Positions 1-64,000 of a stretch of 64,000 bases of DNA are shown here, one piece after another. Below the pieces are notes generated by a model that had not been told where the DNA came from, made no database searches, and saw nothing but the letters and a program-made list of their open reading frames with translations. Position 1 is the stretch's first letter, and each line of letters opens with the position of its first letter. This DNA is from Anthoceros angustus. Lineage: Eukaryota > Plantae > Anthocerotophyta. The stretch is from the NCBI GenBank assembly GCA_010909165.1, contig MU008159.1, positions 1,054,001 to 1,118,000 of the forward strand, given 5' to 3'. A program made the translations under genes and the position numbers.

Positions 1-3000
1 GGATTGTTAGAAGGCCCATATGTTTTGATTCATACATTCAAGCATTCGTTCTTCTTCATTTTGGGGCATTCATTTATTCAACCAATTAATTTCTTTTCAT
101 AATCTCTTTAGGGGACACTCGTGAAAATATCTCTTGAAGAAAGTCATATTTATTATGAATTTGTCGAGCAAGAAGTGGGGTCTACGATAGAATTGGACTC
201 AATTTGGTGTTTGTGAAAATAAAGGATGAGAAAAACTAGCATTTTCTTTCCTGCTCTAGAAAAGTTCGCAGATTCATGAAATCTCAAGATGAACCAACCT
301 TTTCCACCTATAGCACTTGACTAAATAACATATTTGGTGTAAGGTGTGGGAAATGTTGCACAAAAGCACCTCTTGCAAACAAGGGGGTCGATAAATGTTC
401 AAAGAATGTGGTTGAGGTACCTTTTAAGCATATAAAACCTTTTTTTTGGCGACTTAGGCAATTTATAATAATCAGGAAAAAAAAAGGGTACAAAGAGAGA
501 GGGGATTTGGTCCCTCTGAAAAACTGTCTAACTTAGTCTACCGTACTAAGTTTCGAGAGGCGAGTGTGAAGACACATGGTGTCATCACCGAAACCGAAAC
601 CAACTTGAGGAAAATCTACCTTTACGCCTCGCTAGCTGCGTTAGTTCATCAAAGAGGAAGCAAGCGGGATACAACTGCGCCACCGGTTGGACATGATCCG
701 CCGCATACGAAACACGACTGGCTAGTTATGGGCGTGACCGCTAGTCTTGCATGCGAGGAACCAGAGAACATAGTTGGAAAGCATGGTGGTGGTTGCACAA
801 GGCAACCAAGAAGCTGCGTGCATGCGTCATTTGTGTTCACAACCAACGCCGCCAAAATCGCATATCCTTGCTCCAAAATGCTCCACGACGCCTCCCGAAT
901 GGAATAGTTGCGATCCGATGGATAGGAAGACTTGCAGCTAGCGAGAGGAGGGTTCTAGGATGAGAAAGGAGAGAGGAAAGAAAAGGTATAGTTGGGGTGA
1001 ACAATCTGACAATCGGAATTGGAAACGTTGCATATATTTTGCTCACACCTCTGGGGGTGGAGGCCGAGGCCGTACCCTATGTAATTAGTGTATGTTAGCT
1101 GGTTCTTGGACCACTATGGGAGGGGAGGGCGCATGACTTTTGTTCAGAAAGTAGAGATGCGAGTTGATGTGAAGATCTTGACGCGATTTGGTGTGTGTGT
1201 AGAACAAGCAGCAGCAGAGCCTGCTTCCTAAAGGGCAAAGGCTCTTCCATATATGTGCAAAGACCTCATGTCAAGCTGGGAAGAGCTGCCATGATCATTA
1301 AGTAGCAAGCAATAGAAACATAGTGTAATATTTATTATTCCTTGAGAAAATATCCTCTTTATAATGTTTACCATTTTGTTGTTGGAATCTCTATTGAGAA
1401 TCCAATCTAATTTTGTTTTCTTGGTAGGATTGGTTGTTTCTTCCAACATCTTGCTTCGCACTATATAATTTTATATCTTTTGTACCCTTTTTTTATCTTG
1501 AGCACTTTATTGTTATCTTTAAATGTTGGTCACAGTGTAGAATGGAAAACTAAATGTTGGTATAGGTCCAATGGGGTATTTTTTCAGCTTCAATTCTTGG
1601 CGTTCTTTGTGCATCTTGAGTCTTGTCACAGGCAAAGATGGGAAGTTTACAAATCCTAGAGTTGGACGGACCTATTTAAGACACCAATGCGGCAGAGAAC
1701 TTGTTAAAGCCCAAGATTTAAATTCACGGCAAGGGTACACGAAAGTGCTAGGTTCGCAGGCTATCAATATATACCCTGAACGTGCAACGTTTAGTACCTG
1801 CGATTTTTTTGGATAGGTTAATTGTCTTGGTTATCACAAGAAGTATGGTAATGTGGGTATTGCTCCAAGAGTTGATTGTGCCTTGTGTATTGCATACATA
1901 CGTATCAAACTTCATACACAATATTGTGGGAAGTTTTTAGCAAGCGTCGGGTTGTTGATCACCCCTAAAACTACAATCGCGATAAGAAAATATGCTAGTT
2001 GATCACCCCTAAAACTACAATCATACGATAAGAAAATATGCTTCTCTGAGTGTCTTATGTCTTATCGTTATTTTCCCATGAGCGATAATACAGATAATGT
2101 GCCTCCACCATGGCGAAGTGGATATATATCCTTGATGAGTGTAACAAAAATTAAAGTATTTTATAACAAAAGAATTAAATTCTTTTCTAAAAAGGAAGAT
2201 AAATCCTATTTAGTGTGGCATTTGAAACTACGTAACAATCGACAAAGTTTTGTATTTATAATTCAAGCAAATTAGGGTTGTAGCAAATTAGCATTCTAGC
2301 TCATGTTATTAATGCATAATGGATTGCAATTGCATGATCGTCAACTTCCTATCAAAGGCGGTTCCAAAGGTGACTCTAAGATACACCGCCTCCATGATTC
2401 TTAAGTCGCTTTTAATGAGGTGGTTGAAGCTCCTTCAAAGTACACATCCGAAGGACTCTATTTCTTAGTATCCAATGTACACAATAAAACCAATATGTTT
2501 CCTTACATGACAATTACTACAATAGTTGAAAATGCTTTGAAAGAAGCCATTATAATTTCTAAAATATGAAATAAATACACATTTCAAGTTTTACAGGCGG
2601 AGGAGCATGAACAAACGCACCACACTGCTAGTAGGCATGGAAAGGTACTAAACACTTTTGAATTTTCTTTTCAAAGTATTTTACTTACATTGAACTTCCG
2701 TTATAAGAAACAAGCATATATGAAGACACTATGGTTTAGTGCATTATTAATTGATTACGATGGTCTACTAAAAATCGAACTAGACCAAATGCTACCTTCA
2801 TATTAGGTGTGCATAAGCACATTTTTAAAACAAGTTGCTCACCCACCAAGTCCCAAAACCTTCACGGTTGCCTTTTAAGATTTCAATGGACTAGAACTTA
2901 GTACCCTAAGGCCAATTCCTCCATAAGTTTCACGATGCGTTAATTTTGTTACGAAATCTTAAAATAATTAGGTCTACTACGAACGGAACACAAGGCACGG

Positions 3001-3962
3001 TGGGCGGGCTCACGCCAAGTGGGCTGATGGTTGGGCGGTCTTGGCCGGGTGGGGTGGTCATGACTCGCCACCTAGGGCATCGAGCGATAAACCAATCTTG
3101 AGACTAAATAGTGAATAGCTGTTGGGTAAGTTTACATACATATCATGTTAGTTGTAAAAATGCACCTATATTCAAATTTAGATATAAATAATTTGAAAAA
3201 TAATTTTTAAAAATGAAAATTATTTTTCTAGAAAATTCCGTCCCTCAAAAATTAACAAAAGCGTTTCGAAACCTTACAACCCGTATCCAACGTTGCATTT
3301 CCAACTAAGATGGAGTAGGATGCTTTTAATATTTTTAAAATCTAATGATTTCAAGTGATTACTAGTGAGCACTAAGAAGAGGTGCAAGGTGCAAGGCGGG
3401 CGAGCTGAGGAGGAGCGGTGGAAGGGGAGGAGGGCGTGAGCTTGGAGGGATGCGGGTTTTCTTTTTAGCATTCAAGTTTATTTCACTAGGGCAATTGCCT
3501 TATACCATTACAGACAACCCTACCGAGAACCCTAAGCATGCGCGAGAGCTCCTAGACTCAAGTCTAATCCCCTTCAACCCAAACAAATTTGACCTGTACC
3601 ATGGACACTAGTCAGGAACCGAGCCATCACCTCGTTGATGACAAAAATTTTGTGACGGGGGTGAGTTTGAATCCATTCATTCATTCATTCAAGATTCTTT
3701 TGGGGATTTCTCCATTCAAAACACAGTCTGGGATGCAATGGACCTAAAATGGAGAATTTCAATAGTGTTAATAAAATACCCTTCACCTAAAAAAGATTTA
3801 TTCAATTTTTAATGATTAAAAATATTTTCCAAGTAGCCTAATTGGGACCAGGCAATGCAAAAGGCCCCATGAGCATGAACACACAATGCCCAGTTGTGCA
3901 CGAGACTCTTTGAGATTTTTCCTTCAAGTAATTAAATTTAATATAAAATTGTGTTTTTGAAG
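1..3962 (+). repeat. Segmental duplication, copy 1 of a ~4-kb block repeated at ~9980-13983
   Basis: Collinear, near-identical sequence (e.g. 541-1260 vs 10501-11220; 2161-2960 vs 12121-12960), differing mostly by 1-3 nt indels. Confidence 0.9.
1571..2135 (+). pseudogene. Gnk2/DUF26-like secreted Cys-rich protein, type A pseudogene
   Basis: NPRVGRTYLRHQCG...DFFG*VNCLGYHKKYGNVGIAPRVDCALCIAYIRIKLHTQYCG...KYAS..CLMSYRYFP..PWP aligns with the intact 18306-18905 protein; in-frame TAG at 1814-1816 and an internal duplication near 1955-2040. Confidence 0.8.
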
Positions 3963-4039
3963 GTGATCTTAGGAGGCAAGTTTGTTCATCGGTGATGCTC
4001 TGGAGGCCTGGCTATGGTCCCAACTTGTATGGAGGCGGT

Positions 4040-4290
4040 GAGGCCAACTTGCTATGCCATTCACAACATATGCAAAGTTGAAGGAAAGTGACAATATTCT
4101 GATTGATTGCCTTAAGGCACTGTGGAAGCCTGGTGCCTTGCGGAAGGCGGTACTCTCAGTTAAGAGGCATGCTAGGTGACTTATTGGTGGGCATTGCACG
4201 GTGGACATGTATGTCAAATGTGGCAAAGGAAGTTGCACGAGGGGTTTTCGAGCTTGGCCTTAAAAGATGTAGTGACATTGAATGCACATG
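4040..4290 (+). pseudogene. PLS-class PPR gene fragment
   Basis: Frameshifted remnants (CGSL...GR...RGMLGDLLVG...VDMYVKCG...VAR.VF..L..KDV) resemble the PLS-PPR consensus LKACG.L...GR.VH....G...D..VGN.LVDMY.KCG. Confidence 0.65.
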
Positions 4291-4570
4291 CATAGATTCT
4301 TCGTTACAGAGGTGTCCCACTAGGAGTGTTATTCGGACCATACGCAAGGGCTAGTTTTCGCATGCACAACTGCCGTTTTGGGCCTTGGGCGAGGCCTACA
4401 CCGTGGAGCTTATTACTTTTATTAGAATCTTCTTCATAATTTCATTGTGTTTGTTGACCATAACACACTATTCTATGCATTTGTTTTGTCTTTCATTACC
4501 ACTATTTCCTTCTTAAAAGGAGCATTCATTCTGTCATATATCTTGCTTTCCTCCTCTTTCGTGTTCTTGT

Positions 4571-4890
4571 AGAAAATTAAATATTGTAGTAAATCCATGG
4601 CACTTTCTCCTTATGCTCTCGAATAGAAAATTAAATATTGTAGTAAATCCATGGCACTTTCTCCTTATGCTCTCGAATAGAAAATTAAATATTGTAGTAA
4701 ATCCATGGCACTTTCTCCTTATGCTCTCAATTTCATCGTTTCTTCACCTTGTTGTTGTTAGTACATTGTATGGGAAGTGATATTGCGGGGCAAGATGGGA
4801 AACAAATCCTTCAATAGGCTAGACCTATTTAGCACATGAATGCAGTGGAGGACTCGCTCAATTTGAAAAATTAGGTAAATGCAACGATAT
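4571..4890 (+). pseudogene. 5' fragment of type B Gnk2/DUF26-like gene, preceded by a 54-bp x3 tandem repeat
   Basis: RWETNPSIG*TYLAHECSGG; 54-bp unit aaaattaaatattgtagtaaatccatggcactttctccttatgctctcgaatag. Confidence 0.7.
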
Positions 4891-5150
4891 ACAATATATT
4901 TTCAGTTCATACAATAACATAGCCTAGTGGTAAGGGCCTAGGCCTCCCAATCTATTTTCGTTCATACAATAACATAGCCTAGTGGTAAAGGCCTAGGCCT
5001 CCCAATCTATTTTTAGTTCATACAATAACATAGCCTAGTGGTAAGGGCCTAGGCCTCCCAATCTATTTTCGGTTCATACAATAACATAGCCTAGTGGTGG
5101 GGCCTAGGCCTCCCAATCGGGAGGGCTCAGCCCCGCAATTTGTCGGCACT
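4886..5150 (+). repeat. ~59-bp x4 tandem array of a tRNA-like 5' half (Pol III A-box); possible SINE head
   Basis: Unit ttcatacaataacatagcctagtggtaagggcctaggcctcccaatctatttt; TAGCCTAGTGG fits the A-box TRGCNNAGYGG. Confidence 0.6.
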
Positions 5151-5559
5151 ACCGCTCGATATTGGTTCGGCACTTGCTTGCCAAACCCTTAATTTATTTT
5201 GGAAAACGCGTGTGGCGGCCGATTGCGAGTTAAATTAGGCGTTTTCACCAATTTTCCAAGGAATCTGAGTTTTAATTTTGGCATCAAAAGTATTAATTAA
5301 TTAACGCCGAACCGATATCAGCTTACGGTAGTCCGGAGGCAGAGAGGTATGCTCACAACTGTGGCGACTTAAACGCATTTGGGCCAAGGCAGGCCTTTGA
5401 TTTGAAGAGAGACCTAAAGTTGGTTGGCGACTCATGATGACTGCGCTCGGAATTGGGATGCGATGATTTGCTGGATTTGAAGGTGATCTTACGGGAGGCA
5501 AGTTTGTTCATCTTGTGATGCTCGAGGCCACGGCTATGGTCCCAACTTGTATGGAGCGG

Positions 5560-5815
5560 TGAGGCCAACTTGCTATGCCATTCACAACATATGCAAAGTT
5601 GAAGGAAAGTGACAATATTACATTGATTGCCTTACAAGGCCTGTGGAAGCCTGGTGCCTTGCGGAAGGCGGTACACTCTGAGATTGGGGGTAAGAGGCAT
5701 GCTAGGTGACTTATTGGTGGGCAATTGCACGGTGGACATGTATGTCAAATGTGGCAAATGGAAGTTGCACGAGGGGTTTTCGAGCTTGGCCTTAAAAGAT
5801 GTAGGGCATGCATAG
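5560..5815 (+). pseudogene. PLS-class PPR gene fragment, second copy
   Basis: ORF 5627-5815 KACGSL...RGMLGDLLVGNCTVDMYVKCG; duplicate of 4040-4290. Confidence 0.7.
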
Positions 5816-6240
5816 ATTCTTAGATTACAGCCAGAGAGGTGTCCCACTAGGAGTGTTAGAGACCATACGCAAGGGCTAGTTTTTCGCATGCCATAAAGCA
5901 CAACATCGGTTTTGGGCCTTGGAGTGGGGCAGCCTACACCGTGGAGCTTATTACTTTTTATTAGAATCTTCTTCATAATTTCATTGTGTTTGTTGACCAT
6001 AACACGCTATTCTATGCATTTGTTTTGTCTTTCGTACCACTATTTCCTTCTTAAAAGGAGCATTCATTCTGTCATATATCTTGCTTTCCTCCTCTTTCAG
6101 GTTCTTGTAGAAAATTAAATATTGTAGTAAATCCATGGCACTTTCTCCTTATGCTCTCGAATAGAAAATTAAAGATTGTAGTAAATCCATGGCACTTTCT
6201 CCTTATGCTCGAATAGAAAATTAAATATTGTAGTAAATCC

Positions 6241-6889
6241 ATGGCACTTTCTCCTTATGCTCTCAATTTCATCGTTTCTTCACCTTGTTGTTGTTAGTAC
6301 ATTGTATGGGAAGTGATATTGCGGGGCAAGATGGGAAACAAATCCTTCAATAGGCTAGACCTATTTAGCACATGAATGCAGTGGAGGACTCGCTCAATTT
6401 GAAAATTAGGTAAGCAGATATACAAAAATGCTAGGCATGCATTAATTTGTATCCCGAACCGCAATGGTAAGTACAACCAATTCTTTGGCGCCGATTGTTT
6501 GGTTATTATAAGAAGCAAGATGGAGTGACAATGATTGTTGATCAATTCTTTGGCGCGCCAATTGTTTGGGTTATTATAAGAAGCAAGATGGGTGACAATG
6601 ATTGTTGACAATTCTTTGGCGTGTTGTTTGGTTATTATAAGAAGCAAGATGGGTAATGATTGTTGCACAAGTTGATGCTTTATGTTTTGGCATATATACG
6701 CATTAAACTTCATTCACAATCTGCGGAATATCTTAGCGGCGAAATAGTCGATCGTCGTCTGATAAGTACAATAATATGATAGGAAAATATGCTTCTACCG
6801 AGTGTCGTTTAACTTATCAATATTTTCCCTTCAAAGACAATAGTGACACCTTCGCCTCAACCATGGCGGAAAATGGTATATATCCATGA
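6241..6889 (+). pseudogene. Type B Gnk2/DUF26-like pseudogene
   Basis: Signal-like N-terminus, IG*TYLAHEC, triplicated FFGRADCLGY segment, IGKYASTECRLTYQYFP, PW..NGIYP. Confidence 0.75.
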
Positions 6890-7331
6890 GTATAAACAAT
6901 GAACATATTTTTCTTTGAGAAACCGAAGACAAAAGTTATGGATCTAGAATTACTAATATGGTATTTAGCAATCCATATTGATTTATGTGATGTTTCCTAA
7001 CAAAGTAGCATTGTCGTTCAAGTTCTTGAGGTAAGATTTTGTGGTCCTAGGAGTCGGGCAGCTAGTAGCTTGAAATGCACAAGGCTGCTCCGCTTAATAC
7101 CTAGTTGTCGATAGACAAACCATCGCCTTCAACAACACCGCAAAAGGAGCATTCATTCTGTCATATATCTTGCTTTCCTCCTCTTTCGTGTTCTTGTAGA
7201 AAATTAAATATTGTAGTAAATCCATGGCACTTTCTCCTTATGCTCTCGAATAGAAAATTAAATATTGTAGTAAATCCATGGCACTTTCTCCTTATGCTCT
7301 CGAATAGAAAATTAAATATTGTAGTAAATCC

Positions 7332-8009
7332 ATGGCACTTTCTCCTTATGCTCTCAATTTCATCGTTTCTTCACCTTGTTGTTGTTAGTACATTGTATGG
7401 GAAGTGATATTGCAGGGGCAAGATGGGAAACAAATCCTTCAATAGGCTAGACCTATTTAGCACATGAATGCAGTGGAGGACTCGCTCAATTTGAAAAATT
7501 AGGTAAACTGCAACGATATACAAAAATGCTAGGCATGCAGGCAATTAATTTGTATCCTGAACCCGCAATGGTAAGTACAACCGAATTCTTTGGCCGCGCC
7601 GATTGTTTGGGTTATTATAAGAAGCAAGATGGAGTGACAATGATTGTTGACCGAATTCTTTGGCCGCGCCAATTGTTTGGGTTATTATAAGAAGCAAGAT
7701 GGAGTGACAATGATTGTTGACCGAATTCTTTGGCCGCGCCGATTGTTTGGGTTATTATAAGAAGCAAGATGGAGTGACAATGATTGTTGCACAAGTTGTG
7801 CTTTATGTTTGGCATATATACGCATTAAACTTCATTCACATCTGAGAATATCTTAGCGGTGAAAATAGTCGATCGTCGTCTGATAAGTACAATAATATGA
7901 TAGGAAAATATGCTTCTACCGAGTGTCGTTTAACTTATCAATATTTTCCCTTCAAAGACAACGATGACATACGCCCTCAACCATGGCGGAAAATGGTATA
8001 TATCCATGA
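7332..8009 (+). pseudogene. Type B Gnk2/DUF26-like pseudogene
   Basis: Same motifs; TAG at 7448-7450; 70-bp unit x3 starting at 7583, 7653 and 7723. Confidence 0.8.
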
Positions 8010-8508
8010 GTATAAACAATGAACATATTTTTCTTTGAGAAACCAAGACAAAAGTTATGGATCTAGAATTACTAATATGGTATTTAGCAATCCATATTGA
8101 TTTATGTGATGTTTCCTAACAAAGTAGCATTGTCGTTCAAGTTCTTGAGGTAAGATTTTGTGGTCCTAGGAGTCGGGCAGCTAGTAGCTTGAAATGCACA
8201 AGGCCGTTAGCACCTAGTTGTTGTCGATAGACAAACCATCGCCTTCAACAACACCAGCAAAAAGAGCTCGTCTTCTCTTTTGTTGGATTGTTAGAAGGCC
8301 CATATGTTTTGATTCATACATTCAAGCATTCATTCTGTCATATATCTTGCTTTCCTCCTCTTTCGTGTTCTTGTAGAAAATTAAATATTGTAGTAAATCC
8401 ATGGCACTTTCTCCTTATGCTCTCGAATAGAAAATTAAATATTGTAGTAAATCCATGGCACTTTCTCCTTATGCTCTCGAATAGAAAATTAAATATTGTA
8501 GTAAATCC

Positions 8509-9169
8509 ATGGCACTTTCTCCTTATGCTCTCAATTTCATCGTTTCTTCACCTTGTTGTTGTTAGTACATTGTATGGGAAGTGATATTGCGGGGCAAGAT
8601 GGGAAACAAATCCTTCAATAGGCTAGACCTATTTAGCACATGAATGCAGTGGAGGACTCGCTCAATTTGAAAAATTAGGTAAATGCAACGATATACAAAA
8701 ATGCTAGGCATCAGCAATTAATTTGTATCCCGAACCGCGATGGTAAGTACAACGAATTCTTTGGCCGCGCCGATTGTTTGAGTTATTATAAGAAGCAAGA
8801 TGGAGTGACAATGATTGTTGATCAATTCTTTGGCCGCGCCAATTGTTTGAGTTATTATAAGAAGCAAGATGGAGTGACAATGATTGTTGACAATTCTTTG
8901 GCCGCCGATTGTTTGGTTATTATAAGAAGCAAGATGGAAATGATTGTTGCACAAGTTGTGCTTTATGTTTGGCATATATACGCATTAAACTTCATTCACA
9001 TCTGAGAATATCTTAGCGGTGAAAATAGTCGATCGTCGTCTGATAAGTACAATAATATGATAGGAAAATATGCTTCTACCGAGTGTCGTTTAACTTATCA
9101 ATATTTTCCCTTCAAAGACAACGATGACATACGCCCTCAACCATGGCGGAAAATGGTATATATCCATGA
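8509..9169 (+). pseudogene. Type B Gnk2/DUF26-like pseudogene
   Basis: Next copy of the ~1.15-kb tandem unit, with the same lesions. Confidence 0.75.
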
Positions 9170-9539
9170 GTATAAACAATGAACATATTTTTCTTTGAGA
9201 AACCAAGACAAAAGTTATGGATCTAGAATTACTAATATGGTATTTAGCAATCCATATTGATTTATGTGATGTTTCCTAACAAAGTAGCATTGTCGTTCAA
9301 GTTCTTGAGGTAAGATTTTGTGGTCCTAGGAGTCGGGCAGCTAGTAGCTTGAAATGCACAAGGCCGTTAGCACCTAGTTGTTGTCGATAGACAAACCATC
9401 GCCTTCAACAACACCAGCAAAAAGAGCTCGTCTTCTCTTTTGTTGGATTGTTAGAAGGCCCATATGTTTTGATACATTCAAGCATTCGTTCTTCTTCATT
9501 TTGGGGCATTCATTTATTCAACCAATTAATTTCTTTCAC

Positions 9540-9712
9540 AATCTGCGGGAATATCTTAGCGGCGAAATAGTCGATCGTCGTCTGATAAGTACAATAATAT
9601 GATAGGAAAATATGCTTCTACCGAGTGTCGTTTAACTTATCAATATTTTCCCTTCAAAGACAACGATGACATACGCCCTCAACCATGGCCGGAAAATGGT
9701 ATATATCCATGA
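9540..9712 (+). pseudogene. 3' fragment of type B Gnk2/DUF26-like gene
   Basis: IGKYASTECRLTYQYFPFKDNDD..PQPWPENGIYP*. Confidence 0.7.
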
Positions 9713-9979
9713 GTATAAACAATGAACATATTTTTCTTTGAAACCGAAGACAAAAGTTATGGATCTAGAATTACTAATATGGTATTTAGCAATCCATATT
9801 GATTTATGTGATGTTTCCTAACAAAGTAGCATTGTCGTTCAAGATTCTTGAGGTAAGATTTTGTGGTCCTAGGAGTCGGGCAGCTAGTAGCTTGAAATGC
9901 ACAAGGCCGTTCCAGCACCTAGTTGTCGATAGACAAACCATATCAACAACAGCAAAAAGAGCTCGTCTTCTCTTTTGTT

Positions 9980-12900
9980 GGATTGTTAGCCCATATGTTG
10001 ATTCATACATTCAAGCATTCGTTCTTCTTCATTTTGGGGCATTCATTTATTCAACCAATTAATTTCTTTTCATAATCTCTTTAGGGGACACTGTGAAAAT
10101 ATCTCTTGAAGAAAGTCATATTTATTATAAATTTTTGAAGCAAAGAAGTGGGGTCTGTATAGAATTGGACTCAATTTGGTGTTTGTGAAAATAAAGGATG
10201 AGAAAAACTAGCATTTTCTTTCCTGCTCTAGAAAAGTTCATGATTCATGAAATCTCAAGATGAACCAACCTTTTCCACCTATAGCACTTGACTAAATAAC
10301 ATATTTGGTGTAAGGTGTGGAAATGTTGCACAAAAGCACCTCTTGCAAACAAGGGGTCGATAAATGTTCAAAGAATGTGGTTGAGGTACCTTTTAAGCAT
10401 ATAAAACCTTTTTTTGGCGACTTAGGCAATTTATAATAATCGGGAAAAAAAGGGTACAAAGAGAGAGATTTGGTCCCTCTGAAAAAGCTCTAACTTAGTC
10501 TACCGTACTAAGTTTGAGGCGAGTGTGAAGACACATGGTGTCATCAAAACCAAACCAACTTGAGGAAAATCTACCTTTACGCCTCGCTAGCTGCGTTAGT
10601 TCATCAAAGAGGAAGCAAGCGGGATACAACTGCCACCGGTTGGACATGATCCGCCGCATACGAAACACACTTGACTGGCTAGTTATGGGCGTGACCGCTA
10701 GTCTTGCATGCGAGGAACGAGAGAACATAGTTGGAAAGCATGGTGGTGGTTGCACAAGGCAACCAAGAAGCTGCGTGCATCGTCATTTGTGTTCACAACC
10801 AACGCCGCCAAAATCAGCATATCCTTAAAATGCTCCAAAATGCTCCACGTATCGCCTCCCGAATGGAATAGTTGCGATCCGATGGATAGGAAGACTTGCA
10901 GCTAGCGAGAGGAGGGTTCTAGGATGAGAAAGGAGAGAGGAAAGAAAAGGTATAGTTGGGGTGAACAATCGACAATCGAATTGGAAGCGTTGCATATATT
11001 TTGCTCACACCTCTTGGGGTGGAGGCCGTACCCTATGTAATTAGTGTATGTTAGCTGGTTCTTGGACCACTATGGGAGGGGAGGGCGCATGACTTTTGTT
11101 CAGAAAGTAGAGATGCGAGTTGATGTGAAGATCTTGACGCGATTTGGTGTGTGTGTAGAACAAGCAGCAGCAGAGCCTGCTTCCTAAAGGGCAAAGGCTC
11201 TTCCATATATGTGCAAAGACCTCATGTCAACTGGGAAGAGCCGCTTGTGATCATTAAGTAGCAAGCAATAGAAACATAGTGTAATATTTATTATTCCTTG
11301 GAGAAAATATCCTCTTTACAATGTTTACCATTTTGTTGTTGGAATCTCTATTGAGAATCCAATCTAATTTTGTTTTCTTGGTAGGATTGGTTGTTTCTTC
11401 CAACATCTTGCTTCGCACTATATAATTTTTATATCTTTTGTACCCTTTTTTTTATCTTGAGCACTTTATTGTTATCTTTAAATGTTGGTCCTGGTGTAGA
11501 ATGGAAAACTAAATGTTGGTATAGGTCCAATGGGGTATTTTTTTTCAGCTTCAATTCTTCGCGTTGCTGTGCATGCTGAGTCTTGTCACAGGGCAAAGAT
11601 GGGAAGTTTACAAATCCTAGAGTTGGACGGACCTATTTAAGACACCAATGCGGCAGAGAACTTGTTAAAGCCCAAGATTTAAATTCACGGCAAGGGTACA
11701 CGAAAGTGCTAGGTTCGCAGGCTATCAATATATAACGTGCAACGCGTTTAGTACCTGCGATTTTTGGATAGGTTAATTGTCTTGGTTATCACAAGAAGTA
11801 TGGTAATGTGGGTATTGCTCCAAGAGTTGATTGTGCCTTGTGTATTGCATACATACGTATCAAACTTCATACACAATATTGTGGGAAGTTTTTAGCAAGC
11901 GTCTGGGTTGTTGATCAGTCCCTAAAACTACAATCGCGATAAGAAAATATGCTAGTTGATCGGTCCCTAAAACTACAATCATACGATAAGAAAATATGCT
12001 TCTACAGAGTGTCTTATGTCTTATCGTTATTTTCCCATGAACGATAATACAGATAATGTGTGCCCTCCACCATGGCCAGAAGTGGATATATATCCTTGAT
12101 GAGTGTAACAAAAAATTAAAGTATTTTATAACAAAAGAATTAAATTCTTTTCTAAAAAAAGGAAGATAAATCCTATTTAGTGTGGCATTTGAAACTACGT
12201 AACAATCGACAAAGTTTTGTATTTATAATTCAAGCAAATTAGGGTTGTAGCAAATTAGCATTCTAGCTCATGTTATTAATGCATAATGGATTGCAATTGC
12301 AGATGTCAACTTCCTATCAAAGGCGGTTCCAAAGGTGACTCTAAGATACACCGCCTCCATGATTCTTAAGTCGCTTTTAATGAGGTGGTTCAGAAGCTCC
12401 CTTCAAAGTACACATCCGCGAAGGACTCTATTTCTTAGTATCCAATGTACACAATAAAACCAATATGTTTCCTTACATGACAATTACTACAATAGTTGAA
12501 AATGCTTTGAAAGAAGCCATTATAATTTCTAAAATATGAAATAAATACACATTTCAAGTTGCCCCACAGCTGGGAGCAGAGGGAGCATGAACAAACGCAC
12601 CACACCTGCTAGTAGGCATGGAAAGGTACTAAACACTTTTGAATTTTCTTTTCAAAGTATTTTACTTACATTGAACTTCCGTTATAAGAAACAAGCATAT
12701 ATGAAGACACTATGGTTTAGTGCATTATTAATTGATTACGATGGTCTACTAAAAATCGAACTAGACCAAATGCTACCTTCATATTAGGTGTGCATAAGCA
12801 CATTTTTAAAACAAGTTGCTCACCCACCAAGTCCCAAAACCTTCACGCGGTTGCCTTTTAAGATTTCAATGGACTAGAACTTAGTACCCTAAGGCCAATT

Positions 12901-13983
12901 CCTCCATAAGTTTCACGATGCGTTAATTTTGTTACGAAATCTTAAAATAATTAGGTCTACGGTCGAACGTAGGCGAACACAAGGCACGGTGGGCGGGCTC
13001 CTGCCAAGTGGGCTGATGGTTGGGCGGGGTGCTGACCGGGTGGGCTGGTGGCCGGGCGGACTCGCCAGCCTAGGGCATCAGGCAGTAAACCAATCTTCAG
13101 ACTAAATAGTGAATAGCTGTTGGGTAAGTTTACATACATATCATGTTAGTTGTAAAAAAATGCACCTATATTCAAATTTAGATATAAATAATTTGAAAAA
13201 TAATTTTTTAAAAAATGAAAATTATTTTTCTAGAAAATTCCGTCCCTCAAAAATTAACAAAAGCGTTTCGAAACCTTACAACCCGTATCCAACGTTGCAT
13301 TTCCAACTAAGATGGAGTAGGATGCTTTTAATATTTTTAAAATCTAATGATTTCAAGTGATTACTAGTGAGCACTAAGAAGAGGTGCAAGGTGCAAGGCG
13401 GGCGAGGGGAGGAGGCTGGAAGGGGAGGAGGCGTGAGCTTGGAGGGATGCGGGTTTTCTTTTTAGCATTCAAGTTTATTTCACTAGGGCAAATTGCCTTA
13501 TACCATTACAAACAACCCTACCGGCGGGAACCCTAAGCATGCGCGAGCTCCCTAGACTCAAGTCTAATCCCCTTCAACCCAAACAAATTTGACCCTGTAC
13601 CATGGACACTAGTACTGTAGGAACCGAGCCATCACCTCGTTGATGACAAAAAATTTCGAGGGGGGGGGGTGAGTTTGAATCCATTCATTCAGCCGTTCAT
13701 TCAAGATTCTTTTGGGGGGATTTCTCCATTCAAAACACAGTCTGGGATGCAATGGACCTAAAATGGAGAATTTCAATAGTGTTAATAAAAATACCCTTCA
13801 CCTAAAAAAAGATTTATTCAATTTTAATGATTAAAAATATTTTCCAAGTAGCCTAATAATTGGGACCAGGCAATGCAAAAGGCCCCATGAGCATGAACAC
13901 ACAATGCCCAGTTGTGCACAGAGACTCTTTTGAGATTTTTCCTTCAAGTAATTAAATTTAATATAAAATTGTGTTTTTGAAGG
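9980..13983 (+). repeat. Segmental duplication, copy 2 of the block at 1-3962
   Basis: Collinear near-identity with 1-3962. Confidence 0.9.
11530..12099 (+). pseudogene. Gnk2/DUF26-like type A pseudogene, copy 2
   Basis: Duplicate of 1571-2135 with the same G*VNC stop; ends CPPPWPEVDIYP*. Confidence 0.8.
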
Positions 13984-14097
13984 TTGACTATGGTCTAGAG
14001 CAAAACTAATTGATTTTGATGTGCAAAACTAGGATTTTGAACTAGACCAAATGTGAGCTATAATTGAATGCACCAAACAGTCCACAATGATGATGAT

Positions 14098-14362
14098 GAT
14101 ATACAATATATTTTCAGTTCATACAATAACATAGCCTAGTGATAAGGGCCTAGGCCTCCCAATCTATTTTCGTTCATACAATAACATAGCCTAGTGGTAA
14201 AGGCCTAGGCCTCCCAATCTATTTTTAGTTCATACAATAACATAGCCTAGTGGTAAGGGCCTAGGCCTCCCAATCTATTTTCAGTTCATACAATAACATA
14301 GCCTAGTGGTAGGGCCTAGGCCTCCCAATCGGGAGGGCTCGGGCCCGCAATTTGTCGGCACT
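14098..14362 (+). repeat. ~59-bp x4 tRNA-like tandem array, copy 2
   Basis: Same unit as 4886-5150; last unit continues gcctcccaatcgggagggctcgggcccgcaatttgtcgg, resembling a degenerate tRNA 3' half. Confidence 0.6.
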
Positions 14363-14619
14363 ACGCTCGATATTGGTTCGGCACTTGCTTGCCAAACCCT
14401 TAATTTATTTTGGAAAAACGCGGTGTGGCGGGCGATTGCGAGTTAAATTAGGCGTTTTCACCAATTTTCCAAGGAATCCGAGTTTTAATTTTGGCATCAA
14501 AAGTATTAATTAATTAACGCCGAACCGATATCAGCTTACGGTAGTGAGGCGAGAGGTATGCTCACAACTGTGGCGACTTAAACGCATTTGGGCCAAGTGA
14601 GCGTGGCGTAATTGTCGTC

Positions 14620-14767
14620 GATAATCGTCGTCGATAAGTACAATACTATGATAGGAAAATATGCTTCTCGAGTGTCGCCTAACTTATCACTATTTTCCTT
14701 CAAAGACAATAGTGACACCTTCTGCCCTCAACCATGGCCAGAAAATGGTATATATCCATCAGTGTAA
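14620..14767 (+). pseudogene. 3' fragment of a Gnk2/DUF26-like paralog
   Basis: DKYNTMIGKYAS.ECRLTYHYF.FKDNSDTFCPQPWPENGIYPSV*. Confidence 0.7.
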
Positions 14768-16978
14768 CAATGAACATATTTTTCTTTAAGAAACCGAAGG
14801 CAAAAGTTATGGATTTAGAATTACGAATACGATATTTAGCAATCCATATTGACTTGTGTGATGTTTCCTAACAAAGTAGCATTGTAGTTGAAGTTATTGA
14901 GGTAAGATTTCCTGGTCCTAGTAGTCGGGCAACTACGACCTTGAAATGCACAAGGCGCCCGCTTAATACCTAGGTATCGAGCAGGACCATCGCCTTCAAG
15001 CAACAACACCGCAAAAGGAGCTCGTCTTCTCTTTTTGCTCGATTGTTCGAAGACCTATGTTTTCATTCATACATTCAAGCATTCATTCTTCTTCATTTTG
15101 GGGCATTCATATATTCAACCAATTAATTTCTTTTCACAATCTCTTTAAGGGACACTCGTGAAAATATCTCTTGAAGAAAGTCATATTTATTATAAATTTT
15201 TGAAGCAAAGAAGTGGGGTCTGTATAGAATTGGACTCAATTTGGTGTTTGTGAAAATAAAGGACGAGAAAAAAACTAGCATTTTCTTTCCTGTGCTCTCG
15301 AAAAAGTTCACAGATTCATGAAATCTCAAGATGTACCAACCTCTTCTGTATATAGCATTTGACTAAATAACATATTTGGTGTAAGGTGTGGGAAATGTTG
15401 CACAAAAGCACCTCCTACCAACAAGGGGGTCGATGATTGTTTAAAGAATGTGGTTGGGATACCTTTTAAGCATATAAAATGTTGCATATATTTTTAAATT
15501 CTATACATGTAGGAGCTAATTTGAGGTTGGCAAGGAATAGGGAGTTTGACGTTGGGATACCTTTTAAGCATATAAAATGTTGCATATATTTTTAAATTCT
15601 ATACACGTAGGAGCTAATTTGAGGTTGGCAAGGAATAGGGAGTTAGACGGGATTCTGGATTGATACTACAGATGGTTCGTACCCAGGAAAAAAACGACAA
15701 AAAGGAAAAGACATTAATATGGAGGAGGCACTATAGTAGAAGTAGTAAGGGGTGGTCAGGCCAAAACGACTCCACGCTGGAATCAGGCGCGCTGCCACTT
15801 GATGTGCACTAAGGAAGGTTAGAGTTTAACAACTCCGACCTTCCTTAGCTGGTAGTTGACTGGACTGTCATACACTAGTTGAGTACTCGGGAAGGGTGTA
15901 TTACAACTATATATCGTTGTTTTGTGTACTCAGAAACATATGATATTGCTATTTTGTACACTCAAAAACATATGATTGAGGGAGCAGTTCTTCCAAAAGT
16001 ATAATTTAATGTTAGGACTATGTTTGACAGTCAATCAACTACTGTACTTGTTTGCATGCGGGTGCCCGCGTAAGGGCACGGGGACCTGATGGGGGCCATC
16101 TAACCTCTCAAATAAACATCACACATGCATTAGGACCTTGTATTTTGGTCATATTACAATAATATAAGATAGGTAAACATTACTATACCTGTTGCCCCAT
16201 GGATTCGGAAGTGAGCGGACCTTTGTATGAGATGATTGCACATATACATCATGTAAAACTTTATGAGTCGAAGATAACTTGCCACATCTAAATTGGGATA
16301 TGTTAAGGATTATTGTGCTTTGTATACTAAAAATCCCCCTTGGCAAATAAGACTATGTTTAGTTCTAAAAAAAAGAAAAGTATGATTCTATTTTTCAAAA
16401 ATGAGTTAAATGCTCAATGTGTGGACATGTTGTTTCACAAAACATCAAACCGGCCTTGTCATAATTGCGTCTTGAGTTCAGTTAAGATTTGAGAAAGAAT
16501 TTTAGCTTTTGTACGTATTGAATATTTCAACAACCAAAGCTTTTTTTATCAGGTGTATTGCACCATAAGGCTATGATGCGGACCTCACTGTACACCATAA
16601 AAGTGTTTCAGAGAAAAGTAAACAACGCTAAATAGAGCTAATACCCTCTAGGTTCATAATGAGGAATGTAAATAGCCCATGCATGCTAATTTTGCACATT
16701 ATTAGAATAGTTTGTAGTGCTAAATACTGGAAAGAACTTCCACGCTTTTTATCTATCGCATATTTATAAAAATACGGATTCATTTGATACCTGGTTTAGA
16801 ATCTATTGGTAGTTGTCCATTCCTTGACCTTTCGTTTACCTAGATGTACCTTGATGGGACCATGACAACCTCCTCAATATCTTCACATCACACATCACGC
16901 CTACAATTGTGTCCTCTTGGTAGGATTTTTTTTTTACATCTTGCTTTATACTTCTCTTAGAGTGTTGGAGAGGTAGAA

Positions 16979-17558
16979 ATGAAGTTGAAGTACTGTTTTA
17001 TATCTATGGCACCAAATAAGATTAAAAAACTCTATTCTTTTGAGCTTCATGGTTTCTTCACCTTGTTCCTATTTCTATACATGTCACATCCTATCACAGG
17101 GGAAAGATGGGATGTTAATCCCACAATTGGGCGAACCTATTTAACTCATAAATGTGACGGAGATCCTCTTAGATCTTGACACTTGTTTTCGCTACAACGG
17201 TACACAAAAATGCTAGCTATGGAGGCTATTAACGCGTACCCCGAACCTTCAACATTGAGTACAACTGAGTTTTTTGGTCGTGCCGATTGCTTGGGCTATC
17301 ATGAAATGCAAGGTAACGGGGGTATTGTTGGAGGAGTTGATTGTGCCTTATGTCTGGCGTATATACGTATTAGACTTCACACACTATTGCAAGAATCAAT
17401 TAGCAACAATAGTTGATCATACTCTTGATAAGTACCAGGATATGATAGGAAAATATGCTTCTACAGAGTGTCTTCTAACTTATCAATATTTTCCCTTGAA
17501 AAATAATAGAGGTATGTTTTGTCCCGAACCGTGGCCAGGAGATGGTACATACTCTTGA
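16979..17558 (+). pseudogene. Near-intact Gnk2/DUF26-like secreted protein (type C) with one TGA and one frameshift
   Basis: Hydrophobic signal-like segment, NPTIGRTYLTHKCDG, TGA at 17177-17179, FFGRADC-X17-CALC, frameshift in the cacacac run near 17385, YCKNQ...IGKYASTECLLTYQYFP...CPEPWP. Confidence 0.8.
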
Positions 17559-18305
17559 ATTTTACTTGGCCACGAGATGGTACATACCCTTGAATTTTAC
17601 CTGGCCACGAGATGGTACATACCCTTGAATTTTAACACTGTAATAGAAAAACATGTTTTAGCTAGAAGTCCAAGCTCAAGTAAGTAGGGTACCATCTCCT
17701 TGAATTCTACCGATGTAATAAAAAGACATGTTTTAGGTGGATGTCTTACTAGGCAGAAGCCCAAACTCTCACTATTTCAATTGAAAGTTAAAATGCACTA
17801 TCATAACTATAATAAATATCACCATATGATAACTACTTCAAAGTATATATAGCATATGTTGTGCATATACACTACAAAGATATTTGGTGAATATTTGCAT
17901 ATTTCTCTGTGAAATGAAAATACCAAAATATTCTATTCACTTTTGAATAAAAATAAAAATATCTTTTGCACCCTTTCAAATATACAACAAACAAATTTGT
18001 GCCAGAACCCAATGTGCTATTTGGAGTACATCTAGTCATATAAAGTGGAGTCAAATTGGACCCTCCAAGTAAAGATCAGGAGTGCTTGAATTTAGTATTT
18101 TTGCAAAGATGTGGAACTCGAACAACGAAGTTACTATAAGACTTCAATTTTCCCTTTGCAAAGAATTGCGTGTATCGTAGTGTCTTTTAGGAAGTGATTT
18201 TTTGTTTGTCTATTTTTACATCTTCTATGAAGATATACATTTCAATATTTGATCGTATTACACTTAAGCCTTGGTCTGCATTTTATCAATACAAAGATAA
18301 AAAAA

Positions 18306-18905
18306 ATGAGATCATGTTCAAGTCAATTCGAGCTTTATTTGTTCTTCAACTTTTTCTTGTTGCTTAGCATACTATGTTGTACTACGTGGGGTGCATCCAG
18401 TTTAGTAGGTGTACCTGCTTATTTGGCACAAGCGACAACTAATCCAACAATTGGAAAAATCTATTTGGCACACGAGTGTGAAGGACCAACAGTCGGATAC
18501 AACCACATGGTTGTGCTTCAAGCTCATACAAAGACACTGGTTAATCTTGCAGCATTAGCATATCCGGAGCCTTTCATTCTCACAAGACCAGACTTTTTTG
18601 GCAGTGCTAATTGTGAAGGTTATTCCAAAAATCGACTATACAATGTTAAACTTGCCCTAGTAGATTGTGCTTTGTGTCTAGCACATGCTAGGATTCAACT
18701 TCATGTAGAACTATGCGGTAACAGGCTAGTAGCTATACAAGATGATGCAGGACGTAATGTAAAATATGATTACTTCAATAGAGTTATAGGAAAATATGCT
18801 TCTACCGACTGTGTGATAGTTTATCAATATTTTCCTAATAGGGATAATCATAATGACGCAGATGCTTGTCTAGTACCATGGCCTACAGAGGATATATATC
18901 CATAA
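18306..18905 (+). CDS. Secreted single-domain Gnk2/DUF26-like Cys-rich protein (199 aa, intronless), with atypical C-X17-C-X2-C spacing
   Basis: ATG at 18306; signal-like LYLFFNFFLLLSILCCTTWG; FFGSANC ~ Gnk2 AYGRATC; DCALCLAHARIQLHVELC ~ DCTACLSNLVNRIFSIC; STDCVIVYQYFP ~ VDCFIQYEQRSF. Confidence 0.8.
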   Translation: MRSCSSQFELYLFFNFFLLLSILCCTTWGASSLVGVPAYLAQATTNPTIGKIYLAHECEGPTVGYNHMVVLQAHTKTLVNLAALAYPEPFILTRPDFFGSANCEGYSKNRLYNVKLALVDCALCLAHARIQLHVELCGNRLVAIQDDAGRNVKYDYFNRVIGKYASTDCVIVYQYFPNRDNHNDADACLVPWPTEDIYP

Positions 18906-19179
18906 ACGGTTTTGGTTAATAATATCCTATACAAGATAAAATTTACAATCTTAGATTTCATAAGTGAGTGTACGAAGTATAATTGCCAATGTGCTTCTCC
19001 GGGAGTCAATAACAATTATAGGAACTTTCATGTATTTTGTAAATGAAGATCCTCTATAGTCCATATCTATAGAGATGTGAGGTGGAATAAGTGAGTGAAT
19101 TGATTGATAGATTTTTCAACTTCATTGCCTTGGCTGCAATTTACCATAGCTGACTAGCTAGGTAGCTCGCTACCAGGCG

Positions 19180-20280
19180 AGTCACAAACATGGTGACGTG
19201 CTCAATTCCCTTGTCACAAACATGGTGGCGTGACATGGTGACGTGCTCAATTCCCTTGTCACAAACATGGTGGCGTGCTCAATTCCCTTGACACAAACAT
19301 GGCACCTGGCATGCTCAATTCCCTTGTGGAGTTGGTATAGCGCGACCCTTATTACTACTACTACGATGTTGGGCTTAACCACCATAGCTAGCTAGCTAGG
19401 TAGCTCGGGCTTAACCACCATAGCTGGCTAGCTAGGTAGCTTGGTGGCGTGCTCAATTCCCTTGTCACAAACATGGTGGCGTGCTCAATTCCCTTGTGGA
19501 GTTGGCATAGCGCGACCCTTATTACTACTACTACGATGTTGGGCTTAACCATCATAGCTGGCTAGCTAGGTAGCTCGGGCTTAACCACCATAGCTGGCTA
19601 GCTAGGTAGCTCGGTGGCGTGCTCAATTCCCTTGTCACAAACATGGTGGCGTACGCCACCATGTTTGTGACAAGAACTACAACAAAAAAACGTTACATAG
19701 GCAGCAGGTTTCTAGTAGTGCGTGCTCAATTCCCTTGTGGAGTTGGTATAGCGCAGCCCTTTACTACTACTACAATATTCGATCACAATATGAAGTGTGT
19801 GTGTGTATGTTTTGAGGAGTCTACATGGTGGCGTGCTCAATTCCCTTGTGGAGTTGGCATAGCGCGGTCCTTTTTCCTACGGAGTCTACATGATGGCGTG
19901 CTCAATTCCCTTGTGGAGTTGGTATAGCTCGTCCCTTTATTACTACTACGATGTTGTATTCGATCCCAATATGGAGTCTGCATAGCACGGCCATTGCATA
20001 GCTTAATTCCCTTGTGGAGTTGGTACAGCGCGGCCCTTTACTACTACTACGATGTTGTATTCGATCCCAATATGGAGTCTCCATAGCACGGCCACTATTA
20101 CTACATCACTTTTCGGCGCTATGCACGGCCATTACTACTATGCTACTTTTCGGTGTTACAAAAAGGGAGAAAAATGTAGTACTGAGACAACCATCTTTTA
20201 CTAGTGCAGTGCGAATAGGATGTTGTATTCAATCCCAATATGGAGTCCGTATAGCACGACCATTACTACTACTAATACTG
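19180..20280. repeat. Irregular minisatellite array with core ggcgtgctcaattcccttgt; possibly CACTA subterminal repeats
   Basis: About 10 copies of the core motif with variable linkers; CACTA-like termini at 19675-19720 and ~20196-20206. Confidence 0.7.
19675..19720. mobile_element. Minimal CACTA remnant with both terminal motifs
   Basis: Begins (a)ACTACAACAAAAAA and ends TTTCTAGTAGTG (reverse complement CACTACTAGAAA). Confidence 0.5.
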
Positions 20281-20994
20281 CTACTCGGCTACAAGTACTA
20301 CTATAAATTACTTATTTAAATTACTTATTTAAATATGGGACATGTCATAACTTACAATTTACAAACAATATTGTCATAGAGCTCTATAAAATGCATCCAT
20401 GCTATTTCAAATGTATGTTCTAGAGTTGTTTTGGCTCTCTCTCAATCCATGCTCGTGCATTAAAACAACCTACTTTTCATGAGCACCATTCATCAAGATG
20501 AGGCCCTTCTTACTCCTCTCTTTTGCCATTATGTAGCACAGCTCTACCCCTCTCTCACCACCATTTTCATGTAATAGGACTTCTACTATGTAATTCCAAA
20601 AAAAGGCTCCACCCCCTCTCTCATCACCTCTTGCTAGCCTCTAAAATTGTTTTGCTCCTCTCTCACCACCTTTTTCGTGTAATAGGATTTATACTGAGTA
20701 GTTCCAAAAAAAGGCTCCACCCCCTCCCTCACCACCACTTGCTAGTCTCTAAAATTGTTGTGCAGCAAAGTTCGGTTACAGGGCACAAGGCAATAACTAA
20801 CTCGCCATTGTTGAGCTCTGAATACTAGCATTTTCTTAACCTAGCCTCTCTGACACACGACAGCCTTGCCAACACGGTAATTATTGCCCAGTTGGTAACC
20901 GACAACAATTATTAAGATCTTACTGGATGCGGCGGTGCGTGCATTGGTAATAGCGAAATTCTGGTCAATAGTCCATGTGTTGACGGCGGTAAAG

Positions 20995-22010
20995 CAGCAT
21001 CGCGCATCGCCGAGCGCCATCGCCGCGCCGCTGGCGTCGCTGGCGATAACGGCACCGCCTCGCGTCGCTGGCGATAACTTTCGCTCGCTGGCATCGCCGC
21101 TGGCATCGCCGCTGGCGTCGCGCGATAACTTCGCCCTTCGCGCCGCTTCGCGAGCGCCGCTCGCCGAGCATCGCCGCTTCGCCGAGCGCCGCTGCGAGCG
21201 CCGCTCGCGAGCGCCGCTCGCGAGCGCCGCTTCGCCGAGCGCCGCTCGCCGAGCATCGCCGCGAAACGCCGCTCGCGAGCATCGCTCGCCGAGCATCGCT
21301 CGCCGAGCGCCGCCGCGAGCGCCGCTCGCGAGCGCCGCTCGCGAGCGCCGCTTCGCGAAACGCCGCTTCGCGAGCGCCGCTTCGCGAGCATCGCCGCCGA
21401 GCGCCGCCAGCATCGCTTCGCGAGCATCGCCGCGCCGCCGCGAGCGCCGCTTCGCGCCGCTCGCGAGCGCCGCTTCGCGAGCATCGCTGCGCCCGAGCGC
21501 CGCTTCGCGAAACGCCGCTTCGCGAGCGCCGCTTCGCCGAGCGCCAGTATCGCCGCCAGCATCGCTTCGCCGAGCGCCGCTCGCGAGCGCCGCTTCGCGA
21601 GCGCCGCCGCATCGCCGCTGCGAGCGCCGCCGCCGAGCGCCGCTCGCCGCCGCTTCGCCGAGCGCCGCTCGCGAGCATCGCTGCCGAGCGCCGCTCGCCG
21701 AGCGCCGCTGCGACGCCGCTCGCGAGCGCGCCGCCGAGCATCGCCGCGAGCATCGCTTCGCGCGCCGCTTCGCGAACGCCGCTGCGCCGAGCATCCATCG
21801 CCGCGCCGCTTCGCCGAGCGCCGCTGCGCCGAGCATCCATCGCCAGCATCGCCGCCGAGCATCGCTCGCCGAGCATCGCCGCGAGCGCCGCTCGCGAGCA
21901 TCGCCGCTGGCATCGCTCGCGCATCCATCGCTGGCATCGCCGCGCATCCATCGCGCGCATCGCCGCATCGCTGGCATCCATCGCCGCCGAGCATCCATCG
22001 CCAGCATCAC
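20995..22010. repeat. Very GC/CpG-rich degenerate minisatellite (gccgagcgccgctcgcgagc / gcatcgcc units)
   Basis: Low-complexity repeat; ORFs open in several frames on both strands because stop codons are absent. Confidence 0.9.
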
Positions 22011-22646
22011 ACTAAGCCCGGCCTGACCTATCTAGTGTACACACGAGATCATAGCTTGTAACAACGGAGGAGTAGCTCGCACATCGTGGCACAAACACAC
22101 TCTCCCCACGAGAACAACACGCAAATTCCTCACATCGCCGCTCTCGAATTGTGGCTTTGGCCTCCTCACAACGCTCTTGCATTGCATATCTAGAGGACAA
22201 GCTATGATCACTGTGTAACTCAATGGAAGGTCTATATATACTAGACCACGGCATCGGCATATTCCTAAGATATCCTATTGGCATCGGCATATGCGAAATA
22301 TCCTAAGAATACACTATACTATGCAAGGAATATGCCAAAGCATATTACTTGAGCTTATCCACTTAGCTATTGTATCCTAAGAATACACTATAATATGCAA
22401 GGAATATGCCAAAGCATATTACTTGAGCTTATCCACTTAGCTATTGCTAACCATGTTTAATTAACACTAATCAATGCTTAATTAACATAAGCACCCTAGA
22501 TTAATTAACACTAATGAATGCTTAATTAACATAAGCATCTTAGATTAATTAACACTAATTACTTACTTAAATATAAGTAATTGGATTAATTAACACTAAT
22601 CAAACACTAAACCCAAGTGCAGAGATTAGTATCACAGGGCATGACA
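22010..22646 (-). mobile_element. LTR-like terminal segment starting TGTCATG; homologous to 48572-49220 in the opposite orientation
   Basis: The reverse complement matches 48572-49220 over ~630 bp; homology starts sharply at TG; TATA-like ctagtatatatag. Confidence 0.7.
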
Positions 22647-24494
22647 TTTCCAACAACCAGCGCCGCTCCTGGACAGCCCGTTGGAAATTCCGTATGGGTA
22701 CGTGTGCGCGTGTTACTCGTTCCATCGGACGTCGGGCAGTCCATCGAACAAGCACCGGTTGGAGCGAAATTCCCCCAACCCTCCTAGGCATTCGCTTTGA
22801 TGCTATGCAGATTTCTCACCAATTGTTTACAGCCGACAGAACTCGCAAATGGGCACGTACCGCTAAATTCCACTTGTGCGAGAAGTACCGGGGGGACAAC
22901 CCTACTCGCGGAACTAGGCGGGCACCCCGACACACCACTCGCCGGAGGACCAGCTAGCTGCCTAAGGCTATAACCCTGCACCACGAATTTGGCCCACCCT
23001 AGGTTCCTCACATGCACCGAGTTCTTTCTCATATATCACTGTCTACCGAGGGCAGACACCACCGGTCGAGGTTCGGCAAACCCAGACATCTAGGGACTTG
23101 TCCGCATCCTTCGACTAGACTCCGCTAGCTCCTCTTCCACTCACTTCTCATCGTCTTGGTCTCCAACCTGCAACCTTCTTTCTCTCCCATTGGTCGATCT
23201 TGCTTAGCTTGGAACGCCAACACTCCGGGGCATGCAAACCATCTGTTGCGCTTCCAGGGTTTCCGCTTCCACGTTGGGTAGGGATGTGACCTTCTAGCCG
23301 TCAACTCCACCCTCTCCGTTCCAACGGCCTCCCAATGCGTACACCGCTCAAGGCCCTTGCTTCAAAGGGGCCGGACCTTGCGCTCTCCACAACCCGCACC
23401 ACCCACCATGTATTAGCGGGGCTCGTCACCAGAGCCTAGGATTCCTTTCCCTACGTCAATCCGCCTGCTCGGTGACACGGGCAACGCGTCCACTCTCCGC
23501 AGCGTGGAGGGAAACCATGGACATGGATTCAGACTCAAAAAAGGATCCAATTACAGGGGCGGCAACCTCCCCTCTTTGCGCCTTTATGACAACCATAGCT
23601 GGCATTGTCAGCTGCCCTCTGCCAGCTAACCTAACTACTTATTATCTACTACTACACATGCGCGGAGAGATACCGGATCACCTCCACACGTGCCTACCTT
23701 TGGCGATGGCGACTCGGACATCGGCCCTCGCCAATTCCCCTTATCAGAGGCTTCGTACCCCTTACTGGCCTCGAAGGGTTGCCCAAACGGATTATTCTTG
23801 ACCCCTGCTTACCTGCAAAAGCCTACGCCTCCATTTCCCCTAAATTGGGTCACCCTCCCGGACCCATTCTAACAGGCGATCCCACCACCGCATCGTCCTC
23901 GGCTTCCGCCGATAATAGCACAGGGTTCTTGAGATTTTCCCCTTGCCTGCCGCCTTCCGTCGAGTCCTCTTACTCCTGTGAGAGGTGCTAGGTCATCACC
24001 TCCACATCTGGACTCCCTTGCTCCCGGAGTCAGTTCCCGTCCTTTGGCGCCGCTTCTCCTACCGCCGGCTCCGTCTCCTCAAATACAGATACAGAAAGGG
24101 TTATCTCGTGCAAAGACCACACACGAGGGAGGCCAGCGCGTCCAGGTGAACTGGGGCGATTTCGACTCTAATCTAGGACTTCTAATCCTACTCTTCGTCT
24201 TACATTGGGCTCTAAGCTATGGGGCCGCATATTCAGGTTTTTAGTTTGTTTAGAGTCCATAATCATGGTGCTATGTTGTCTTCCTAAGGTGCTGTGTCTT
24301 TCTAAGGTGTTGTGTCTTCCTAAGGTGCTGTGTCTTCCTAAGGTGCTGTCAGTTACGTTGCTCTTATGGTGTTTAGTGACGCTTTTTTGCTGTGGACCTC
24401 CTACTCTCCCTAGTTCTGACATACTTAGGCATTCGGGGATTTTATTCCCACGGTTGAGGTCCCACCATAACCCCCTTGTGGATGGGGACAAACT

Positions 24495-24775
24495 CTATCC
24501 ATACCCTTCATTCACAATTCTCTTAGTGCCCACTGGGAATTTGCCCAGCAACAACAGCGGTGCTGTGCCGATTTGGTCCTTCGCAATCATTGCCACAAAG
24601 AACTGGTGGTGGTCAGATCTTGCTTTCTCCGTGCTGGTGCACTCAAAGAGGAAGTGGGTTTCATCATCTACCCGTCTTTGGTCGCATCTTCTGCACAAAC
24701 GCTGCTTTCTTGGCACATGCCCTCTGCCTTTGATGATTTGAAGGTTTGAGGACCTCAATCGGAATCGAGAAGAGA
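24495..24775 (-). mobile_element. LINE ORF2 C-terminal zinc-finger fragment
   Basis: RFRLRSSNLQIIKGRGHVPRKQRLCRRCDQRRVDDETHFLFEC matches the RFR...L.I..GR...PR..R.C..C....DE.HFLF.C motif of LINE ORF2; truncated at the palindrome boundary. Confidence 0.75.
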
Positions 24776-25185
24776 TGCGTTGGACCAGCCATTCAAATGT
24801 CATTCAGAAACATAGCTCAACGATTCCCTATCCGGTTCAGAGGTTGGACTCGAAGGTCTTCCTGTTGTGCTTGACACCAATTGAATGTATTACCGGCCAG
24901 GAATTTCAGCACTATACATCGAAGTGGTAATTTATCGTTGCAAAGGAGTCGATTCTGATGGTTCGTGTAGCGCACGACAAGACAACCCCAGCCGTCCCTG
25001 GCCGTCTGAGAGATACAAGCACCGTTTCCCACTTAACAAAAGAGCGCCGCAGGCGTGGGAAATGTCCATTGGCAATGGAAGTCCTTCTTGTGGGCACATA
25101 ACGCAAGAAGCACGACACCTTTCGAAGACCTCTTCATAGCAGGACAATGTTTGCCTCACTCGCCATCGGAGATATTCGAAAGTCA

Positions 25186-26199
25186 TTAGGAACTAGCTAT
25201 CCCCTTGCCACGATCAAACTTTCGTTCGAGTTTTTCCACCGCAGGCATTATCCTGCTCCCGTTTAATATTTCCATTGGATTCTAGTTAAGCTGCTCAGAC
25301 TGGACTCGCATATCAATCATTGTCTCTTGTGCATCGGGTCGAGAGTTTCGTCTTGTTCTTGACTTACCACAACGATGCAATGCACAACCTATGTGAAGGT
25401 CATGGAAGAAATAAGACCTTCTGATGAAACGTTTACCAAGCTTCTCTTATCGTTGAGATGAGATTCCTCAGACCTTACTTCCATCTCCAAATGACGTTGA
25501 GAGTCGGTCGCCTCTTGTATCAACTGCTCATGCCTTGTACGTACACTTTGTGGTTGCCATATCTGTGCAACTTTTGCACACGCAGGGTTCACGATGGCGA
25601 GACAAAACATCCATGAATTCAAAACATGTATCATACATTGGATCACACATTGTCACTCATTCGCTTGCTCGCAGTGTTACCTAAGCGTGTTTGAGATTGC
25701 CAAGCCTAAGGAGCAGGCGGACGGTTTATTGCTGACTTCAATTGATCTCGGAGGCATTGCGGTCATTCAAGACACCGCAATCTCACTCGAGCGACCAACC
25801 GCTATGCGACATTTTCATCGCATTTTCAGCGGTATACGTGAAGAAGGTGGACACAATTCGCGGGAAGAGCAGAAGTCAAATCCATTTCCATACCAAAACC
25901 CTATCCACCTCGGTTTTCCTCAACGATGGAGAACCGGAAACATGTCCACCTCATCCGGCAGCGGCCTTCCGATCTGCTGCCTCCTTCTCCGCTTTGGACA
26001 TCGATGAACTCCACTTGTCTCTGCACTGCAGCATCTTGGGAAGCAAACTCGTTTCCACGAAGCTCCCAAACAAAATCCAATTCTGAGGCGTGAAACTGCG
26101 GAGGCCGGACGCAAGCACAAAATTCACAGTGGCCCAAACTCGCCTATGAATCCCGGTCCCGAAGAACACAAGCCACGGCTCTTTGGGAGAGCGTCCATC
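25186..26199 (-). pseudogene. SKIP24-like F-box gene, mirrored copy with many indels
   Basis: Fragments SKAEKEAADRKAA and AKVAQIWQPQSVRTRHEQLIQ; collinear with 35872-36967; indels may be partly sequencing error. Confidence 0.75.
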
Positions 26200-26358
26200 C
26201 CGACTTCGTCAAATTGGGAGGCTCACAAGTCCCTCGGACCGTGCCTGGCCGAGTTCAGGGCCTGGACGAATGGTAGGTTAGTTACTTGTCCAAGTGTTCT
26301 TTTAGCTCCACCTATTTACCAAAATAATTACCTATACGTCACTCGGTGTCACGACCAG

Positions 26359-28070
26359 TGTCCAAATTACCTCCTTACTGTAATATATTTTCATTTATAT
26401 TTTGATAATTACATATTCTTATCTAATAAATTATGTTATAAATATAATATATAATTGGAAATAAATAATATCTATATAACTAGATTATAGTGAATATTTA
26501 AATATTAAATATTATATTAATTAAATAATTGATAATACAGCATGAAAATACATGTATTTTTACAAAGCCCAAAAGCAGGCTAGCTCTTGGGGTGAAAGCA
26601 ATGGTTAGGGATTGGTTGGAGTTATTGTGTATCACTCTTGCTAGAGGGTGCGTGGTTATCTTAACCACCATACAGTGTTGCTAGAGGTTGCGCCTTGAGA
26701 GCACTTGTTGCTTGGCCATTGAGTATGGCATTCATTGTGCGTTTCTACCACTTGAATGATTTATTTGCTGCTGGAATGACTTGCTTCGCTTCCTTGGTTT
26801 GAGTTGTTTGTGTGTTCAAAAGCTCTTTGTTTGCTGGAATATCGACTTCCTTCGCCGAGTTGTCTGCGTACTCAAAGATCCTTGTTTGATTGCTTTGTGT
26901 GTTCCAAAGATCCTTATTTGCCGTGTATTCACGACCGATGTCCAAATTACCTCCTTCTTGTAATATATTTTCATTTATATTTTGATAATTACATATTCTT
27001 ATCTAATAAATTATGTTATAAATATAATATATAATTGGAAATAAATAATATCTATATAACTAGATTATAGTGAATATTTAAATATTAAATATTATATTAA
27101 TTAAATAATTGATAATACAGCATGAAAATACATGTATTTTTACAAAGCCCAAAAGCAGGCTAGCTCTTGGGGTGAAAGCAATGGTTAGGGATTGGTTGGA
27201 GTTATTGTGTATCACTCTTGCTAGAGGGTGCGTGGTTATCTTAACCACCATACAGTGTTGCTAGAGGTTGCGCCTTGAGAGCACTTGTTGCTTGGCCATT
27301 GAGTATGGCATTCATTGTGCGTTTCTACCACTTGAATGATTTATTTGCTGCTGGAATGGTAGCTTCGTTTGAGTTGTTTGTGTGTTCAAAAGCTCTTTGT
27401 TTGCTGGAATATCGACTTCCTTCGCCGAGTTGTCTGCGTACTCAAAGATCCTTGTTTGATTGCTTTGTGTGTTCCAAAGATCCTTATTTGCCGTGTATTC
27501 ACGACCCGATGTCCAAATTACCTCCTTCTTGTAATATATTTTCATTTATATTTTGATAATTACATATTCTTATCTAATAAATTATGTTATAAATATAATA
27601 TATAATTGGAAATAAATAATATCTATATAACTAGATTATAGTGAATATTTAAATATTAAATATTATATTAATTAAATAATTGATAATACAGCATGAAAAT
27701 ACATGTATTTTTTACAAAGCCCAAAACGGGCTAGCTCTTGGGGTGAAAGCAATGGTTAGGGATTGGTTGGAGTTATTGTGTATCACTCTTGCTAGAGGGT
27801 GCGTAGTTATGCGCAACCACCATACGGTGTTGCTAGAGGTTGCGCCGACGCGCACAACTGGGCCATTGAGTATGGCATTCATTGTGCGTTTCTACCACTT
27901 GAATGATTTATTTGCTGCGCTGGAATGACTGGCTTCGTTTGAGTTGTTTGTGTGTTCAAAAGCTCTTTGTTTGCTGCCGGAATATCTGACTTCCTTCGCC
28001 GAGTTGTCTGCGTACTCCAAAGATCCTTGTTTGATTGCTTTGTGTGTTCCAAAGATCCTTATTTGCCGTG
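26359..28070 (+). repeat. ~575-bp tandem triplication, present in the left arm only
   Basis: Units start tgtccaaattacctcctt at ~26359, ~26939 and ~27510; the right arm has a single copy (~35150-35712). Confidence 0.85.
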
Positions 28071-29403
28071 TGTTACGAAGACCCCTGTTTCCAAAGGTCC
28101 TTGTTTGCCGGAATGTCTTCCTTGGCTTCCTTGGCTTCCTTGGCTTGATCGTGGTTTGTCTGTTCGAATCCTCCTTGTTTGCCGGAATGACTTGCTTCGC
28201 TTCCTTGGCTTGAATTTCTTTATTCAAAAGCTGCTTAATTGGTTGTCAGAATGACTTCCTTGGTTTGAGTTATCTATGTGTCCCAAAGATCCTTGTTGGT
28301 CGGAATGACTTCCTTCACCTAAAATGTCTGTGTCTTCCGAAGCATCTTTTCTACGGCAAAGATTCTCTCCGCCTGTGTTGGCCATGTGCTCAAAGCGTCT
28401 TTCTCTGCCCAGAAAGAGTTCAAAGCGTTTGTAGACCTCGACCCGGAAAGATTGCCTCCACTTTATTTCTCTAGCTGGTTGACTCCTTCCTCTTTTCTCT
28501 GAGCTCTAAGCATCGTTCTCTACTACAATGATTTTGTTTTTGTGCCAAATGACTCTCTGTATGATCTATCTGGAAGATTTGTCTTCAAGGTTTTTGGAAA
28601 AGCACTCATGAGAATCATTGTATCTCATCATTACATGTTACATTGTGTTATATTCTATAGAGCTAGGTTGTATAGAGATGATTGTATCGGAAGGAAGCAA
28701 TGAGGGATTGTAGATGGTGGTATGCTGTGAGTTGTGTATGTTAGCTTGGTACGTTGTCAGGTTATTCTTACTCTGTATAGATGAAGGGTTTTTGTGACCA
28801 AACCATCCGGAGGGAGAAGCAATTCCCATACAGACCTTGAAAATGAATGATTAAATGTAGTTTCCATGCTGCCCATGACAGTTAACAGCCTTGTCTCCAT
28901 GGAAATTTGCAGGTGGGGGAAAGGGCAGCAGCAGCAGCAACAGCTGCATCCCAAGGTGCGCAAATGGCGCACAACATAACCCAGGAGCAGCAGAGGCAGC
29001 TACCACAGAACAGGTACCCCAGCTAGGGGAATTGATGAGAATCACGTTGCCTGAAGTGTGAGAACTGCCGTCGGGTTGGGTGGAAGGGTTATGTATTGAA
29101 AGCTGCTGGTGTACCGTGATTGCCCGTTTGCTATGTGTTGCCATCTCAAGTTTTGCTCGCCTTAAGCTCAAGCTGATCGAGCTCATGGTGTGTGCGATGC
29201 CGATAGCAGAAACCAGGATGTCAGGGGATGTTTATATAATAAATATTTCCCCGATGAGGATGTGAGGAGAGAGATAATCTCGAGATTCCGTTGCACCGAG
29301 GTTCCTGCGTCAATCGAGCTGTAAGTGCTATTTCCTTGTCGAATTCGTGAGTGGGTGATTCACAGACTGCAGAAGCCTGTATTGGGGTTGTGGAGGGCTA
29401 ACA

Positions 29404-30534
29404 ATGTGGAGATCAGCCTTGCAATTAATGTGCAGGCCGCGGGTGCTGGAATGCCTTGAATGGAGACCCGCCGATGAACTCGATCAAACAATGCTGTCGA
29501 AGATCGTGCTGTACTCCGACGACAACCGTCGATTATACAAGTGGGTCCAGTTCTGCGACTTCCTTCGGGAGACCAACAGTGTGGCTGTGGTACGCCTTGG
29601 AGATGGTTTGTTGGCGTACCTCAAACCTGTACGTGTGGAACCGACGATGTTGCGACTCTCTTGTGAGCCGGTGCCGGACGAATTGTGGGCATTCTTCAGG
29701 GATCCGGGCACGGTTGCTGCTGCCGCTCCAAGGGGCGACGCCGGGGCGAGTGTTGCAATTGGCCCCCAGCCGCCTCAGCCTCCCAGAGGGCCCCCACGGC
29801 AGACAGGACCGCCACAGGCAGCTGGGCGTGGAGGACCCGGGGTTGGGCGCCCACGGAGGGATCCGTCTCTTCCCCCACGACCGCCGCAGGCAGCTGGGCG
29901 TGGCGGACCCGGGGTTGGGCGCCCACGGAGGGATCCAACTCTTCCCCCACGACCGCCACAGGCAGCTGGGCGTGGCGGACCCGGGGTTGGGCGCCCACGG
30001 AGGGATCCGACTCTTCCCCCACGACCGCCACAGGCAGCTGAGCGTGGCGGACCCGGGGTTGGGCGCCCACGGAGGGATCCGACTCGGCCCCCACGCCCGC
30101 CACAGGCAGCTGGGCGTGGCGGACCCGGGGTTGGGCGCCCACGGAGGGATCCGAGTCTTCCCCCACGACCGCCACAGGCAGCTGGGCGTGGCGGACCCGG
30201 GGTTGGGCGCCCACGGAGGGATCCGACTCTTCCCCCACGCCCGCCCGCGAGGCCTACAGAGACATGGCCACAGCAGGAGCCGGCGCTGGGGCCGGCGGCG
30301 CGCTTGTGGTCTGCACAACCAGGACGGTATATATATTGGCCCTACCATCTGCCTGATGAGGCTCCACAGCAGGTGGGAGCGCTACCCCAACAGCAAGACC
30401 GGAGGCCGGATCCACCGCTCGGCGCTCAGCAGGTTGTTTCACTAACGGATGTTGCAGCTAGCAGCAGCGAGGCTACCCTGGCGGTTGTGAACGATCGTCT
30501 TCCAGGAGCACATACTCTGGTGCTGTACCTGTAG
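29404..30534 (+). CDS. Orphan 376-aa protein: N-terminal SPOC-like globular segment plus 6 x 24-aa Pro/Arg/Gly (RGG) repeats
   Basis: ORF intact in both arms; WVQFCDFLRETNSVAVVRLGDGLLAYLKP resembles SPOC C-terminal strands; 72-bp in-frame repeat PPQAAGRGGPGVGRPRRDPTLPPR; diverged paralog at 39380-39560 keeps the motif. Confidence 0.5.
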   Translation: MWRSALQLMCRPRVLECLEWRPADELDQTMLSKIVLYSDDNRRLYKWVQFCDFLRETNSVAVVRLGDGLLAYLKPVRVEPTMLRLSCEPVPDELWAFFRDPGTVAAAAPRGDAGASVAIGPQPPQPPRGPPRQTGPPQAAGRGGPGVGRPRRDPSLPPRPPQAAGRGGPGVGRPRRDPTLPPRPPQAAGRGGPGVGRPRRDPTLPPRPPQAAERGGPGVGRPRRDPTRPPRPPQAAGRGGPGVGRPRRDPSLPPRPPQAAGRGGPGVGRPRRDPTLPPRPPARPTETWPQQEPALGPAARLWSAQPGRYIYWPYHLPDEAPQQVGALPQQQDRRPDPPLGAQQVVSLTDVAASSSEATLAVVNDRLPGAHTLVLYL

Positions 30535-31235
30535 AGTCGCCAACGTGTGAACTCGTTTGAAGTTCATGACGTTTTGCTCCTATAAGTGAGCACGGATGAC
30601 GAAAGACCCTGGCTTAAGCTTGTTGACTTTGAAGTTATGCTTATTGGGCTATGTATCCCTTCCAGGCCACCTTCTCAGCAGACGAGAGCCTTGAACTTCA
30701 CATCTGAAGCTTAAGCACAGAAACTATCGAAGGTAGCTCGCCCCATGTCCATGCTATCGTCGGCATGAGTGCAGCAGTTCTCCAATCTGGTGAAGAGTGT
30801 GTCTGTGAGAGGTACTCCCAGCAGGTCACAATTCACTAATCATCAACAGACTATGGAACACAGCCTGTGCCGTGTTGCGTCACCTGGAGCCCAAGCCCCT
30901 AGCCTCCATCCGGTCTTATACTCGGCTTTCAACTCATGAGGAAAGTTAGGCGCCTCCCGCCTGAGGACGACTGTTTAGAAGTAGCTACGGACCAGGTCAT
31001 CACCATTAACAGTGAGTATATAAATAAGAATGGACAAACCACGGGTGCCGTCCTGGGCGATACCCTTCCAATTGAAACAGTAGAGCGCCTGAGGAAGGTA
31101 GAAATATGTCTGTTTGCAATGGAAGTTCTTCTTGTGCGCACGGAATGCGAGAAGCATGAACTGACACCACGAACAGACTGTCCTCCAGCTCACAAGACCC
31201 GTTACACACTGCCACTGGAGGCATTTGAAAGTCAT

Positions 31236-31830
31236 TAAGAACTAGCTAAATCCATCAAGCTTTCGTCCCAAAGAGTTTTCCACCTGCAAAGGCATTATCC
31301 CTGCTGAATTCCCTTCAGTATTTCCATTGGATTCCTGCTAACCGGCTCCAGACGCTGGACTAACATGTCAATCAGCTGTCTCTTGTGGATCTGATGAATT
31401 CTGATCTGATGAGAGTTTTGTACCGTTCTACAGCTTACCACAACCAGCACGCAATATTTGCACAAACTCTGTAAAGCGCATGGAAGGAAACAGACGCTGC
31501 AGCAGGAAACCTTTACGTACCAAGCAATTCTCTCATACGTTGAGATGAGATTCCTTCAGACCCTTACTTCCATCTCTAGTGAGAGCCAGCGTCAGCAGCT
31601 TGCTGTATCAACCATGTTCATGCCTGGTACCCACAAGTTGTGTTTGCCATATCTGCATTGCAACTTTTGCACATATGCCTGGACGGGTTACAAGCGCAAG
31701 AAACAAGCCACACATACACTTTCTTCTTTCAGCTTCAATTGATCTCTGCTGGAGGCTGTTGGAGTCATGCACAAGACCTGCAATCTCACTCTCAACAGCC
31801 AAAACTGCCAGCACATGCGACACTACTTGC
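31236..31830 (-). pseudogene. Diverged SKIP24-like 3' exon fragments
   Basis: HVLAVLAVESEIAGLVHDSNSLQQRSIEAE and AKVAMQIWQTQLVGTRHE, homologous to exons 2-4 of 35872-36967. Confidence 0.75.
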
Positions 31831-31911
31831 ATCATAAGTGTGAACGTACGTTGCCATCCGAAGTTTTGCTCGCCTAGCCCCAAGCTTTAGCTCATGGTCT
31901 GTGCAATTATG

Positions 31912-32050
31912 CCGATAGCAGATACCAGGTCTCCACTCGTACACGGGAACTTCTGTGCTATGCGGACCCACTTCTATGCTATGTACAGGAGTGGGTCCGC
32001 ATAGCACAGAAGTTCCCGTGTACGAGTGGAGACCTGGTATCTTCTATCGG
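31912..32050. ncRNA. 61-bp stem / 17-nt loop hairpin with one mismatch; candidate miRNA or hpRNA precursor
   Basis: 31912-31972 is the reverse complement of 31990-32050 except at one position. The structure is certain; expression is not. Confidence 0.45.
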
Positions 32051-32902
32051 ATTGGAAGTTCCCGTGTCTCCAGACTAGCGTCTGGAGCCAATGTTTCCAA
32101 TGGAAGACCGGTTAGCAGGAATCCAAAGGAAATACTGAAGGGAATTCAGCAGGGATAATGCCTTTGCAGGTGGAAAACCCTTTGGGACGAAAGCTTGATC
32201 AGGACAAGGATTTAGCTAGTTCTTAATGACTTTCAAATGCCTCCAGTGGCAGTGTGTAACGGGTCTTGTGACTGGAGGACAGTCTGTTCGTGGTGTCAGT
32301 TCATGCTTCTCGCATTCCGTGCGCACAAGCATATTTCTACCTTCCTCAGGCGCTCTCTGTTTTAGTGGGAAGTGTATCGCCCAGGACGGCACGCGTGGTT
32401 TGTCCATCCTTATTTATATACTCACTATTAATGGTGATGACCTGGTCCGTAGCTACTTCTAAACAGTCGTCCTCAGGCGGGAGGCGCCTAACTTTCCTCA
32501 TGAGTTGAAAGCCGAGTATAAGACCGGATGGAAGCTAGGGGCTTGGACTCCAGGTGACGCAACACGGCACAGGCTGTGTTCCATAGTCTGTTGATGATTA
32601 GTGAATTGTGAACTGCTGGGAGTACCTCTCACAGACACACTCTTCCCCAGATTGGAGAACTGCTGCACTCATGCCGACGATAGCATGGACATGGGGCGAG
32701 CTACCTTCGATAGTTTCTGTGCTTAAGCTTCAGATGTGAAGTTCAAGGCTCTCGTCTGCTGAGAAGGTGGCCAGGAAGGGATACATAGCCCAATAAGCAT
32801 AACTTCAAAGTCAACAAGCTTAACCCAGTTTCTTTCATCATCCGTGCTCACTTATAGGAGCAAAACGTCATGAACTTCAAACGAGTTCACACGTTGGCGA
32901 CT

Positions 32903-33817
32903 CTACAGGTACCGCACCAGAGTATGCGCTCCTGGAAGACGATCGTTCACAACCGCCAGGGTAGCCTCGCTGCTGCTAGCTGCAACATCAGTTAGTGAAA
33001 CAACCTGCTGAGCGCCGAGCGGTGGATCCGGCCTCCGGTCTTGCTGTTGGGGTAGCGCTCCCGCCTGCTGTGGAGCCTCATCAGGCAGGTGGTAGGGCCA
33101 ATATATATACCGTCCTGGTTGTGCAGACCACAAGCGCGCCGCCGGCCCCAGCCCCGGCGCCTGCTGTGGCCATGTCTCTATAGGCCTCGCGGGCGGGCGT
33201 GGGGGAAGAGTCGGATCCCTCCGTGGGCGCCCAACCCCGGGTCCGCCACGCCCAGCTGCCTGTGGTGGTCGTGGGGGAAGACTCGGATCCCTCCGTGGGC
33301 GCCCAACCCCGGGTCCGCCACGCCCAGCTGCCTGTGGCGGGCGTGGGGGCAGAGTCGGATCCCTCCGTGGGCGCCCAACCCCGGGTCCTCCACGCCCAGC
33401 TGCCTGTGGCGGTCCTGCCTGCCGTGGGGGCCCTCTGGGAGGCTGAGGCGGCTGGTGGCCAATTGCAACACTGGCCCCGGCGTCGCCCCTTGGAGCGGCA
33501 GCAGCAACCGTGCCCGGATCCCTGAAGAATGCCCACAATTCGTCCGGCACCGGCTCACAGGAGAGTCGCAACATCGTCGGTTCCACACGTACAGGTTTGA
33601 GGTACGCCAACAAAACATCTCCAAGGCGTACCACAGCCACACTGTTGGTCTCCCGAAGGAAGTCACAGAACTGGACCCACTTGTATAATCGACGGTTGTC
33701 GTCGGAGTACAGCACGATCTTCGACAGCATTGTTTGATCGAGTTCATCGGCGGGTCTCCATTCAAGGCATTCCAGCACCCGCGGCCTGCACATTAATTGC
33801 AAGGCCGATCTCCACAT
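32903..33817 (-). CDS. Mirror copy of the SPOC-like/RGG-repeat protein, with 3 repeats
   Basis: Intact ORF, near-identical to 29404-30534 apart from 3 fewer 72-bp units and a few substitutions. Confidence 0.5.
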   Translation of the reverse strand: MWRSALQLMCRPRVLECLEWRPADELDQTMLSKIVLYSDDNRRLYKWVQFCDFLRETNSVAVVRLGDVLLAYLKPVRVEPTMLRLSCEPVPDELWAFFRDPGTVAAAAPRGDAGASVAIGHQPPQPPRGPPRQAGPPQAAGRGGPGVGRPRRDPTLPPRPPQAAGRGGPGVGRPRRDPSLPPRPPQAAGRGGPGVGRPRRDPTLPPRPPARPIETWPQQAPGLGPAARLWSAQPGRYIYWPYHLPDEAPQQAGALPQQQDRRPDPPLGAQQVVSLTDVAASSSEATLAVVNDRLPGAHTLVRYL

Positions 33818-35871
33818 TGTTAGCCCCTCCACAACCCCAATACAGGCTTCTGCAGTCTGTGAATCACCCACTCACGAATTCGACAAGGAAATAGCACTTA
33901 CAGCTCGATTGACGCAGGAACCTCGGTGCAACGGAATCTCGAGATTATCTCTCTCCTCACATCCTCATCGGGGAAATATTTATTATATAAACATCCCCTG
34001 ACATATTCCTGGTTTCTGCTATCGGCATCGCACACACCATGAGCTCGATCAGCTTGAGCTTAAGGCGAGCAAAACTTGAGATGGCAACACATAGCAAACG
34101 GGCAATCACGGTACACCAGCAGCTTTCAATACATAACCCTTCCACCCAACCCGACGGCAATTCTCAACCCAACCCTTCAGGCAACGTGATTCTCATAAAT
34201 TCCCCTAGCTGGGGTACCTGTTCTGTGGTAGCTGCCTCTGCTGCTCCTGGTTTATGTTGTGCGCCATTTGCGCACCTTGGGATGCAGCTGTTGCTGCTGC
34301 TGCTGCCCTTTCCCCCACCTGCAAATTTCCATGGAGACAAGGCTGTTAACTGTCATGGGCAGCGTGGAACCTACATTTAATCATTCATTTTCAAGGTCTC
34401 TATGGGAATTGCTTCTCCCTCTGGATGGTTTGGTCACAAAAACCCTTCATCTATACAGAGTAAGAATAACCTGACAACGTACCAAGCTAACATACACAAC
34501 TCACAGCATACTACCATCTACAATCCCTCATTGCTTCCTTCAGATACATCATCTCTATACAACCTAGCTCTATAGAATATAACACAATGTAACATGTAAT
34601 GATGAGATACAATGATTCTCGTGAGTGCTTTTCCAAAAACCTTGAAGACAAGTTTTCCAGGTAGATCATACAGAGAGTCATTCGGCACACAAAAAAAATC
34701 ATTGTAGTAGAGAAAGATGCTTAGAGCTCAGAGAAAAGAGGAAGGAGTCAACCAGCTAGAGAAATGAAGTGGAGGCAATCTTTCCGGGTAGAGGTCTAGA
34801 AACGCTTTGAACTCTTTCTGGGCAGAGAAAGACGCTTTGAGCACATGGCCAACACAGGTGGAGAAAATCTTTGCCGTAGAAAAGATGCTTCGGAAGACAA
34901 GACACAGACAACTCAGGCGAAGGAAGTCATTCCAACCAACAAGGATCTTTGGGACACATAGATAACTCAAACCAAAGAAGTCATTCTGACAACCAATTAA
35001 GCAGCTTTTGAATAAAGAAATTCAAGCCAAGTAAGCGAAGCAAGTCATTCCGGCAAACAAGGAGGATTCGAACAGACAAACCACGATCGAGCCAAGGAAG
35101 CCAAGGAAGACATTCCGGCAAACAAGGACCTTTGGAAACATGGATCTTCGCAACACACGACAAATAAGGATCTTTGGAACACACAGAGCAATCAAACAAG
35201 GAACTTTGGAGTACGCAGATAACTCGGGCGAAGGAAGTCAGATATTCCCCGGCAGCAAACAAAGAGCTTTCGAACACACAAACAACTCGAACGAAGGCAG
35301 TCATTCCGGCGCAGCAAATAAATCATTCAAGTGATAGAAACGCACAATGGATGCCATACACAATGGCCCAGTTGTGCGCGTCACCGCAGCCTTTGGCAAC
35401 ACCGTGTGGTGGTTGCGCATAACTACGCACCCTCTAGCAAGAGTGATACACAATAACTCCAACCAATCCCTAACCATTGCTTTCACCCCAAGAGCCAGCC
35501 CGTTTTGGGCTTTGTAAAAAATCCATATCTTTTCATGCTATATTATCAATTATTTAATTGATATAATATTAAAATATTTAAAATTTATTATAATCTAGTT
35601 ATATAGATACTATTTATTTCCAATTATATATTATATTTATAACATAATATATTAATCTGTAATTATCAAAATATAAATGAAAATATATACAGTAAGGAGG
35701 TAATTTGGACACTGGTCGTGACACCGAGTGACGTGTAGGTAATTGTTTTGGTAAATAGGTGGAGCTAACAGAACACTTGGACAAGTAGCGAACCTACCAT
35801 TCGTCCAGGCCCTGAACTCGGCCAGGGACGGTCCGAGGGACTTGTGAGCCTGCCAATTTGACGAAGTCGGG

Positions 35872-36967
35872 ATGGACGCTCTCCCCGAAGAGCTGTGGCT
35901 TCAGGTTCTTCAGACTGGGATTCATAGGAAGAGTTTGGGCCACCAGGAATTGTGCGTGCTTGCGTCCGTCTCCCGCAGGTTTCGACGCCTCTGTAAATTG
36001 GATTCTGTTTGGGAGCTTCTGTGGAAACGAGAGTTTGCTTCCCGAGATGCTGCAGGTGCAGAGACAAGTGGAGTTCGTCGTATGTCCAAAGCGGAGAAGG
36101 AGGCAGCAGACTGGAAGGCCGCGTACCAGATCAGGTGGACATGTTTCCGGTTCTCCATCGTTGAGGAAAACTGAGCAGGGATAGGGTTTTGGTGTGGAAA
36201 CGGGATCTGACTTCCCTGCTCTTCCTGCGAATTGTGACCACCTTCTTCACAGATACCAGTCAGTGAAAAATGCGATGAAAATGTCGCATATGCGGGCAGT
36301 GTTGGCTGTTCAGAGTGAGATTGCAGGTCTTCAGAATGACTGCAACAGCCTCCAGAGATCAATTGAAGCTGAAAGCAATAAACTGTCTGCCCTGTTCCTT
36401 AGGCTTGGCAATCTCAAACACGCTAGGTAACACCTGCGGGCAAGCGATTGAGTGACAATGTGTAGAGTATCCAACAGGTATGATACATCTTTGAATTTAT
36501 GGATGTTTTGTCTCGCTACTGTGAACCCCGTGCAGGCAGGCAAAAGTTGCGCTGCAGATATGGCAACCACAAAGTGTACGTACAAGGCATGAGCAGTTGA
36601 TACAGCAGCAGCCTGCTGACACTGACTCTCAACGTCATTTGCTGGAGATGGAAGTAAGGGTCTGCAGGAATCTCATCTCAACGTATAAGAGAAGCTTGGT
36701 AAACGTTTCCTGTTGTAATGTCTTATTTCTTCCATGGCCTTCACAGAGGTTGTGCATTGCATGCTGGTTGTGGTAAGCTGAAGAACGGTACGAAACTCTC
36801 TGACTCAGATGCACAAGAGACAGTTGATTGACATGCGAGTCCAGCGTCTGGAGCAGCTTAGCTGGAATCCAATGGAAATATTAAACGGGAGCAGAGATAA
36901 TGCCTCTGCAGGTGGGAAAACTCTGGAACGAAAGTTTGATCAGGGCAAGCAGATAGCTAGTTCCTAA
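35872..36967 (+). CDS. SKIP24: F-box protein SKIP24-like, 4 exons: 35872-36134, 36253-36426, 36536-36698, 36809-36967
   Basis: F-box MDALPEELWLQVL...LCVLASVSRRFRRLCKLDSVW; RQAKVALQIWQPQSVRTRHEQLIQ...LEMEVRVC matches SKIP24 RQASVALNVWQPEVVRGRQKQ; GT-AG introns join in frame. Confidence 0.85.
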
Positions 36968-37759
36968 TGACTTTCGAATACCTCCAGTGGCAGAGTGAGG
37001 CAAACATTGTCCTGTTACAGTAAGAGGTCTTCTGAGCAGGTCAGTTCGTGCTTCTTGCATTATGTGCCCACAAGGAGGACTTCCATTGCCAATGGACATT
37101 TCCCACGTTCTGTGCGGCGCTCTTTTTAAGTGGGAAACGGTGCTTGTATCTTTCAGGACGGCCAGTGTGGACGGCTGGGGTTGTCTTGTCGTGCTACTCT
37201 GCCGAACTACTGTAACTGACTCCTTCGCAACGATAATTACCACTTCGATGTATAGTGCTGAAATTCCTGGCCGGTAATACATTCAATTGGTGTCAAGCAC
37301 AGCAGGAAGACCTTCGAGTCCTACCTCTGAACCGGATAGGGAATCGTTGAGCTATGTTTCTGAATGACACTTGAATGGCTGGTCCAACGCATTTCTTATG
37401 AGTTCTCTGTGATAGTGTGGCAAATCGATCCAACACTGGACTTCAAGTTGATGAGAGCATGAAGATGCAAGTGCCACAGGCTGTGATTGAAGGGGCTAGC
37501 AGCTGAAATCTAGAGATGTATGGACACATGCTGTCGACAGTCAGAAGTTCATCCTGCCAGTGGGAAGCACACGCTTTACACTCGTCCAACTAGTCGAGTC
37601 CCATACAGAAGTAGCATTCGCCTGAGAACATGCCAAGAACACTACATTGAAAGCACAAGGACAATTCCAGCATGAGGAAACAAAGTCTGAAATTCCTCTC
37701 CCTGAAAACACATTGGAGGGGCTGCACCAACACAGACGTGCGGTTGGGCATGGGGCATT

Positions 37760-38000
37760 CGCAGTCTTGCCCAGCAGCTACAGCGAAAAAGGACTTCTAA
37801 GTTAAAACAGCTGTACCACCGATGTACCACCAAACTATTCACACGTACCAAGAAGCTCAGATTTCCTTACCGACTGAAGTCATATTTTTGTCCGATCATG
37901 CATCAGGCTTTGTGAGTTGCGATTTGGTGTCGCCAGTAGATGCTGGTCCTGGTCACTGTCGCTTTCCACTATTTCTTCTTCACCCTCACCAAAGTCTCCT
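37760..38000 (-). pseudogene. Duplicated last exon and 3' UTR of the DeSI gene
   Basis: DFGEGEEEIVESDSDQDQHLLATPNRNSQSLMHDRTKI*, matching ~40900-41125. Confidence 0.8.
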
Positions 38001-39379
38001 TGGCTGCTATGAGGGCTACTTCTAGTTTTCCACTTTTGCGGCAGCCTCTTTTGCTTGCTACATCCATTCTTCTCTCGTATCAATCGTTTTCAGCAACTTA
38101 GCAGCCAATCCATCTACTTGCTCCCTGTGGTTCTCAACCTCTGTTTGGATCTCGCTGGCCTCCCGGACCAAAGCCTTCATTCTCCCTTCCAACTCCAACA
38201 TCTTTACCTTAGCAGCCCTTATATTTTCTTGGCTCCTAGCCTCTCTCTCTCTCTCGTGCTGCTGCCTCCCGGACCTTGCTGGTCCTCAACTCCCCCAGGT
38301 CTTCCACCAAGGTACTAGCCATCCTTGTGGCTTCCTTCACATCCAGCCGGCTCAAACGCCCACATAGCTGGAGCACGTCTCCTAACATACCCAGTTCAAG
38401 CCTCATGGCCTGTGCTCCTACCGGTCCATAACTCTCGGGGACCACATCCCCTACTATGGTCCTCTAGTACCCTTTGGAGCCAACCTAGCCCCCTTTGGAG
38501 CCAACCTTCTCCTAGGCTCTCTCCTAGGCACCGCCTTAGCACGACCTCCAGCACTTATCTCAACAATGGGGCCCCTTGGTCCCATTGTGGCCAAATTTCC
38601 TCCAATGTAACGAGCTCCACTACACTTCTTTTTACTCCTTCTCCCCAAGTAGGTTCCTCCCCTACTGGCGTAGGGACCTCTATCCTAGCCTCTTCTTCTT
38701 GGTGCTCTGTCTGCACACCTTCCTCCGTAGGTCCCTAACTGTGGACGGACTTTCGCTGATGGACCAGCCGGGCGCACACTAATCCCGTGTCGTGTAGTAT
38801 GGGTTCGAGGCCAAGGAATGGGTTCGCTCTTTTTGCTTACTATTCACCAACTCCGGATTCATAATTGATCCGGGCTGCTACCGTAACCAACACTGTATCA
38901 CCGATTCCACTTGGTTACGAGGGTGGGCGGCTCACCTTTCTTGCGATCCACTAGTCCGGCCACTATCGCTGCCCAACGACGCCGCCGGACCGCGACGCGC
39001 GCGCAACGTGACCCCCGACCAGGCGCTACTATGGTAAGTTGAACTTGGAGTGGGTGATTCATGTTGCATACGCTTGTATTGCGGGTGTGGTTTTCTACAT
39101 AATTTGGTATGCTAGGTGCATGTGCAAGCCGCTGGTGCTGGATTGCCATACACACCGGTTGCTAACTCGATGAGCGCACATGTTGAGGTGGTTTCTGCAT
39201 AAGGACGATAACCATCAATGGGTGGCATCAATTAGCTTGATCTTTGGGCTGTGGTCAGTATCCCAGATGGTGATGGTTCTTTGTCACTGTTTTTGAAGCT
39301 TGTGGTATCAACGGTGTTTCTGAAACCTACGGTTTAAAGAGACTCGCAACACTGTTGACACCACATGTGTTTGAGATAC

Positions 39380-39560
39380 GCAAGGAGACATCTGCCATGC
39401 GGACCACTGCTACAAGGTCACAGAAATGCCACCCATTCAAATAGTCGACGGTTGTCGTCCGAATGCAGCACGAACCTGAACATGTGCATTTCATCCAGTT
39501 CAGCAATCATTCTCCATGCGAGGCAATCCATCACCAGCGTGCTCTGCACATTGCGTGTGG
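39380..39560 (-). pseudogene. Diverged fragment of the SPOC-like ORF
   Basis: DCLAWRMIAELDEMHMFRFVLHSDDNRRLFEWVAF...LLAYLK vs ECLEWRPADELDQTMLSKIVLYSDDNRRLYKWVQF...LLAYLK. Confidence 0.7.
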
Positions 39561-40059
39561 CATATAAGATTATAAGGCCACAACCGGGCAATACAATTAC
39601 TCGAATGGATCGCCAATCAGATGGCACTTACAGTTGGATTGAGATGGGCACTTGGGACCCACGTACTTTGGTAATTACCCGTCTTTCGCATCCTTACCTG
39701 GGAAGTTCGTATACAGAAGTTGCCGCGTACGAGTGGAGACTTGGTGTCTGCTATGGGCATTGCACACACCATGAGCTTGAGCTTGAGCTTGAGCTTGAGC
39801 TTGAGCTTGAGCTTGAGGCCAGGGCAGCAAAACTTGAGATGGCAACACATAAAACGGGAAAACTATGCAGCGGCTTCAGTATTTTACCCCTCCAGCTGCA
39901 GGCACCTGGATTGGATGATCCTTCCTGTCTTGAAAGTGCTTTTCAAAAATCGGCAGTAGTAGGAGAAGAATTATCCAACAACAACAACAGGTATGATACA
40001 TGTTTTATGTTCATGGATGTTTTTTCTTGCCACCATGTTCTATACCTTGTTCGCAGTTC

Positions 40060-40232
40060 TTCACCCAGAAGTTGCACTGCAGATATGGCAACCACAAAAT
40101 TCTGCACACCTGCAAGCATGAGCCGTTGATACAGCTGCCAGCTGACACGTCTGAGTCTGAATGCCAGTTGCTGGAGATGGAAGTAGAGGATTGCAGGAAT
40201 ATTCTCATCTCAAAGTTTGCGAGAAACTTGGT
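40060..40232 (+). pseudogene. SKIP24-like exon 3 fragment
   Basis: VALQIWQPQ...HEPLIQLPADTSESECQLLEMEVEDCRN. Confidence 0.7.
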
Positions 40233-41009
40233 AAAGGTTTTCTTCTGTAACATTGCATGCTGATTCAGATCTATCCTTGCTCATACCTCCTACTCGTCCA
40301 ACTAGTCTAGTCCCATACAGAAGTAGCACTCGCCTGAGAACATGCCAAGAACACTGCATTGGAAGCACAAGAACACTACCAGCATGAGGAAACAAAGTCT
40401 GAAATTCCTCCACCTGAAAATACATTGGAAGGGCTGCACCAACACAGACGTGCGGTTGGGCGCGTGGTGCATGCTGACGGATGTTCGAGTGGATGTCCCG
40501 TCCCGCAACCGAAGGACGATCCTTCTCCGTGATAACGTCACGTTAGTGGCCTTGGAGTATCGATTTACAGGACGTGCACTGCGCTAGGCGCGTCAGGTAC
40601 TACACAAGGGGTACATTAAGAAGGGGAACAAACGAAAGAATGCAGGACGGTGTTTGAGTGGTGAGGAATTGGAATTGGATTTAAAATACGACAGCTACTG
40701 GATCACCTTTGGCAAGATGATCCAGCTCATAACTGCAGATTTCGAACGAGAGAAAGGCAGATGTGGCAACCACACACACTCGTAGATGCTGTGTGACAGG
40801 GTACTCTGGATGACTGCTGGAAAGAGATCGCCAAAAGGCCCGTAGAAAAGAGATCACGCTGTCAACTTCCAGACGAGCGCTAGTGACGACGGCATCCCTT
40901 CACAGTCTTGCCCAGCAGCTACAGCGAAAAAGGACTTATGAGTTAAAACAGCTGTACCACCAAACGATTCACAAGTAGCGAGAAGCTCAGATTTCCTTAC
41001 CGACTGAAG

Positions 41010-42410
41010 TCATATTTTTGTCCGATCATGCAACAGGCTTTGTGAGTCGCCATTTGGTGTCGCCAGTAGACGCTGGTCCTGGTCACTGTCGCTCTCCACT
41101 ATTTCTTTTTCACCCTCACCAAAGTCTACAGGGCCCTCAGATGCAGAGTTGATCAACCCAAGGAAACCACACATTCAAAGTTAGATGCACAAAAAAAAAA
41201 GAATTTCTAAGGCCGTGCTGGTAAAACAAAATACGTAGGCCAAACGAAAGAAGCAAAGCCTGATAAACACCCAGATATGTGTCACAACAAGCAGACGGGC
41301 TGGCAATAGAAGCCTCACCCTTGCTGGGGAAAGGAAGAACAGATTTGGACAAACATCAGACAAAACGCCTAACAGGACCTACGGGAGTGTAGAATTGGAC
41401 GCCTGCACACCTTCATATCCCTGAAACTCAGGAGTATGTCTGACCGCATTGACCTGAAGGCTTTCTGGCAATAAACAATTGCAAAACCATCCTGTCACAT
41501 CACATACCATGGAAGAAATATTAGCCACTCTCTGCAGAGGATGCATGACATTGAACCAGCCGATGGGTGGCCAGTATCTGCAGACGTTTGTATAGCAATC
41601 CAGCGGTGTCAACCAACCAACCAGAAACAAAAATCAAATGCATCCGAGACAGCTAGCATGCTCGTGTCCACAGGCGTTTGGGAACATCTAATACTGTACC
41701 ATACCTATTCGTGCAAGACGATTTACCCATCCTGGTATGGGATTGCCAGTCAGGCGAGTGGAGATATCATCTGAGAAATGGTTGCAGTTCTTTGCGATGA
41801 GATGGTAAGTATCGCCATTGTAATCTGCAGCACACTGTCCTACAAATGTCCTGAACTCAGAGGGATCTAGAGTAGTAGTTCCCAGGAGAATAGTTTTCCT
41901 GTAGGTGAATCCTGGGCACCCCCGAGGCTCTACCTCAAAAACACCACTTGATGGAAACTCATGCGCACCAAATGCATACTCTACGCCATGAGCTGCATCC
42001 GAGTGACAGCCAAGGTGAAAGTCAAAAGAGTGAGTTCAAGGAGACAGCAACACTTTATGCTGGTCACTGTCCATCCTTGGCAAGACAAAAATCATCAGGG
42101 ACGTAACCCCAACTGGATGGCATACACTCCACTTATCAGGCAGCTCTAACCGAAGGCATCCCTACCAAACCAACCAAGATAAGACTCTCTTCAAGACGAG
42201 AGGCGTACAAGCAACAGAAACAGATTTAGAAGAGTAGTAACAACAAGATAAGCACATAGGGGACGCACCTTCCACACCCGAATGGAAGATCCCAAGACCA
42301 AACCAATAGAAGTAGCCGTTTAACGGAGTCAGATCATAAACATTGAGGTAGATTGGGACCCATCTGGTCTGATCGGATCCACATGTGGGCACACTTGTCC
42401 TCAGACTCAT
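41010..42410 (-). CDS. DeSI-like / PPPDE (C97) peptidase, 4 exons: 42410-42269, 41992-41705, 41491-41411, 41125-41010
   Basis: YLNVYDLTP..GLGIFHSGVEAHGVEYAFGAH; catalytic YHLIAKNCNHF; IPGWVNRLARIG; CNCLLPESL; canonical splice sites in frame. Confidence 0.93.
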
Positions 42411-43461
42411 CACTTCACAGGCGAGATCTACAGCATCTACGAGTGATAGACCTGCTTGCTCGTGGATTCCACCGGCCAATGACAGAAGAGTGAAACCGAC
42501 GTGGCCAGCATGGAATAGTGTGGACTCCTGCCCCTTGCGACGACCTGCTTCATTCCTACTTCACAAGCTCCAACCACCTCCGCCTAGAGTCCACTGTCAG
42601 TCATGCTCGTGAGCCCCTGTCTGAGCTCAGGCGTGGTTCCCGCAACTACCGCCTAGCTCTGGGCAGAGCACAAACTTCCTTGCATTGCCTCACCTGTTTG
42701 CTTCTCACACAGCCCAGCTTGCGCATGCTTGACACTCTCTGCCGACGGACGCTTTTGATGGGGGGATTTCCAACACAGAGGACTTTCGTTGATCGTCGCT
42801 TGTAAACCTCCAAACTAACCACTAACCAGAGTTATCCCGTCGTCTGCCCTCCACTGGACCTTGTACAGTCGATGGGCTCACTGGGCTCTCACGCAAGCTG
42901 GGTGATTCCACTGCACGCATGTTTGAGACGAAGCGTTTTGTGGATAAGAAGTCTATCCATCCTGGCTTCTATCACATTTGCGTGAGGCGACGGTGTACGA
43001 GCTACTTATTTTCCTGACATACTCTGCAGCCTCATGTTGGGCAGGTGGAACTGAAGAGCACTTCGTGAGCATATCGTTGCCAGGAAGGAGGACATGACCT
43101 GGTATTCACGGTGCAATCATCATGTTTCCACTTTCCCGGTTATCCGTGCTTCACTTGGGTGATTCAACAATCTTGGTCCTCGGTTTAGACGTCAGTTGGG
43201 GTCACTGCCTTCCGGATAGATCACTTGGTCAACACATTGTCTGAAACCGCACTTCGTCGTGCCAAAACCCAAAGCCCTAAGGCTGGCGGAATCAGCTGTC
43301 AAAACTCTGGGAGATGGCAAGGACTGGATGCGCTGTGTCAGGAAGTGATCTGTTGGTGACGAGAACAGTTTCCTCGGAATGATCTCCCTGTCTGCTGAAG
43401 GAGGCTCTGTGTTCCGGATCAGAACAAATGCGTCAGGACCGAGCTGGATTCAGTGGGCGCA

Positions 43462-46400
43462 ATGGTGCCTCGGAGGCTTCTTGTGTGGGAGCGGCTGCTG
43501 TGTTTTAGGGCATCGTGTGCTTGCTGGAGTGTCCCGTGTACAGGAAAGTCCCCAGCAACGGCACGTATTCGTGTCTTCTCTTCCAGTTCTCTGCAAACAG
43601 GTAGGTTATCCTCGAAGTTTTCCTTCTGCTCCAAACCTGTTAGCCAGCAAGATTAAAAAGCAATATTTGATTGCTGCCCCTGGTGTTTGTGGGCAATCTT
43701 CTGTTGGGAGGATTTTCAGTGGCTCTAGTTTTGGTGAATGTTAGGAAATACGAATGGGACAACCGTGTCCAAGATATCTCGGCAAGTCTCAAATGCCATC
43801 AAGCTTGGACAAGAGGATGTGGCTGCTAAGCTTATCCAGTCTTTCCCTGCCCTACATGAGTCGCCATCGGCTGTCTTTTGCAACTATATTCTGAACAGCT
43901 GTGCACTCTCATGCAATTCCAAGGTACTTCAGTGGCTTGTTAGTCTACTTGAAAGGGTTACTCTAGCAGTCGTGTAATCAGCAACCTGATCAGCCATGTT
44001 GTACGCTTGATTGCAGATGGCAAAGCTTGTTTGTGCCTACATGTTACAGGAGGGGGTCACCATGAATGAAGTATCTTATGCTTGCTTCCTTCGTGCTCTT
44101 TGCCGAGACAATCAAGTGGATGAGGTGCCTGCCGGTTCTTCAATGGTTACCTTGTTGTAAGGAACCTTGTTTGTGAACACACTTTGCTCACTTGATCCAT
44201 CATTGCCGTATGGCAACCTAATGGATTTCCTGCAGGCAGTGTTTTTGCTGGAATCACTTGGCAAGGGCGAAAGATTAGTGCTACCAAACATCATAATGTG
44301 CAACATTGTGCTCAACGGGTGTTTTCATGCCAAAAACAAGCTGCTGGCGGATAGATGTTTGAAAGTGATGAATAAATCAGGAGTGCAGCGAGATGAGATG
44401 ACCTACGTGGAACTTATGAAGGTAGATTTCTCTACTGCTATGGTTTCTTGCCTTTTCCTTTCAGTCAATTGACTCCAGATTGACCTGTATAACTCATGGT
44501 GTTGTGGTCTGGGCACAGCTCTCAGGGTTGCTTCAAGACTTTGATGGGATCAGTAAGTGGTGGGAGGAACTTGTGAAGATTTGTGAACCAAGCCCTTCCT
44601 CTCGGTGTGTTCTAATAGTAGCCCTATGCCGAACAAAGTCTTTAACCGAAGCGTTAGCAGCTATGCAGGATATGTCAGATGCTGTTGTCCAGAACAAAGT
44701 CGGCACACGCCTTCCAGGCAAAAAACTACGCATTGTCTCAGACACTCTCAGGGTTTCATCTCGATCTATTGATGTAAGCAAGCAATCGAAGGTGGATACA
44801 GAGATGGCGGACAGGGCACAGTGGAGTAAGAGGATTTTGGATTGTTCTCTGGAGGCTTGTGAGAATTTGATGGGTTTTGAGGGGTGGGAAGTGCGAAAGG
44901 AGCTGCAGGATTCCATGAATGCCCTTATTAATGCAGCTGGGCATGGTGGAGAGCATTTGGTTGCTGAATCCTTGTTTTCAGAGGTACCCACAACAGAATC
45001 ACTGAATCAACTGAACGCCAGCATGCTGTCAGACTCTCTATTTGCTGGTGTTGTATGGCCTTCAATTCAACAAAATGCTGCAGATATCTTGACAGCAACT
45101 GCTGAATTAACCATAGCTTGATCAACGTTCACAGATGCGAAGCTTGGGCCTGAGATTGAGCATCTACACATACAATGCTCTTTTGAGGGCTGTTGTCAAA
45201 GGACGAGGGGTGCAACATGGCCTTAGAATTGTAAGCTCTTTTATTTTCTGGAAACGTCTGGGGCTGATCTTCCTATCTGAGGAACATTTTAGGATCATGC
45301 TGGTCCCATCATTTGTGTTTTGATTGTATATTTGGGTCAGGTCACGGATTTTTACCGCAGATTCGAAGTATGGAAGCAACAGGAGTTACACCAGACACGT
45401 GTACATTTACTGCACTTCTAGACGGATATTGTCTGGAGGACGAACTTGAGAAGGCAGAGTCTTTGCTTTACAGAATGCAAGAAGGCAGGCCCAGTCAGTG
45501 GCCTTCTAGGTTTACATATAATATCCTCCTTAAAGCGTGTGTTAGGAGAGTGAGTACCACTGCAATCTGTATCTTCAGCCTGCTAGTAGATGAGGGCGAA
45601 ACTGATCAATCTCATTGTGCAGGATGATCCAGAACGAGCACTGCGGATTTTTGCAAGGATGAAAGAAGCAGATGTGGTACCTGATACTTGTACGTACATA
45701 GCTTTGCTAGGCGTTTGTGGGAACGTGAATTTGGTCATCGAGAGAGACACTAGCTGGTCCAGGCACGAGGTAGTTCAACGATTGATTGCCATCGAGACAG
45801 ATATGGCTCGTTCTGGAGTCCAGCACACTCGCGGATCAGTCTCTGCTCTGGTTAGTGTCTAGTAAGGTGTGTTAGATGTGTTTTTGAGTTTAAGGTCTTG
45901 TGGAACCTTTGCTTGGCTCTTATGTGACACTTTTTTTTGCAAACAGATTAAAGTGCTTGGAGATGAAGGTATGCTAGAACTTCTTATGCAACGTCTTAGG
46001 GCTTTCAGATCCTCTGCCAGTATGTTGGATGCCACGTCCTACAATGCAGCCATGCATGGGTGCGTAAAAGCTCAGCAGGTACTGAACGGGCTCCTGTTTG
46101 ATGCTGCGACACATGTGAACGACTCCTGGTACTAACTACTTTGTGTCCCTGGCAGCTGGATGCAGCACTGGAAATCTACTCTGAAATGAGATCTTTGGGA
46201 GTAAACCCGGACCGGGAAACATACAACATCCTGATTGATGTGTGTTCTTACAAGAAATCTCTCTCACGGGCGTTCGAGCTAGTGGATGCCATGCAACGGG
46301 AAGGCATCAAACCTGACCTTGTAACCTACAACACTCTTATTAAGGTACAGAAACGGTGAGAGTGTTTGGTTAGAAATGTGCATGCGACTAGTCCAATGGT

Positions 46401-47013
46401 GGTACTTTGTAGAAGATCTGAGTTGCTCTTACTTGTTTGTCAGGTGACTTGCCATTCCGGAGAGTTGGATGTAGGCTTAAACATGCTGAACACAATGCGG
46501 TCACATGATGTACATCCTGATGTTCGCACATACAACACAATCCTCTCATCGGCAGCCTATCATGTTAGTTCTAATACAGCTCTGTTCTCGAGGGTGCATT
46601 ATTATGAACAAGATGTGTCCCTGATGTGGTTTCTGTACATGCAGAAGCGGATTGATCTGACCGAGTTTTTGATAGAGGATATGCGGTGTGAGGGTATACA
46701 ACCAGACAATCACTCGTGTTTGCAAGTGGTCAACGCTTACATCAACTGTGGGCAAGATGAGGATGCTGCTGAAGCCTTGCGGGTGGTGTCCTCTCGGATG
46801 CTGTCGCCGCACACAGATGTAAATGTCAGCAGCCCAGATGTAGAAGATGGTAGCTTGCTTGATGATATCCCCCTGGATAACCCCGTCAGCCAGGCTCTCT
46901 ACATCTCCAGGTTAGCTGCCTTCGCTCACGGGAGCGAGGATGGCTGGACACCTGAGCGTAGTTCTTGGGCCTCTCGTATACGCCTCCAATACGAGTCCTC
47001 CATTTCACCGTGA
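43462..47013 (+). CDS. Multi-exon P-class PPR protein, At1g76280-like, probably organelle-targeted
   Basis: PPR motifs in successive exons (PNIIMCNIVL, YTYNALL, PDTCTFTALL, PDRETYNILI, PDLVTYNTLI, PDVRTYNTIL); C-terminal AEALRVVSSRML...WASRI; first exon 43462-43600 resembles a transit peptide. Confidence 0.88.
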
Positions 47014-47300
47014 AGTATTCTCTGTTGTTGGGTGGCTTATTTTGTGGCTTTTCGGAATTTGGGTCCCGTGACGCCTGCGGCTGAAGCACGCTGCCGCCAC
47101 ACAACACGCACGGCCACTGAAAGCAGTATGAATCAATTGGTGAATGTTTTTCCTTGGGGGTACGTGGCTGAGGGGAGGCTCGGAAGGCGCGGAGGAGTCA
47201 TCTCTCCTATGTAATCGAGTCATTGCTAATAAGGTGATCATGTTTTTATCATAAGGGTTTCAATGTTCCAAGGTCCTAGCATGGAATGTCTTACGAATCT

Positions 47301-47463
47301 AGTACGGGAGTGGGCCGGGTCAGTGTTCCGGGTGAGGTAGGTAATATTCAATCCTTGGTTCAATTGATCACAACTTTTTTAGTACGGGAGTGGGCCGGGT
47401 TAGTGTTCCGGGTGAGGTAGGTAATATTCAATCCTTGGTTCAATTGATCACAACTTTTTTAGT
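47301..47463 (+). repeat. 80-bp direct tandem duplication
   Basis: agtacgggagtgggccggg...caactttttt occurs twice. Confidence 0.85.
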
Positions 47464-48571
47464 GCTTCCGCTACGCACACTTTGCCTGTTTTTATTATTT
47501 TATATACTCTCTTCATGCTCACTCTATGTTGTCTATGTATGCACCTTCCATGCAATCTTGGAAGATACAATTTGTGGATGGAGTTGATACTATAAGTTAG
47601 TTCAATCTCTAGAAATAAAAATATTTTATATTATAATATTACTTTATCTATAATAAATGTTTCTGATTTAAATATTGAAATAGGTAGTGAAAGAAGGTCC
47701 CACAGGTCAAGGACAAAGTCACGACTCTAATGAAGGTCTTGACTCTAATGACGATAGTTGACTCTAATGAAGGTCATGACTCTAATGAAGACAGTTGTTC
47801 GGCAAAATTTCCCGCGGAAGTACCGATTAAAGATAACAGATTTTTCACTTTAAATATTGATAAATAAGTATTGAGAAAAGGTAGAAGACGGGGTGATACA
47901 CACACCGATCACAGCCTTCTCTTAGATTTATGCTCAAACATGACAGTGGGTAATGTTAAGACTTACCCTTCTACCGTTTCATGAAGGGTTAGTGAACGTA
48001 CACATGGCTCCTTGTGGCTGGCTGGAGTAGCGGAGTTAAGGGGACCTCAATGGAGCACTTAAGCAATTTACAGAGATGCACTGAAGCAATTTACAGAGAT
48101 GCACTGAAGCAATTTACAAAGATGCACTAATCAATTTCACAGTGTGTGCATAGATGGGCAATAGGTAGCATACATATGCGCATAAGAATGATAAACTATA
48201 GGAATTAAACATTAGCAACAAGTCGCAAGATAAACGAGAAGCTACAACAGTTCAGCAAGCTCTTCAATCACAAGCCTGAGCACACATTAGTCAGCATTGC
48301 AACGGACAGCAAAAAAACTAAATACATGGCAACAAGGTGGCATCCAAGGCTCATGTGCAACACTTATTCTTTTCATTCTTGGTGTGCTCTTTACATGCAC
48401 AAATCTCAAGGTACAACTTTATAGGGGCCAAAGGGCGTATTTGTTGTGGTATCTAAACTTCTTATCTTTTGCTCGGCAAGATATCAGTGCATTCTTCGCG
48501 AGGCGCCTGCTTAGCCTTAGCCCTGAGCCCTGCCTAAACGCACTTTAAAAGTTCTCCATATCAATGGCACG

Positions 48572-50793
48572 TGTCATGCCGTGTGATACTAATCTCTGCA
48601 CTTGGGTTTAGTGCTTGATTAGCATTAATTAATCTAATTACTTATCTTTAAGTAAGTAATTAGTGTTAATTAATCTAAAGTGCTTATGTTAATTAAGCAT
48701 TGATTAGTGTTAATTAATCTAATGTGCTTATGTTAAGCATTGATTAGTGTTAATTAAACATGGTTAGCAATAGCTAAGTGGATAAGCTCAAGTAATATGC
48801 TTTGGCATATTCCTTGCATATTATAGTGTATTCTTAGGATACAATAGCTAAGTGGATAAGCTCAAGTAATATGCTTTGGCATATTCCTTGCATATTATAG
48901 TGTATTCTTAGGATATTTCTGGCATATGCTGATGCCAATAGGATATCTTAGGAATATGCCGATGCCAGGTCTAGTATATATAGACCCTTCCATTGAGGAC
49001 AAGCTCAGATCATAGCTTGTCCTCTAGATATGCAATGCAAGGCGTTGTGAGGAGGCCAAAGCTATGACTCCGAGAGCGATGTGTGAGGAATTTGCGTGTT
49101 GTTCTCGTGGGGAGAGTGTGTTTGTGCCACGACGTGCGAGCTACTCCCTCCTGTTGTTACAAGCTATGATCTCGTGTGTGTACACTAGATAGGCCGTACT
49201 AGGCTTAGTGTGATGCTAGGCGATGCTAGGCGATGCTAGGCGATGCTAGGCCGTGCTAGGCGAGGCGACGCTCGCTCTTTAAGCAAGGAGGCAAGAAGCC
49301 CAAGGCCAAGAGGAGGCCAAGGAGGAGGCAAGAAGCCCAAGTCCAAGGCCAAGGAGAGGAGGCGAGGCGAAGCCCAAGGAGGAGGCCAAGGAGGAGGCGA
49401 AGCCCAAGGCCAAGAGGAGGAGAAGCCCAAGTCCAAGGCCAAGGAGGAGGAGGAAGCCCAAGCCCAAGGCCAGGAGGAGAAGCCCAAGTCCAAGGCCAAG
49501 GAGGGAGGAAGCCCAAGTCCAAGGCCAAGAGGAGGAGGCTAAGAAGCCCAAGTCCAAGGCCAAGGAGAGAGGAGGCTAAGAAGCCCATACCAAGGAGAGG
49601 AATGAGGCCTCCACAAGGGGGGCTGGCCTTTTAAGGCCAACCAACCAAGGGAGAAACAAGAGTATTTTACTCTTGGGCCCCGGATTCCAAGGGATAAGGG
49701 AGAAGAGGATAGACATGGGTATGTCATCAGTCCATTTGATTTCACTTTCTGTCCAAAACTCCTAATCAGCCGGCACCCCATCCAGGTGCTTAACTTTGGA
49801 GTTCCTATGCCTTTGCCACCAACTCACCCAGCTCACATTTTTTGACCATAGCATAGCCTGCAGAGTATTTGTATGCAATTTTAACATGCATAGATACTTA
49901 GAGGTTTCACTAATCACGATCTAAGATAGCGGAGTGTGTTAACCTTGATTAAGGGTTTGATCTAGCCACTAACCGCCTGGAGTGCATGCCTGGACACACT
50001 CGATCCGGACGGAGCTACCAACCAAAGAAGTCCATCGAGGCGAATTCAAGTCCCGACCCAGAGGAAGAAGTGCGAACACCTCGATTTTGGTACCACCGTA
50101 GGACGCGGAGGAACCCAGCGACACAATCAACAATCCTTGAAGGTTCTGTGAGTGGCAACACACAAGACACGTTAGTGCTGCCGGGACAACTCAGCGGAAG
50201 CGACATCGAGGAGGACTTGTCTCTTGGAGTCGTCAAGATGGGAGGAGACAAGGATCGAATGGAGTTGTTCACAGGACGAGCGGGCACCTTGCCACTGGAG
50301 GACTTCATCGAGAAGTACGGTGCGGTGTGTGCGGAGATGGAATTGAAGGCCGGATACAGCGATACGGCTTCATCCAAATGCCGAAGTACTTGGGGGATGA
50401 AGCATTGGCGTGCTATCACGAGCACAAGGCGAGGCTGTTGAGCGGCACAGCTGGAGGACCAGTGAGTAGCAATTCGAGCTCCGTAGGAACCAGTGCAGAC
50501 GGAGCAGTGTCACCGATGTGAGGAGGCCAAAGCTATGACTCCGAGAGCGATGTGTGAGGAATTTGCGTGTTGTTCTCGTGGGGAGAGTGTGTTTGTGCCA
50601 CGACGTGCGAGCTACTCCCTCCTGTTGTTCGAATATTGGTTTGCACCTATATACCTGCGTGTTAGATTTGTTTGCTTGGTTGTTGGTCGAGGAAGTGCTT
50701 ATATGAATTCAAGTGCTTACCTCGTGCGACACACGCCCTGGTTGAGGCCGGACCCTAGTTCCCGTGGCGAGGTTAGAAGGTTGTAAGGGGTAC
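48572..50793 (+). mobile_element. Rearranged LTR-retrotransposon remnant with LTR-like ends, a purine-rich minisatellite and a gag-like 5' fragment
   Basis: TG start; ~49047-49158 repeated at ~50518-50629; ORF 49986-50441 MPGHTRSG...MELFTGRAGTLPLEDFIEKY resembles a Ty3/gypsy Gag N-terminus; no TSD found. Confidence 0.6.
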
Positions 50794-50794
50794 A

Positions 50795-50956
50795 CACTAC
50801 CTCCTGTCAAATCAACTCCACGCCACGCCACACAAGAAAGAGGCACACAAGACCTCATGTCAAATCAACTCCACGCCATGCCACACAAGAAAGAGGCACA
50901 CACTACCTCCTGTCAAATCAATTCCACGCCATGCCACACAAGAAAGAGGCACACAC
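50795..50956 (+). repeat. ~55-bp x3 tandem repeat
   Basis: acctcctgtcaaatcaactccacgccatgccacacaagaaagaggcacaca units. Confidence 0.85.
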
Positions 50957-51502
50957 AATATTGACAGCTTCTCAAGACACTTACACACAATACATAGGCC
51001 AGCAATTCTCCATGAGCCCAAACATAGCCCATATATCTTCCTTCTGCAACAATTCCTAAGCTTCTCAATTAAGTTCCCTTGCATGATGTGACACACATAC
51101 TATTTGTACTTACTTGCTTAGGTGTATGTGGCATGTAATAATACAAGTTAGGACATCACAATCAACGATCTTCAATACCGAAAAGAGGTCCCGGGCAATT
51201 GCTTATACACACATCACTGTTTGACATGGATGCATCTAGTAAAGGCAGCAAGTGCTTATACACATATTACTATTTCACATTGATGCATCTAGTAAAGGCA
51301 CAGTGGGTCACATAAGAAACAAGGACAACTGCTAGGCTCTAATGTTCAGAGAGCCAAGAGTAGGACTCACACCAAGGAAAAGTCAAAAATAATGATTGAA
51401 TAAAAAAATGTGTTTAAGTTGTCTTTAAATTCTTTATCCAAGTGCCTCTAAATTTATGCATCCTTAACCCTAGATTAAGCGAATATTGATTATACTTGTA
51501 TC

Positions 51503-52434
51503 GGATGATTTATTGAGGTGAAAGAACGATGGAAAGAGACCATCTAGGAGGGGACAACAAATGGGGACCCGGGGGTCGGAGTGAAGAGGAGCAACTGAGC
51601 TCCCTACCTAAAGTGACCAACTGCACCCACAATGTCATATGCAGGTAGAATAAACGGCCTGCAAACCACGGAGGAAGAGGAAAAGGCATCACCCACCGTC
51701 GCCGCCTTATGGAGAATCGCCGTTGAGAGCGCCCGTTGAAGAGCAATAGAAACCCGCTGTCGGAAGTATGCTGTGAAGTACGAGAGGGACAGCCCTGCAC
51801 TATGCCTGCGCGCATGGTAAGCTTTGGCACAAGACTTGACGAATTTGTCAAAGTCCTCAGCCATTGCCCCATACGTTTCTAGAGCAAGCGGGATAAAGAG
51901 GTGGCCCGCTTGCATCCTGCTATACTTGCGGACCTTGAGAGCCGCTGCACGGGCAGCAGCCCAGCCTGGACGGTTGGTGATGACCTGGGCGGAGGTGGCG
52001 TCACGTGCAGGGTCAGTAACCACTACATCCGCCACCACAACCTGGTCGCCACGGACAAGGTATAGGTCCGCCCTGATTGAACGACTTGTAAGAAGAGTAT
52101 ACTCCCGCTCCCTCCAGGCCATATAGCCACTTTCGCGAGCAATGGCAAACATGACGTCACGGATGGCGTCGTGAGTGGCAATGCGATGACCCCCGTGGGG
52201 ACAACGAGCAAGATGGACACCAGAGACGTCAAGGGCAGAGCCGCACTCACAAGTGAGGAGCGAAGAAGCCACAGGCTGGAGTAGGCTGAGACCGAATCGC
52301 ATCGCAGTAGTGAAGGTGGTTGGTGCGATGTGAAATCCCCGTATGCATGGGCGGGCCAGTAGCCAAGCACCTGCTCCCTTCCCAGAACAAGAGCGGAGCC
52401 GCGCTCTAGTGGACCTGGAGATGGAGGGGTCCTG
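51503..52434 (-). mobile_element. 5'-truncated CRE-like non-LTR retrotransposon (CCHC knuckle plus restriction-like endonuclease) with a 15-bp TSD
   Basis: AGAWL..P, CEC...H..RC, THDAIRD, RADL...DV, K.RKY, FIPLALETYG, QRVSIALQR; GATTATACTTGTATC at both 51488-51502 and 52435-52449. Confidence 0.88.
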
Positions 52435-52694
52435 GATTATACTTGTATCATGCATACTTGTATCTAACAACCAATAACATGTTTATCAAGTCACCACAGG
52501 AGTGAGCCAAGCACTTAGTCACATGTACAAATAGGGGATATGTTAGAAGCTACAGTACAAAGGACAGGACAAGGTACACGATGACTAAATTAAGAAGCGT
52601 CGATGCCTCGTCTCATATTCTATCTTATTATACACAGAGCAGCACGATTTTTCGAGATACAGTTGGTTGGAACAAGCCCAAAGAGCATAATTCC

Positions 52695-52935
52695 TATGGT
52701 CTTCTCGTTCCCTATTAGTTCCTATCGTCTTCCCGTTCCCTATCTTCTGCCTAGTGAAGTCTATGGCACACTTCTCGGGATGTTGTCCTCTATTAATTCC
52801 TATCGTCTTCTCATTCCCTATCTGCCTAGTGAAGTCTATGGCACACTTCTCGGGATGTTGTCCTCTATTAATTCCTATCGTCTTCTCATTCCCTATCTTC
52901 TGGCTATTGAAGTTTGTAGCACACATCTCGAGATG
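52695..52935 (+). repeat. ~70-bp x3 degenerate tandem repeat
   Basis: attaattcctatcgtcttctcattccctatc...gaagtctatggcacacttctcgggatgttgtcct units. Confidence 0.8.
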
Positions 52936-53816
52936 TTCTCTAGCCCATAAGCTTTGATGGATCATCTTAATAGGATTTTCTTCTTTCCCTTAACAATACC
53001 GTCCTAGTGTTGATCTATTAAAAAAAATGAAATAAATTTGACTTTGAATAGCAATCCACCCTAATTTTGAATTGAAATACTAAACATGAACACATCCTCA
53101 TCCTAGCAATAATCCAAGCTGGCGGGACTTAACTAACTGTGGAGTTCTTATCGTTTGCTAAGTCCTCCGCCCAGCACGGCAAGAGTATTTCGACGTTCCG
53201 GAAGTGTTTACAGGATTACAGTAAACGATATTCAGAATAAAATGTATCAAATGCAAGCCGTGACACGAACCAGTAAGTGAACGACTGATAGGAATTGTTC
53301 TTTCACCAACTTCCACGCAGCAGTATGCGTCATTTATGCTCAGGGCGAGGAATGAATGGCTACTGCTTTGGAATTGGAAGAGACCTTTTCTGGAAAAACG
53401 TGTTGTTTGTCAATAATTGCTGTCCTGCAGGACGGACAGCGGGAGGGATGGGAACTTGGGAAGGAGGGTTTCTCTCACAAAGCGTGAGACTCACCACCCT
53501 GTCCACTACATCGCTCCTTCCAATTTTGCTTGGGAGCGAATTTGCTCGCTCTGGACCCGCTACTCTGCAACAATCTATCTACAAGTTACCTTCGGCTCCA
53601 TGAACGAGGCTTTGCTGTGTTCTTTGAAAATTGGGTTTCTACTACAAGTGCCGGTGCCTTATTTTGGGTGCTTCGCTTGTTCTACCAGGTTCAGGAGACG
53701 AAGAAGTGAAGGGCGAAAGACAAACAGTGGAGCAGTAGCAGCACCAAATAGGAAGTGATTCTGAAGGAGGCGGGAATCTGGAGGAGAAGGTGGACCTAGA
53801 GAATTTGAAGCAGAGG

Positions 53817-54395
53817 ATGGACTCGTTGACAGCATCGCTGCAGCAAACAAGGATGGCAGCAGTGCATATGCACGGGGGAGATACGCAACGGTACTATCAG
53901 CTGGATCAGCAGCTGAAGGAGGGAAGGATGGATCAGCAGCTGAAGGAGGGAAGGAAGGAGCTGCTGAATGGTGGCCCGAGCATGGAGGAGTTGAAGGAGA
54001 GAATGGCGATCCTAGAAAATGAACTTGAGAGGGCCAGAGAAACGCTGAAGATCCAGTTTAGGGATGTGGAAGCTGCGTTTCAACCGTGCTTCCTATGCAA
54101 GCAAGGCAAGCATCTTGTGAAACTTTGCCCGCTTCAAACCAGACATACCTTCCTACATGTAGGATGTGACGAAGATGAAGATTGTGAAGATGACGGGGAA
54201 CGGGACTGGGAGTCGGAAGGGGAAGAAGAGGAAGGGGAAGAGGAGGAAGGGGAGGAGGAGGGAGAAGAGGAGGAGGAGGAAGAGGAGGAGGAAGATCAGC
54301 AGGGAGCGCAAGAGAATCATCAAGAAGGCCAGCATGTGGAAGTAAATGAACCCGAGGCTTACACCTATTTCTACAACCTTGAGAGAAGAATCTGA
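53817..54395 (+). CDS. Coiled-coil, CCHC zinc-knuckle and acidic-tail ORF (Gag-like or orphan; possibly a pseudogene)
   Basis: CFLCKQGKHLVKLC = C-X2-C-X4-H-X4-C; heptad-rich region; poly-Glu tract; the upstream in-frame sequence contains a TAG. Confidence 0.45.
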   Translation: MDSLTASLQQTRMAAVHMHGGDTQRYYQLDQQLKEGRMDQQLKEGRKELLNGGPSMEELKERMAILENELERARETLKIQFRDVEAAFQPCFLCKQGKHLVKLCPLQTRHTFLHVGCDEDEDCEDDGERDWESEGEEEEGEEEEGEEEGEEEEEEEEEEDQQGAQENHQEGQHVEVNEPEAYTYFYNLERRI

Positions 54396-56185
54396 GCAAC
54401 CATCCTTCCTTACAAGTGCGTGCGAGGGAAATTGACGAAGCGTATGCTTCAACAGGTATATAGACGATGACATGCATCGCAAATAATCAGGACTCCAGAC
54501 GCCGATTCCCAACTTTGCCTGGTGAAATAAACTGCAAGATGCTGATCAGAAGGTAGGCATGCTGCCGACCTGGCGGTCTGAAGAATTGGTGCTTTCTAGA
54601 TACATTACTCTGGATTCCATCGAGTCATCTGCAGGCAGTTTGATCTGCCCAGGAATTCCAGGTATGCAGGACTTTGCTCTTGCAGCAACTATTTATGAAC
54701 CTGTCGCGTAGGATTTGCAGAACTTAAAGAAGCTCTTATAACAAAAGTGCTGCGCAATTGCAATATGAGCTGGTGTTTGCTGCTGTGAAGTTTTCCGTGT
54801 GTGTGTCGCGTTGATGCTTGACGGAATTCCGAAGTAGATCACGTTTTTGCACTGGCGTCTGGAGAGCAAGGAAAACGAGGCGAGGCCAGACTTGGTTCTT
54901 CGGATCCACAGATAGCAGCTACCCTCCCGACTCCAGTCCTTCCAGTCAACGGCGCTCCCATCTATTCTGGGTACCTTTTATTGCGCAGAAAATTTCCGAT
55001 GTTCTTATTGCTAGTAATTATCGGATTCGTGCTTTCCCGGCCATTAATTGCCTGGCAGTTGTTTGAGAAAAGATTCAGCTCCCGTCTCCAAGGATGCATC
55101 GGTCCCAACGCTCTGACTCACTGGAATGCGTTTGTGCGTAGAGTACTTGAATTTAACGGATGTGATGGATACGCCCACTGCTCCACCAGGATTCATGTCC
55201 CGTCCAACTAGGAATCCTAGTTGTTCATCAGTATGCATCTCAATGGGCACCATCTTCTCTGCAATTCCGGTGAGTCGTTGCCGAGATCTGGATTCAGACC
55301 TCAGTAGTCCTCAGATTTGAAATATATTTTAGCTTCTAGTACGTAGCAATTCATTTGTCAACTTGAAACTGGGAGTCCGGCCACGACATCAGCGCTGTTA
55401 GAGCCAGCGTGACCAGCACTTAAGGACCAGGTAAGGTCTCAGGACTGGAGAAAACTGGTCACTGTAAGACCCACCAAATTGGCTGTCGTCCAGTTAGTTG
55501 GATGTTCAGAAGTACAAGTCTCAAAGCTGCAGCCACCACACCTTTCCGTGAGTTGATAGGTCATCGAATATCTGTCACGGCCACTGTATGCAATGTGTGT
55601 ATGCTATAGCTTTCATGAATTTCAAAGCTAAATGTCATCTGGGACTCTAGTCTGCCCATGCTGAAATTGACAAAAGAAAGGCTTGCAACGTACTTCCGGT
55701 AGCCCCGTCGTGCCGTCGAGTTCTTCCAGCAGGGGACTTGGTTCGGAGAGACGTGGTCGGCTGCAGAATTAAAGAAAACCCTATATATAGCAAGGCTCAA
55801 AGCAAGAAAAACGCAGGAACTCCAGGAAGCGCTGTCACTTGTGAAATGCATTTTTGTGATTAGATCGTATTCAAAGCTTTGTGTTGAGCTTGTTGCTTGA
55901 ACACGTCACTGAAAGAAACAATGCCAGCAGGATTGGGTCTGCTTGACTTCTTCAAATGGTGACTGACCACCCGCGTACACCAGTTTCTGTTCGCGCGATG
56001 ACACACTCCTTGAGCACAACTGTGACTGGAGTTCATTACAGTATGTATGTAGCTTGTGGTTGTAAAGGACGCTTGAAGAGTAATAGCATGTGTGTACCCA
56101 CTGTTTGAGACACAGATGACGCTGCACATCCAGAGTATTTCTTGAATCCGTCCAAATCTACTGCAGTGGTTGCACGAAAACAAAT

Positions 56186-58943
56186 CTACAGCAGTGGAAT
56201 CGCCGACTTGTTCATCATCTCGGACACTTCCAAAACAGCATTCTGTAGTACTGTGATACTTTTGTTCAGGCGTTGCCGCTTCTGACTCAAGGCTGGATCC
56301 TCTGCCATGATGTTGGCCATGTTGAAATTCAGTTGCGACGCTTGCCGCATCAGGTCTGAGTCCACGTCCTCGAGCATCGCCTTCTGCAGGGAGTACTTGA
56401 TCTCCTGCGGAATGAAATCAGCAATTCTCTTCTTCACAACACTCCAGTAGGAAGTTAAGTTCACCTTCATGTACCATGCTGCCTGCAAGATATAGCCCAA
56501 TGTCTGACATTCAGGCCAATGCCCACTGTGCTCGGCATTGAGATGAAATTCTAACGGGACTTTGCAAGTCGTCAGAGATCATTTCAACAGCAAATTACCT
56601 CGAGCTCGTTGTAGTTGCCGACAGGCTGCAAGCAGCGGGATGGGTCGAGTACTCCGTTCGCAGCACTTCCCACTTTCTTCCACTGGAGCTGCGAAGAAAG
56701 AGGGAAGCCCTCCTGTCCAGAAGATACTTTCACGTCCTTGCTGATTTTGGGGACATCAGGGTCTGCGTCCCCCGTAGCTTTGGCATGTTTCTCCTTGTGA
56801 AGCCGAAGCACTTCCTCCATGTACGAGGAGTTGCTGGTGAACAAAATGGATTTCTCCTTGTCCAACACGCGTTCGACAAATGCGAGGCATTTATCTTGAC
56901 TCTTGTGGATAACATTCCGAGTTGCACATTTGCAGGCCGATTTGAGCTTTGGGTATCCATCTATGGACCCGTCAATCACCTGTGTTGCCGCGGACCACAG
57001 AGTTAGAACCATATGCCTACGCAAATTGCTTTCTTTGCTTCGCATCTCGGATAATTCGAAGGAAACGAAAGCTTGCCTCCAAGTGTGTATCCTCGGCATA
57101 TTTGTGGGCATCCATGACAAGCTTGGAGCAAGCAAACTCAATTCGTTTGATTTGCTTGCAAACAAGATGCCGGAAGACGGAATGCGGCAGGAAATTCACT
57201 AGGCCTACACCTTTGGCCTCCGCCATCATGATTATCACATCTGACGTCTCCACAGTACTCATCAAGTCGGAGCCCTCATGAGATAACGAATCGGCGAACT
57301 CTGCCACACGCATGTCTTCAGTAAGCAGATCCGAAACTTTCAAGCAATCAGATGCGAGCCCTACGCTCATACAATGCAACTTGTGCGAGACCTGATCCCT
57401 GCACACATTTGGCAGCCTTACTAGAAAACATTTCCTCAAGCCGAGCTGTGTAGTGCATTGCTCGCTGTTCTCCGAAGCCTTGAAAGTCTCCTTGAACGAT
57501 CAGGTTTTCCATGATCTTTGTCTTCTTGGTGACAAATTTGAAGAAGAGCATGGCAGCCTGAGCCGGATCGTCCAGCCCGCGTGGCAGCTCTACTACTTGT
57601 TTCTGCTTGCTGAGAAGCTCTGTGACGTCAACAAATGTTCAAGCTCAACATTCTGAGGATTGGAGCGTAGAAAGATACAGCAGTGGTTAACCTCACTCAC
57701 ATACACATACAAGTTGAAGTAGACATGCTACCCTTACCTTGTTCAAGCTGATTTGCGATCTTAGGAAGACAACGTCTTATACTTTCAGCTTGAATGTGTG
57801 TGAGACGCTCTGCGAGCGCTGGAACTCCTACTATGCTTTTGTCCAGCTTGGACAGGAGAGGGTGGGACTGGAACAATCGTTCTTCCGTTTCCCGAGCCTG
57901 CTCGTGGCTCTCTGTTGCCGAAACTCGGTTCCTGACACATATGTAACCAAGCCCAATGCTCACGGCATCTGTGGTCACCTTCTCGTGAAGGCCTTCTGGA
58001 CATTTGTCCACCTGCAAACGTCAATCTGCCTCATGAGGGATTTCAGGGGTCCAAACCATAAACGGGGCCGTAATTTTAGCCTTCAAGATTCTCACCTTCG
58101 TCACAACAGCTAGAGTTCGTTCTCCTTTCTTGTCAGCTTGCTGTGACATCCGAATGGATTCGCAAGTGGGGAAGTCGACAGTTGCCGACAGAACATTCAG
58201 GATGACAGTCTCCGGAGGAGAAATGTAGTGCCGTATGATCTTTGAAATCTGCTCGTAAATATCCTCGGGCTGCCCGTGCACTGGCACGCGCGTAATCCCT
58301 GGCAAGTCCACCATAGTGAGGTCTGGTGCAGTGCGCTTGTGGATATGGAGAGAAATGGGGGTGTCGGATATCCCCTTCCCCTCTCCAGCAAGGACATTCT
58401 GAGCATGGACCACGGCCTTCTCAATCTCCTCCTCTCGAATCCGCTCCTTGTGATTTTTGTATTCGATAGTGATCGACTCCTGTTCAGAGCTGCGGACACC
58501 CCCAGAGCCAGCGAGCATGTCAATTCCTTTCAGGGTCTTAATAACACAGGTGTGGTGAAGTTCTGCCGACCTTACCTTGTGTGCAGCCGAAGAATCAAGG
58601 GCACCCGGGTGGCAATGCCTTGTCCTCTGGGCAAACTGATGCCCGCCAAGGACTCAAGCACGCTGGTCTTCCCGGAAGACTGGTCTCCCACTACAACGAT
58701 GGTAGGCAGGGCAATGCCCTCCTCCTTCACACCAAGATTCCTCAGCTTGTCAACGACATCAAGCATAGGCCTGATGCGTTGTTGAAAGTTGGCCTCAAGT
58801 GCTGTCGGCCCCTTGTCCTCCGCTTGGTAGTAGGTCTCCTCCGATTCCTCTTCCACTCTCTCGGAAGTATCCAGGAACTTGATTCGTGCTTGCATCCTCT
58901 CCACGTAGGAAGGAAACCGCTGGCAGGAAACGGTGGCAGCCAT
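56186..58943 (-). CDS. DRP4: Dynamin-related protein 4 (Mx-like GTPase), 7 exons: 58943-58576, 58489-58096, 58011-57738, 57619-57422, 57300-57077, 56979-56599, 56482-56186
   Basis: [50 protein letters not shown]-like [14 protein letters not shown]; exons join in frame. Confidence 0.92.
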
Positions 58944-59477
58944 GTATACGAGATGCTTGTGCAAGGCTTGCTTCACCACCTTTTTGTAGCGAGAAGCTTG
59001 AAGCGTAACCAGTAGCGTAAAATGTGGCTGGTGGCGTAATCGCCCGAGTTATCCCAGGGCACACAGTACCTCTGACAACAAAATCATCAAACTCTTGTGA
59101 CTCTGTTGCGACCTGATAACACGGTGCGATCCTACTTCCAGAGAGAACGGTCCAGGGCAGTCTCATCCTCATCGAAAAACGTTCATCCCACCGTGATGGG
59201 AGAAAATTACTGCTTCCCCGACGCGTTGATGCCTGCTTTCGTCACAACTGCACACCAAGGTTTTTATTAGACTGGGTGCACCAGGTGGCTGACTCTTTCC
59301 AAGCATCACCAACAGAAGAAGGCCCACTCACCAGTGTATTTCAGCTTCACTACAAGGGGAGTTCATGCTCGTCGACCCTGTCTCGCTGCCCAAGGCAAGT
59401 GCTTAGGGGTCAGAAGGAATGAGTCTTGGTGGTCTCAAAGCAGAGAAAATGGTGGCATCACGTCAAGGCTGCCAGAA

Positions 59478-60698
59478 CTAAGTCTGCAAGGTAAGCTGCT
59501 TCTTCTGGTTCTCCACCCTCTCCAAGTGCTTGGCCAGAAGAAAGCTCTTGGTGGTCTCAAAAGCGAAGAAGCCCATGGCAGAGAAGAGGGCACTGTGCAG
59601 AACCCTGGGAATGAGGCCTTTAAACAATCCCCTCACACCCTCCTCAACCCAAATCCGGTGCATGGTGGCACTCACTCCAGAGTAGGTGTAGGCTGCAATG
59701 GCTTTGGCACGGGCAGCGGCCTCTGCTCTCGTGCCTGACATCCCAGAGGAGGATAGCGAGATGCGGGCCTGGGTCATGAGGCGGGTCTTCACCACATCCA
59801 GCGGGGTTGTGACAGCGGCAGACAGAGCTCCGGCCACAGCTCCAGAGGTCATGCTCTGCCACGGCTCCAGAGCAGACACCTTCCCATCCGCAAGCCACAG
59901 GTTGTACTTGAGGAACTCGAAGGTGGAGAAGCTGATGATGTTGGTGGGCAGGTTCCGGAGCAGAGCTGCAGAGTAGCCGGCATACAGGCCCCCCACTCCC
60001 TCCCTCCGGATGGTCCCCATGAAGACCTCGGCGGCAGATCCCACAGCCTCGGCCTGCATCCTCTGCTTCACAACCTCCTTGGGCACAAGCACGGCGGACG
60101 AGGTGATGTTCCCCACGGCTGCTGCCAGCGGCGGGATGAGATACTGCGGGCAGGCCGCGACGTTGGACAGAATCCCCTTCCCCATCTCATACGTCCCGAA
60201 GTAGATGGAGGAGGAGACGACGGAGCCCAGGAAGGCGGCGCTGACACCCTTGTACAGCCCACCGATCCCCTCGCTCTTGAGCAGCTTCCCGACCACGTCC
60301 AAGGGCCCGGAGTAGATCTGGGAAGCTCCCTTGGTCTGCAGCTTCGTCTTGACGGTGTCAATGGGGTGCAGGGCCACGTTGGTGATCCCCCCGGCTATGC
60401 CTCCTGCCAGGGCTCCGATGCAAGCCCGCTGCTGCAGCGGCACCGCCAATTTGTGCACCGCAAGGCCAGGCGGCTTGTTGGGCGCCGCCCTGCAGGAGGC
60501 ATTCCTCGGATTCCCGTCCCCGGGAAGAGAGAGCGAGGCGAAGGAGATGTTTGCCACCCGCGAGCCCAAATCAAGGGACGCCAAGCCCCAGGTTTCGGAG
60601 CCTGACCCCGCGTTTCCGCGCACATGGAACGGGCACGACTCCTTCTCCAGATACTCGATTCGCGCCTGCGGATCCTGCACCAAGCTTGATGAGGGCAT
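59478..60698 (-). CDS. MFL1: Mitochondrial carrier family protein, MITOFERRINLIKE1-type (plastid), intronless
   Basis: Three carrier motifs (PIDTVKTKLQ, PKEVVKQRMQ, PLDVVKTRLM); TKGASQIYS, LIPPLA..GNI.SSA and EPWQS match MFL1; start codon uncertain. Confidence 0.9.
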   Translation of the reverse strand: MPSSSLVQDPQARIEYLEKESCPFHVRGNAGSGSETWGLASLDLGSRVANISFASLSLPGDGNPRNASCRAAPNKPPGLAVHKLAVPLQQRACIGALAGGIAGGITNVALHPIDTVKTKLQTKGASQIYSGPLDVVGKLLKSEGIGGLYKGVSAAFLGSVVSSSIYFGTYEMGKGILSNVAACPQYLIPPLAAAVGNITSSAVLVPKEVVKQRMQAEAVGSAAEVFMGTIRREGVGGLYAGYSAALLRNLPTNIISFSTFEFLKYNLWLADGKVSALEPWQSMTSGAVAGALSAAVTTPLDVVKTRLMTQARISLSSSGMSGTRAEAAARAKAIAAYTYSGVSATMHRIWVEEGVRGLFKGLIPRVLHSALFSAMGFFAFETTKSFLLAKHLERVENQKKQLTLQT

Positions 60699-63140
60699 GG
60701 TTCCTCGCCCCCTGGGTGCACACTGCTGGAGCCCTCAATTCCACCAGAGACACCGCTCCCTGCACATGATCGAGAAGGGACTCCGCCTCCATCTCCAGAA
60801 TTGGCTTCCTCCTCCAGGCAGCAGCTGCAGGCTCCAACCAGATGCACCCATCTTGCAATCCGACAACCCCCGGAGCTTGGGAACCCGGCTATGGTTCAGG
60901 AGTGGATTAGAGCCACCTGGAGCCTGGATGGGATTGAGATTTTGCAGGAGCTGATGACGCACAGCCTCTCTCTCATCCCCGTTGCACCTTCCAGCACCAG
61001 ACTTTATTACTCCTCGGGTTTACAAGACCGCTTTGATCCGACACGGTGAAATTCACCTCTGTGTCTTTTGCGCACCTCATCACACAGTCGCACTTCAGGC
61101 ACCCAGTGTACGACGCCGGGATCTCGTTGCGGGCACGCTGACTTTGTGCTTGTCGGACCTGTCTTCGGAAAAGCAGTGGTTAGCTGCTGCCACACTGGAG
61201 CGGGAGCGGATGCTGCTCTCCCGACGGATCAGAGCAGAAGAATGAGGAGGCCGTCACCAGGGCGCTCGCCGGCTGTACATGTGCTCGCCATCGCCATTGC
61301 GCGCAGGGGGTTGCTTGCCAACCAGGTATTTGCTTCCTCAACCTCAACCCCAACCTCACGGCCTCACCTAGCCTTGCCCCACCTCTGACTGCATACCAGT
61401 TCGCGTTCACCAACGTCTCGCTGTGACGCACCCCCACCTGTGCTGGTTTGTCCCCAAGGATGCCTACTCCACTCTGGATCCTGTCATCAGCGCTGTTGAG
61501 CTGTATCGGGCCCAGTATCATACGCTGCAACGGCGATTGTAAGCCTGATTGTGTGTAACACTGACTCTGATGCCGGATGCTGCTTTTGGGTGTGTAAATT
61601 CTCATGCCATGTATGGCTTGGCGAAGTGCAGAAGATGCTTTGACTGCTCTGGAAGCGGCGCACGCCATCAAGACTGGGTCGGGGAACCATGCTTTCCTGT
61701 TTCATGGGATGGGCTTCAATGCAGCTTGGCTGGAGCAGGAAAGTCCCTGTAGCCTCGATGTATGCTTGGTGGAAAGACATGATACTCTGAAAGGTATTCC
61801 GCATACAATGCTCTTTATTTTACAGGAACTTGTCTGGCAGGAGTCTAACAGGAGAAATCGTATCCGACACAAATCGTATGACTCTCTCAACTGGCTTTCC
61901 TGACCAGCCTGTAGGTCTCAAATTTAGGCATCACCCTTCCTTTTAGCCAGGGCATAAACCAGTCACTTGTTGAGGCCAGCTGGATGTTTGGTGTTGCCCT
62001 ATGGTGGTGGAATGACCTTTAGCTAGAACAATTTGACAGGATCTTTCCCGTCACAGCTGGCTGTACTAACCAACTTGTTTAGTCTTGAATGGATGTCTTT
62101 CAAATTGTGCCTGGTTCTCCCATGGCAGCTTTCTCCCTTTCCCTCTCCAGTCTAATCACGCCATTCGTTTCTCTTCAATATTTGTAGGGTTCGGAATCTG
62201 AAAGCAAAGTCCTTGAGCCGAGATTGCACTGGATGCTGCCAAAGGCATGAAGACAAGTTGTCACTACGTGGGTAATCAAGGAGCTAAACGGCCTCAGTCA
62301 CCTGCCTGCCTTGTGACAAGCGAATGTAACAAATTGCTATTGAGCAACTTTGTCAGCCTTCCAACAGGCACCTGCCACCCGATACCGACCGGTGCCCAAG
62401 CGGCTCTCGGAGGAGAGGAGTCATCACGTCGGAAGGCACGATGCGTCCTGTACCAAGACCCTGTACGGCACCCGTTCCGGGCCCCACCAGTGGGCCCGAC
62501 GCGGATTCCGATGCCCGCCTTCCTGTTATCCTCGGACGTCAGCAATGCCACTTCTCCCGCCAACATCCGTATTGAAGCCCAGCCTCCACCTCGCTATGGA
62601 AATGCCTCCCAAATCTTCTCCGCTTCGCGAAAGTCTGCAGCCGGCTGCCAGGCGAAGGTGGATGTCTTCGAACCCAGGATTTCCTGCGGAGTACGGACCA
62701 CTGGTTTATGGGCCATGCCTACTGCCAGCTTGCCCAAGTGAGCAAGACAGGCAGCAGGCTTCACTGAGAAGCATCCGGCTCCACTATTATTGGCAACCCG
62801 CTGCGAGGGAGACCCAGTCGCCCCAATCCCCTGGCTGGTGAATTGGCCGGGCCTGTACGCCTCACACATGCGGCTGCCCGAAGCTGTCTAAAATTTCCCT
62901 CCCGCACGTTTATCTGGATTCCGCAAAGGGTGGATGGGCTGTATCCCGCACACAGCGCAGGCTACTGTCCGTGGCTGTCCAAGGCCCGGCCAGTGCGGGG
63001 CCGAGCGATCCAGACTCGAAGCCACCCCCAGGCATTTTCGTCCTCGCAGAGTCTCGGACTCGTGAGGCGCGGAAGGGGGATCGATGGGCCAAGGCGGACT
63101 TGGATGGAAATTTCGTGAAAGTAGGAACAGATGGGCAGCA

Positions 63141-64000
63141 ATGCGCTTGTGGGTGCAGCTGGGGATCTTGCTGCATTTCTGTGTGGGGTATGTGTGGGCG
63201 CAGGGGGCAGGATTTGTCAGTGTGGATTGCGGGGCAGGGGCGGCCACTTCCTATTCAGACCCTGTGACGGGGATCATATGGCAGGGAGACACATTGTCCG
63301 TGCTGCCGGACCAGAGGGCTGGCAGCTCCATTGTCAAGGGCGTCTCGGCGGCGCAGGAGATGGCGTCGCTGAGATACTTCCCACCAGGAATCACGCCTGC
63401 CAAAAATTGTTATGTTTTGCCTGTGATGGCAGGCGCTCTGTATCTCGTCCGAGCGGGCTTCCTTTACGGTAACTACGATTCTCAGCAGTCATCCGCTGTC
63501 AGCTTTCAGGTGCATATCCTGCTATCCATTTGCTTGCCTTCGGTTGATGTGGTGGACAGGCTTAAAACTTGTGCTGCATTTCGATTCCACATCCAGTGGT
63601 GGGTGGTGGGATTGGATCGCTGATCCGCAGCTGCCCGCAGATTGCAGTGCAGAGCACCGTGTGGCAGATTGTGACGATTGACGGTCGAAGCACCAGTCCC
63701 GTCTTCTTCGAGGCCATCGTTCCGTCGTTGCAATCCACGCAATTGAGCGTCTGCTTGGTGAGGACGTACGCCAGCAGCACCCCCTTCATCAATACCTTGG
63801 AATTGAGGCCCATTAGCTCGGGCACGTACCAGTCTTACGCTCCCACGAAAAACGAGGACTATGGCAGGAATGTGAACTTCTACCTTGTGTACAGAGTCAA
63901 CTTTGGGGAGCGGTTGCGAACTGTGAGGTTGTTTCTGCATCTTCCTGTCCTAGTGCAGTCCGACGCCACTCAGGGAAATGCTTCGGACTTACACTTTGCC
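63141..64000 (+). CDS. Malectin-like domain receptor (probably LRR-I-type RLK/RLP), 5' part only; exons 63141-63509 and 63641-63927, runs off the window
   Basis: Signal peptide, GFVSVDCG, SLRYFP, KNCY, YLVRAGFLYGNYD, VCLVRT...PFINTLELRP, RVNFG. Confidence 0.9.

Follow-up and report, generated by a model that had tools for sequence, protein, structure and literature searches.

A long gene-bearing palindrome raises the question of whether it serves as a silencing locus, in which read-through transcription would yield hairpin RNA against its own gene family, or whether it is a gene duplication with no such function. The palindrome considered here lies in a 64,000-nucleotide stretch of DNA (the window), and its structure, gene content, junction anatomy, error signature and stem 21-mer content were read directly from the sequence. 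It is probably a genuine, young duplication of a gene pair by fold-back or template switching, with a working right F-box gene, a left copy probably silenced by its position, and no need of a silencing function.

Structure of the inverted duplication

Self-BLAST and a repeat search of the window identified an inverted duplication of 12.6 kb (24770-37397) consisting of two arms around a spacer. Self-comparison agreed with the original prediction of arms of ~6.6 and ~5.3 kb separated by ~710 bp.

24770-31350: left arm, 6581 bp, inverted match to 37397-32101
32101-37397: right arm, 5297 bp, inverted match to the left arm
31351-32100: spacer, 750 bp, or 713 bp with the 11-nt homology beyond a 20-nt insertion counted
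29807-30245 (left) and 33192-33414 (right): 72-bp tandem repeat, 6.1 and 3.1 copies, respectively
26349-28078 (left) and 35152-35721 (right): ~575-bp unit, three tandem copies and one copy, respectively

Identity between the arms was 87% in the outer part and 95% in the inner part. Each arm contains one SKIP24-like F-box gene facing outward and one orphan open reading frame (ORF) facing inward, an arrangement that had been proposed earlier and that the Pfam F-box-like match and the ORF positions bear out. The reported repeat number of six versus three units was likewise recovered for the 72-bp repeat. The ~575-bp unit, the first half of which is AT-rich, also differs in copy number between the arms (three versus one), a difference missing from the earlier description and added here as a correction. 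The left two-thirds of the spacer continue a central SKIP24 fragment, while hairpins occupy its right end.

The palindrome is a genuine structure in which two distinct copies are present. An assembly artefact, arising from a fold-back chimeric long read or from a wrong join of dispersed paralogues at a hairpin-rich junction, is very unlikely. Such an origin would suit a noisy assembly in which gap openings outnumber mismatches in several repeat pairs of the window, and the sole novel inner junction does lie in hairpin-rich sequence. However, neither the ordinary inner-arm substitutions (1-5%) nor the copy-number differences (216 bp and ~1150 bp) between the arms would be expected if one locus had been read as a fold-back. 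Furthermore, the 713-750 bp spacer and the flanks on both sides are unique, and right-arm homology stops exactly at the junction, as a true fold-back event predicts. The earlier argument that arm differences speak against a pure fold-back read artefact is thus sustained by inner-arm substitutions without motif bias, by the copy numbers and by the spacer.

A foldback or long-TIR transposon with captured gene fragments would account for the long inverted termini and the internal AT-rich repeated unit, yet is vanishingly improbable. A target-site duplication was looked for at the outer ends (24770 and 37397) and was absent, no transposase domain was present in the ORFs tested, and the end sequences occur nowhere else in the window. 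A whole host gene of several exons, syntenic with a relative, also lies in the arms.

SKIP24-like F-box genes and orphan ORFs

The genes and gene fragments of the palindrome and its surroundings are as follows.

35872-36967, + strand: right SKIP24-like F-box gene, four homology-defined exon blocks, apparently intact
~35872-36142, 36253-36426, 36536-36704 and 36784-36967, + strand: exon blocks of the right gene, defined by homology, splice sites approximate
36965-36967, + strand: stop codon of the right SKIP24-like gene
25185-26198, - strand: left SKIP24-like copy, every exon frameshifted as assembled, breaks with a CAG/CTG-centred error signature
31082-31850, - strand: central, older partial SKIP24 copy, equivalents of exons 2-4, 77% identical to the right gene
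32101-32370, + strand: truncated right-arm copy of the 3' part of the central fragment
29404-30534, + strand: left inward orphan ORF, 376 aa
32903-33817, - strand: right inward orphan ORF, 304 aa from the ATG, three repeats
39120-40240, pieces on both strands: degraded third orphan/SKIP24 unit
39120-39216 (+ strand) and 39424-39552 (- strand): orphan N-terminal pieces of the third unit
39742-39858: upstream piece of the third unit
39991-40240, + strand: SKIP24 exon-3 pieces of the third unit

Exon 1 of the right gene (35872-36171, + strand; query 35872-36174) matched the Pfam F-box-like family PF12937 (6.2e-8) and PF00646 (6.3e-6). Relatives of this gene include Physcomitrium proteins named 'F-box protein SKIP24' by NCBI; matches to one of these (P0010) and its relatives reached E ~1e-13 for exon 1 and 1e-10 to 1e-12 for exon 3, and the homology extends past the F-box into the coiled-coil region. 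All four homology blocks are open in the right copy and candidate GT/AG sites are present, as judged from the unjoined exons in the sequence, and the right copy is likely to be the working F-box gene. In a relative's contig (L001) SKIP24 is followed by the same PPR gene as here, and because this gene order is shared the locus represents an ordinary genic neighbourhood. The extra SKIP24 3' fragments first noticed near the centre correspond to the central copy, which is indeed antisense to the left inward ORF and runs unbroken across the border between left arm and spacer.

The two inward ORFs are arranged tail to tail. The left one comprises ~110 N-terminal codons of gene-like composition, six 24-aa Pro/Gly/Arg-rich repeats and a C-terminal tail. 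The ORF is open in both arms, which differ by 8 synonymous and 9 non-synonymous changes and otherwise only by an in-frame change in repeat number. Database searches for relatives and known domains of the orphan ORF found none. A SPOC or Ku-like beta-barrel domain was considered for its N-terminus; feature matches to SPOC clusters (0.89) fell under the threshold of that method, and Pfam gave no match even at E 10. Foldseek and phmmer returned Ku matches no better than E 0.5-1.4, and the AF2 model had a pLDDT of 55.

Arm divergence and the CAG/CTG error signature

The arms had been described as differing by clean substitutions. This holds for 27499-31350 only, while the outer left arm is indel-dense. 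The inner 3.9 kb differ by the ordinary substitutions given above, with a ratio of gap openings to mismatches of ~0.2 and no CAG/CTG bias. Divergence along this inner part is uneven (~4.7% in 27499-28689, 1.1% in 28690-29729 and 2.7% in 29730-31219), which points to selection or gene conversion; a purely neutral account requires neither.

In the outer 2.6 kb of the left arm ~130 small indels cluster at CAG/CTG, most of them deletions in the left arm. This noisy block (24920-27498) is dense in 1-3 nt deletions found only in the left arm and is depleted in CAG/CTG. Across 24770-26926 there were 113 gap openings against 139 mismatches, nearly all of the gaps being 1-3 nt deletions in the left arm. 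CAG/CTG sites of the right copy were disrupted in the left copy in 81% of cases, compared to 33% for all trinucleotides (odds ratio 6.9, p 2e-29). Typically the middle base is lost or miscalled; C-to-T is not the usual change. Comparison with the right copy, the central fragment and the relative's contig places these changes in the left copy alone. The same hotspot recurs in other repeats of the window. Observed/expected CAG/CTG was 0.2-0.75 over 1-23 kb and 25-28 kb, and 1.2-2.25 over 28-47 kb.

Consensus errors in nanopore data have been traced to unlearned 5mC motifs (PMC6591954), and we read the left-arm indels as modification-linked errors of the nanopore type. Since the indels are read in this way, the left F-box copy may not be truly broken. 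The case resembles the nanopore errors at Dcm CCWGG sites in bacteria, where errors also cluster at C-W-G motifs that carry 5mC and persist after polishing (PMC6591954); here, in contrast, the organism is a eukaryote and the motif would reflect the CHG (CAG/CTG) methylation of plants. The left arm's outer part would then lie at the edge of a repeat-rich, CAG/CTG-depleted domain, putatively CHG-methylated chromatin with an unpolished long-read consensus. From such a domain it would follow that the left F-box copy is probably silenced by position and that most of its numerous frameshifts come from sequencing noise. In practice, the signature cautions that such noise may account for many of the 'pseudogenes' found in repeats of the assembly, and it may also act as an approximate marker of CHG-methylated domains.

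Hairpin potential of the palindrome

The original prediction held that read-through from either inward ORF would give a multi-kb stem whose siRNAs could target SKIP24, the orphan gene and the paralogous pieces at 39-40 kb. Geometrically, a long stem could form: in an inward transcript running from start codon to start codon, 1675 of 1715 aligned bases would pair (98%), giving a ~1.7-kb stem with a 216-nt bulge, a loop of 713-750 nt and perfectly paired runs of up to 140 bp. This predicted stem would be a good Dicer substrate if ever transcribed. However, it holds the orphan ORF and its 3' flank only, the F-box genes lying outside it, upstream of the inward ORFs and with transcription directed outward.

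A self-contained module silencing the SKIP24 F-box family and the 39-40 kb pieces is highly improbable. In its favour, ~270 bp of SKIP24-derived sequence lie at each inner arm end (31082-31350 and 32101-32370), and ~35 stem 21-mers match the SKIP24 gene with two mismatches or fewer. This is the only SKIP24-derived sequence in the stem, and it comes from the fragment that is 77% identical to the gene. Among the 1927 and 1697 stem 21-mers (~3600), none matched the intact SKIP24 gene perfectly, only 5 and 2, respectively, matched with at most one mismatch, and none perfectly matched the pieces at 39.3-40.4 kb. The gene bodies lie outside any stem made from an inward promoter, and to include them would need a 12.6-kb transcript begun outside the palindrome, of which the sequence gives no sign. 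Because the stem 21-mers lack a perfect match to SKIP24 or to the 39-40 kb pieces, silencing of the F-box family is unsupported by the sequence. Such complementarity exists for the orphan ORF copies themselves only, and the dsRNA potential built into the palindrome would concern these convergent ORFs alone.

A hairpin against the orphan gene itself is possible. By analogy, the closest known case is the tail-to-tail inverted gene repeat PAI1-PAI4 of Arabidopsis (Ws strain), in which transcripts mostly stop at the repeat centre, the smaller share that continues past it yielding fold-back dsRNA and small RNAs of 21-24 nt (PMC3203196). Minority read-through here would likewise produce a ~1.7-kb duplex, from which Dicer siRNAs would dampen or methylate both orphan copies. 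Such a locus, although unlikely, would be consistent with the tail-to-tail ORFs, the near-complete pairing with its long perfect runs, the PAI1-PAI4 precedent and the maintenance of the open orphan frame in both arms. Against it, the orphan ORF has no relatives or known domain in the searches made, and a search of Rfam matched no family. Poly(A)-signal-like hexamers at 31019 (+ strand) and 32418 (- strand), one ~485 bp past each ORF stop, inside the arm and before the spacer, give a weak hint against a read-through transcript across both arms. Furthermore, the CAG/CTG content of the stem is normal, unlike that of the putatively methylated domains; the error and depletion footprint, an indirect proxy for methylation, covers 24.9-27.5 kb and not the would-be stem, where successful polishing could mask it.

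PAI1-PAI4 is alike in being a natural tail-to-tail inverted duplication of whole genes, in which read-through past the 3' end of the first gene gives fold-back dsRNA (PMC3203196). It differs in that the repeated gene itself forms the stem and unlinked paralogues are nearly identical targets, whereas the stem here would hold the orphan ORF instead of the F-box gene, and the spacer is 0.7 kb. Read-through transcripts, small RNAs and methylation have all been shown for PAI1-PAI4, while the present locus is known from its sequence. Young MIRNA and hpRNA loci are said, after the 2004 work of Allen et al., to be born by inverted duplication of target genes, the maize Tpd1 hairpin reportedly being an example of an hpRNA locus from inverted duplication. 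The likeness is an inverted genic duplication that supplies a long, nearly perfect foldback. Such loci are defined by mapped small RNAs and target complementarity, whereas here complementarity to the F-box gene was tested and not found.

If small RNAs are produced, the locus would be an early-diverging land-plant counterpart of PAI1-PAI4 and a snapshot of the birth of a hairpin locus. A combined reading, in which the tail-to-tail palindrome of the hornwort lineage is a hairpin-RNA self-regulator of a lineage-specific gene and the older F-box copy, on the heterochromatic side, is CHG-methylated in a manner readable from motif-specific assembly errors, is quite unlikely. If true, it would describe a PAI-like silencing locus in a bryophyte, with a chromatin state inferable from assembly noise. 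A silencing function is not needed to explain the palindrome, and we infer that there is none. On present evidence the locus is a well-preserved fold-back gene duplication in a birth-and-death F-box cluster, which is ordinary and unsurprising.

Central junction and origin

The novel junction of the preferred fold-back duplication would lie at ~32.05-32.10 kb, beside a strong hairpin.

31912-32050: spacer hairpin, near-perfect stem of ~64 bp, self-inverted match of 93%, adjoining the right-arm junction
32068-32087: small 8+8 palindrome at the novel junction, where left-arm sequence resumes after a 20-nt insertion

The fold of 31880-32110 had a predicted energy of -160 kcal/mol (z -19.7). The 8+8 palindrome together with the 20-nt insertion suggests a template switch. 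Across 31350|31351 the central SKIP24 fragment stays collinear with the gene, whereas its right-arm copy is truncated and ends at the junction. Just outside the right arm, 37580-37997 shows direct-repeat homology to sequence beside the third copy, a possible sign that the right arm still adjoins its pre-duplication flank, which would conflict with the preferred polarity.

The palindrome is probably an inverted segmental duplication of recent origin in the genome of a hornwort-like land plant. A divergent gene pair, the SKIP24-like F-box gene and the lineage-specific ORF, would have been copied as a unit and set tail to tail when repair or replication folded back or switched template, probably with the left arm as template and the right arm as its copy. 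The duplication is probably one of several rounds of duplication in a local birth-and-death cluster that would also include the central fragment (31.1-31.85 kb) and the decayed third unit (39.1-40.2 kb). Fold-back and template-switch inverted duplications with a spacer are replication- or repair-based rearrangements. The palindrome resembles this class in its asymmetric spacer, in the microhomology or small palindrome and short insertion at a single novel junction, in the truncation of one arm at that junction and in the absence of a target-site duplication; it differs in that the mechanism is deduced from junction anatomy and the left arm is only probably the template. The palindrome is useful for the study of how fold-back rearrangements form.

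Palindrome architecture

Self-comparison of the window yielded a pair of inverted arms whose similarity is real and far above chance. The arm-to-arm match consists of three collinear inverted blocks.

Left arm: 24770-31350, inverted relative to the right arm
Right arm: 32101-37397, inverted relative to the left arm
Block 1: 24770-26929 versus 37397-35152, inverted, 87% identity
Block 2: 27499-30029 versus 35721-33192, inverted, 95.4% identity
Block 3: 30023-31350 versus 33414-32101, inverted, 95.2% identity

The spacer measures 750 bp, or 713 bp when an 11-nt homology past a 20-nt insertion is counted, in agreement with the gene-bearing inverted arms and spacer of about 710 bp of the original prediction. 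As was also predicted, each arm carries a SKIP24-like F-box gene pointing outward and an orphan ORF pointing inward. The arms differ in length because of a 72-bp repeat (6.1 copies in the left arm and 3.1 in the right, consistent with the 6 versus 3 units first reported), a unit of ~575 bp present as three tandem copies in the left arm versus one in the right, and small deletions totaling ~120 bp in the left arm. The arms had further been described as differing by clean substitutions. This holds from 27499 inward and in the first 150 bp of the left arm, with 2-5% mismatches and few indels, but not for 24770-26926, where the alignment contains 113 gap openings versus 139 mismatches. The window sequence contains no Ns. 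An assembly artefact, the reading that substitutions and repeat number had been proposed to argue against, is quite improbable, and the locus is probably a real, ordinary fold-back duplication without a demonstrated silencing role.

SKIP24-like F-box genes and genomic neighborhood

The right SKIP24 gene contains four open exon blocks at approximate positions, based upon relatives including P0001, a SKIP24 relative from a related plant.

~35872-36142 (+): right SKIP24 gene, first exon block
36253-36426 (+): second exon block
36536-36704 (+): third exon block
36784-36967 (+): fourth exon block
~25185-26198 (-): left SKIP24 copy, frameshifted throughout as assembled

Exon 1 of the right gene (35872-36171, +) encodes the F-box (Pfam F-box-like, 6e-8). 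Used as the only SKIP24 query in an exhaustive HMMER search, this exon detected 65 relatives, including Physcomitrium 'F-box protein SKIP24' and unnamed Calypogeia and Ceratopteris proteins, and the other exon blocks were placed by aligning the relatives found. The nearest relatives were from a moss, a liverwort, and a fern, which indicates that the window derives from a non-seed land plant. P0001 was the closest relative of the right gene (60% identity), and its gene is carried on the 9.9-kb Logan contig L001 (1-9854, SRR33208241). On L001, a PPR orthologue lies 3.7 kb downstream of SKIP24 on the same strand and matches the PPR gene of the window at 44.2-47.0 kb; this order of SKIP24 and PPR, common to L001 and the window, points to a neighborhood of ordinary genic DNA. 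Further genes in the window, besides this PPR gene, include a mitochondrial carrier and a malectin-like kinase. The PPR gene is broken into several called ORFs on L001, and likewise in the window.

Additional copies of the duplicated genes

Extra SKIP24 fragments were predicted near the palindrome center and were recovered there, and a third, decayed unit was found outside the right arm.

31082-31850 (-): central SKIP24 fragment, a partial copy with 77% identity to the right gene
32101-32370 (right arm): truncated mirror image of the 3' part of the central fragment
39.1-40.2 kb: third unit, decayed
39120-39216: third unit, orphan N-terminal piece, inverted
39424-39552: third unit, orphan N-terminal piece, 54% amino-acid identity, E 1e-10
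39742-39858: third unit, conserved upstream piece
39991-40240: third unit, SKIP24 exon-3 pieces

The central fragment crosses the border between left arm and spacer unbroken. With this fragment and the third unit as further copies, the locus is a birth-and-death cluster. The orphan N-terminal pieces at 39120-39216 and 39447-39551 form an older decayed inverted pair (74% identity, ~230 bp apart), which implies at least two rounds of inverted duplication for the orphan N-terminal sequence. Direct repeats of 90-93.5% identity (37580-37997 versus 40292-40461 and 40899-41127) adjoin the outer end of the right arm and the end of the third SKIP24 remnant, and represent either a small dispersed element or what remains of an earlier tandem duplication that took in the entire unit.

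Origin of the palindrome

The sole clearly novel junction is at ~32.05-32.10 kb, where left-arm sequence restarts past the 20-nt insertion, within an 8+8 palindrome (32068-32087). A hairpin lies beside it.

31912-32050: near-perfect 64-bp hairpin, predicted dG -160 kcal/mol for 31880-32110, z -19.7

Transcription of this hairpin would yield a Dicer-size substrate in its own right. Short repeated motifs at the junction of spacer and right arm (31912-32100) resemble templated insertions. The left side has the whole central fragment and the right side a shortened version. In the simplest reading, a fold-back or template-switch event would have produced the right arm as a copy of the left. The assignment of the left arm as template and the right arm as copy, which is suggested by the sequence, is tentative, since 37580-37997, a segment flanking the right arm on its outer side, recurs next to the third copy. 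Synteny with L001 had offered the right copy as ancestral; this reading is weakened because the central fragment favors the left arm as template and the third copy agrees better than the right copy with the spacing on L001. A transposon origin of the palindrome is very unlikely, given that its outer ends carry no target-site duplication, no transposase was found in the ORFs tested against Pfam, and the ends have no further copy within the window.

Predicted hairpin RNA and silencing potential

Read-through from either inward ORF is predicted to produce a stem in which 29404-31361 pairs with 33817-32075 (1675 pairs, 40 mismatches, a 216-nt bulge, and perfect runs up to 140 bp), which would be a competent Dicer substrate. 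According to the original prediction, the resulting RNA could act against SKIP24, the orphan gene, and the paralogous pieces at 39-40 kb. The F-box genes lie outside the stem, upstream of the inward ORFs and transcribed outward, and the sole SKIP24-related part of the stem is a 270-bp fragment, 77% identical to the gene. None of the stem 21-mers perfectly matched the intact SKIP24 gene, while 5 (left) and 2 (right) matched it with at most one mismatch. The F-box claim thus fails at the level of sequence, and silencing of the F-box family by the palindrome is very improbable. Nor did any stem 21-mer perfectly match the pieces at 39.3-40.4 kb, leaving these pieces without support as a target. 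A hairpin locus directed at the orphan gene would draw on the same stem and is rather unlikely. One poly(A)-signal-like hexamer is present ~485 bp past each orphan stop codon, within the arm, and no Rfam family was detected over 22-42 kb at gathering thresholds.

The closest known case is the tail-to-tail PAI1-PAI4 inverted gene repeat of Arabidopsis Ws, with which the palindrome shares its architecture. PAI1-PAI4 transcripts mostly end at the center, while a minority read through. These few fold back into dsRNA and yield scarce sRNAs of 21-24 nt, by which unlinked PAI genes are kept methylated (PMC3203196). In contrast, the palindrome displays none of the checkable functional features of PAI1-PAI4 and lacks the target complementarity of PAI-type loci with regard to its F-box genes. 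The locus thus adds one more example to a known class of rearrangement and is not a demonstrated silencing module.

Inward orphan ORFs

29404-30534 (+): left inward ORF, 376 aa
32903-33817 (-): right inward ORF, 304 aa

Word-index protein searches with the whole orphan ORF, residues 1-110, or the N-terminus alone returned no relatives, and no Pfam domain was detected at E 1 or E 10. By exact look-up, both orphan ORFs, SKIP24 exon 1, and the nearby carrier gene were all absent from the collection. Hints of a SPOC/Ku-like barrel in the N-terminus (Atlas features, model, Foldseek, phmmer) were all sub-threshold. A SPOC assignment is a lead only, since the single-sequence AlphaFold model reached a pLDDT of only 55, Foldseek gave no match to PDB structures at E <= 0.001, and phmmer hits to PDB sequences were at chance level.

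The GC1 > GC2 < GC3 pattern of the real genes in the window was found only in the first ~110 orphan codons, and is missing from the repeat part and tail. Between the two copies there are 8 synonymous and 9 non-synonymous differences and an in-frame change in repeat number, which is weakly suggestive of constraint. Divergence between the arms was lowest (~1.1%) at 28690-29729, comprising the ORF start and its upstream region, compared to ~4.7% at 27499-28689 and 2.7% at 29730-31219; selection or gene conversion could account for this minimum. Both arms also conserve an ORF of 111-113 aa (28851-29186, -; 34039-34380, +), flanked by the orphan ORF and the F-box gene and without a known Pfam domain. 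It falls where the arms have diverged least and is partly preserved in the third unit (39742-39858), and the region may be promoter or 5'-UTR instead of coding.

Probable CAG/CTG error footprint

Deletions in the left outer arm were densest at 24920-26165, and nearly all gaps were losses of 1-3 nt in the left arm. The right copy retains the deleted bases, as do the central fragment and the outgroup L001, so that only the left copy is affected. CAG/CTG trinucleotides of the right copy were disrupted in the left at 67 of 83 sites (81%), versus 33% for all trinucleotides, and changed bases were 6.9 times likelier inside CAG/CTG (Fisher p 2e-29), typically with the middle base lost or miscalled. 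Deamination was rejected as the cause, as the expected TAG or CAA change occurred at only 4 of the 67 disrupted sites. Further repeat pairs in the window share this hotspot (39% versus 6.9% overall), but the inner arms do not (11% versus 10% and 7% versus 8%), and no footprint was found over the stem region. Gap openings exceeded mismatches in many repeat pairs of the window, a ratio that is non-biological.

Observed/expected values for CAG/CTG were 0.2-0.75 over 1-23 kb and 25-28 kb (0.2-0.8 for 1-23000, 24920-27498, and 47000-53000 taken together), and 1.2-2.25 over the genic DNA at 28-47 kb, while the composition-matched control GAC/GTC was flat along the window. The main differences between repeat copies in the depleted domains are short insertions or deletions located at CAG/CTG, CCG, and CG sites. 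Indels common to the tandem units c1 and c2 were rejected as proof of real mutations; they are located at CTG/CCG/CG motifs, and systematic errors recur in identical contexts.

CAG/CTG is the preferred CHG methylation context in plants. Nanopore consensus errors accumulate at 5mC motifs unlearned by the basecaller, e.g. Dcm CCWGG (PMC6591954). Given both, we infer that the left outer arm forms the margin of a CHG-methylated domain rich in repeats and that its consensus was never polished, since short reads from it would align preferentially to the clean right copy; the 'pseudogene' state of the left F-box copy is then unproven. The footprint resembles modification-linked consensus error and may be a marker of CHG-methylated chromatin, a by-product worth keeping, and frameshifts in CAG/CTG-depleted domains should not be taken as pseudogenes. 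A degenerate tandem array is present at 20841-22026 (59% GC, copies 76-81% identical, open in several frames on both strands). The adjoining sequence at 21996-22646 recurs in inverted orientation at 48572-49225 (92.6%), and this pair is probably a transposable element.
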